Part shown: positions 1 to 32,000 of the stretch, piece after piece
Layout of the letters: each line of letters opens with the position of its first letter
Numbering within the stretch: the stretch's first letter is position 1
Assembly: GCF_000018305.1 (NCBI RefSeq)
Contig: NC_009954.1
Coordinates: 1,890,001-1,922,000 of the forward strand
Direction of reading: 5' to 3'
DNA: 32,000 bases
Source of the DNA: Caldivirga maquilingensis IC-167
GTDB taxonomy: Archaea; Thermoproteota; Thermoprotei; Thermoproteales; Thermocladiaceae
The notes under the pieces: generated by a model
Databases searched by the model: none
Told to the model about the DNA's origin: nothing
What the model saw: the letters and a program-made list of their open reading frames with translations, nothing else
Program-made: the position numbers and the translations under genes

Positions 1-32
1 AGGGAGAGGCCAGGGAGAAGGTTATTAGGGAG

Positions 33-356
33 GTGATGGAGTACGTAATGAAGCTAAGGGCCAGGTGGGGCAAACTCACGGCAATACTCTACGGATCATA
101 CGCAAGGGGCGACTTCAACCTATGGAGCGACGTCGACGTAATACTCATAACGGAGCACTTCAGGGGCAGGGAATTCATAACCAGGTGCGTGGAATTAATC
201 GACACACCACCAAGGCTAGAACCCATATGCTGGACCCCTGAGGAGGCCAGGAAGGCCATGAAGAAACCCTGGCGGATTGAGGCACTACGGACATCCATCA
301 TCCTAATTGATGACCATGGCTTAGCGAGACCATGGATGCAATGGGTAACGGTTTAA
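33..356 (+). CDS. Minimal nucleotidyltransferase (MNT type, the antitoxin-like partner in HEPN-MNT modules). The frame is open to the left window edge, so the true start may lie upstream.
   Basis: The pol-beta NTase signature 'LYGSYARGDFNLWSDVDVILI' (GSxxxG...DxD) is present. The roughly 107 aa size is typical. In-frame codons 3..32 contain no stop. Confidence 0.8.
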   Translation: MMEYVMKLRARWGKLTAILYGSYARGDFNLWSDVDVILITEHFRGREFITRCVELIDTPPRLEPICWTPEEARKAMKKPWRIEALRTSIILIDDHGLARPWMQWVTV

Positions 357-587
357 CTGCCCCTAAGTAACTGATCTATGGGGTATTGATGACTCCCACT
401 CAATGGGGATCGGCCCCATGTAGACTTTCGTGATGATTATGTTAACGATCTGAGGAACTGCGGTTAAGGATAGAAATTCACATATTAAGCCCAAATGACT
501 GGTACCGGAAAATTAACTGTGAAGGGAATGGAAATTCTTAATGAAGTTTTATTTTTAATTCTTAAGTATCGTTATTTAGGCATTATT

Positions 588-2030
588 TCATGTTGGAATG
601 GCCTCTTCCTCCGTCCTATACTTCCTCGCATCGAATCCGAGGACCGCACCTATCACTGCAGTGATAAATGCGAATGTTGCCAGGAAGTGTAATGTATTCA
701 CTACGCCGATCGAGCTGAACAGAATGGGTGCCCAGAAGGAGCTTACAACTGCCGCCAGTTTACTGAAGAAGTAGTTCCAGCCACCTGCTGTACCTCTCTC
801 ACTAGGTCCGTATGCCGTGTTTATCATTACGTATGACTGTACACCATTGGGTCCCATTACGTGGAACACCAAGAATGTTGTAGCGAAAAATACTATCAGT
901 GGCACTATCTTGGGCGGCAATACGAAGGATGCCGCAAGCATCGAGATACCAGTACCCAGTGTACCTATGACGTATAGATTCTTCGTACCAAGTCTCGGAA
1001 CAAGATATGCCGTAGCAATGCCCGCCGCGAATCCCGCAACATTTATTATGGTAGTTGAGACTAGGGTAGCCAGTGAGCCTATTTTTGAAAGCACCAATAA
1101 GATATATGGAGTATAGAAACCGAAGGAGTAAAACTCGATTCCACCCTCGAAGGTGCCTATAAAGGTACTGGTGAGTTCCTTCCACTTACTCCTCCTGAAT
1201 ATCCTAAACAAGCTCCTGAAACCACGAACCTTGTGTATATCCAAGTCAACATCCGGTACATCCTGTAAATCTATTCCATATACCTGCTTAATTATTCGTT
1301 TCGCCGTAGCTAATCTACCCCTATATGCTATCCAAAGCACCGATTCAGGTATCCTTGATCTAAACAGAAGAATTATGAAGGCAGCAATACCGCCAATAAC
1401 CATGATGGCCCTCCATATTATTGGGTGCGTTAATGAATGTAGTGCAAAATACAGTGGAAAAACTATGAATACTATGGCAAACACCACAGAACCAAACCAA
1501 TATGCATCAAAACCGCCAGAGAACACGAGTCTCTTATTGAACTCAAGGAACTCGAAGATGTAGCTAAACCCCGTAACTATGTCTGCACCTAACGCATAAC
1601 CCAGCAATATCCTGAATATTGAGAACGTGTAGGGATCCGGTGCCAAACCAGCACCAATAGCCATAGCTACGAACAGGATCATGTTAAGTATAAGCATGTT
1701 CCTCCTGCCTATCCTATCATTCAACCACCCACCCGTCAGAGCACCTATCGTAGCTCCTATTTGTATGGAAGCTATGGCAAATCCAAAGAGGGCGGAGGAC
1801 ATCCATGGCCATGTGTTCTTGAATGCTGCCGTTGCTAGTGAAAATGCGCTGAAATCATACGCATCGAGAAATAGGGAGGCTATGGCTATGCCAATTATGA
1901 AGTATGGAGTAACGTGGCTCTGGGCAAGAACGACCTGGTATATTCTTTTTATACCCCTCTCTATGTCTTCTCTAGTGTAACCGGGTTGACTAGCCACATT
2001 AGCGATTAATCGACTTGTGTTTATATACAT
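588..2030 (-). CDS. MFS transporter (metabolite/sugar:H+ symporter-like)
   Basis: 480 aa polytopic protein with the MFS loop 2-3 signature 'GGWLNDRIGRRNMLI'. About 12 hydrophobic segments are visible in the translation. Confidence 0.85.
   Translation of the reverse strand: MYINTSRLIANVASQPGYTREDIERGIKRIYQVVLAQSHVTPYFIIGIAIASLFLDAYDFSAFSLATAAFKNTWPWMSSALFGFAIASIQIGATIGALTGGWLNDRIGRRNMLILNMILFVAMAIGAGLAPDPYTFSIFRILLGYALGADIVTGFSYIFEFLEFNKRLVFSGGFDAYWFGSVVFAIVFIVFPLYFALHSLTHPIIWRAIMVIGGIAAFIILLFRSRIPESVLWIAYRGRLATAKRIIKQVYGIDLQDVPDVDLDIHKVRGFRSLFRIFRRSKWKELTSTFIGTFEGGIEFYSFGFYTPYILLVLSKIGSLATLVSTTIINVAGFAAGIATAYLVPRLGTKNLYVIGTLGTGISMLAASFVLPPKIVPLIVFFATTFLVFHVMGPNGVQSYVMINTAYGPSERGTAGGWNYFFSKLAAVVSSFWAPILFSSIGVVNTLHFLATFAFITAVIGAVLGFDARKYRTEEEAIPT
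1017..1103. repeat. Copy 1 of an exact 87-bp direct repeat, internal to the MFS coding sequence
   Basis: The string 'aatgcccgccgcgaatcccgcaacatttattatggtagttgagactagggtagccagtgagcctatttttgaaagcaccaataagat' is identical at 1017-1103 and 4425-4511. Confidence 0.95.
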
Positions 2031-2123
2031 TTTTTAAACTTCTTAAATAAAAACCATCAACCATACCAGTGATTACTCCTCAATAAATACAAGAAATCCA
2101 TTATTGCTATAAGCCTAGAATTT

Positions 2124-3209
2124 TTATCCCTCCACAACTGATCCTAGTTTGAACCTCCTTAGCTCTGCACCATAGGGATTTATTATTAGTTTGATTACCT
2201 CATCATTATTAATCAGTTCCCTGAAGTAATCGTTAATTTTGATTAAGGGTATCTCAATAATGGGCATCCTGTATAAGTATTCATACTTCTCTTTATGCAT
2301 ATTATAGAGAATCTCTATTGCATTTATGAAATCACTTGGATTATATATTATGGATCCCTCTATGTGGATCTCCCTCCGTACGACTGCATAAAGATCTATA
2401 TTCACATTTTTTTGCCCTAAGCCTAGAATAACCGACCTTATTCCTGATGGCAATATATTCGATATACTCATTATGTCCGATATACTACTATTATTACCTA
2501 CTGTATCGACTATCTTTAGCCCGTTTAAATAAGGAAATTCAAGCGGATAATCATAAATACTACTCAGTATGTGCACTAAATCGCCAAACACCTCTCTCAG
2601 TATGTGTACTTTCTTAATATTTATTTCCTTTATAAATATGTTTACCTTATCTCTTAGTTCGTGGAGTAATAACATTGTGGTTAGATGCCCCAGTGCACCG
2701 CCACCGATGATCAATATATTATCGCCGGGTTTAGGATCTATTTTCTTCATTGCATGGATAACTACTGCTAAGGGCTCGGTTAATACTGCCTCATAGTTAC
2801 TCAAGGAGTCGGGTACCTTGAATAAATACTTACTTTCAACATCCATGTATTCTGAGAGGGCTCCAGGCGCATTAACGCCAATACTTACTTTATTTTTACA
2901 AGTATTGAAGTGACCCACCTTACAATCAATACATGAGTCGCACCAATAATTGGGAAAAACCACAACCCTATCATTAATTTTAAGGCTGTTAGATCCATCT
3001 TCCTCCGCTATATTGACTACTTGAGCGACAATCTCGTGGCCTATCACTAGGGGGTACTTTATTCCCTCTCTATGGCCCCTACATATTTCCTTATCAGTAC
3101 CACAAACACCCACTAGTAACGGCCTAATTAATACATGCCTAGGGGGTGCCTCCTTTATGTCTTTTCTATGAAATACGCAATCCTTATCAAGCTCATACTG
3201 CCACATCAT
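2124..3209 (-). CDS. Zn-dependent medium-chain dehydrogenase/reductase (alcohol, polyol or threonine dehydrogenase family)
   Basis: Catalytic Zn motifs 'GVCGTDKEI' and 'GHEIVAQV'. Structural Zn cluster 'CDSCIDCKVGHFNTC'. Rossmann motif 'IIGGGALGHL'. Confidence 0.85.
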   Translation of the reverse strand: MMWQYELDKDCVFHRKDIKEAPPRHVLIRPLLVGVCGTDKEICRGHREGIKYPLVIGHEIVAQVVNIAEEDGSNSLKINDRVVVFPNYWCDSCIDCKVGHFNTCKNKVSIGVNAPGALSEYMDVESKYLFKVPDSLSNYEAVLTEPLAVVIHAMKKIDPKPGDNILIIGGGALGHLTTMLLLHELRDKVNIFIKEINIKKVHILREVFGDLVHILSSIYDYPLEFPYLNGLKIVDTVGNNSSISDIMSISNILPSGIRSVILGLGQKNVNIDLYAVVRREIHIEGSIIYNPSDFINAIEILYNMHKEKYEYLYRMPIIEIPLIKINDYFRELINNDEVIKLIINPYGAELRRFKLGSVVEG

Positions 3210-3997
3210 AATTCACCCATAATTCTTACAAAGTCTAACATATGCGACAGAGGGATCTGGCCAGACGCTGATTTACCCATTAGGTCGACGAAAACTAAAT
3301 CTGAACCGAATATCGGCGTCAACACCCTACCTACCTTCCCCCTCTCCCCCATGGTTAGCGTTATCAGGGGCTTCCTTAATTTAGCCCTCAAGTCATGGGT
3401 CACTCGAAGCATTGTTATGATATCGCTGAAATCACGCGCCATGGTGGCGATCTTAAGGATATCTGCACCCACAGCCGCCTCCTCCTCACCAATCCTATAT
3501 AATGTATCATAATCCGGTGTATTATTAAAGTCATGGTAAGATACTATTAACCCTATACCCTCATCTTTAGAGTACTTTAGGATCGATGAAGCATAATATC
3601 TCATTTCAGGATCCTTAAATACATACAACTCCACATCTAGTATTGTTGGTTTGTATTTCACTATGATATCTAAAATCATCTTCAGCCTAAGGTGGTCCGG
3701 AATTTCATAAACACCCCCCTCTCTGGGTGACCTGAAGGTGAATATGTAGGGGAACCCGAGATTATTAAGTTGTAAAAGGATATTTGATGGAGATAAATCC
3801 TTGTTTTCCATCAATAAGTAATCATACCTTATCTCCAAGATATGGATGCCCTTCTCTTTAGCTATATTAACTATTTCACTAATATCATTAAACCCCTTAA
3901 GGCTAATCACTGGTGCAGCGATTATTACATTATTATCTCCAAAGACTATACCATGTACATTAACTGCCTTCTCCAGAGTATACCTCAAGGCGAACAC
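3206..3997 (-). CDS. aroD: Type I 3-dehydroquinate dehydratase-like protein (AroD fold). It sits in a catabolic-looking operon, so it may not be the biosynthetic aroD.
   Basis: AroD-type motifs 'LEIRYDYL', 'ILDVEL', 'VSYHDFNNTP' (catalytic His region), 'ADILKIATMA' (Schiff-base Lys region) and 'LTMGERGKVGRVL..FGS'. It overlaps the downstream dehydrogenase by 4 nt. Confidence 0.75.
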   Translation of the reverse strand: MFALRYTLEKAVNVHGIVFGDNNVIIAAPVISLKGFNDISEIVNIAKEKGIHILEIRYDYLLMENKDLSPSNILLQLNNLGFPYIFTFRSPREGGVYEIPDHLRLKMILDIIVKYKPTILDVELYVFKDPEMRYYASSILKYSKDEGIGLIVSYHDFNNTPDYDTLYRIGEEEAAVGADILKIATMARDFSDIITMLRVTHDLRAKLRKPLITLTMGERGKVGRVLTPIFGSDLVFVDLMGKSASGQIPLSHMLDFVRIMGEL

Positions 3998-4002
3998 CCC
4001 TC

Positions 4003-4377
4003 TTACTCCTTAGGAAGCTCGCCTGGTGGTGAGTAAATCCATAACAGTATCAGCGGCTTGTCACAAGTGTTTATATGTCTATGTTCAACTCCTTTGGGTA
4101 TAAACATGAAGTCATGTTCCTTAAAGGGCCTCCTCTCTCCCTCAGACTCTACTTCCCCACAACCTTGAACTACAAAGTCAATCTCCTCAGAATTTGGGTG
4201 GGAATGTAAGGAACTAGATTCACCAGGCTCAAATATGGTGATCCCAGCGACAAACATCGTACTCCCCGTTAATTGGGGGCTAATAGTCCTAAAAACCTTC
4301 CTTATTTCTCCAGGCTTGTTACCAAGCCATATTTTTTCGGCATCCCTATATGGGTTTATTATTAGTATCTTCATCAA
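4003..4377 (-). CDS. Small single-domain cupin protein. The likely true start is ATG at 4374, since 4377 is a TTG.
   Basis: Cupin metal-binding motifs 'SSLHSHPNSEEIDFVVQGCGEV' and 'FIPKGVEHRHIN'. It lies 5 nt upstream of the AroD-like gene. Confidence 0.75.
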   Translation of the reverse strand: MMKILIINPYRDAEKIWLGNKPGEIRKVFRTISPQLTGSTMFVAGITIFEPGESSSLHSHPNSEEIDFVVQGCGEVESEGERRPFKEHDFMFIPKGVEHRHINTCDKPLILLWIYSPPGELPKE

Positions 4378-4424
4378 GAATACCTTCTCAGAATACCTTA
4401 ATAAGACTTTATTTAAGAAGTTTT

Positions 4425-4511
4425 AATGCCCGCCGCGAATCCCGCAACATTTATTATGGTAGTTGAGACTAGGGTAGCCAGTGAGCCTATTTTTGAAAGC
4501 ACCAATAAGAT
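4425..4511. repeat. Copy 2 of the exact 87-bp direct repeat. It is an orphan fragment of the MFS gene in the ThDP-enzyme/cupin intergenic spacer.
   Basis: Identical to 1017-1103 in the same orientation. It ends 10 nt from the ThDP-enzyme stop (4522) and starts 1 nt after a promoter-like 16-mer (4408-4423). Confidence 0.95.
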
Positions 4512-4521
4512 GCAATGTCAA

Positions 4522-6309
4522 TTACTCAATGTTCTCTCTCCTATCGAACATATAGATCAACTTACCATGATATATCTCGCTTATTGACCAGTGACCTGTA
4601 ACGGGTACATCAGGCTGCAGTGCAGTTGGCACCTCAACCACAACAGGCTCACTCAACTTTATGGCCTCGTTTAATGCATCTAACAATTCACTGGGCCTCT
4701 CGATCCTCATACCCTTAACCCCTGAGGCCTCGGCTATTTTTACAAAATCAGGATTATACAGTCGTTTATACTTATCATAAAATGCTGTACCGATGTACCT
4801 CTCCCCGTAATGAATCCTCTGTATATTCTGTATCGTACCGAAACTATAATTATTCAGCACTAAGAACACCACAGGTATTTCGTATTGCTTGGCCGTAAAT
4901 AGGCATGTTACCGTGCTAGTGAATCCTCCATCACCCACGACACTAATTACCTTCAGGTTAGGGTTACCCAACTTAACGCCGAGAGCTGCAGGCGGCGCAA
5001 ACCCCATGATGGCGAGGCCAGCTGTTGTTATATAGTTATGGGGTTTCGTGATCCTCAAGAACTGGGCTATGCCATTCTTGGGCCACCCAACATCAGTGAC
5101 TAATGATATATTCTCATCTTTCTTAATTAACATCTGAAGTACCTTAACTATATAATCAGGCCTTATGGGTGTATTCTCTGCGGTTACCGACATAAAATCT
5201 TCCCAATACTTATCGTACACTTCCTTGAACGAGTTGAACCATGGAGAACGCTCAACCTTACCCTTCCTTATTAAGTTCCTTAGTTGGTCTATGATCTCAC
5301 GCAAGGTGGCCTTTATGTCGCCCAGTAGGAAAAGGTCCTCAGGGAAACTCTTACTTTGCTCCTTCTCATCTATATCTATTCTCAGAAGTCTTGATTTAGA
5401 GAAATCGAAAGTGTACCCATAGATCCATGAGCTTGAGTTAACTTCGCCAAAACGAGTACCTAGGGCTATAACCAAATCCGCCTCCAGTAACGCTTTATTC
5501 GCGGCGGGATTACCCCAACCACCAGCAAAGCCCAGCGCAAGGGGATGATCCTCAGGGAACGTTCCCTTACCACCCATGGTAGTAACGACAGGAGCATTAA
5601 GTAGTTCCGCAAACTCCAGTAATTCCGGCTCTGCTTCTGAAAGTCTAACGCCACCACCTGCCAGTATGACGGGTCTCTCACTCCTAAGGATCATGTTTAT
5701 GGCCTCATTTATTTTCTCAGGGGAGGGCCTTATCCTTAAGTCATTCAATCTATGTAATCTCCTATAGATGCCGTGCTTATTTGTCTTGAGACTGAATATC
5801 TCCATGGGTATATCCACCAACACGGGCCCTGGCCTATTCGATAATGCTAAGGAGAAGGCCCTATCAAGTATTCTCTCAAGGTTATGTACATGATGCACCT
5901 GCCAGACCCTCTTTACGAAGGGCAAGTATGTTAGGTGTTGAGACAAGTCAATCAATAGATTGATCTCTTGATGGGCGCCAGCACCCTCATATATGGATGG
6001 GGCATCTCCAGATATGATTATCATGGCACTAGAATCTAACGCGGCGTTAGCAACAGCGGGTACCGCATTCAAAAGACCAGGACCCACATGAGTAACCACG
6101 ACGCCCGGTTTATGCGTTACCCTGAAATAACCATCCGCCATATACGCGGCTACTGCCTCGTGCCTCACCTGGATCAGGTTTATATCTGGGCTGTATAATG
6201 CATCATAAAGATCTACTATAGTATGTCCAGTTAATGTGAATACGTACTCAACTTTTTGTCTCTCCAAATACTTAACTATTACTTCTGACCCTCTTAATTC
6301 ATTCATCAT
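4522..6309 (-). CDS. Thiamine-diphosphate-dependent enzyme of the acetolactate synthase / IolD / oxalyl-CoA decarboxylase superfamily. Specificity cannot be resolved from the sequence alone.
   Basis: 595 aa. The N-terminal PYR domain reads 'VRHEAVAAYMADGY...GPGLLNAVPAVANAALDSSAMIIISGD'. The ThDP-binding motif reads 'VVGDGGF...LNNYSFG'. Confidence 0.85.
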   Translation of the reverse strand: MMNELRGSEVIVKYLERQKVEYVFTLTGHTIVDLYDALYSPDINLIQVRHEAVAAYMADGYFRVTHKPGVVVTHVGPGLLNAVPAVANAALDSSAMIIISGDAPSIYEGAGAHQEINLLIDLSQHLTYLPFVKRVWQVHHVHNLERILDRAFSLALSNRPGPVLVDIPMEIFSLKTNKHGIYRRLHRLNDLRIRPSPEKINEAINMILRSERPVILAGGGVRLSEAEPELLEFAELLNAPVVTTMGGKGTFPEDHPLALGFAGGWGNPAANKALLEADLVIALGTRFGEVNSSSWIYGYTFDFSKSRLLRIDIDEKEQSKSFPEDLFLLGDIKATLREIIDQLRNLIRKGKVERSPWFNSFKEVYDKYWEDFMSVTAENTPIRPDYIVKVLQMLIKKDENISLVTDVGWPKNGIAQFLRITKPHNYITTAGLAIMGFAPPAALGVKLGNPNLKVISVVGDGGFTSTVTCLFTAKQYEIPVVFLVLNNYSFGTIQNIQRIHYGERYIGTAFYDKYKRLYNPDFVKIAEASGVKGMRIERPSELLDALNEAIKLSEPVVVEVPTALQPDVPVTGHWSISEIYHGKLIYMFDRRENIE

Positions 6310-6447
6310 GGATTAATCGTTTAGGTTATATTTTTATGTTTCTTTAACATGTTTAATTTCTCGGCCACTAAGTTATGGTGACCATTAAAGGCTCATTGAA
6401 TATATTAAAAAAACATTTAAAGGTACCAATTAGGGACAACACATCGT
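6310..6447. promoter_or_regulatory. Divergent promoter region between the ThDP-enzyme gene (-) and the HMGL-like gene (+)
   Basis: The TATA-like 'atttaaag' at 6415-6422 ends 25 nt before the ATG at 6448. On the minus strand, 'ataaaaatat' (6328-6337) lies about 18 nt upstream of the start at 6309. This spacing fits leaderless archaeal transcripts. Confidence 0.35.
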
Positions 6448-7515
6448 ATGATAATCGATGACACCTTAAGGGAGGGTTTGCAGGCACCTGGTATCTCATT
6501 CACTGTTGAGGAGAAGATCGAGTTAGCTAAATTAATCAGTAATGCTGGCGTAGATGAAGCCATTGTTTCCCACCCATCTGCACATGAGTCTGAGGTTGAG
6601 GTTACAAGGATCATTGTGGAAAGGAACTATTTTAAGTACGTGTTCGGCCTCGGTAGGGCATTAAAGGAGGATATTGATTTAATAGCGAGTACCGGTGCTA
6701 ATATCAGCACGTATATACCATTTGAGCCTCAATTGGTTAATAAATCCCTCGATGTCATTAAGTACGCCGTTAATACCTACGGTAAGGGTAAATTGATAAT
6801 TGAAGTGGGTATTACGAATATAACCGCTTATGAGTTAAGCAATATCGTTAAGTTAGCTAAGACCCTGGAGGAGCTGGGTGTCGATAGGATTCAACTTGCG
6901 GATTCCCTAGGTAAGGCCACGCCGAAACTCATGTACAATATTGTAAATAACGTGAAGCATACCGTAAAGATTCCAGTCAGCGTGCACTGCCATAATGATA
7001 TGGGTGCTGCGGTAGCTAACTCAATAAGTTCAGTATACGCTGGTGCTGATTATGTGGATGCAACAATCTACGGTATAGGTGAGAGGAATGGTATAGCCGA
7101 TTTAGCCACAATAGCCATGATACTGAGAAACGATAGTTACAGGATAAACATTGATTTCGAAAAACTTAGAGATGCATATAACTACTTAGCTAAATTAATA
7201 ATCGATAAGATTGATATCGAGTTCTTTAGAAATAATTTCCCAGTATTTGGTAATAATATATCTATACAAACCGCCGGCACACACGCAGCTTATCCAGGGG
7301 TATTTAAGGAGGTGGGGTATTCGCTTAATGTATACGTGGGTAGGTCCACATTACGTAAAGTGCTATCTGAACTCGGTATATCCCTTAACGATCAGGAATT
7401 ATTAATGCTCATGAGGAAGATTAAGGATACAGCCGTAAGGACAGGTAGAGCTGTAACTTATGACCAATTACTGCGACTCATCAATGAGATTAAGGGTGAG
7501 TTACATGGTTCTTGA
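6448..7515 (+). CDS. DRE-TIM metallolyase (HMG-CoA lyase, citramalyl-CoA lyase, or homocitrate/isopropylmalate synthase-like catalytic domain only)
   Basis: N-terminal 'IIDDTLREGLQ' (DxTLRDG-Q motif) and 'HCHNDMGAAVANSISSVYAGADYVDATIYGIGERNG'. At 355 aa it has no LeuA-type regulatory domain. Confidence 0.8.
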   Translation: MIIDDTLREGLQAPGISFTVEEKIELAKLISNAGVDEAIVSHPSAHESEVEVTRIIVERNYFKYVFGLGRALKEDIDLIASTGANISTYIPFEPQLVNKSLDVIKYAVNTYGKGKLIIEVGITNITAYELSNIVKLAKTLEELGVDRIQLADSLGKATPKLMYNIVNNVKHTVKIPVSVHCHNDMGAAVANSISSVYAGADYVDATIYGIGERNGIADLATIAMILRNDSYRINIDFEKLRDAYNYLAKLIIDKIDIEFFRNNFPVFGNNISIQTAGTHAAYPGVFKEVGYSLNVYVGRSTLRKVLSELGISLNDQELLMLMRKIKDTAVRTGRAVTYDQLLRLINEIKGELHGS

Positions 7516-8623
7516 GATAAAGCCCATAGTTCTTGAGCTTGGACAAATCGTAGCAGGACCCACAGCTGGATTGATACTCGCTGATCTAGGCTTCAACGTC
7601 ATAAAGATAGAGCAACCAGGTCGTGGGGACATAGCGAGATACCTTACTGGGCCTAGTGAGGGGCACTTTGCATTCTTTAACAGGGGTAAGAGGAGTATGA
7701 CCCTTAACCTGAAGACAGAGGAAGGTAGAGAGATATTTCTTAAATTAGTTAAGAGATCGGATATTATAATCGAGAATATGGGCTATGGCACCATGGAGAG
7801 ATTAGGCATTGGTTATTCCGTATTGAGTAAGATTAATCCAGGGATTATTTACTTATCCATAAAGGGCTACGGGAGTGGGCCATACGAGGACAGGAATGCA
7901 TTAGATTACCCAATTGAGATTGAGTCTGGGGTTGCTTATATGAATGGCTTAAGCAATAAGCCAATGAGGCTAGGGGCCTCCATCATAGATATTGCAGCGG
8001 CCATGTTTGGGGTAATTGGAGTACTTCATGCATTATTAGAGAGGGAGAGGACCGGTAAAGGCACATTCATTAAGATTGGATTGTTTGAGACAGCCATGTT
8101 CCTCATGGGCCAACACATAGCTGCTTACCAAGCCAGGGGATTTGTACCCCTGAAGCCTATGAATGAGGAGGGATTTGCATGGGCAATCTATGATTTCTTC
8201 GAGACAGCCGATGGTAAAAGAATATTCATAGCAATAACCACAGATGCCCAATGGCATAGATTCTGTGAACTCTTTAAACTACCCATATGCGAATCACCCG
8301 ACTACTCGACAAATGAGGCAAGATATCAACGTAGAAGTGAGCTCATACCTATGGTAGCAGAAGCCATAAGAAGGCTTCGTAGTGATGAGTTAATTCATGT
8401 GCTAAGGCAAAACGGTATCAGTTACGCCGTACTGAATACACCATGGGATTTATTGAATGATCCTCATGCATCCAAAAAATTAATCAGCATCAATTATAGA
8501 CAGAAACAGATTAAGGTACCAGTAACGCCATTAGAGAGTGATACAATACGATACAATGACGCGGATCCGCCTGAGCTTGGAGATAGCACGGAGATAATAC
8601 TTAAAGAGCTTGGTTATAGTTAA
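7505..8623 (+). CDS. Family III CoA-transferase (CaiB/BaiF/Frc family)
   Basis: 'VLELGQIVAGPTAGLILADLGFNVIKIEQPGRGDIAR' matches the family III N-terminal signature. I chose the ATG at 7505 ('MVLEIKP...'), which overlaps the upstream stop by 11 nt. The track ORF starts at 7460. Confidence 0.85.
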   Translation: MVLEIKPIVLELGQIVAGPTAGLILADLGFNVIKIEQPGRGDIARYLTGPSEGHFAFFNRGKRSMTLNLKTEEGREIFLKLVKRSDIIIENMGYGTMERLGIGYSVLSKINPGIIYLSIKGYGSGPYEDRNALDYPIEIESGVAYMNGLSNKPMRLGASIIDIAAAMFGVIGVLHALLERERTGKGTFIKIGLFETAMFLMGQHIAAYQARGFVPLKPMNEEGFAWAIYDFFETADGKRIFIAITTDAQWHRFCELFKLPICESPDYSTNEARYQRRSELIPMVAEAIRRLRSDELIHVLRQNGISYAVLNTPWDLLNDPHASKKLISINYRQKQIKVPVTPLESDTIRYNDADPPELGDSTEIILKELGYS

Positions 8624-8688
8624 TGAAGATATAGATTAATGAAGATATAGATTAATGAAGATATAGATTAATGAAGATATAGATTAAT
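8621..8688. repeat. Perfect tandem repeat: 16-bp unit 'taatgaagatatagat' x4 plus a 4-nt partial fifth copy
   Basis: Read directly from the sequence. The first unit begins with the TAA stop of the CoA-transferase gene. The array ends 78 nt before the HTH regulator start. Confidence 0.95.
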
Positions 8689-8765
8689 AATTAAAGGTGT
8701 CATTTAAATAAGAAAAGTAGTAATGTTTTTATATTTCTTATTTAATTTGAAAGTAACGGGTTTCT

Positions 8766-9449
8766 ATGTATCTAGTTACTTTAAGGATTCACAGCGGGTG
8801 CGGACTAGCTATGGCCGCGAAGGTTGTGCAATCCCGCATTATATCAATAAATGCTTATCCAATTAATGATAAAATGAACATAGTGCTCGCACTTTTTAAG
8901 GTGGACAAAAAAGAGGATGATGTTATGGCTATTAGGTCATTAAAGAGGGATTTCTTAAAACTATCTAACTTATCGCTGCATGAGAATAATAACAAAAAGT
9001 ATTATGTTATTTCCGGTGTAAAAAGTGGTCATGGTGTGCTTTATCCACTGGTTAAGCATAATGCAATACCGTTATTGCCTTACATTGCATTGCCTAATGC
9101 TGAGTCCTTCATCTTCTTACATCACGATAAGAGTACCATAGACGACATCGTCGATGAAGTAAGTCATAAAAATAAACTGGAATATTTTGACTATAAAAGG
9201 ATAAGTAATGGAAATGATATAATGAGGATAATCACTAAAAACTTCAATGAAATATACCTCTACGATCTTGATGATTATGAGCGTAAGGTGCTGAAAATAG
9301 CTATCAATATGGGTTATTTCGATTGGCCTAAGCGTGTAAAAATAGATGAAATAGCTAGAGAATTGGGTGTTTCGAAACCCATGATTTCCTATTACCTTAG
9401 GAAGGCCAGTAGAAATATTTTTGACAAAATGGGGCTGAGGCGTTTCTAA
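8766..9449 (+). CDS. Transcriptional regulator with a C-terminal HTH_10 (bacterio-opsin activator-like) domain
   Basis: The C-terminus '[49 protein letters not shown]' matches the Bat-type HTH pattern (GYFD-xPR ... ela..lgis..t...hlr). I do not recognise the N-terminal about 165 aa. Confidence 0.7.
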
Positions 9450-10285
9450 TGAATACGGAGGCCCATGTTAAGGACGGCTTGCACTGGCTCTCATGCTTCA
9501 AGGCTCAGCAGGTGGCTGAGTTCTCACTAAGGTCAATACTAAGGGCGCTTGGGAGACCAGCCTTCGGGCACAACCTAGTGGCGTTCCTAAACGAGTTAGC
9601 GGGCATTTGCCCAGGGCTCACGACCGAGCTCAGGTTCTGTGTGGGTTACCTGGATAAGATGTACGTAAGTGGATTCAACTATGGCGATATTGAGAAGGCA
9701 CCGCCGCATAGGTTGGTTAAGGAGTACGGTGTTACCCACGAGAAGCTTTGGAATAACCTTAGGGAGTTCCTTGAGTATATAGTGCCAATTGCGGAGCAGA
9801 GTAATGTTAAGATAGCAATGCACCCCGATGATCCACCAATACCCGAGTTTAGGGGTATACCGAGGATCATGAATTCCATTGAGTCCTTTGAGAAACTACT
9901 GATCCTAGTCAGGAGTGATTATAATGGTATAACTCTATGTCAAGGAAACTTCACATTAATGACTGACGACCTACCAAGCGTCATTAAGAGGTTTAGGGAT
10001 AGGATATTCTTTGTGCATTTCAGGGATGTTAAAGGTGATAGGTATAATTTCGTGGAGACGTTGATAGGTGAGGGTAAGACGGACCTGGTGGGGGTCATGA
10101 GGGCGTACGTGGAGATTGGCTATAATGGTTACGTTAGGGTTGATCACACACCAACCCTTGAGAATGACGCAGAATTAGGTGCACCTGGTTATAACTACCT
10201 GGGTAGAATCTACACAATAGGTTATATTAAGGGCCTTTATGAAGCAGTTAAGAGGGAATTTAGTAAGGAGATATTAAATGCATAA
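9449..10285 (+). pseudogene. Chimeric ORF: a truncated HEPN core (about aa 1-72) fused in frame to the C-terminal two thirds of mannonate dehydratase (UxuA)
   Basis: HEPN part: '[34 protein letters not shown]...YLDKMYVS', with Rx4H in 'RPAFGH'. UxuA part: '[25 protein letters not shown]', 'FFVHFRDV', 'VRVDHTP...[10 protein letters not shown]'. This is collinear with E. coli UxuA from about residue 215 to the end, as recalled from memory. The UxuA N-terminal half is absent. Confidence 0.7.
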
Positions 10286-10327
10286 GATAGCACCCTTAAA
10301 TTACTTAAGGGTCATTTTGTTGAGTTA

Positions 10328-11685
10328 ATGGTTAAGGAGCAATTAATTAACGAGCTAAGGAAGCTCGGCATGACGTATGAGTTTGGTGAGAGGAGGGATT
10401 TCATAGGATTCCCTGTAAACCCCTGGTAATTGTTTATCCTCGTAATGAGCAGGACGTCATTGCCTTGGTGAAACTCGCTAATGAGTATAAGGTGCCTGTA
10501 ATACCGTGGGGTGCTGGGACAAGTCTCACTGGTGCGTTGTCATGTGATGGTTGCGTCTTAATTGATATGAAAATGATGAATAGTGTTCTCGAAGTTAATA
10601 CTGTTGATTGGTATGTTAGAGTTCAACCAGGGATAATCCTTGATAGACTTAACGAGGAACTTGCAAGGTACGGCTTCTTCTTCCCAGTGGATCCAGCGAG
10701 CCATTACATGTGCACTGTGGGGGGTATGATTGCAACTGGTGCTGGTGGAATGAGGGCTCTGAGGTACGGAACCATGAAGGACTGGGTCCTGGCGCTCAAG
10801 GTTGTTTTACCCATGGGTGAAGTTGCTCAATTCGGTGAACCACTGAGGAAGGATAGGGCAGGCTATGATCTGGTTCATCTATTCATCGGCAGTGAGGGTA
10901 CCCTTGGGATTATAACTGAGGCATGGCTTAGAATAATACCGATACCGAAGAAGTCATTCACCACGTTGCTAATAGGTATTGAAAATGAGGATGAACTTGG
11001 TAAGTTGGTGGTGAAGATTAGGGAGGGTGGCTTGTTACCTGAGTTGATGGAGTACATGGACTATTACTCAATAATGGCTGTTAATAAGGTATTCAATGGT
11101 AATTTACCTGAAGCACCTGGTGGATTATTGATTATTCGAATAGAGGGCGAGTACATGGACGACTTAATGAACATAGTGAAACATGTTGGATTGCAAAATG
11201 TTAAAACATTGGTAAGTGAAGAAGAGGCTAAGGAGGTTTTAATGCTTAGGTCAAGGGCTGGTGAGGCTATAAAGGCATTCTATGGGAACTTCTTCTCAGA
11301 GGATTTATCGCTACCTATCTCGAGGATTACTGATGCAATTAAGGAGGTGAGGAGGGTGGAGCGGATTATGGGGAAACCAATACCAATACTAGCACACATT
11401 GGTGATGGTAATATGCACCCGCACATACTTATTGAGCCAGGTAAGGAGGAAGAGGCAGATAGGGTATATGAGGAGCTTTGTAGAATAGCAATTAAGATTG
11501 GCGGTAGTATAACGGGGGAGCATGGTGTTGGGCTTCAAAAAGCCCGATTACTCTATGAGCAGTTTAAGTCACGTAATAACCTAAAGGCATTACTAATTAT
11601 GAGGAGGATCAAGGAGTTAATGGATCCAAACGATATAATGAACCCCAATAAATACGTAGAATTATCCTTAAAATATACGAATTAA
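10328..11685 (+). pseudogene. FAD-linked oxidase (GlcD / D-lactate dehydrogenase family) interrupted by a frameshift near 10405-10430
   Basis: A 33-aa ORF (10328-10429, 'MVKEQLINELRKLGMTYEFGERRDFIGFPVNPW*') looks like the family N-terminus. The FAD-binding domain continues in another frame from 10390 ('KPLVIVYPRNEQDVIALVKLANEYKVPVIPWGAGTSLTGA'). The C-terminal 'GEHGVGLQKARLL' is intact. The track ORF starts at a TTG (10465). Confidence 0.7.
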
Positions 11686-11938
11686 TACTCATGACATGCT
11701 TGGATTATACCTGCCATTCATGGCCTTCCTCTCATCATTCATGAATACGAGTACCACGGAACCAACCACATTATTAAACCTAATGACACAGTACCTAAAG
11801 GCCTTATTACCACCAACCCTATAAACAACTACCAAAATCTTAACACCGTCCATAACCCATAATACCGAGGAACCCTAATATAAATCCAGATAAGCTAGGT
11901 AATTCTTAAAAATTAAATAAAATATCTACTTGTCAGTT

Positions 11939-13042
11939 ATGGTTCATTTTGTTCTAAATAAGCAAGACGTTGAGGATTTAGTTGTTGGCGCCGCTATACT
12001 TGGTACCGGCGGTGGTGGCGATCCATATATTGGTAAATTAATGGTTCTTCAGGAATTAGAACGCGGTAGAAAAATCGAAGTTGTTAGTATCGACGAGATT
12101 GATGATGAGGCCTTCATAATACCCGTAGCCGCTATGGGAACGCCTGTAGTTCTAATGGAGAAGATACCCAGCGGCAAGGAGGCATTGTTCTCACTTAATT
12201 TATTAGAGAAGTACTTTAATAGAAAGGTGGACTTTATATCACCAATTGAGGCTGGTGGTGTTAATTCCACGATACCTCTTGTGGTGGCAGCAGAAAGGGG
12301 ATTGCTTGTTATTGATGCTGATGGTATGGGTAGGGCATTTCCCGAACTTCAAATGGTCACTTTTCACATATACGGAATAAAAGCAACACCAATGGCTCTT
12401 TCTGATGAACGTGGTAATGCAATTATACTTGATGCTATTGATAACTTCTGGGCTGAAAGGATAGCTAGAACTGTAACCGTTAGATTTGGTGGCTCTGCTT
12501 GGATAGCTATCTATCCAACTTATGGGAAACCATATAAAGATGCTGCTGTGAAGGGCAGTATATCATTTGCGATTGAAATAGGTAGAACACTAAGGGATGC
12601 AAAGATCACTGGCAAGAATCCAATTGATGCATTGCTAGATGTAACTAAGGGTTATGCCCTATTTAAAGGTAAGATCATTGATGTGCAAAGGTTTAATATA
12701 GGTGGTTTTGCAAGAGGTGAGGCTGTGATTGAAGGGCTCGATGAATATAAAGATTCAAAGATTACTATTAAATTTCAAAATGAAAATCTCGTAGCAATTA
12801 AGGATGGAGAGATTATAGCATCGGTACCCGATTTAATAACAGTACTTGATAGTGAAACCAGTAAACCCATAACCACAGAGAGACTTAGATATGGTTTAAG
12901 GGTTATCGTAATTGGTATACCGTGCAATGAAAAATGGAGAAATCCAAGAGGTCTAGAAGTTGTAGGGCCTAAGTACTTTGGTTATGACATTGATTATGTA
13001 CCCATTGAAATGAGAGTTAAGAAAATAGGTGGTGTGGCATGA
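11939..13042 (+). CDS. DUF917 family protein (Pfam PF06032-type, a usual partner of hydantoinase-like proteins)
   Basis: Characteristic N-terminal 'VVGAAILGTGGGGDPYIGKLM'. It overlaps the downstream HyuA-like gene by 4 nt (ATGA). The track ORF begins at TTG 11930, and the first ATG is 11939. Confidence 0.8.
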   Translation: MVHFVLNKQDVEDLVVGAAILGTGGGGDPYIGKLMVLQELERGRKIEVVSIDEIDDEAFIIPVAAMGTPVVLMEKIPSGKEALFSLNLLEKYFNRKVDFISPIEAGGVNSTIPLVVAAERGLLVIDADGMGRAFPELQMVTFHIYGIKATPMALSDERGNAIILDAIDNFWAERIARTVTVRFGGSAWIAIYPTYGKPYKDAAVKGSISFAIEIGRTLRDAKITGKNPIDALLDVTKGYALFKGKIIDVQRFNIGGFARGEAVIEGLDEYKDSKITIKFQNENLVAIKDGEIIASVPDLITVLDSETSKPITTERLRYGLRVIVIGIPCNEKWRNPRGLEVVGPKYFGYDIDYVPIEMRVKKIGGVA

Positions 13043-14610
13043 CAAAGTACAAGATTGGTATTGATGTTGGTAGCACACATACAGATGCTGTGATACTTGA
13101 TGAAAATAATAATTTAATATATGCTGCTAAAACCATGACTACACCCGATGTTACATCAGGAATAATTAATGCATTAAAACTTATTCTTGAAAACTCCGGT
13201 ATTAGTAAAGATGATGTTGTAGCCGTAATGTTTGGAACTACGCACGTTATTAATGCAATAGTTCAAAGGAGAAATCTTGGCAGAGTCGGAGTAATTAGAA
13301 TCGGATTACCCGCTACTGAGGCTATAGTGCCTATGCTTGACTGGCCAAGTGATCTTAAAAATGCTATTCTAGCGAGTTCATACATGGTTAAGGGTGGTCA
13401 TGATTATACTGGCGAGCCTATTACTAATTTTGACGATAATAACATCAAAAGGATACTTAAGAATTTTACAGAAAAGGGAGTAGACGCTGTAGCGATTACA
13501 TCTGTATGGTCTATAGTTAATCCTGAACATGAAAATAAAGTTCTCGACATTGCTAAGGAGACTATGCCTAATACACCGATTGTTTTATCACATGAAATAG
13601 GTTCAATAGGACTTTTAGAAAGAGAAAACGCAACAATACTTAATGCCGCTACAATTAATGTCATGAAAAATGCCATTAATTCCCTTAAGAGCGCACTCAA
13701 TAGCATGGGATTAAGCCACGTTAAAATGTTTTTTGCACAGAATGATGGAACAACAGCCTCTGCTGACTATATAATGAGGTTCCCTATATTCACTGTCATA
13801 GCACCTATATCAAATAGTATACGCGGTGCCTATGTCTTAACAGGAATACCAAATGCTATAGTTGCTGATACTGGTGGCACAACAACAAACATAGGCGCAC
13901 TCGTTAATGGCTATCCACGTGAAGCCCTAGAAGTAGAGATTGGGGGTGTTAGAACAAATATTAGGGCGCCCGATATAATCGCCATAGGATTGGCAGGCGG
14001 TAGTATTGTTAGAGTCGAAGGCAATGATGTGAAGATAGGGCCTGTCAGTGTTGGGTATAGATTAATTTATGAAGGTATTGCATGGGGTGGTGAGACAATA
14101 ACGGCCACTGATATAGCACTTGCAAAGGGTGTTATGGTAATAGATGATCCACAATGTAAATCAGAACTTGCCAAAGCTAAGATACCTCAGTGGTTAGTTG
14201 AAAAAGCCTATGATAAGATGGTTAAGATGCTAGAGGATGCTCTAGATAAAATAAAGACAAGGCCAGAGCCTGAAACTGTGATTCTGGTAGGTGGAGGATC
14301 TGCCATGTGGCCAAGAAGATTAAAGGGTGCTAAGGAGGTTATTAGACCCGATAATGCACAATACGCAAATGCCATAGGTGCAGCAACAGCATTAGTAGGT
14401 GCAACAGTAGAGAAAGCGTATTCTTATGAAAAAACCTCTAGAAGTGATGCTATTAATGATGCATCTAAAGAAGCCATTCTACGAGCAATACAGGCCGGTG
14501 CCGATCCAGCTACCGTAGAGATTGCCGAAGTTGAAGAAATAGCAATGCCATATTTACCAGGAAATGCTGTTAAGGTTAGGGTTAAAGCTGTTGGTAAATT
14601 GAAAATTTAA
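13039..14610 (+). CDS. Hydantoinase/oxoprolinase family protein (HyuA-like, ASKHA fold)
   Basis: N-terminal 'IGIDVGSTHTDAVILD', 'VMFGTTHVINAIVQR', and 'ADTGGTTTNIG' (second phosphate-binding motif). 523 aa. Confidence 0.85.
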   Translation: MTKYKIGIDVGSTHTDAVILDENNNLIYAAKTMTTPDVTSGIINALKLILENSGISKDDVVAVMFGTTHVINAIVQRRNLGRVGVIRIGLPATEAIVPMLDWPSDLKNAILASSYMVKGGHDYTGEPITNFDDNNIKRILKNFTEKGVDAVAITSVWSIVNPEHENKVLDIAKETMPNTPIVLSHEIGSIGLLERENATILNAATINVMKNAINSLKSALNSMGLSHVKMFFAQNDGTTASADYIMRFPIFTVIAPISNSIRGAYVLTGIPNAIVADTGGTTTNIGALVNGYPREALEVEIGGVRTNIRAPDIIAIGLAGGSIVRVEGNDVKIGPVSVGYRLIYEGIAWGGETITATDIALAKGVMVIDDPQCKSELAKAKIPQWLVEKAYDKMVKMLEDALDKIKTRPEPETVILVGGGSAMWPRRLKGAKEVIRPDNAQYANAIGAATALVGATVEKAYSYEKTSRSDAINDASKEAILRAIQAGADPATVEIAEVEEIAMPYLPGNAVKVRVKAVGKLKI

Positions 14611-15560
14611 GACGAATCACCTAAACCTCTTCTCATGATTTCACTTAATTCGCCATAAGTGTTTTTTAAAATGTTCCATTCATTTTCATCATAAAACTTC
14701 ATCTTACCTGTAGTAAATTCATAAGCAACCTCTAATATGAATCGTGATGCTTGATCCAGTGATATTAAATTTGTGACGTTAGTAGCAGAGCCTGGTATTA
14801 CTGTTTCCGTAGTAATGGCAACACCAACTACAGGTGATTTCGTGAATAACCATGGTTGTACTATACTGTTTATATGATAAACAGGTACCGTAAATGGTAT
14901 TATATCCTGCATAGTTAACGGTACAATGATGGGGGTTCTACCAGTTACATTCATGTATATTTTTATCAAGTCAGGGCTTACCTTCAATATCCATCCCTCC
15001 TTAACAGTTGGTGTTATCGCGAAACCTAAATTCTTAACAACTAAATTAGCCTTTGTGGCATCAACACTTAGTATTGCATCCATTTCAGGTTTAACCTCTC
15101 TCCTTAAAATTTCAAATAAATTAATAGGGCTTCTTATTAATGGTGCAGGTTCATGCGGTATTACTATGGCATTGGGGCAAATATTAGTCGTTATGATAAC
15201 ATCCCCGGGTAATGCATCACCCCTACGGGCCATCTCTGCTATTTTATAAGCAACAGCTAATGCTGTAATTACACCATCTGCATCAGAAACAAGCCCTTTA
15301 ATTGTTGGTCTAGCACTAATACCACCAGCTCTGCCAGTAATACCCAGTGTTGGTGCTGTCCCACCTAATTTTTTACCTTGTGCGCCTGGTATTAAAATAG
15401 TTACCAAGTCAACAGAACCATCATTACCTTTAATGGTTTCAACATCAACCCTTAAGTAATTAGAATATTTTGCTTCAAGGAAATCCTTGACTCTATAGCC
15501 ATCAATTTTAGGATCTTCTAAAATATCAATTACCTCTATTAAGTATTTAACCATTGACAT
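14607..15560 (-). CDS. DUF1177-like conserved protein. The family assignment is from memory of gene-neighbourhood partners and is tentative. The maximal ORF extends to 15587.
   Basis: Long clean ORF. I prefer the start at 15560 ('MSMVKYL') because 'ctttttat' on the minus strand (plus 15586-15593) ends 25 nt upstream. The 15587 start would leave only 14 nt to the divergent gene. Confidence 0.6.
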   Translation of the reverse strand: MSMVKYLIEVIDILEDPKIDGYRVKDFLEAKYSNYLRVDVETIKGNDGSVDLVTILIPGAQGKKLGGTAPTLGITGRAGGISARPTIKGLVSDADGVITALAVAYKIAEMARRGDALPGDVIITTNICPNAIVIPHEPAPLIRSPINLFEILRREVKPEMDAILSVDATKANLVVKNLGFAITPTVKEGWILKVSPDLIKIYMNVTGRTPIIVPLTMQDIIPFTVPVYHINSIVQPWLFTKSPVVGVAITTETVIPGSATNVTNLISLDQASRFILEVAYEFTTGKMKFYDENEWNILKNTYGELSEIMRRGLGDSS

Positions 15561-15601
15561 TAAGAAAGACTTTAATTTCAGCGGCATAAAAAGATTACCA
15601 C
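15561..15601. promoter_or_regulatory. Compact bidirectional promoter with interdigitated TATA boxes
   Basis: Plus-strand 'ctttaattt' (15569-15577) lies about 24 nt before the ATG at 15602. Minus-strand 'ctttttat' (15586-15593) lies 25 nt before the ATG at 15560. Confidence 0.35.
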
Positions 15602-16273
15602 ATGACGCGCGACATTAAGGTGGGATTCATAACCATAGGGCAATCACCAAGAACTGACATAATACCAGAAATAATGCCCATTCTCGGTAATAATATAAAA
15701 ATAATAGAATGCGGTGCACTAGACGATTTATCCTTAAACGAAATCAAAAAATTAGCACCTAAGGATAATGATTACATACTCGTTACTAGATTAAGAGATG
15801 GTACCCAAGTAATGCTTAGCAGGAGTAAAATAATTGACTTAATGCAAAAATGTATTGAAAAACTGGAAAAAGATGTTAATTTAATAGGATTATTATGTAC
15901 AGGTGATTTTCCAGAACTTAAGTCTAATATTTTAATGATCGAACCATCTAAATTAACAATGAATGTTGTTAAATCTATGAATGTTAAAAAACTAGGTATT
16001 TTTGTACCTGATAAATCTCAAATTAACTTAATAAAAAATAGATGGTTAAATATAGTTAATGATGTAACTGTAGTTTCATCATCAGCTTACATAAATACTA
16101 TTGATAAATTTAAAGAATTATCAAAACAATTAATTGATACCGATTTAATCGTGCTTGATTCATTTGGATATTCCATAACAATTAAGAAAACGGTTGCTGA
16201 AATTACAAAGAAACCTATAATATTACCTAGAACACTCCTTGTGCGAGTAATTAAAGAATTATTAGAAATCTGA
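15602..16273 (+). CDS. AroM family protein (Asp/Glu/hydantoin racemase-like fold)
   Basis: Collinear with E. coli AroM as recalled from memory. 'VGFITIGQSPRTDIIPEI' matches 'ILTIGVVPMQEVLP'. 'MIEPSKLTMNVVKSM...LGIFVP' matches 'FLEPSRILPPLVSSI..VGVIVP'. 'DLIVLDSFGY' matches 'DVIMLDCLGF'. 'PIILPRTLLVRVIKELL' matches 'PVLLSNVLIARLAAELL'. Confidence 0.7.
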   Translation: MTRDIKVGFITIGQSPRTDIIPEIMPILGNNIKIIECGALDDLSLNEIKKLAPKDNDYILVTRLRDGTQVMLSRSKIIDLMQKCIEKLEKDVNLIGLLCTGDFPELKSNILMIEPSKLTMNVVKSMNVKKLGIFVPDKSQINLIKNRWLNIVNDVTVVSSSAYINTIDKFKELSKQLIDTDLIVLDSFGYSITIKKTVAEITKKPIILPRTLLVRVIKELLEI

Positions 16274-16318
16274 TAAATATAATATTTAAAATGGATTAAT
16301 AATTTTAACTAATATTAC

Positions 16319-16687
16319 TTATAATCTTAATATATTAATCTTACTTCTCCATGCAAGATATAAATCAATTATCCACAGTGCCGTTACTATACTCGTAACA
16401 GTCAATTCAAGCGGCTTAACAGGATTATTCATAAACGGTGATACTTGGATCGCTATATAAGCAGTAATTATGGATATTACTAACCAAGCATCTGCGATAA
16501 TCCTGCTTACTTGGTTTTTCCAGGAGAAGTATATACTCATTAATGAAGTTATAAGCATGAATAATGTCGCTGCCAATGTATGGTACATGGCATAAATATT
16601 GACATTATATTTTAACACTGCAAGTAAAATTACTGAAAATACTAATTGAATTATCGCAAAGTATAAACTTAATCTTGAAAAGTTCAT
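16319..16687 (-). CDS. Small integral membrane protein (about 4 TM helices), translationally coupled to the permease
   Basis: 122 aa with four hydrophobic stretches. Its start overlaps the permease stop by 4 nt (16684-16687). Confidence 0.6.
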   Translation of the reverse strand: MNFSRLSLYFAIIQLVFSVILLAVLKYNVNIYAMYHTLAATLFMLITSLMSIYFSWKNQVSRIIADAWLVISIITAYIAIQVSPFMNNPVKPLELTVTSIVTALWIIDLYLAWRSKINILRL

Positions 16688-18051
16688 TTCACAACACCTC
16701 CCATGTACACATACTTACCTAATTCGTACTTAATTTCTGTCCTCTTGAAGGCATACGCTAATATTACATGTACAATAAATGCAACAAGAATAGCATTAAT
16801 TGCTGCTATACCAACAGTTAAGAAGAAGCCAGCAAGAGCACCCGCAGCAAATGATAATATACCAGTGAGATTAAGTTCAGGGTACTCCTTACCTGGTATT
16901 AATTTAAATCTCTCAAAGGGATTCTTAACACCTTCTAGATAAGGTTTTACGATGAAAAACTCTGCAAATACAGAACCACCAGCAGCTGGTAGTAAGGAAC
17001 CCAGTACAGTTATAAAACTCTCAAAAGGTGCTAACGAAGCGCCAGCTGTATAACCCCAATATGCCGCTAATAATGTACCTATAATACCTACTATTATTGA
17101 GGAATAATCCCTTCTGATAGGTATTGCATTCGTAAAGCTTAAACTACCGCTGTATAGATTCACTGTATTTATTATCCACTGCCCCAGAACTATTATCAAA
17201 AGTATACCAAGGCCCATACCTAATTTAAGCATATCCTCAGTGATAATTACACTACCAGTAAGCAGTACTATGGCAACAGCACCAAGTATTAAAAATGGAT
17301 AAAACACAAACATATGTAACACCCATGCAACAACAGAATCCCTCGGTCTTTTCGCAAACCTAGTAATATCTGGTGCTATTAATGAACCAGCTATGTACAA
17401 GCCTACCGTAGCCGTAATTGCATCAGCCAGCGACATATGAGACTTAGGAACAGCAGTCCATACGGCACCCCAACCACCATGTAATGAAATAGCAAGAAAA
17501 AGCCCAACTGCAATCAACCATACATGCTGTGGAAGTATGAAATAACTAAGGAATGATAAAGCCCTGTAACCTATATAGGTAGAGAGTATCATTAAAGCAC
17601 CACCCCATAATGCAGCCGCCCATACGGAGAAGAAAGGATTATTGGGATATATCTCATTCATAACAACACCAAAGAACCAGCTCTCAACAGCAAACCAACC
17701 AATTCCAGTTGTTATCGTTATTAACGCAAACCCTAATAATTTACCACCAACTCTACCAAAGGGTAATCTCCAGCCAACATATGTTGACAAACCAGAATAC
17801 GCACCAATAACACCAGATAAAGCACCAATTATAGATAAAATTATATTACCAACCATCACGGCTATTATTGCATTAGTAAAGTTAAGACCACCACCAAGAA
17901 CACCACCAGCAAATAAAACCGCTATGGCACCAAACGATGCACTTAATGTCAAGAACACATTATACAAACCATACCTCTCAACAATAGGCACCTCCTCAAT
18001 CGAGTAGTCATCAAATATGAACCGCCTTTGCCTCCTAGGTTCTCCTGCCAT
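16684..18051 (-). CDS. NCS1 family permease (CodB-like cytosine/purine/hydantoin-type transporter)
   Basis: 'FAGGVLGGGLNFTNAIIAVMVGNIILSIIGALSGVIGAYSGLSTYVGWRLPFGRVGG...GIGWFAVE' is collinear with E. coli CodB 'WTGGTLGTGLSYHDFFLAVLIGNLLLGIYTSFLGYIGAKTGLTTHLLARFSFGVKGS...QVGWFGVG', as recalled from memory. The TATA-like 'ttaaaaat' lies about 22 nt upstream of the ATG. Confidence 0.8.
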   Translation of the reverse strand: MAGEPRRQRRFIFDDYSIEEVPIVERYGLYNVFLTLSASFGAIAVLFAGGVLGGGLNFTNAIIAVMVGNIILSIIGALSGVIGAYSGLSTYVGWRLPFGRVGGKLLGFALITITTGIGWFAVESWFFGVVMNEIYPNNPFFSVWAAALWGGALMILSTYIGYRALSFLSYFILPQHVWLIAVGLFLAISLHGGWGAVWTAVPKSHMSLADAITATVGLYIAGSLIAPDITRFAKRPRDSVVAWVLHMFVFYPFLILGAVAIVLLTGSVIITEDMLKLGMGLGILLIIVLGQWIINTVNLYSGSLSFTNAIPIRRDYSSIIVGIIGTLLAAYWGYTAGASLAPFESFITVLGSLLPAAGGSVFAEFFIVKPYLEGVKNPFERFKLIPGKEYPELNLTGILSFAAGALAGFFLTVGIAAINAILVAFIVHVILAYAFKRTEIKYELGKYVYMGGVVK

Positions 18052-18502
18052 AGCAATACTATATAGTTTATGTATTTTTAAGCATTTCTCTACTTCATGA
18101 ACAGTTAGTGGTAGGTTTGTTTTTCTATCCTTATATGTTAACTGGCTTTAGCATTGGGTGGGAGATTACTGGGTAATTTCACTGCTTGGCAAAGGCCTTA
18201 GTAATTGTCCTCCGGCTGATTCTTAATGCATATGAATGATACTTTAATTATTTTGATTAACTTATTCATGTTAAGTATTATTCTTTACTTCCTTGAAAAC
18301 TTAATGTACATGCAGTTGGCATCCATGGTTACGTGGGTTCAGGAATCAGCGGTATCATCAGTTATCAGGGCTGCAAACCATCATCACTTACTACTAGTAC
18401 TTATGCATGCTTATTAAATAATTCACCTGCCTCAACTTGATTAACCATTAATTAGAATGATAGTAGGCACGGTTGCTGTGAATTATCCCATTATTAAGGG
18501 AG

Positions 18503-19333
18503 TTATTTTAAGTAGTCGAGTATTGAGTTATTCCTACGTCTACTCCTCCACTCATCCTCCTCAGTAATGCAGTTAACGCCGTAGCTATCGCAGAGTTGTG
18601 TTAATTCGCCTACTACTCTTCTCCACCAATTATTTGTTGGCACTGGGTTAATGTTTAATTTAGTCCTCATTAATCTTACTGCTGTTTCCCTTGGCCTAAA
18701 CCTGTCTATTATTAATTGACTGTTAGTCTCCTTGGCTAATCTAATTATTGGCTCGTAATTGAGCCTTGAGTCATTTATGCCTGGTATTATTGGGCCTAGG
18801 AATATCCATGTTTTTACACCAGCTTTAGCAAGCTTCCTAATGGTCATTGCCCTAACCAACGGTGGTGGTGTGTTTGGTTCAATTAACTTATATGAATCAC
18901 TCATTGTTGTTATCGTTAAGCCAACATCAGCCATTTCACCGCATTGTTTAAGAACATCAATATCCCTAATCACTAGGGCTGACTTGGTTTGAACACTAAC
19001 ATGGAATCCTGAATCGCAAAGTAGGCTTAAGGCCCTTCTACTGAGCCTATACTTTGATTCAATGGGTTGATAGGGGTCTGTTATTGTTGATAAACCAACA
19101 ACACCTCTCCTAAGCCCCTTAACCTCACTGCTGAGTACTTCAATTAAATTAACCTTAACATACACGACCTCACCCCACTTAATGGCTGGTTCCCCCTTGG
19201 TGAAGTCCCTTGCATAACAGTATATGCAACCATGCTGGCAGCCTAAGTATGGGTTGAGGGCGTAGTCGTACTCGGGTAGGCCGGATTTACTTAGGGCTTT
19301 CTTAACCTTAATCTCCTTAACTATGATACTCAT
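18503..19333 (-). CDS. Radical SAM protein of the SplB/'DNA repair photolyase'-like group (COG1533 type)
   Basis: 'NPYLGCQHGCIYCYA' contains the CxxxCxxC 4Fe-4S/SAM motif at the position typical of this group. It overlaps the upstream Nre gene by 4 nt (ATGA). Confidence 0.85.
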   Translation of the reverse strand: MSIIVKEIKVKKALSKSGLPEYDYALNPYLGCQHGCIYCYARDFTKGEPAIKWGEVVYVKVNLIEVLSSEVKGLRRGVVGLSTITDPYQPIESKYRLSRRALSLLCDSGFHVSVQTKSALVIRDIDVLKQCGEMADVGLTITTMSDSYKLIEPNTPPPLVRAMTIRKLAKAGVKTWIFLGPIIPGINDSRLNYEPIIRLAKETNSQLIIDRFRPRETAVRLMRTKLNINPVPTNNWWRRVVGELTQLCDSYGVNCITEEDEWRSRRRNNSILDYLK

Positions 19334-20550
19334 AGTAATCTAGCCTCCCTTAACCTCCTCAATACGTAGGATCTTGAGGCCCATTGAGCCAGCGGTAGTT
19401 TAAGTTGACTTGAGGCGAATTTAAGCGCCTCATCAAGGCTACTGAAGCTGACGTAGCTACCCTTAAACATGGCTCTAACATTCTCCCTAACGAACCAAAC
19501 ACCCACAGGTATATTGAAGCCTGGGTAAATCTCCCTCCAGAGAATTACGGCTGCCTGCCTATGCATACTATGAAGCGCCTCTGCTGCAGCTAACCTGGCT
19601 GCGTAGTAGCATCCACCGATGCTTGGGTAGGTGTCCCTACCCCAGTAGCCTTCACTATCGATTTCAATCACTGGTTCACTTCCCCAGGTGTTCCAAGTGC
19701 TCCCAGGCCACCATGCCTCACCCCACTCGTATAGCCAGGTGTGTGGGGCTAGTATGCCTATGAATAGGTTATTGTTACTCCTCCTGACGTAAACCCTGTA
19801 CTCGCTTAACTCAGGGTAATTCTTAACCTCATTGATTAACCTACTTGAAACCTCCTCATCAACCGCAGTTATAGACCACCTAGTGGGTACGAGTCTCCTA
19901 GCCCTACCCCTACCTATGGCGCCTACGCTCATTAACCTTGAGATAACGTGCACATCAATGCCTGAGTTATAAAGCATCCAAACGGCATCATTAGCCTTTA
20001 AATCCACGTCGGAGTAAGCCTTCTCCACAGCCCTGCTTGGTTGAGGTATTGTGGATAATTTAATGCTTCTCAATGGGGCTGAGGGGCCTATTGGTGGTTC
20101 CTGTTCATTTAAGGTTACATTACCTTTAATTGGCTTAGCCAGCGTTAACTCAGTGTCCACGGGTCCGCTTGAAATAGCCATTACCTGTATGTCGTGGAGT
20201 TGCCTAGGTGGGTTCCTTGGGTCATTAACCTTGAAGATTACTGACCCCCTGATTAACGTGAGTCTACTTGATAGGAAGTCCTCAAGCCTCATGCTTAACC
20301 ATGTCCTCGGTTCCTCAAGCCAACCTGTGTCCCCATGAGTGGGTGGTGTGGCTGGGTAGACTCTAACCTTAGGGTAACCTAATCTACCAACCATGATGCT
20401 TGGGGGTGAGGAGCCGTTAACATCCTGCCTACCCTCAAGGGGCTTAATCCTCCTAAGTGTCCAATTATTCACTAGTATTGGGCAGTACGCTAACCCGCAT
20501 AGGTTATACTCCCCACGGCATTTAATGCATAGTTCAGGGTTAATCCGCAC
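19330..20550 (-). CDS. Archaeal Nre family protein (DUF650/DUF651, putative DNA repair factor). GTG start.
   Basis: N-terminal Cys cluster 'LCIKCRGEYNLCGLAYCPIL' and C-terminal 'IGGCYYAARLAAAEAL...PVGVWFVRENVR' match the conserved Nre blocks as recalled from memory. Confidence 0.7.
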   Translation of the reverse strand: MRINPELCIKCRGEYNLCGLAYCPILVNNWTLRRIKPLEGRQDVNGSSPPSIMVGRLGYPKVRVYPATPPTHGDTGWLEEPRTWLSMRLEDFLSSRLTLIRGSVIFKVNDPRNPPRQLHDIQVMAISSGPVDTELTLAKPIKGNVTLNEQEPPIGPSAPLRSIKLSTIPQPSRAVEKAYSDVDLKANDAVWMLYNSGIDVHVISRLMSVGAIGRGRARRLVPTRWSITAVDEEVSSRLINEVKNYPELSEYRVYVRRSNNNLFIGILAPHTWLYEWGEAWWPGSTWNTWGSEPVIEIDSEGYWGRDTYPSIGGCYYAARLAAAEALHSMHRQAAVILWREIYPGFNIPVGVWFVRENVRAMFKGSYVSFSSLDEALKFASSQLKLPLAQWASRSYVLRRLREARLL

Positions 20551-20575
20551 TACGCATTAGATGGTGCTTAGGATG

Positions 20576-20584
20576 GTTAAATAC
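20576..20584 (-). promoter_or_regulatory. TATA-like box for the Nre/radical-SAM operon
   Basis: Minus-strand 'gtatttaac' lies about 26 nt upstream of the GTG at 20550, inside the 80-nt gap after the uL5 stop. Confidence 0.35.
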
Positions 20585-20630
20585 CTTTCACTCAATGAGT
20601 ATACTTACTTAACTTAATTAGGGTAATTAC

Positions 20631-21227
20631 CTAGCGTTTAAGTATCCTGACTCCTAATACGTCTTGGAAGAACCTAATGGTCTCCTCCCTACTTACCCTA
20701 TGATCCTTACCCACGTCTGCCCTTGCCCTACGCCTATACTGAACCCTGAACCCGGGTCTAGCTAGGGTTACTGCAACATCGAAGCCAAATATGCCTAATG
20801 CTGGGTCATACCTAGAGCCGGGTACAAGTATGTGCTCCCTAATACCGAAGCTTACGTTACCTGCATTGAAGCTCTCCTCCCTAAGCGTGAAGTCAACCGC
20901 CGCCAGGGCCCTTAGTAGGAACCAGACGGCTTCATTCCTCCTTAAGGTGACTAATAGGCCTATTGGCTCACCTCTCCTTATTCCGAAGTCCTTAATTGAC
21001 TTATGGGCAAGCCTATAGGATGGTGTCCTCCCAGTTAACTCAGACATAACCTTAGCGGCCTTCTCAAGCCTCTCACCACTCTGCCCAATCCCCATATTCA
21101 CAGCCACACTCCATATGAATATCCTTCTCATTGGGTGACCTGTATCAAGTGTGAACTTCCTCCAATCCAGGTCACTGGGTTTTATTGCCCTTAAATCAAT
21201 GGTTGATAGGTCAATGGCCGGCATCAC
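20631..21227 (-). CDS. rpl5: 50S ribosomal protein uL5 (L5)
   Basis: 'VNMGIGQSGERLEKAAKVMSELTGRTPSY..AHKSIKDFGIRRGEPIGLLVTLRRNEA' and 'FNAGNVSFGIREHILVPGSRYDPALGIFGFDV'. Confidence 0.95.
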   Translation of the reverse strand: MMPAIDLSTIDLRAIKPSDLDWRKFTLDTGHPMRRIFIWSVAVNMGIGQSGERLEKAAKVMSELTGRTPSYRLAHKSIKDFGIRRGEPIGLLVTLRRNEAVWFLLRALAAVDFTLREESFNAGNVSFGIREHILVPGSRYDPALGIFGFDVAVTLARPGFRVQYRRRARADVGKDHRVSREETIRFFQDVLGVRILKR

Positions 21228-21937
21228 TCAGTCACCTTCACCACTGGTGATTCCTTACCGATAACGAGTAGGTAGTTTAATACCGTCCTGAACTCAGAGT
21301 CCTTAGCCTTAACCGTGGCTATGGCGTCCCTCTTCCTAAACGACCTAACCCAATTAATTAAAGTACCGTGCCTCCCCACGTTAACACCGTTGAAGGCTAT
21401 TACGTATTGGTTAGGCTGCATTGGGTAGTAATCCATTAACTTACCGTCCTCAAGATTAACCACAACGCTCCCAAGCGTCTCATACTTCCTACCCTCATCC
21501 TGGTCAACAATTATGTTCCTCCCATCATGTAGGTTTAACTGAATCTTACCTGCCTTAACCATGGTCTTATCCTCAATCCTACACACCTTTACGCCTGCCT
21601 CAGACTTATCAATCCTAATAGGCCTTAGGAAGTTAACTGGATCAGGTATAATCCTGTAGTACTCGTTTATTGGCGTTAACTCAATAACATCCATTAAGCC
21701 GACTGGGTACTTGTAATCCCTCCTGACCTTACCATCAACCTTAACATACCCCTTACCTATTATTAACCTAGCCTCCCTAAGGGTCTTAGCGTAGTGGAAT
21801 ACATCCCTAAGAAGCACCGCGAGGGGTATGCTTGAGTTAGCCGGGTGGGGTCCTGGGCTTGGTTTAATTGACCACGGCGCCCCCTTCCTCTCCACAGGCC
21901 ACCATTCAGGTGATGTTGATCTCCTTAAATGCGTCAT
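21224..21937 (-). CDS. rps4e: 30S ribosomal protein eS4 (S4e)
   Basis: '[31 protein letters not shown]' is the typical S4e N-terminus. The gene has 4-nt overlaps with both neighbours. Confidence 0.95.
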
Positions 21938-22365
21938 GATTGACCACCCTGCTGTGGTGTTATAACCTCCCTAACACCCGCCTTAGCCTCCCTAGCCTTC
22001 CTAGTCTTATCAATTGCAGCAACCCTAGCCTTATCGCTTTGATCAAGCTCCACGATAACTACCTTAGATGGGTGTATTGGGTAGTACACAGCCTCACCAC
22101 TGGGTTTCTTAAATGAAGCCGAGTCAACGTATATCCTCACTCTCTTATAATCAACCCTAGTCACCTTACCCCTAGTACCCTTAAAGTCCCCCCTCAGTAT
22201 TAGCACGGTATCCCCAACCCTAACAGGTATCCTCCTTATACCCAACTGCCTCTGAAGATCCTTAGATAATGGTGCAGTCAATAACCTACGCCTAGCATGC
22301 CAAGGCGCCTTAGTAAGCGCCTTATGCTGCTTCCTGGGTTGACTCGATGATGTTAACACAGGCAT
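21934..22365 (-). CDS. rpl24: 50S ribosomal protein uL24 (L24)
   Basis: '[47 protein letters not shown]' (KOW motif). Confidence 0.95.
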
Positions 22366-22409
22366 GTTATTATCCTTAAACCCACGCTTAATTGCCCTTA
22401 TAAAATTAA

Positions 22410-22793
22410 CTATAAGTCACTAATGCAATGCGCCTTAACCTCATTAACAAGCGTTGACGCGTACTGGAGAACCCTCCTTAAAAATTCATTACTTATTACG
22501 CATTCCACACTTAACCCCTTCAATGACTTTAATAAGCATTGAATAACCCTAACATACTCGTCACTCAAGGAGTCACTATAATTCGATTCAAACTCAATTA
22601 CGTTTAATTTAATTAACCTCAGTGATTGAGCTAAGGCATATATACCCAGCACCTTAATCAACTCCTCATTACTAATACCCAACTCCGCAGCATCAATTAT
22701 AGTGTCCTGAACCTCGGAGTGAATCCTTTCAAGGAAATCCCCGGAGCCGCAGCTACTCATTAATCCCTTCACTAATTCATCCACATTAAGCAC
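22410..22793 (-). CDS. Hypothetical protein (predicted all-helical, 127 aa, GTG start)
   Basis: Clean ORF with the same coding-strand composition as its neighbours. I recognise no motif. Confidence 0.5.
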
Positions 22794-22913
22794 CAGTTAA
22801 TTAGATTCATGGGTTTATAAGTAAAACCTCATTGATTCACCGGAAGCATATGCCTCAACTGATGAGGAGTCTACTGAGAAGCCTTTTAAAAGGGGTGGTT
22901 TAATTTAGTTTGC

Positions 22914-23243
22914 GTGAAGATAAAATACTATGAATGGGTTAGGCATGGTATAACTGAACCATTACTGAAGGTTCAAATATTTAAGAAGGTTGAGGACGGT
23001 AAGATTGTGGCAATGTACGATATAATGTATTACTCGAATAAGTTGATCACAGTGTACGAGAATTCAACACTAGATGGCCCAGTCATAGTTGAGGAGAATG
23101 ATGAAGTTAACCTAGCCAATGTACTTAAGTTAGTTAAGAAGTACTACGATGAAGCCACTGATGATTTAATAATAAGGGGGGAAAGGTACCTTGGGGAGAA
23201 GCTTATTGAATTAATAGCATTGGAGGAGAGCGAGCGAGTTTAG
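22914..23243 (+). CDS. Hypothetical acidic protein (109 aa, GTG start)
   Basis: The palindromic TATA-like 'ttttaaaa' (22884-22891) ends 22 nt before the GTG at 22914, which supports a leaderless transcript. I recognise no motif. Confidence 0.5.
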   Translation: MKIKYYEWVRHGITEPLLKVQIFKKVEDGKIVAMYDIMYYSNKLITVYENSTLDGPVIVEENDEVNLANVLKLVKKYYDEATDDLIIRGERYLGEKLIELIALEESERV

Positions 23244-23615
23244 CGTTAAATGGGAATTAACCCAATAATTTTAATTCACCATTAACTCTGCTGTAAGCCT
23301 CATTCATAAACTCCAGCCATAACTAATGTAATCCCTAAAGAACCCTACCAACAATAAGCCTCATAGCCTTAACATAATCACCCACAATGCACCTCCTTAA
23401 AGACCTCTAAGACTTAGTACAGTGGATTGTACATGAAGTCGACATAAGCCTTATCATATTGCATGGCTTAAAGCCCGCATAGTAAATCCCTTAACCATAC
23501 ACCCACTGGACTTAATCATGCTGATTAAGCCAATAGTAATTCATGTACTGTAGTATGTTTAATTTCAGGGAATAGGGCAGTAATGGAGAGGAGTGTAGGG
23601 GGAGCCATACCTTAG

Positions 23616-23691
23616 CGGGCCCGCCGGGATTTGAACCCGGGTCCTACGGCTCCGGAGGCCGCCGCTCTAATCCATGCTGAGCTACGGGCCC
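23616..23691 (-). tRNA. tRNA-Arg (anticodon CCG), no intron, CCA not encoded
   Basis: The reverse complement folds as a cloverleaf: acceptor GGGCCCG/CGGGCCC, D arm GCTC..GAGC, anticodon stem GCGGC/GCCGT with loop CTCCGGA, T arm CCGGG-TTCAAAT-CCCGG, discriminator G. Confidence 0.9.
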
Positions 23692-23714
23692 TTAGGTGAG
23701 TTGATGCCATTTAA

Positions 23715-23723
23715 CTATTTTAG
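23715..23723 (-). promoter_or_regulatory. TATA-like box for tRNA-Arg
   Basis: Minus-strand 'ctaaaatag' lies 24-32 nt upstream of the tRNA 5' end (23691). Confidence 0.35.
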
Positions 23724-23739
23724 TGTTTCTCAATAAGGC

Positions 23740-24747
23740 TTAGCGCATTATTGCCTTGAACCCTGCTACATATGATGTAAGGTTAACGTAACCCATGTAA
23801 ATCATGAAAATCATAACGGCGTATATGGCTATAGTGACTAGTATGGGTGGTGATGCGTAGAGTGTGTTTACGCTACCTATTGTTAACCATAGGCTGTTTA
23901 ACGCTGGGACGAGGAATGTTAACATGAACAACACCATGATTACTAATGCTATGATTAATATCTTACTGTCTCTCAACGCATACTTAAACTCCCTACGCAT
24001 GATACTCTGCTTAATCATATAGGAGTACACTGATAATGCTATTGAGGCTACTGCTATTACTATTACTGGGATAACGTTAAGCACGTATATTAATGGTACG
24101 TTTCCAATGGTCTTGGTTGAAATAGTGAATACTAGTGATGCCGATATGAAGGCTATTAAGGCTACAATACCGGTGAAGAAGCCGTACAAGTAGTAGTTAG
24201 CAATCTTATCCAATGATGGCTTCTCCTCAGCCTTAACTTGAGTTGGTTGAATGGGCTGGCTAATTGGTTGGCTCCAAGGCTGCGGTGATTGCTGAGCATA
24301 ATACTGCAGTTGATTCAATGGTATTGGTTGAACATCGGTTTGGTTAATAATAACTACGTCGCCGATGGAGCTGACCTTATCCACCGGTACAGCGACATAA
24401 CCTGTTGGACCAATGATCCTTAGGTAAACAGTGCCTTCGTAATTATACTCATCATACACCATGCCTAATGACCTACCACTCACTGTGTATGCGTACTTCC
24501 TTGCCGCTGTACCAGGCGCCATGGGTACTGCCTCCTTTGGGTAGACTGAGTTATCAACTATGACTATGTCGCCGATTGCCTTAACTAAGTCTATTGGTAT
24601 TGGGACTTGAATAACATTAGACCTAACGAGGATGTAGGGTTTTCCATCCTGTCCTGTGTAAATGCTGTATGCATGCCCAATAAACCAACCATTCTCCGTG
24701 AACACTTGCCTACCTAATATTAGTGAAGGTTCTTGATTCTTCTGCAC
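23740..24747 (-). CDS. Membrane protein with two N-terminal PRC-barrel-like repeats, a Q/P-rich linker and a C-terminal polytopic domain (GTG start)
   Basis: Internal duplication: 'GRQVFTENGWFIGHAYSIY...ILVRSNVIQVPIPIDLVKAIGDIVIVDNS' versus 'GRSLGMVYDEYNYEGTVYLRIIGPTGYVAVPVDKVSSIGDVVIINQT'. The linker reads 'QQSPQPWSQPISQPIQPTQ'. At least 4 hydrophobic helices follow. Confidence 0.7.
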   Translation of the reverse strand: MQKNQEPSLILGRQVFTENGWFIGHAYSIYTGQDGKPYILVRSNVIQVPIPIDLVKAIGDIVIVDNSVYPKEAVPMAPGTAARKYAYTVSGRSLGMVYDEYNYEGTVYLRIIGPTGYVAVPVDKVSSIGDVVIINQTDVQPIPLNQLQYYAQQSPQPWSQPISQPIQPTQVKAEEKPSLDKIANYYLYGFFTGIVALIAFISASLVFTISTKTIGNVPLIYVLNVIPVIVIAVASIALSVYSYMIKQSIMRREFKYALRDSKILIIALVIMVLFMLTFLVPALNSLWLTIGSVNTLYASPPILVTIAIYAVMIFMIYMGYVNLTSYVAGFKAIMR

Positions 24748-24802
24748 AATTGCCTTTATTCAAAGTGTAGTTAAATATTTTCCGCATAGTTAATTAAGAC
24801 GC

Positions 24803-25390
24803 CTACTGTTTAATGTTCTCTGAGGCGTAAACGTATATGCCGTCTAATATGCCTGGCGCTGATTCTCTACCGTGGGGACTGGGTCTATTCTTACCCCTGA
24901 GTGTTGTGGCTAACTCAATGTTTGCCGCGAATTGACTAACCAGTTCCTTATCAATACCCTCCACCACTATATCATCCTTAGCCACCTGAACCTTAACACC
25001 CTGTGGTATTTGGAGAATTATCTTAGACCTCCTACCCAGGAAATTCTCTATCACCACACTATTGCCTTGAACCTTAACGCTTATTGGGAAGTGGGCGTAA
25101 ACCACCTTAAGCTTATACCTCCAACCCTTAGTTACCCCAATTATCATGTTCCTAATGTGCCCAGCAACAGTGAACACCGTGGACTTAGCCTTCCTATCCA
25201 ATGCAAAACCCTCCACCACGACTTTACCATCCCTTAAACTCACCAGTACTGGTAATCCCTTAAACTCCTTTGCCACTGAACCCAAGGGCCCCTTAACGGT
25301 TACCCTGTAGTTCAATTCCCCTCCCTCAACATTAACCTCCACCCCATCAGGCACCTCAATGGTATCTGATAAGTAAGGCACCTTAGCCAT
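24803..25390 (-). CDS. rpl6: 50S ribosomal protein uL6 (L6)
   Basis: Two-repeat uL6 pattern: 'VEVNVEGGELNYRVTVKGPLGSVAKEF', 'GWRYKLKVVYAHFPISVKVQGNSVVIENFLG' and 'VEGIDKELVSQFAANIE'. Confidence 0.95.
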   Translation of the reverse strand: MAKVPYLSDTIEVPDGVEVNVEGGELNYRVTVKGPLGSVAKEFKGLPVLVSLRDGKVVVEGFALDRKAKSTVFTVAGHIRNMIIGVTKGWRYKLKVVYAHFPISVKVQGNSVVIENFLGRRSKIILQIPQGVKVQVAKDDIVVEGIDKELVSQFAANIELATTLRGKNRPSPHGRESAPGILDGIYVYASENIKQ

Positions 25391-25480
25391 TACGGTAGGT
25401 CACCACTAGGCCTTAATAAGCTTAATGCTATTCACTGGTTAACCTTATTCCCCAGAGCCGTAATTCAAGCACTGAAGCCC

Positions 25481-26386
25481 TTAAGGCAGTATCACTGTTC
25501 CAGTGACCCCCTTAATTAACTCAATGGCCTTACCTAACCTACCAATGTAGGCTCTCCTGCCACCATCTTCAATGAACCTAATTACCGCCTCCACCTTGGG
25601 TCCCATGTTGCCCTCAGGGAATTGCCCCTCATCATAGTACTTCCTTAATTCACTAACCCTTACCGTGGTTAATGGCTTCTGGTTGGGTTTCCCGTAGTTT
25701 AAGTACACGTAATCTACATCACTGAGTATCATTAATTCATCAGCGTTAATACTATTTGCAAGTAATTGAGTGGCTAAATCCTTATCAATAACAGCCTCAA
25801 CACCCTCATGATTAATAACCGGTACACCACCACCGCCAACTGCGATAACTATGTTGCCATTATTAATTAACTGCTTAATTGCATCAATCTCAATTATGGA
25901 TACTGGTCTTGGTGATGGAACAACCCTCCTCCAACCACCCCTGGGGTCTCTTCTGAAGACCCAACCCTTAATTCTACTTAACTCAACTGCATCAGTCTCA
26001 CTGTAAGCTGGCCCAATGAACTTAGTGGGGTTCCTGAAGGCTTCATCATTACTATTAACAGTAACCCTGGTTACAATAACCACAGCCCTAGTATCCAACC
26101 CCCTTCGCCTAGCCTCACCCTCAATTGCATTAGCCAGTAAATACCCCATCCAACCCTCCGTGGCGGCAACAGCCATATCTAGGCTTAATGAGTCACTAAT
26201 CCTCTCAGTTATTAAGCCGACCTGGGGGCCGTTGCCATGGGTAACAATAACCCTATACCCTAATTGAACCATGTTAATAACATCAACAGCAGCCTCCCTA
26301 ACAGCCTCCAATTGATCCTTAGGTGAACCAACTCTTGAACCGGTCTTAGCGAAGGCATTACCACCCAGTGCAATAACCAGCATCAT
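25481..26386 (-). CDS. arcC: Carbamate kinase
   Basis: 'MLVIALGGNA', 'VIVTHGNGPQVG', 'AVGGGGVPV', 'DKDLATQLLA'. 301 aa. Confidence 0.9.
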   Translation of the reverse strand: MMLVIALGGNAFAKTGSRVGSPKDQLEAVREAAVDVINMVQLGYRVIVTHGNGPQVGLITERISDSLSLDMAVAATEGWMGYLLANAIEGEARRRGLDTRAVVIVTRVTVNSNDEAFRNPTKFIGPAYSETDAVELSRIKGWVFRRDPRGGWRRVVPSPRPVSIIEIDAIKQLINNGNIVIAVGGGGVPVINHEGVEAVIDKDLATQLLANSINADELMILSDVDYVYLNYGKPNQKPLTTVRVSELRKYYDEGQFPEGNMGPKVEAVIRFIEDGGRRAYIGRLGKAIELIKGVTGTVILP

Positions 26387-26451
26387 GACTTAAACGCTAT
26401 GCTTAGGTATTTATATATTTCCCTATAACTTGAGGTAAAGTAAGTAGTGGT

Positions 26452-27579
26452 TCATATTCTAATTAGTTTAAGTAATGAGTTACGGATATTGTTAACACTA
26501 CTTTCAAACACGCTATCAATATTATCCAGGAAGCTCATAATCATGTCATAGGTTATTAACCTAATCGCCTCCTCCCTACTTAACCCCCTCATCCTGAGGT
26601 AGAGCTCCTGCTCCTCATCTAAGGCGGCGTCTGATGCGGCGTGTCTGGCGCCGTTAACATCACCTGTATCAACCATTATCACCGGCACTGACATACCCAC
26701 TGCATTACTTGAGCCTATGAATACCTTACCCTCTATGTTAGTGTACGACCACTTACCATGATCACTAATCCTTCCAAAACCCCTATGTATAACTGTGGCT
26801 GAGTCTAAGGCAATAGCCTTAGTAATGGAGTTACTGCTGGAGCCTTCACCATAATGCATTAGATTCACCATGTAGTCGATCCTAGAGGAACCTAAACCAA
26901 CTTCAAGTGAATTCACATTAACCATTGATTCCCTTCCCTGCAGCACATAGTCCTCCCTGTGGTGAGTCATTTTCCCGTTAACCACTATTGAGTATGAGTT
27001 AACCTTAGCTCTAGCCCCCTCATTAATCCTGATTAAGTTGAATGCAGGGTCCACGTTCACTGAGTAGATGAGTAAATTAACCACTGCCCCATCACCCACG
27101 TTTAACTCCGTGATATTAGTCCCGCATCCCCCATTTCCAATAATGCTTAGAAACACATTGGCTAAAGCATCATTATTAACGTTTATTATAACGTGGTTTG
27201 AATGCATTTCACTGCCTCCACCACTGTAACTCATCATTACCCTGACGCTTGATGATTCACTTAACGTTAACGAGTGTATCTCCCTTATATTAACGAAATG
27301 CCTTGCAATTATCCTTGACTCAGACGGATCTATGCCTGTTACCGCATTATCACTGGTTAATTCATTACCCTTAACTAGGATGCCGTTGTGAATAACCACG
27401 TCGTATTCATTAAATTCAAGTGAGGGCGGCGATGCATTACCATTATTTGATTCAACGCAATTATCGAAGAGGTTCCATTGCGTGTAGTATTTAACCGTTG
27501 GTGAATCCTTAATTAACTGGTATGGTATTCTACCCGCAAGCTCCCTAGCCTTAACCTTAATCTCCTCCGGCACCAACAT
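26452..27579 (-). CDS. sufD: Fe-S cluster assembly protein SufD
   Basis: Beta-helix-type repeat region and C-terminal 'ARHAASDAALDEEQELYLRMRGLSREEAIRLI'. It is the last gene of the sufC-sufB-sufD order. Confidence 0.85.
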   Translation of the reverse strand: MLVPEEIKVKARELAGRIPYQLIKDSPTVKYYTQWNLFDNCVESNNGNASPPSLEFNEYDVVIHNGILVKGNELTSDNAVTGIDPSESRIIARHFVNIREIHSLTLSESSSVRVMMSYSGGGSEMHSNHVIINVNNDALANVFLSIIGNGGCGTNITELNVGDGAVVNLLIYSVNVDPAFNLIRINEGARAKVNSYSIVVNGKMTHHREDYVLQGRESMVNVNSLEVGLGSSRIDYMVNLMHYGEGSSSNSITKAIALDSATVIHRGFGRISDHGKWSYTNIEGKVFIGSSNAVGMSVPVIMVDTGDVNGARHAASDAALDEEQELYLRMRGLSREEAIRLITYDMIMSFLDNIDSVFESSVNNIRNSLLKLIRI

Positions 27580-27582
27580 TGA

Positions 27583-29007
27583 TTAAGCCACCTTACCGTA
27601 TTTACTGAATTCAAGGCTAATTACCCTGTTTAAAACCATGGCGTACTCGAATGGTAAACCCTCTGTTACATCGCTTATGAATCCAAGTACTATTAGGCTT
27701 TTTGCTTCTTCTTCGTTTAATCCTCTGCTTCTTAGGTAGAATAGTTTATCTTCGCTTATTCTGCCTGTGTAGGCTTCGTGGGTAACCACTGCCGTGTCCT
27801 CGAATACTTGATCATGAGGAATAGTGTATGCCTTAGACTTATCATCAAGAATAAGCGAATCACATGAAACATGAGACCTAGCAAACCTAGCACCCCTCCT
27901 AACGTAAACAACCCCCTTATACACCACAGTCCCACCATTAGCCGATATTGACTTATTAACTATCTTAGAATACGTATTAGGCGCATCATGAATCACCTTA
28001 GCGCCATTCTCCTTAATGTGCTTACCATTAGCCACGGTAATGCCTGTTATTTCCGTTCCAGCCCCCTCACCCTTAAGTATTGTGGATGGGTAGACGAAAC
28101 TGGCCATGCTTCCTATACTGGCTTCAACCCACTCAACCTTGGCGTTTCTCTCAGCTATAGCCCTCTTATTATTGAAGTTTATCACATTCCTACTCCAATT
28201 CTGCACTGTGGTGAACCTTATCCTAGCCCCCTCATGGGCGTATAACTCAACCATACCATCATGGAAACTATACCTACTGAACCTTGGGGCTGAGCAACCC
28301 TCAATGAAGTGTATGTAACTGTCCTTATCGGCTATAAGCAATGTGTGTTCGAATTGACCCTCACCGGCATTGCTTATTAGGAAGAAGGCCTCAATGGGTG
28401 CTTCAATCCTAACCCCTGGGGGTACGTAGACGAATACTCCACCACTCCAGAGTGCTCCATGTAGTGCAGCGAACTTATGTTCAGGTGGGAATATCTTCAT
28501 GAAGTACTGCTTAACTAGGTCAGGGTACTTCTGAACAGCCTCCTCCATGGGCATCACTACCACGCCTTTTTCAGCTAACTGCTTCCTAATGTTGAAGTAT
28601 ATCATTTCTGAATCCAATTGTGCACCAAGGCCCATTAATGCCCTAGCCTCTATCTCTGGTATATTCAATGACTCGTAGTACTTCCTAACCTCGGGTGGTA
28701 TTTCATCCCAACTACTGGCCCTATTAATGTCGGGTTTAGCGTATGTTGAGTACTCCTCAAGGTTAATGTTCTCCAGGACCCAGTTGGGTAACCAGTTTGG
28801 TGCTGGTAATTTATTGAATAACTCAAGGTTCCTTAACCTAAGCCTCCTCATCCAATCAGGCTCATTCTTAGCCTTAGATATCTCCTCAATAACATCACTG
28901 GTTATCTTACCCTTAATCTCAATGCTTCTTCTAATCGGCGTATCCCTACTAAGAACCTCCTCTGGGGTTAATCCCTCCTCCACCAGGTTATGTAAGTCCT
29001 GCCTCAT
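27583..29007 (-). CDS. sufB: Fe-S cluster assembly protein SufB
   Basis: 'FEHTLLIADKDSYIHFIEGCSAP', 'THEAYTGRISEDKLFYLRSRGLNEEEAKSLIVLGF'. 474 aa with no intein-sized insertion. Confidence 0.95.
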   Translation of the reverse strand: MRQDLHNLVEEGLTPEEVLSRDTPIRRSIEIKGKITSDVIEEISKAKNEPDWMRRLRLRNLELFNKLPAPNWLPNWVLENINLEEYSTYAKPDINRASSWDEIPPEVRKYYESLNIPEIEARALMGLGAQLDSEMIYFNIRKQLAEKGVVVMPMEEAVQKYPDLVKQYFMKIFPPEHKFAALHGALWSGGVFVYVPPGVRIEAPIEAFFLISNAGEGQFEHTLLIADKDSYIHFIEGCSAPRFSRYSFHDGMVELYAHEGARIRFTTVQNWSRNVINFNNKRAIAERNAKVEWVEASIGSMASFVYPSTILKGEGAGTEITGITVANGKHIKENGAKVIHDAPNTYSKIVNKSISANGGTVVYKGVVYVRRGARFARSHVSCDSLILDDKSKAYTIPHDQVFEDTAVVTHEAYTGRISEDKLFYLRSRGLNEEEAKSLIVLGFISDVTEGLPFEYAMVLNRVISLEFSKYGKVA

Positions 29008-29759
29008 CTTGACCTCACCTTAAGGAAGTTCTCGTAACCAATCTTCTCAATCTCCTCCACCAGCTCTAACCCACCCTCAGCGATTATCTTTCCCTTACTT
29101 AGAACCAGTACCCTAGTTGGTTTAAGGATGTGGAGTATTCTGGCGCTATGCGTGGTTAACACTATTCCTGTCCCTGAGTTAACCAGGTTAAGTAATGCCT
29201 TCCCAACGGCGAAGATACCGTCAACATCCAGTCCTGAATCAGGTTCATCAATTAGGGCTATCTTAGGCTTAACCATGAGTAATTGAAGCACCTCACTCCT
29301 CTTCATCTCGCCTCCACTGAAGCCATGATTCACACCCCTACTTAAGTGGGCTGGGGTTAAGCCAACCTCCTGAACACCCTTAACTAGGTTATTTACGAGA
29401 CTTGGTGGAGCTGGGTCAGTTAGCTTCTTACCATTCATCTTATTAACCATAGCCGTTATGAGTGTTGATAACCTAACCTCAGGTACTGCGATTGGTGTTT
29501 GGAAGGCAACCATTATGCCCTTCAATACCCTCTCCTCAGGTAGTAGTGTGGTTAAGTCATCGTTATCCAACAATACCCTACCCTTAACTATGTTGTACTT
29601 AGGGTGGCCGGCAATAGACATGAATAAAGTCGTCTTACCACTACCATTAGGCCCCATTAATGCTAAAACCTCCCCACTCCTAACATTGAATGACACATCC
29701 TCTATAATCACCTTACTATCAACCGAGACCGTTAGGTTTTCAACCTTTAACTCAGCCAT
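29004..29759 (-). CDS. sufC: Fe-S cluster assembly ATPase SufC
   Basis: Walker A 'GPNGSGKTT', ABC signature 'FSGGEMKRSEVLQL', Walker B 'IALIDEPDSGLD'. It overlaps sufB by 4 nt. Confidence 0.95.
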   Translation of the reverse strand: MAELKVENLTVSVDSKVIIEDVSFNVRSGEVLALMGPNGSGKTTLFMSIAGHPKYNIVKGRVLLDNDDLTTLLPEERVLKGIMVAFQTPIAVPEVRLSTLITAMVNKMNGKKLTDPAPPSLVNNLVKGVQEVGLTPAHLSRGVNHGFSGGEMKRSEVLQLLMVKPKIALIDEPDSGLDVDGIFAVGKALLNLVNSGTGIVLTTHSARILHILKPTRVLVLSKGKIIAEGGLELVEEIEKIGYENFLKVRSR

Positions 29760-29912
29760 ACTTAATGCCTCAATACACCCCCACGTGACACCTATTTAAA
29801 ACTTTTCGTGGGAGTCACAAACAATATATTTACAGTTACTCCTTTACTTATTAAAATCAGCATTAAGGCTATTACTCATAAGGGTTAAGTGAGGATTAAT
29901 AATGTTAAAGAT

Positions 29913-30043
29913 GCCCCAACCCCAGCACGGGCCTTTCCCACGGCCTCGCGGACCGCAGTACTCAGCACCGCGGTGGGGTGTTTCACTTCCAGGTTCTGAT
30001 GAGTCTGGGTGGGTCCACCCCACCTATGGCCGGGTTATGGGGC
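29913..30043 (-). rRNA. rrf: 5S ribosomal RNA (unlinked to 16S/23S within this window)
   Basis: The reverse complement 'GCCCCATAACCCGGCCATAGG...ACCCAGACTCATCAGAACCTGGAAGTGAAAC...GAGTACTGCGG...GGGAAAGGCCCGTGCTGGGGTTGGGGC' shows the conserved 5S core (compare Sulfolobus 'ACCCGGACTCATTTCGAACCCGGAAGTTAAGC', as recalled from memory), a loop-E 'AGTACTG', and complementary ends. The exact ends are uncertain by a few nt. Confidence 0.85.
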
Positions 30044-30065
30044 AGTTACCTCAGTTGCATAGGGG

Positions 30066-30073
30066 CTTTTAAG
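30066..30073 (-). promoter_or_regulatory. TATA-like box for 5S rRNA
   Basis: Minus-strand 'cttaaaag' lies about 22-30 nt upstream of the predicted 5S 5' end (30043). Confidence 0.4.
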
Positions 30074-30117
30074 CATTACTAATCATTACTCCTTAACTGG
30101 TTAAGGTGCAGAAATGC

Positions 30118-30125
30118 TTTTATAG
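30118..30125 (+). promoter_or_regulatory. TATA-like box for the uS14 gene
   Basis: 'ttttatag' ends 21 nt before the GTG at 30147, consistent with a leaderless mRNA. Confidence 0.4.
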
Positions 30126-30146
30126 CGTCTTCAACACCAGTTTTCC

Positions 30147-30311
30147 GTGGGTAAGATTAAGCCTAGTAGGACTAGGGAGTTTGGTAAGGGTTCCCTTAGG
30201 TGCGTTAGGTGTGGTACTCATGAGGCTGTAATAAGGAGGTATGGATTAATGCTGTGTAGAAGATGCTTTAGGGAAGTGGCGCCTCAGCTTGGATTCAAGA
30301 AATACTATTGA
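30147..30311 (+). CDS. rps14: 30S ribosomal protein uS14 (Zn-ribbon type, S14/S29e). 54 aa, GTG start. It is absent from the supplied ORF track because it is under 60 aa.
   Basis: Manual translation: '[54 protein letters not shown]', with CxxC...CxxC. Confidence 0.9.
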
Positions 30312-30319
30312 GACTGTTA

Positions 30320-31189
30320 TTAAATCGTTAATACTAATGGAACAATTATGGGAACCAGTATTGTAAGCAGTAGGCCGTTTGATATTGAGGCCACGGAATA
30401 CTCATTACCTAGGACTGACACGTAGACTGGTAACGTATCATCCATTGATGTCGCCCCACCAATGCTTATCAAGGCCTGTGGACTACCTGGTATGAAGGGA
30501 ACTAGGATGAAGGTTAATTGCTCCCTAAGGAAGTTGGATAGGAAGGCTAGTAAACCGTAATACGGTCCCGCGTATAACGCAACCATGGGTCCAGTGAACG
30601 TGTACCAACCCATGCCTAGGGCTATTGCTAAGGATACGTTTAACCTAATGTTGAAGACATAAGATAATATTAAACCTGAGGCTAAGCCACCTAGGAGGGC
30701 ACTCACCCCAGCCTGCATCCCAATCCTTCCCCCAGCCATGAGTGATTTAACATTCATTACTCTACTTGAGGATAAGCCAATGACCCCAGCTAAGGCTATT
30801 AACTCAGCTTCAATAATGTTACCTATGCCTGTAACATGGAGGAGTAAGCCCGTTAACCAACCAATCACTAGGGTAATTATGAATATTAACGGTGTCCTAT
30901 TCATGAGTCTTAATGAACCATTACGCCGCCTCTCCCCTATCATAATCCCTACGGCGTATGATAATGCCACTGTTAATAGTGAGTAGATTAACGAGTATGC
31001 TACCAGGGAACCAGCCTTACTAATACTTGTTAATTGCTCACCGCCCCATAGGCTTATCGTGAATATTAATGCCACAACAATGGGTATTACCGCTTTATCC
31101 GAGGCCTCACTAATGGATACTGGGGTTAACTTACCAATCGCAATTGATACTGCAAACACTACTATGAATATGAACCCGGCAACATACAT
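30320..31189 (-). CDS. Polytopic membrane protein (possibly a LysO/DUF340-type exporter; the function call is weak)
   Basis: 289 aa, about 8 hydrophobic helices, Gly-rich. The TATA 'tttataaa' lies 23 nt upstream of the ATG. Confidence 0.65.
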   Translation of the reverse strand: MYVAGFIFIVVFAVSIAIGKLTPVSISEASDKAVIPIVVALIFTISLWGGEQLTSISKAGSLVAYSLIYSLLTVALSYAVGIMIGERRRNGSLRLMNRTPLIFIITLVIGWLTGLLLHVTGIGNIIEAELIALAGVIGLSSSRVMNVKSLMAGGRIGMQAGVSALLGGLASGLILSYVFNIRLNVSLAIALGMGWYTFTGPMVALYAGPYYGLLAFLSNFLREQLTFILVPFIPGSPQALISIGGATSMDDTLPVYVSVLGNEYSVASISNGLLLTILVPIIVPLVLTI

Positions 31190-31198
31190 TGAAGCCTA

Positions 31199-31231
31199 GT
31201 TAGGTAAGTCCCTTTATAAACTGTACCTAAC
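31199..31231. promoter_or_regulatory. 8-bp perfect inverted repeat bracketing the TATA box of the 30320-31189 gene (candidate operator)
   Basis: 'gttaggta' (31199-31206) and 'tacctaac' (31224-31231) flank 'ctttataaa' (31211-31219). Confidence 0.35.
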
Positions 31232-31444
31232 ATAAGCTTGGTCACTTAAGTAAGGGTTTAATGATCCATTAACAAAAATTAATCTAAATTCACAATCCCT
31301 GTGGGCAGTATGTGAAACAAGCCTTAAAGCTCACTCATAATGAGTAATGAGGGTGTCTTAAGCTTAAAACGATACTTATATTTACTATCCCCATGATTAA
31401 CCCAGGTGGCGATACAGGATACTAAGCCAAGTAGCCTTAGTAGG

Positions 31445-32000
31445 GTGATAGCTGCACTAGGTGGCTTACTCGTCTCCCTGATTGCATTAGCTCCATTCGC
31501 ATCATTCACCATGCTAACAATCACTAATCACGGCTTCATGCTGCTAATGCTAGTAATACTGGGTGGCCTTATTGCAATCAGCGCCGTGGGTAGGCTTAAC
31601 CAAGCCTCAATCCTAGGTCTACTGGCGTACGTAATGGCGTTACTGTTGGCCTCATGGTCATGGTTCTACAGGGACCCCGTTGGCTCAATGCTTAGGTTAA
31701 CCCCCCTACTCATAATACCAGTGGTGATAATAGGTGTCCAGGTTAAGTTATTTAACTCATCGTCAAGCCAGGGGGTAAGCCCATTATTCTCAATAGGTTC
31801 ACTGCTACTTATGTATCAGCCATGGCCAGGTCCATTAATTGGGGCTGCATGGGGTTTAGCAGGAGGGATTACGTCGGCTTATGAGGCCTTCTCAATGCCA
31901 ACCCTACCAGCCTTAACGTATATTGTAACCTACTTGATCGGCAGTATGATGCAGGGTACATTACCGTGGAACCCAATATCACTAACCCCCCTAAGCTTTT
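31445..32000 (+). CDS. Membrane protein, 3'-partial (it runs off the window). Alternative starts are GTG 31406 and ATG 31511.
   Basis: Manual translation from 31397 to 32000 has no stop. It reads '...IAALGGLLVSLIALAPFASFTMLTITNHGFMLLMLVILGGLIAISAV...' and is rich in TM helices. It is not in the ORF track because it is unterminated. Confidence 0.55.
   Translation, partial: MIAALGGLLVSLIALAPFASFTMLTITNHGFMLLMLVILGGLIAISAVGRLNQASILGLLAYVMALLLASWSWFYRDPVGSMLRLTPLLIIPVVIIGVQVKLFNSSSSQGVSPLFSIGSLLLMYQPWPGPLIGAAWGLAGGITSAYEAFSMPTLPALTYIVTYLIGSMMQGTLPWNPISLTPLSF

Follow-up and report, generated by a model that had tools for sequence, protein, structure and literature searches.

The eight genes at positions 588-9449 of the window (the whole 32,000-nt stretch of DNA analysed here) are, on balance, best explained as a cluster for the uptake and O2-independent, non-aromatising breakdown of the plant acids quinate and/or shikimate, both hydroaromatic. 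Family membership and gene neighbourhood make it likely that they serve a catabolic pathway of the quinate/shikimate type, in which ThDP cleavage is combined with aldehyde oxidation, CoA transfer and a lyase; the exact intermediates (a 1,2-dione, homocitrate and 2-oxoglutarate) are offered tentatively. If the model is right, quinate and shikimate would be broken down without oxygen and without first forming an aromatic ring, by a gene set present in many bacteria. No paper describing such a route was found in a literature coverage that was incomplete, and an earlier description is possible.

Gene content and layout

Open reading frames and family searches confirm all eight genes, families and positions listed in the initial annotation of 588-9449. 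An aldehyde-oxidising enzyme belongs to the conserved pathway, but no ALDH or AFOR gene is present in the 32,000-nt window. The features are as follows.

588-2030, minus strand: MFS transporter, 480 aa (Pfam Sugar_tr/MFS_1)
2124-3209, minus strand: Zn-MDR dehydrogenase of polyol-dehydrogenase type, 361 aa (ADH_N)
3206-3997, minus strand: type I 3-dehydroquinate dehydratase (dehydroquinase), 263 aa (PF01487, TIGR01093)
4003-4377, minus strand: small metal-binding cupin, 124 aa (Cupin_2)
4522-6309, minus strand: three-domain ThDP enzyme, 595 aa (three TPP domains)
6310-6447: divergent intergenic region between the ThDP and lyase genes, read from the sequence
6448-7515, plus strand: DRE-TIM HMGL-like metallolyase, 355 aa (HMGL-like, 170 bits)
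7460-8623, plus strand: family III CoA-transferase (CoA_transf_3), 387 aa as called (PF02515, 331 bits)
8766-9449, plus strand: HTH_10 (Bat-type) regulator, 227 aa (PF04967)

An operon is plausible: the dehydroquinase gene shares 4 nt with the MDR gene and is separated by 5 nt from the cupin gene. The A+T-rich region 6310-6447, with TATA-like boxes ~25 nt upstream of both start codons, is a putative divergent promoter region. The true start of the CoA-transferase probably lies a few codons downstream of the called start.

Conservation in archaea and bacteria

Homologues of the ThDP gene are surrounded by the same families in dozens of archaeal and bacterial loci that differ in gene order; the grouping is therefore not due to chance. 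In 59 related loci the neighbours are ALDH or AFOR, acyl-CoA lyase, family III CoA-transferase, dehydroquinase of type I or II, quinate/shikimate-type dehydrogenases and transporters, and a quinate/shikimate marker gene is present in 49 of the 59; among 26 well-flanked loci ALDH or AFOR adjoins the ThDP gene in 23, a lyase is found in 16 and a dehydroquinase in 12. This co-conservation with transporters and quinate/shikimate markers, strong in archaea and extending to bacteria, supports the earlier proposal that the genes serve the catabolism of an alicyclic (hydroaromatic) acid.

In archaea, MFS-ThDP-ALDH genes are convergent with MDR-dehydroquinase I-cupin genes (L003, L004, L009), the order cupin-dehydroquinase I-MDR-MFS-AFOR occurs in L006, and the same core is joined by CoA-transferase and HMGL-like genes in L007, L008, L027 and L109. 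L107 comprises ThDP-ALDH, HTH_10 and HMGL-CoA-transferase, and in L026 and L108 the dehydroquinase of an otherwise equivalent cluster is of type II, LeuCD-like aconitase-family subunits being included in L108. The divergent lyase, CoA-transferase and HTH_10 genes, which the initial annotation had grouped with the rest, do belong to the cluster, being co-conserved in at least six archaeal arrangements (the window, L007, L027, L107, L108 and L109). The MAG assembly DAHWLW01 contains two copies (L007 and L009); just a decayed MFS and ThDP remnant is left in T. acidophilum. Bacterial ThDP homologues are 39-45% identical, and their loci also carry ALDH or AFOR, MDR, cupin or AP_endonuc_2, dehydroquinase I or II, CoA-transferase, lyase and TRAP or TTT uptake genes. 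The presence of the set, with AFOR, in a Thermodesulfobacteriota MAG argues for an O2-independent route.

Two pairs alternate across the loci, one formed by the cupin and the Zn-dehydrogenase, the other by AP_endonuc_2 and an AroE-like protein. By Fisher tests, whose p-values are optimistic because the loci are phylogenetically non-independent, AroE-like genes are associated with AP_endonuc_2 (17/19 loci, p=4e-7) and the cupin with MDR (10/12 loci, p=3e-5), MDR and AroE-like dehydrogenases are negatively correlated (p=0.005), the cupin and AP_endonuc_2 never occur together (AP_endonuc_2 in 0/12 cupin loci versus 25/47 others, p=6e-4), and CS-like and HMGL lyases are never found in one locus (p=0.014). 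Most of the 13 loci with a PQQ dehydrogenase have neither cupin nor AP_endonuc_2, and the step may thus be dispensable.

Proposed route and enzyme assignments

Inositol, the substrate implied by the iol-like scheme of the initial annotation, is not supported; the interchange of type I and type II dehydroquinases, together with the co-occurrence of AroE-like or PQQ quinate/shikimate-family dehydrogenases and shikimate-kinase-like genes with the cluster, instead favours its second suggestion, quinate/shikimate, as the most likely substrate. The acid would be imported by the MFS permease, after which the Zn-MDR enzyme would oxidise the C3 hydroxyl, converting quinate to 3-dehydroquinate (DHQ) and shikimate to 3-dehydroshikimate. 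The transporter is proposed to be a quinate/shikimate:H+ symporter: among NCBIfam models it scores best with the aromatic acid/H+ symporter family (93 bits, far under the cutoff), and L006 holds a 68%-identical orthologue in the same position; other loci use a different uptake system (another MFS, TRAP or TTT). The MDR protein is proposed as a quinate/shikimate 3-dehydrogenase. Its catalytic Zn ligands (C36/H58/E59/E145), structural Cys4 and GGGxxG Rossmann motif are conserved in an 8-sequence alignment, and its neighbours in the PDB are RspB and xylitol, sorbitol and threonine dehydrogenases.

The dehydroquinase would link the two branches by bringing shikimate carbon to DHQ, a shikimate entry step in place of the IolE-like role first given to it. 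It matches PF01487 (E=6e-45), exceeds the TIGR01093 cutoff (149.6 versus 139.3 bits) and can be aligned over its full length with AroD proteins of solved structure, and the catalytic His and Lys noted previously are present as H155 and K182, within an invariant substrate-binding/catalytic set that also includes E55, R57, R89, E93, M216, R224, S243 and Q247. Family assignment and these residues predict interconversion of 3-dehydroquinate and 3-dehydroshikimate. A type II enzyme substitutes for it in archaeal L026 and L108 and in bacterial L023 and L025, the bacterial-cluster type II dehydroquinases being genuine, with scores above cutoff. Two observations count against the model: use of shikimate needs the dehydroquinase to work toward hydration, which is thermodynamically uphill, and use of quinate alone would make the enzyme unnecessary, yet it is found in every archaeal locus whose front-end genes are in view.

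The metal cupin, or in bacteria an AP_endonuc_2 protein instead, would then enolise the C3 ketone and eliminate the C5 hydroxyl; with C1 still saturated, this would yield not protocatechuate but the alicyclic 1,2-dione 1-hydroxy-3,4-dioxocyclohexane-1-carboxylate. The cupin is accordingly proposed as an enolising dehydratase/isomerase acting on a cyclic alpha-hydroxyketone. Its metal site (H58/H60/E64-E65/H99, 3His-1Glu) is invariant in the alignment, and archaeal and bacterial cupins are 51-63% identical. Since the cupin alternates with AP_endonuc_2 proteins (IolE/IolI/QuiC-like; the PDB relatives of the bacterial proteins are IolI and QuiC1), an IolE-type step before cleavage is likelier than the IolB-type isomerisation after cleavage that had been suggested.

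The ThDP enzyme is proposed to cleave the ring at C3-C4 with an aldehyde product, which would be homocitrate semialdehyde. Judged from its sequence, it is a member of a distinct, large, uncharacterised family (>574 metagenomic relatives), and sequence comparison found no close characterised relatives for it, the MDR protein or the cupin. It falls under every NCBIfam cutoff; the best-scoring named models are AHAS large subunits (TIGR00118, 440.7 versus 538), and against PDB sequences it scores 266 bits with AHAS and 161 bits with cyclohexanedione hydrolase (CDH). Family-invariant H29, H74 and H113 stand where AHAS has G, T/C and F, giving His at three acid/base positions at which AHAS has none. 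Identity as an acetolactate synthase (a genuine IlvB) was rejected on the basis of the cutoffs, the missing AHAS active-site residues and the lack of an ilvN neighbour; orthology to IolD, implied by the initial annotation, or to CDH was rejected, the family being a separate one.

An ALDH or AFOR, encoded beside the ThDP gene in other loci but not in the window, would oxidise the semialdehyde to homocitrate, which the family III CoA-transferase would convert to homocitryl-CoA. At C1 quinate already carries the tertiary alcohol and carboxylate, flanked by two CH2 groups, of a citrate/homocitrate-type centre, which explains why a retro-Claisen acyl-CoA lyase would be needed. The CoA-transferase, proposed to activate the tricarboxylate as a CoA ester, has as nearest characterised relatives succinate-glutarate, succinate-hydroxymethylglutarate, mesaconate and oxalate CoA-transferases, and its orthologues in L007 and L027 are 57-59% identical. 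The lyase is proposed to be a homocitryl-CoA (3-hydroxy-3-carboxyacyl-CoA) lyase that would release acetyl-CoA and 2-oxoglutarate. It resembles homocitrate/isopropylmalate synthase but lacks the regulatory domain; its top NCBIfam matches (IPMS, LEU1_arch, homocitrate synthase) are all under cutoff, homocitrate synthases are its best PDB matches and align over the whole length, and the DTLREG and HxH motifs are present. It counts against the assignment that the Arg with which S. pombe homocitrate synthase binds the distal carboxylate of 2-oxoglutarate has no unambiguous counterpart in the alignment. Lyase orthologues (48% identical) adjoin the CoA-transferase in L007, L008 and L027, as does an HMGL-like gene in L107-L109. 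The bacterial lyase slot is filled by a citryl-CoA-lyase or HMG-CoA-lyase family protein, and in other loci the respective models score 334 bits (cutoff 261) and, for the HMG-CoA lyase subfamily, 288-354 bits (cutoff 246); with the archaeal homocitrate-synthase-like form of the window, three kinds are thus interchangeable. The HTH_10 protein, proposed as cluster regulator, would control the divergent operons. HTH_10 genes are located within the cluster or next to it in L004, L007, L026, L027, L107, L108 and L109; bacterial loci have IclR, LacI or GntR types instead.

Alternative readings and known systems

With the same substrate and genes but the step order of the initial annotation, the ThDP enzyme might cleave the alpha-hydroxyketone DHQ (or an MDR-made 3,4-dione) directly, with the C5 hydroxyl kept; the cupin or AP_endonuc_2 protein would follow ring opening as an IolB/Hyi-type aldose-ketose isomerase, and the lyase would, once CoA has been transferred, yield acetyl-CoA and 4-hydroxy-2-oxoglutarate, the latter being split to pyruvate and glyoxylate. 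Such isomerase folds are well known for cupins (IolB, KduI, PGI) and AP_endonuc_2 (Hyi, IolI), IolI is among the best PDB matches of the bacterial proteins, the tight MDR-cupin linkage fits two consecutive tailoring steps, and His/Gln 29/114 of the ThDP enzyme adjoin the catalytic positions of the acyloin-cleaving ThDP enzyme benzaldehyde lyase. This reading is nevertheless unlikely: it requires two aldehyde oxidations or extra enzymes plus a 4-hydroxy-2-oxoglutarate aldolase, none conserved in the loci, and is less parsimonious than the preferred model, in which each conserved family has exactly one job.

Less probable than this is another substrate (a cyclitol, carbasugar or sugar acid), with the dehydroquinase, AroE-like and shikimate-kinase-like genes promiscuous or passengers. 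The lack of a dehydroquinase in some bacterial loci (L022, L024), GFO_IDH (IolG-like) genes in several loci and the lack of characterised close relatives of the MDR, cupin and ThDP enzymes would suit it. Against it stand the window dehydroquinase, which keeps all 3-dehydroquinate-binding residues, the genuine type II enzymes of the bacterial clusters and the marker genes in 49 of the 59 loci, and the independent recruitment of two unrelated dehydroquinase folds would be hard to account for.

Less probable again is retro-aldol cleavage of DHQ at C1-C2 to 3,7-dideoxy-hepto-2,6-diulosonate, which would run the ring closure of dehydroquinate synthesis backwards. The ThDP enzyme would then be an ordinary 2-oxoacid decarboxylase, and its aldehyde product would be oxidised, converted to a 3-hydroxyacyl-CoA by CoA transfer and split by the lyase. 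ThDP decarboxylases are very often paired with an ALDH acting next, no signal in the loci is stronger than the ALDH/AFOR adjacency, His residues occupy positions that pyruvate and benzoylformate decarboxylases use, and the class I aldolase fold of type I dehydroquinase, with its Schiff-base Lys on C3, could in principle allow the reaction. However, the type II enzyme that replaces it has another fold and no Schiff base, and dehydration is the sole common activity; the secondary alcohol does not match what citryl-CoA lyase, HMG-CoA lyase and homocitrate-synthase-type enzymes act on, and the products are awkward. Biosynthetic aroD and an ilvB-like acetolactate synthase among unrelated genes, a reading that the passed aroD cutoff and the top AHAS matches might invite, is barely credible and already largely refuted by co-conservation across archaea and bacteria with uptake transporters and catabolic regulators; the duplicated and decayed copies and the AHAS comparison also speak against it.

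Among known systems, protocatechuate formation by the classical qsuD/C/B set likewise relies on an AroE-like dehydrogenase, a dehydroquinase and an AP_endonuc_2 protein, which counts against the preferred model. The iol-like logic first proposed stands as regards a dehydrogenase, a dehydratase and ThDP C-C cleavage, and CoA transfer plus lyase in place of the iol kinase/aldolase ending is supported; the step assignments differ. In the preferred model the 1,2-dione-forming step would be chemically the same as the reactions of IolE with inosose and of AsbF/QuiC with dehydroshikimate, and ring cleavage would be of IolD/CDH type, though the ThDP enzyme is orthologous to neither.

Genes of the cluster and its borders

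The window is archaeal, with a G+C content of ~42%, and carries genes for ribosomal proteins S4e and L24, Nre genes and HTH_10 regulators. The eight open reading frames that the initial annotation had listed for the cluster were recovered at exactly its coordinates, and its family assignments were upheld.

Genes of the cluster (window coordinates, strand, product)
588-2030, minus: MFS permease, family assignment confirmed
2124-3209, minus: Zn-dependent medium-chain dehydrogenase (MDR), catalytic and structural zinc ligands kept
3206-3997, minus: type I dehydroquinase, above the aroD model cutoff
4003-4377, minus: cupin of 124 aa, 3His-1Glu metal site kept
4522-6309, minus: ThDP enzyme of three domains, family assignment confirmed
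6448-7515, plus: DRE-TIM 'HMGL-like' protein (HMGL), divergently transcribed
7460-8623, plus: family III CoA-transferase (CoAT), full-length PF02515
8766-9449, plus: HTH_10 regulator, family assignment confirmed

The dehydroquinase scores 149.6 bits with TIGR01093 (cutoff 139.3) and matches PF01487 over residues 37-254 (E=6e-45). Its residues E55, R57, R89, E93, H155, K182, M216, R224, S243 and Q247 are invariant, with a spacing that matches known enzymes (for the S. typhi protein we take the binding and catalytic set for 3-dehydroquinate (DHQ) to be E46, R48, R82, E86, H143, K170, M205, R213, S232 and Q236). The catalytic His and Lys recognized previously are thus both found, K182 being the Schiff-base lysine and H155 the general base; judged from its sequence, the protein is a bona fide AroD-family member. 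In homologous clusters, archaeal ones included, type II dehydroquinases scoring above their own cutoffs stand in for the type I enzyme (the dehydroquinase locus scan used a 5-sequence alignment, an 8-sequence alignment being too divergent), and by analogy this replacement suggests that the window enzyme interconverts DHQ and 3-dehydroshikimate (DHS). The recruitment of two unrelated dehydroquinase folds, together with conservation of all substrate-binding residues, argues that DHQ/DHS is a real intermediate, which makes quinate and/or shikimate the likely substrate of the cluster. Of the two substrates considered in the initial annotation, the quinate/shikimate alternative is thus favored by the two folds and the conserved DHQ-binding residues, and inositol is not.

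The best named models for the ThDP enzyme are acetolactate synthase large subunits, but every curated cutoff is missed: TIGR00118 gives 440.7 bits versus a cutoff of 538.35, and scores with all other acetohydroxyacid synthase (AHAS) models are far under theirs. Against solved structures it scores 266 bits with AHAS, ~207 with glyoxylate carboligase, 161 with cyclohexane-1,2-dione hydrolase (CDH) and ~160 with oxalyl-CoA decarboxylase. The 25 top-scoring NCBIfam models do not include IolD, whose model score must therefore lie below 283 bits; the N-terminal domain of CDH is absent from the 58 hits to residues 6-171. In an alignment of 14 archaeal and bacterial family members (40-81% identical) the catalytic Glu (E51), the ThDP motif GDG...NN, H29, H74 and H113-Q-E are invariant; in pairwise alignments the AHAS counterparts of H29, H74 and H113 are Gly, Thr/Cys and Phe. 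Compared with AHAS, the window enzyme has a 6-residue insertion after the HQE motif, and the family has a conserved C-terminal tail, P-x-x-G-x-W-x-I-x-(D/E)-(I/L)-Y. The three histidines presumably occupy positions of acid/base groups in ThDP decarboxylases and lyases (D27 and H113/114 of PDC, S26 and H70 of BFDC, and next to H29 of BAL). No regulatory-subunit or ACT-domain gene lies beside the ThDP gene, whose neighbors encode the cupin and the DRE-TIM lyase. Because AHAS cutoffs are missed, IolD falls outside the best 25 models and three His replace AHAS residues, the enzyme is classed, on sequence, as neither an AHAS nor an IolD/CDH orthologue but a member of a distinct, large family, with at least 574 relatives confirmed in a metagenome scan. 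By these criteria it is not a genuine IlvB, which, in a genome lacking another AHAS, would have told against the initial annotation, and it is not an IolD/CDH orthologue either. Many of its relatives bear the JGI name 'acetolactate synthase', which assignment to a distinct family would correct. A reading of the ThDP enzyme and CoA-transferase as oxalyl-CoA decarboxylase plus formyl-CoA transferase, acting on oxalate, was rejected, as the ThDP enzyme resembles AHAS far more than the decarboxylase and the context is quinate-related.

The DRE-TIM protein contains the motifs DTLREG, HxH and GIGERNG and aligns end to end with homocitrate synthases, which are also the best structural relatives of the archaeal lyase; it misses all family cutoffs (for example 204 bits versus 517, and 172 versus 414). 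With the motifs present and the cutoffs missed, it is best described as a divergent relative of homocitrate/isopropylmalate synthases that may act as a lyase or as a synthase. At Arg163/Ser165 of homocitrate synthase, which includes the 2-oxoglutarate-binding Arg, alignments disagree in register, and the counterpart in the window lyase is ambiguous. The CoA-transferase matches PF02515 at full length (330.8 bits, residues 24-375, 366-position profile) and reaches no equivalog cutoff. The cupin matches Cupin_2 and related generic cupin families, with no IolB-family match among those listed. In a tblastn search of the whole 32,000 nt, no remnant of an aldehyde oxidizer (ALDH, or aldehyde:ferredoxin oxidoreductase, AFOR), no AP_endonuc_2 protein and no type II dehydroquinase was found elsewhere in the window; any aldehyde-oxidation step is therefore encoded elsewhere or missing. 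In the closest related locus (L006) an AFOR gene and a ThiS-like gene follow the MFS gene, whereas the window has neither aldehyde oxidizer.

Several further features were noted at the borders of the cluster and beyond. A tandem array at 8615-8688 (16-bp unit TATAGATTAATGAAGA, 4.7 copies, 98% matches) overlaps the final 9 bases of the CoA-transferase frame and takes up most of the spacer to the HTH_10 gene; it may serve as an operator array or have arisen by slippage. At 9449-10285 (plus strand) a 278-aa frame joins a HEPN-like N-terminus, with an RX4H motif, to the C-terminal half only of UxuA mannonate dehydratase and looks like a rearrangement remnant; this truncated UxuA is the sole AP_endonuc_2-like sequence in the window. 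The opposite end of the cluster is flanked by an orphan gene for an MNT-type nucleotidyltransferase (33-356, plus strand), so that the 9-kb catabolic cluster sits between would-be MNT/HEPN toxin-antitoxin partners and may have been inserted between them as a block. A separate, conserved-looking cluster at 11930-18051 encodes DUF917 (S-Me-THD-like), hydantoinase A, DUF1177, an AroM-family protein and an NCS1-type permease. The ribosomal protein genes at 20631-25390 are broken up: an Nre gene follows L24-S4e-L5, and tRNA-Arg(CCG), two frames without family match and a PRC-barrel gene also intervene before L6; neither S14 nor S8 is found between L5 and L6.

Neighborhoods of the ThDP homologues

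The closest homologues of the ThDP enzyme belong to Thermoplasmata (59-81% identity), and their loci carry the same genes in shuffled order.

Archaeal loci around ThDP homologues (locus handle, gene arrangement; DHQ_I, type I dehydroquinase)
L003, L004 and L009: MFS-ThDP-ALDH convergent with MDR-DHQ_I-cupin
L006: cupin-DHQ_I-MDR-MFS-AFOR
L007 and L008: HTH_10 ... HMGL-CoAT divergent from cupin-DHQ_I-MDR, convergent with ALDH-ThDP-MFS
L027 and L109: other permutations, CoAT and HMGL included
L107: ThDP-ALDH, HTH_10, HMGL-CoAT
L026 and L108: MFS-ThDP-ALDH, MDR-cupin, type II dehydroquinase replacing type I
L108, in addition: CoAT-HMGL and a LeuCD-like aconitase-family pair

Because the same genes appear in these shuffled arrangements, the lyase, CoA-transferase and regulator, which had been placed alongside the cluster, are part of the system. 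One MAG assembly carries the cluster twice, as L007 and L009. In L108 (GCA_049966575.1) the LeuC/LeuD-like large and small subunits lie inside the cluster at 7889-9630, between two HTH_10 genes. T. acidophilum (L001; AL139299, locus 8600-11662) has kept just the MFS gene together with a ThDP gene that is cut short at its C-terminal end (553 aa, without TPP_enzyme_C); sugar ABC transporter genes follow directly, and the locus appears to be a degenerate leftover of the cluster.

Bacterial ThDP homologues (39-45% identity) lie in clusters of the same functions, three of which are listed here.

Bacterial loci around ThDP homologues (source, genes)
Aeribacillus: ALDH-MDR-ThDP-cupin-TRAP-LacI-shikimate-kinase-like
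Shouchella clausii: GntR, GFO_IDH, TRAP, AP_endonuc_2, citrate-synthase-like, ALDH, MDR, ThDP, CoAT
Thermodesulfobacteriota MAG: HMGL-like, TRAP, IclR, MDR, TTT, dehydroquinase II, cupin, ThDP, AFOR

With a phmmer panel 80 metagenomic loci were annotated, and 26 of these have at least 4 kb on both sides. Of the 26, 23 have ALDH or AFOR and 16 have a lyase of the citrate-synthase-like or HMGL-like kind; dehydroquinase and AP_endonuc_2 occur in 12 each, CoAT and MDR in 8 each, and cupin in 5. De novo clustering of unlabelled frames added AroE-like shikimate/quinate dehydrogenases (19 loci) and, in 16 loci, PQQ dehydrogenases of the glucose/quinate/shikimate family. Of the 59 loci that span at least 8 kb, 49 have one or more quinate/shikimate markers. 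No ring-cleaving dioxygenase family occurs among the recurrent neighbors or in the window. Shikimate-kinase-family genes recur in five bacterial loci (L022, L054, L084, L092 and L093), in four of them beside a LacI-type regulator, which suggests a salvage branch from imported shikimate to aromatic amino acid synthesis.

Several functions are filled by unrelated families that are mutually exclusive: dehydroquinase by type I or type II (within archaea too), aldehyde oxidation by ALDH or AFOR, and the lyase slot by a citryl-CoA-lyase family (334 bits versus a cutoff of 261), an HMG-CoA-lyase subfamily (288-354 bits versus 246) or the archaeal homocitrate/isopropylmalate-synthase-like form. By tests that ignore phylogenetic relatedness, so that all four p values are indicative, citrate-synthase-like and HMGL lyases never share a locus (p=0.014), cupin pairs with MDR (10/12 loci, p=3e-5), AP_endonuc_2 pairs with the AroE-like dehydrogenase (17/19 loci, p=4e-7), and cupin and AP_endonuc_2 are mutually exclusive (p=6e-4). 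In the PDB, the AP_endonuc_2 proteins have IolI, an inosose isomerase, and QuiC1, a dehydroshikimate dehydratase, among their best relatives; the bacterial members are weakly QuiC-like (33 bits versus a cutoff of 1200). A role for the cupin as a ring-cleaving dioxygenase was rejected, as it alternates with a non-oxygenase TIM-barrel family and the set occurs with AFOR in the Thermodesulfobacteriota MAG; the AFOR family is typically oxygen-sensitive.

The check on neighborhood conservation proposed in the initial annotation thus came out in its favor, the same functions surrounding ThDP homologues in Thermoplasmata and in bacteria. The recurrence of these genes across archaeal and bacterial loci, with uptake transporters and catabolic regulators, bears out a real, catabolic cluster of iol-like logic, and the recurrent CoAT and lyase genes bear out its CoA-dependent ending.

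A candidate pathway and its rivals

Because the transporters are uptake-only (TRAP, TTT) and the regulators catabolic, the pathway is degradative; occurrence of the set with AFOR in the Thermodesulfobacteriota MAG implies a route without aromatization or O2. We tentatively propose a widespread, undescribed O2-independent pathway from quinate and shikimate to acetyl-CoA and 2-oxoglutarate, via an alicyclic 1,2-dione and homocitrate, in which the new ThDP family opens the ring and interchangeable modules serve Thermoplasmata and many bacterial phyla; as a whole this is possible, at somewhat below even chances. All its chemical steps are inferences, and the scheme was chosen as the most economical, giving one job to each conserved family. 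The MDR dehydrogenase would oxidize quinate to DHQ, or shikimate to DHS, and the dehydroquinase would equilibrate the two. The cupin (or AP_endonuc_2) may then carry out an IolE/AsbF-type C4-H abstraction and C5-OH elimination on DHQ, the product being an alicyclic 3,4-dione, not protocatechuate, because the C1=C2 double bond is absent. The ThDP enzyme would open this dione, as IolD and CDH open their substrates; ALDH or AFOR would yield homocitrate, and CoA-transferase plus lyase would yield acetyl-CoA and 2-oxoglutarate.

We infer hydrolytic cleavage of the 1,2-dione ring to an aldehyde-acid by the ThDP enzyme because its ALDH/AFOR neighbor is near-constant, pointing to an aldehyde as its product, and because the cluster holds no other ring-opening candidate. 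All three lyase types act on 3-hydroxy-3-substituted acyl-CoAs, giving acetyl-CoA and a carbonyl compound, and C1 of quinate, a tertiary alcohol with a carboxylate and two flanking methylenes, is such a center after C3-C4 opening. Ring cleavage through a dehydroshikimate-derived route was rejected, since this would remove the tertiary alcohol on which all three lyase types depend. The proposed scheme fits the homocitrate-synthase relatives of the lyase, the IolI/QuiC1 relatives of AP_endonuc_2, the AFOR-bearing MAG and the LeuCD-like pair of L108, which is homoaconitase-like and, by analogy, fits a homocitrate/homoaconitate-type intermediate. The iol-like logic and CoA ending of the earlier interpretation are thereby retained; its mapping of enzymes to steps is not, and an ALDH step absent from it belongs to the pathway.

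The scheme has weak points, and rival explanations were weighed against it. The window has neither ALDH nor AFOR. Loci with a PQQ dehydrogenase mostly have neither cupin nor AP_endonuc_2. If shikimate is the substrate, the dehydroquinase must run in the hydration direction. The 2-oxoglutarate-binding Arg of homocitrate synthase aligns ambiguously with the window lyase. AroE-like dehydrogenase, dehydroquinase and AP_endonuc_2 also make up the classical protocatechuate-forming trio. Among the rivals, direct acyloin cleavage by the ThDP enzyme, with an isomerase acting after cleavage, is unlikely, though the best placed. A different substrate altogether would have to accommodate the two dehydroquinase folds and the conserved DHQ-binding residues, and is slightly less likely still. 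Retro-aldol ring opening followed by decarboxylation we consider improbable. A chance gathering of biosynthetic genes, set against uptake-only transporters and catabolic regulators, is very improbable.

Of the low-molecular-weight plant acids that reach soils, peat, sediments and guts, quinate and shikimate rank with the most abundant, and the only established microbial route known to us is aromatization to protocatechuate followed by oxygenases. Fermenting bacteria that use hydroaromatics, by a route not via aromatic intermediates, were reportedly isolated by Brune and Schink in 1992; we know of no enzymology for that route. In a literature search no account of a quinate/shikimate route based on ThDP or homocitrate came up. 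If true, the proposal would supply the missing enzymology of anaerobic, non-aromatic fermentation of hydroaromatic acids, for which the comparative data point to a concrete gene set; it would mean an unusual catabolic use of homocitrate-type chemistry and would place acidophilic Thermoplasmata in the turnover of plant-derived carbon. Non-orthologous displacement has clear examples at four steps.

Comparison with known systems

The cluster lies outside the iol operon, the qui/qsu cluster and the AHAS and IolD/CDH families, whose defining sequence and gene features it does not show. The logic of the iol pathway is similar (ring hydroxyl to ketone, beta-elimination to a cyclic 1,2-dione, ThDP-dependent opening to an aldehyde-acid, open-chain processing), and proteins of the AP_endonuc_2 and GFO_IDH families even turn up in the bacterial clusters. 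However, no window protein is an Iol orthologue: IolG (GFO_IDH), IolE (AP_endonuc_2), the IolB-family isomerase, the IolC kinase and the IolJ aldolase all have no representative in the window, which has no GFO_IDH and no intact AP_endonuc_2. Here, moreover, the substrate would carry a carboxylate on a tertiary alcohol, and the ending would be by ALDH, CoA-transferase and retro-Claisen lyase, rather than the kinase and aldolase of iol.

Classical qui/qsu/qa systems use quinate dehydrogenase, dehydroquinase and dehydroshikimate dehydratase, followed by oxygenolytic ring cleavage. They probably share their substrates and first intermediates (DHQ, DHS) with the present cluster, which has a catabolic dehydroquinase; AroE-like or PQQ quinate/shikimate-family dehydrogenases occur in many bacterial loci. 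An AroE-type or PQQ quinate dehydrogenase and protocatechuate dioxygenase are absent from the window, and a dehydroshikimate dehydratase orthologue both from the window and from the recurrent neighbors; the cluster and its relatives instead have a ThDP enzyme, ALDH/AFOR, CoA-transferase and acyl-CoA lyase.

CDH of Azoarcus belongs to the same ThDP superfamily and acts in an anaerobic pathway, where it converts an alicyclic 1,2-dione into an omega-oxo acid by ring opening. This matches the chemistry proposed for the window enzyme, but the kinship is at superfamily level only. The closest characterized family is the AHAS large subunit (IlvB/IlvI/IlvG), with the same three-domain architecture, catalytic Glu and ThDP motif; unlike it, the window enzyme has no regulatory-subunit gene and stands in a catabolic context. 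For the final steps, Chloroflexus has succinyl-CoA:D-citramalate CoA-transferase and R-citramalyl-CoA lyase, and Hydrogenobacter has citryl-CoA lyase. We know of no earlier description of a lyase acting on homocitryl-CoA, the substrate proposed here, and the archaeal lyase is nearer to homocitrate/isopropylmalate synthases than to HMG-CoA lyases. The likeness to the citramalyl- and citryl-CoA lyase systems lies in a CoAT gene beside one for a DRE-TIM or citrate-synthase-fold lyase, and in a chemistry that would take a 3-hydroxy-3-substituted acid through its CoA ester to acetyl-CoA and a 2-oxoacid.

Follow-up and report, generated by a model that had tools for sequence, protein, structure and literature searches.

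Classical bacterial hyu clusters encode a hydantoin permease of the NCS1 family (Mhp1/HyuP), a hydantoin racemase, a hydantoinase and an M20-family N-carbamoyl-amino-acid amidohydrolase. AroM of E. coli is encoded in the aroL-yaiA-aroM operon and has no assigned function. The division of labour between the A and B subunits of ATP-dependent lactamases has been described (PMC6061476), and trios of permease, DUF917 and hydantoinase genes have been reported in the literature for L. rhamnosus and for C. difficile, with co-regulation of all three genes in the latter. Clusters containing a cyclodipeptide oxidase but no cyclodipeptide synthase are enriched in PF01177 racemases, DUF917, AroM, ABC and OPT peptide transporters and peptidases (bioRxiv 10.1101/2023.09.25.559410). 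The association of DUF917, AroM, racemases, peptide transporters and peptidases had already been noted there; DUF1177, the short HyuA partner and the NCS1/small-ORF pair are absent from that report, which gives no function.

The locus analyzed here is a block of six genes in a 32,000-nt stretch of DNA (the window) from the hot-spring archaeon Caldivirga maquilingensis. A preliminary description had read these genes as a single, horizontally acquired hydantoin-type system. All six adjacent ORFs were found at the positions claimed, and the calls DUF917, HyuA, DUF1177, AroM and NCS1 stand, with Pfam scores far above the gathering thresholds. We propose, with a probability of about 0.5, that this compositionally foreign and probably horizontally acquired island joins two modules into a single pathway that breaks down a small cyclic amide of peptide or amino-acid origin. 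The first module consists of the NCS1 permease, its small partner with three to four transmembrane (TM) segments, DUF917 and a short HyuA-like ATPase; the second consists of DUF1177 and AroM. The block thus contains two widely conserved gene modules of unassigned function and is a good lead. Four functional slots of the classical hyu clusters are filled, namely by NCS1, AroM, the HyuA-like protein and DUF1177 (fold level only). In contrast to those clusters, however, the permease is CodB-like rather than Mhp1-like, AroM has only one catalytic cysteine, the candidate for ring opening is short HyuA plus DUF917 instead of a dihydropyrimidinase-type or HyuA/HyuB enzyme, and DUF1177 is unrelated to M20 in sequence.

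The DUF917 gene (11939..13042, plus strand; 367 aa, WP_012186860.1; longest ORF from TTG 11930) overlaps the HyuA gene (13039..14610, plus strand; 523 aa, WP_012186861.1) by 4 nt, ATGA at 13039-13042, as had been claimed. Both domains of the family formerly called DUF917 are present (S-Me-THD_N, 202 bits; S-Me-THD_C, 256 bits; Pfam). The only named members in NCBIfam are thiohydantoin and S-methyl-thiohydantoin desulfurases (NF058529, NF058532), with which the window protein shares a G-rich loop followed by D, DxDGxGRAxP, (F/W)xNE and PDLI. On the other hand, its score of 106 bits on the HMM for thiohydantoin desulfurase is far below the cut-off (440), and it belongs to a distinct subfamily whose members invariably come with a HyuA. 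A sister subfamily is found without any HyuA; the stand-alone DUF917 adjoining DUF1177 in other archaea scores 308 bits on the same HMM. The AF2 model of the window protein (pLDDT 86) matched a single PDB entry, the uncharacterised 2o3i, and showed no fold similarity to HyuB.

The HyuA-like protein matches Hydant_A_N (141 bits) and, partially, Hydantoinase_A (89 bits, positions 1-173 of 291), and its PDB relatives include N-methylhydantoinase (7hk5), oxoprolinase (6yra) and 5l9w. Like the ATP-dependent HyuA/HyuB enzymes (5-oxoprolinase OplAB, N-methylhydantoinase, caprolactamase CapAB, acetone/acetophenone carboxylases), it carries both domains and the conserved ASKHA ATP-binding motifs, which are invariant (D9xGxTxTD16, D277xGGT282, G418GG420), and its gene adjoins that of a partner through overlapping junctions. 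Unlike the lactamases and carboxylases, it is about 160 aa shorter and lacks Hydant_A_C, and its partner is DUF917, of unrelated fold, rather than HyuB. The preliminary description was right that the usual HyuB is missing: the window encodes none. DUF917 and HyuA were adjacent in all 42 loci with at least 2 kb on both sides, in both gene orders and with junctions mostly of -8 to +30 nt, while HyuB was absent from 75 of 80 DUF917-HyuA loci and present in five. The two proteins may form a complex, in which DUF917 would take a HyuB-like role by analogy only.

In mechanistic terms, the short HyuA-like protein could instead be a chaperone-like ATPase, an activase or reactivase of DUF917 (like HgdC/BcrAD or the GlmL/MutL type) rather than a substrate kinase, leaving DUF917 as the sole catalyst. 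The N-terminal ASKHA domain gives weak Pfam matches to BcrAD_BadFG (33.5 bits, just above the cut-off) and MutL (27 bits), and the sister subfamily occurs without HyuA, and therefore DUF917 can be catalytic alone. These N-terminal matches span only the generic phosphate-binding motif, however, and by far the strongest matches of the protein are to Hydant_A_N, Hydantoinase_A and the solved ATP-dependent lactamases and carboxylases, which makes an activase distinctly unlikely.

The NCS1-family permease (16684..18051, minus strand; 455 aa, WP_012186864.1) had been compared with the hydantoin permease Mhp1. Membership in NCS1 was borne out (Transp_cyt_pur, 72 bits, Pfam), but Mhp1 is not detectably similar, and an Mhp1-like identity was rejected in favour of a CodB-like one. 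Among solved structures, CodB (7qoa, 2e-29) is the sole relative, and the permease aligns with it end to end. It differs from CodB in scoring below the equivalog cut-off of the NCBIfam cytosine permease (189 against 326 bits), in its genomic context and in having an extra small TM partner. This partner (16319..16687, minus strand; 122 aa, three to four TM segments, WP_156769895.1, annotated as 'hypothetical') overlaps the NCS1 gene by 4 nt at the stop codon of the latter, TCAT at 16684-16687, again as claimed. It has no Pfam or NCBIfam match, and only five representatives among 1.84 billion were found at E<=1e-3. A TM ORF of 122-139 aa nevertheless follows every NCS1 gene whose product is at least 33% identical, compared with none of 16 more distant ones, and a profile of Caldivirga-type small ORFs ranked the positional analogs as the top four of 4736 ORFs. 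The small protein is a candidate accessory subunit for this permease.

Nucleobase salvage or catabolism, with uptake and conversion of a cytosine, pyrimidine or purine-derived ring, would fit the kinship of the permease, whose closest solved and curated relatives are cytosine permeases, and the PucR-family regulator adjoining a DUF917 gene in Eubacterium limosum. Yet the score lies well under the cytosine-permease cut-off, the permease belongs to a subclade defined by its small TM partner, its slot in relatives is taken by peptide transporters, and genes of pyrimidine or purine pathways, such as a deaminase, are absent. Nucleobase metabolism is therefore highly improbable.

DUF1177 (14607..15560, minus strand, longest ORF to 15587; 317 aa, WP_048062805.1; 412 bits, Pfam) has no PDB relative by sequence and no relation to the M20 and M29 sequence profiles. 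Its AF2 model (pTM 0.86) matches M17, M28 and M20 peptidases (E ~1e-9, TM ~0.5), predicting a Zn-exopeptidase-like fold, the fold class of L-carbamoylases. AroM (15602..16273, plus strand; 223 aa, WP_012186863.1) scores 264 bits in Pfam and passes the equivalog cut-off of NCBIfam PRK10481 (236 against 198 bits), a likeness to E. coli AroM; its genomic context is unlike that in E. coli. The suggested likeness to hydantoin racemases is correct as far as the Asp/Glu/hydantoin-racemase superfamily is concerned, but of the two cysteines of racemases it keeps just one, C99, the only invariant cysteine among 47 homologs.

Conservation divides the block, and the six genes are not conserved together as a single unit. 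The first module stands alone as a quartet in Saccharolobus and Ignisphaera, and Thermococcus has the DUF917-HyuA-NCS1 trio without the small ORF. In the second module, DUF1177 has an AroM gene no more than 8 kb away in 22 of the 32 loci with enough flank, and two plasmids also carry the pair: a conjugative one of Klebsiella, in an IS-flanked cassette, and a haloarchaeal one. All six genes occur together only in Caldivirga/Vulcanisaeta, one archaeal family. The modules might be functionally unrelated, neighbours only because they arrived on, or accumulated in, a shared foreign or variable region. Each is conserved alone in most genomes: short HyuA, NCS1 and the small ORF recur in two of 80 species-representative DUF1177 loci, and DUF1177 in eight of 80 independent DUF917-HyuA loci. 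Moreover, DUF1177 and AroM of C. maquilingensis are 10-15 identity points more diverged from their relatives than the other four genes. Against this, the four enzymes are still adjacent in three arrangements among close relatives (that of the window, that of loci L002, L006 and L084, and that of L166), the linkage recurs in unrelated bacterial contigs, including some from the human gut, DUF1177 and AroM normally pair with the sister DUF917 subfamily, and all six genes show the same shift in G+C at third codon positions (GC3). Mere coincidence of two modules is thus very unlikely, and a joint route is preferred.

The hydantoin-type reading of the preliminary description stands in part. A cyclic-amide link is plausible, since the named DUF917 members are thiohydantoin desulfurases, the ATP motifs of HyuA are invariant and DUF1177 models as the L-carbamoylase fold class. 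The wider context of DUF1177 and AroM, however, consists of peptide-uptake and peptidase genes, not hydantoin genes: elsewhere the pair is accompanied by peptide transporters (OPT or Opp/Dpp), peptidases (M20/M29), Asp/Glu racemases and the other DUF917 subfamily. Neighbour families common to both modules are Opp/Dpp, OPT, racemases, nitroreductases and M29 peptidases. The families around DUF1177 and DUF917, nitroreductase-family genes included, are those of the cyclodipeptide-oxidase clusters, although the window block itself has no nitroreductase or oxidase gene. In locus L167, DUF1177 and AroM adjoin a full HyuA/HyuB pair.

This context also suits an unusual linear peptide (e.g. with D-amino acids, isoaspartyl or acidic residues) processed by DUF1177, AroM and racemases, DUF917-HyuA performing some other ATP-dependent step on the peptide or its product and no cyclic amide being involved. 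Transporters (OPT or Opp/Dpp) and peptidases of the M20, M29, S33 and PepE types predominate around DUF1177, plasmid DUF1177-AroM-racemase sets are accompanied by PepE and an aspartoacylase-family gene, and the fold predicted for DUF1177 is aminopeptidase-like. But the window and its closest relatives use NCS1, a small-heterocycle carrier family, instead of a peptide transporter, the known activity of the HyuA family is activation of lactams and ketones rather than of linear peptides, and the NCBIfam-named DUF917 members work on thiohydantoin rings. We therefore regard a linear peptide as unlikely.

In the preferred cyclic-amide route, all catalytic steps of which we infer, the substrate would be a 5-substituted hydantoin or a 2,5-diketopiperazine, about equally likely. 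It would be imported by the CodB-like NCS1 symporter with its dedicated small partner. The short HyuA-like ATPase, in the manner of oxoprolinase, N-methylhydantoinase and caprolactamase A subunits, would use ATP to activate the ring amide as an O-phospho-lactim, and DUF917, in the place of HyuB, would direct water onto the activated ring carbon, a step likened to the displacement of sulfide or methanethiol from thiohydantoin C2 that the NCBIfam names imply. AroM, with its single conserved cysteine, may adjust the stereochemistry of substrate or product, and DUF1177 would cleave the linear product (an N-carbamoyl amino acid, N-acyl amino acid or dipeptide) to free amino acids.

The base composition sets the block apart more strongly than first claimed. 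The earlier hand counts of G+C are exact (17/60 and 16/60 in the block, 31/60 in a core line). GC content is 0.368 in the block and 0.429 elsewhere in the window (Mann-Whitney test on 60-nt bins, p = 3e-12), and the GC3 of the six genes (0.205-0.301; DUF917 0.288, DUF1177 0.245, NCS1 0.287) is fully separate from that of all 23 other window genes (0.381-0.538; exact rank probability 2e-6). The edges of the compositional island are the exact limits of the six genes. AroM is the most AT-rich gene (GC 0.284, GC3 0.205), and the deep GC trough (0.28-0.30) is limited to AroM, the small ORF and the spacer between them. Orthologous blocks show no AT shift (GC3 0.40-0.59 in all relatives), and their flanking genes differ. 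The claim of horizontal acquisition is supported by these observations but not by marks of mobility: no tRNA, integrase or mobility genes or flanking repeats were found at the block, and no low-GC donor was found. The island was nonetheless probably acquired from another organism.

Several putative transcription signals accompany the genes. An A/T-rich TATA-like box, ttaaaaattaaataaaata (11906..11924, plus strand), lies about 15-33 nt 5' of the DUF917 start codon and is a putative archaeal promoter of a leaderless DUF917-HyuA transcript, although such strings are common in AT-rich DNA. The HyuA and DUF1177 genes converge with a 4-nt overlap. The 41-nt divergent spacer claimed between DUF1177 and AroM (15561..15601) holds if DUF1177 starts at ATG 15560, which is both its RefSeq start and the point where its homologs begin; two crossed TATA-like boxes, TTTAATTT at 15572-15579 and TTTTTATG (minus strand) at 15586-15593, make it a putative promoter region for both genes. 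The 45-nt spacer where AroM and the small ORF converge (16274..16318, 9% G+C), with palindrome I5 (16322-16343) at its edge, is a likely termination zone of both transcripts. A further candidate TATA-like box, cttaaaaatacataaac (18066..18082, minus strand), is located about 15-30 nt 5' of the NCS1 start codon.

The six open reading frames (ORFs) of the block were reproduced exactly at the positions proposed for them in the preliminary description: the DUF917 gene (11939-13042) and the HyuA-like gene (13039-14610) on the forward strand, DUF1177 (14607-15560) on the reverse strand, AroM (15602-16273) on the forward strand, and a small ORF (16319-16687) and an NCS1 permease gene (16684-18051) on the reverse strand. 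The 4-nt overlaps described between DUF917 and HyuA (ATGA) and between the permease and the small membrane protein (TCAT) are real, and a convergent 4-nt overlap also joins HyuA and DUF1177. The 41-nt divergent spacer stands if DUF1177 begins at ATG 15560, the start used by RefSeq and shared by homologs, and ATG 11939 is a more likely start for DUF917 than TTG 11930. An A/T-rich TATA-like box is located approximately 15-30 nt 5' of the start codon in each of the four transcription units, which, in an AT-rich DNA context, is weakly consistent with leaderless archaeal transcription. Sigma-70-like sites show no excess (32 versus 30.4 in shuffled sequence), although this is a bacterial scan and not relevant to an archaeon. 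The DUF1177, HyuA-like and DUF917 proteins are 100% identical to the 2.08-Mb C. maquilingensis IC-167 chromosome. Public records of the block proteins run from ABW02641 to ABW02645, except for the 122-aa small ORF, which has no number in the consecutive GenBank protein series and is found in RefSeq only, as a "hypothetical protein" (WP_156769895.1).

Base composition sets the block apart from its surroundings. The G+C lines counted by hand in the preliminary description are exact, and along the window the shift proves stronger than reported there, by virtue of third codon positions, which are the decisive composition signal. The block has a total GC of 0.368, as against 0.429 for the remainder of the window, while GC3 is 0.205-0.301 in the six block genes versus 0.381-0.538 in the other 23 window genes; these ranges are disjoint (rank probability 2e-6). 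Orthologous blocks in a Vulcanisaeta metagenome-assembled genome (MAG; L002), in Caldivirga sp. MU80 (L006) and in the metagenomic relatives L084 and L164-L166 have GC3 values of 0.40-0.59, matching their own flanks, so the AT shift is confined to the IC-167 copy. Moreover, none of the window's flanking genes adjoins the block in L002 or L006. The simplest reading is that the block was recently acquired from an unsampled lower-GC donor. The close relatives were considered as a source and rejected on account of their GC3, leaving no donor identified. Horizontal acquisition, as suggested earlier, is probable insofar as the composition break within the window coincides with the block and relatives are not shifted; against it, mobility hallmarks are absent, a search of the window having found no tRNA, integrase, IS element, Rfam match or meaningful flanking repeats at the island borders. 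The sole tRNA of the window lies at 23615-23691.

The family assignments of DUF917, DUF1177, AroM, HyuA and NCS1 all hold, with scores well above curated Pfam thresholds. The DUF917 protein carries PF06032 and PF20906 (202.5 and 255.9 bits versus cut-offs of 27), and its AF2 model (pLDDT 86) matches the uncharacterised structure 2o3i in Foldseek (E = 3e-22, TM 0.76). Within this family, now S-Me-THD-like in Pfam, NCBIfam names only thiohydantoin and S-methyl-thiohydantoin desulfurases, and the window protein stays below the cut-offs of both equivalogs, with 106 and 104 bits versus 440 (NF058529) and 450 (NF058532). A literature search returned no enzymology for DUF917 or thiohydantoin desulfurase, so the link between DUF917 and thiohydantoins is solely one of NCBIfam and Pfam names. 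DUF917 as a HyuB analogue by fold was also considered and set aside, as Foldseek returned 2o3i only and nothing HyuB-like.

The HyuA-like protein matches Hydant_A_N (140.6 bits) and Hydantoinase_A (89.4 bits, positions 1-173 of 291 only). With 523 aa versus approximately 680 aa at full length, it gives no match to PF19278 (Hydant_A_C), a domain present in the full-length HyuA proteins of the Vulcanisaeta MAG and of the Saccharolobus locus L081. Its ASKHA ATP-binding motifs (D9xGxTxTD16, D277xGGT282 and G418GG420) do not vary across 15 homologs of 51-81% identity. The nearest solved relatives of the protein are N-methylhydantoinase and 5-oxoprolinase. A less likely rival explanation takes the HyuA-like protein for an activase. 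Two ORFs of 322 and 182 aa stand in place of the short HyuA in the Vulcanisaeta MAG (L002 13896-15474), reflecting either a frameshift or pseudogene or an assembly error.

The window's DUF917 subfamily served as anchor for 80 metagenomic loci. Wherever a locus extends 2 kb or more in both directions (42 loci), a short HyuA gene adjoins DUF917. The two genes are found in either order (29 versus 24), with junctions mostly between -8 and +30 nt. HyuB is found in only five of the 80 loci, and no Hydantoinase_B is encoded anywhere in the window, bearing out the earlier remark that the HyuB partner is absent. NCS1 lies at most 5 kb from DUF917-HyuA in 12 of 25 loci, and other recurrent neighbours are Opp/Dpp ABC transporters, PF01177 racemases, nitroreductases, a sigma-54 activator and a polysaccharide-deacetylase-family gene. 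Published examples of permease-DUF917-hydantoinase trios come from L. rhamnosus and from C. difficile, the latter with co-regulated genes. An apparent Rosetta-stone fusion of HyuA and DUF917 in one in-frame ORF (L137, a 2.6-kb soil metagenome contig, 2-1837) was discounted because its HyuA part has an Arg-rich, evidently frame-shifted stretch; it may be a sequencing artefact.

The NCS1 permease scores 71.9 bits on PF02133 (gathering threshold 23.5), but lies below the cytosine permease CodB equivalog NF008241 (189 versus 326 bits). No likeness was recovered to the hydantoin permease Mhp1, which the preliminary description named as an NCS1 transporter: among PDB chains at E<=1e-3, Mhp1 goes undetected and CodB (7qoa, 2e-29) is the sole match and the only solved relative. 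A role of the block in nucleobase metabolism is an unlikely rival, favoured by the CodB match and disfavoured by the sub-threshold equivalog score.

Directly behind each NCS1 gene that shares 33% identity or more with the window's, at a distance of -3 to +24 nt, comes an ORF of 122-139 aa with 3-4 transmembrane (TM) segments; this applies to nine loci. The ORF is coupled to NCS1 by an overlap or short gap in the window (16319-16687), in Saccharolobus (L081 6580-6966), in L083 (4992-5399) and in L085, L086 and L101; the 16 NCS1 genes of DUF917-HyuA loci that are more distant all lack such a small TM ORF. A broad family was rejected, as phmmer found only five representatives among 1.84 billion, with no family assignment, and distant homology needs profile and positional information. 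With a profile of the Caldivirga type, four of five positional analogs (from Saccharolobus, Ignisphaera and two metagenomic loci) occupy the top four ranks among 4736 background ORFs. Judging from these sequence comparisons, we read the small ORF as a probable fast-evolving, dedicated partner of one NCS1 subclade. It may constitute an accessory subunit of the transporter; to our knowledge, NCS1 transporters are otherwise single-subunit.

DUF1177 scores 412.5 bits on PF06675 (cut-off 25), and a literature search returned nothing relevant on this family. Its AF2 model (pLDDT 80, pTM 0.86) matches 8svm, 1qq9 and 4h2k in Foldseek (E = 1.8e-9 to 3e-8, TM approximately 0.5, approximately 10% identity), giving as fold relatives the M17 leucyl aminopeptidases, the M28 Streptomyces aminopeptidase and the catalytic domain of M20 DapE. 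Neither phmmer nor a profile hmmsearch against the PDB yielded a match, and the probability returned by hhalign for the M20 and M29 profiles was approximately 1%; the exopeptidase likeness of the predicted structure holds at the fold level only. Residues D102, D104, H135, C137, D176 and H238 are invariant.

AroM scores 263.6 bits on PF07302 (cut-off 23.8) and 235.8 bits on the E. coli-type NCBIfam model PRK10481 (cut-off 198). C99 is the sole invariant Cys among 47 AroM proteins, so AroM keeps only one of the two catalytic Cys of Asp/Glu/hydantoin racemases (PF01177). In contrast, a co-occurring PF01177 racemase family retains both C81 and C180. Compared with the distances among their relatives, DUF1177 and AroM of the window show a further 10-15 identity points of divergence from those relatives, whereas its DUF917, HyuA and NCS1 lack such extra divergence, and DUF1177 is inverted relative to AroM in the window. 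Such a pattern suggests that DUF1177 and AroM have evolved faster or have a history of their own in part.

Gene neighbourhoods divide the block. With DUF1177 as anchor, 285 relatives were found, mostly in Thermoproteota, Nitrososphaeria or Bathyarchaeia with a few in Bacillota, and 80 species-representative loci were compared. AroM is nearby in 47 of these (22 of the 32 with at least 8 kb of flank on both sides) and a DUF917-family gene in 33. The six genes had been regarded as a single system, but co-occurrence of the full set fails, as short HyuA, NCS1 and the small ORF are each present in only two of the 80 loci. A typical DUF1177 locus has OPT on one strand, followed on the other by DUF1177, an Asp/Glu racemase, a DUF917-like gene, AroM, an M29 peptidase and a nitroreductase; a variant has the same genes with an Opp/Dpp ABC transporter. 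Bacilli show the arrangement Opp-DUF1177-M20-M29, and a Salinigranum plasmid carries ABC-DUF917-DUF1177-AroM-aminopeptidase-racemase-aspartoacylase-family-Lrp. The DUF917 of DUF1177 clusters belongs to a different subfamily, with 22-28% identity to the window's and 308 bits on the thiohydantoin desulfurase model. Conversely, the quartet of NCS1, small ORF, DUF917 and HyuA occurs alone in Saccharolobus and Ignisphaera, and Thermococcus has a DUF917-HyuA-NCS1 trio without the small ORF. On a conjugative plasmid of Klebsiella pneumoniae (L168; NZ_CP057460.1, 174946-180353), the cassette IclR-OPT-DUF1177-AroM-PepE-racemase is bracketed by IS66, IS110 and IS5, and the DUF1177/AroM module is therefore mobile in enterobacteria.

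What remains of the single system is a pair of separately conserved modules whose linkage recurs without being universal. Adjacency of the four enzymes persists in the Caldivirga/Vulcanisaeta lineage through three arrangements, of which the window is the first. In the second (L002, L006 and L084), AroM and DUF1177 are followed by the small ORF and NCS1 on the opposite strand and then by DUF917 and HyuA on the original one; in the third (L166), an Opp ATPase gene precedes AroM, DUF1177, DUF917 and HyuA, all in one direction. DUF1177 also recurs in eight of the 80 independent DUF917-HyuA loci, human-gut contigs among them. In a further locus (L167), DUF1177 and AroM adjoin a full HyuA/HyuB pair, and the Vulcanisaeta locus extends to HyuB-HyuA (full length), AsnC, MFS, a racemase and an S33-type hydrolase. 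Chance juxtaposition of the two modules is an unlikely rival, favoured by the two-in-80 counts; because the enzymes are rearranged yet adjacent, and because of the recurrence in eight loci and the L167 and Vulcanisaeta neighbourhoods, we consider the modules probably linked.

HyuA/HyuB enzymes divide the work: a lactam is phosphorylated by the A subunit and then, in this phosphorylated form, hydrolysed by the B subunit (PMC6061476). DUF917 would replace HyuB, hydrolysing by analogy the O-phospho-lactim made by the short HyuA; the NCBIfam-named DUF917 members are associated with hydrolytic displacement of sulfide or methanethiol from C2 of a thiohydantoin ring. AroM would then adjust the stereochemistry and DUF1177 would cleave the linear product. 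Classical hyu clusters fill the same four slots as the block, namely permease, racemase, hydantoinase and M20 carbamoylase. Of the hydantoin-type pathway proposed earlier, a cyclic-amide substrate remains the best-supported reading of the candidate pathway, while the ring itself may equally be another. Clusters of cyclodipeptide oxidases without a cyclodipeptide synthase (bioRxiv 10.1101/2023.09.25.559410) share with the neighbourhoods of the modules a context of peptide transporters, peptidases and nitroreductases. Because of this context, a peptide-derived ring, for which 2,5-diketopiperazine is the best candidate, is as plausible as hydantoin; a less likely rival, which the peptide-transporter and peptidase context also favours, has linear but unusual peptides processed instead. 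Catabolic enzymes for diketopiperazines are largely unknown (PMC3852281).

The boldest reading is that DUF917 and short HyuA may form an unrecognised two-component, ATP-dependent cyclic-amide hydrolase in which DUF917, whose fold is unrelated to that of HyuB, hydrolyses the phospho-lactim, fed by a two-subunit NCS1 transporter composed of the permease and its fast-evolving 4-TM partner, with DUF1177 as a new metallo-exopeptidase family and AroM as a one-thiol racemase-like enzyme, the whole set salvaging cyclic dipeptides or hydantoins formed spontaneously from peptides at high temperature. Taken jointly, we give this tentative scheme a probability of roughly one in four. At high temperature, peptide-derived rings such as 2,5-diketopiperazines arise readily. 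Should the cyclic-amide reading hold, the pair would be a new type of ATP-dependent lactamase and could reveal long-missing enzymes for the turnover of diketopiperazines or hydantoins, an outcome of interest to thermophile physiology and biocatalysis. These family names already stand in the annotation of all six genes, and the cyclodipeptide-oxidase preprint has published part of the association, making this a lead rather than a surprise. DUF917 and DUF1177 have thousands of members, AroM occurs in archaea, in Firmicutes and on enterobacterial plasmids, and the short HyuA subtype is found widely. Reduction of the six-gene system to two modules provides concrete experimental handles: an obligate DUF917-HyuA pair replacing HyuB, a DUF1177 with an exopeptidase fold, and an NCS1 subclade with a private small membrane partner.

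Several observations concern the surroundings of the modules. In Saccharolobus (L081 584-10605) and Vulcanisaeta (L002 1503-15474), a full-length HyuA/HyuB pair and an AsnC/Lrp regulator adjoin the quartet, and Saccharolobus has a second DUF917 paralog convergent with it. In Thermococcus atlanticus (L082 1-12000), AsnC-DUF917-HyuA-NCS1-racemase adjoins PxpABC-type 5-oxoprolinase genes (LamB_YcsF, CT_C_D and CT_A_B), an Nramp transporter gene and an AMDase-like racemase-superfamily gene, which hints at a local concentration of lactam metabolism genes.

In the window, one flank of the block is an archaeal metabolic set (HMGL-like, CoA-transferase III, HTH_10 regulator and FAD-oxidase genes). The longest ORFs for HMGL-like (6448-7515) and CoA-transferase III (7460-8623) overlap by 56 nt (7460-7515), and the real start of the latter is probably further downstream than 7460. 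A forward ORF at 9449-10285, which begins on the last stop-codon base of the upstream HTH_10 regulator gene (1-nt overlap), joins an N-terminal HEPN domain (residues 7-83) to the C-terminal half of D-mannonate dehydratase UxuA (profile positions 174-351 of 352 only), and is either an unusual fusion or what is left of a disrupted gene. Directly left of the island, the FAD-linked oxidase gene (10465-11685, forward) has a TTG start and matches FAD_binding_4 from profile position 17; the protein may be truncated or mis-started at its N-terminus, and island insertion may have played a part in this. The other flank consists of archaeal core genes, including a radical-SAM enzyme, Nre, ribosomal proteins L5, S4e and L24, SufBCD and 5S rRNA. 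The radical-SAM and archaeal Nre genes (18503-22365, reverse strand) lie directly 3' of the L24, S4e and L5 genes on the same strand and overlap each other by 4 nt, an unusual pairing.
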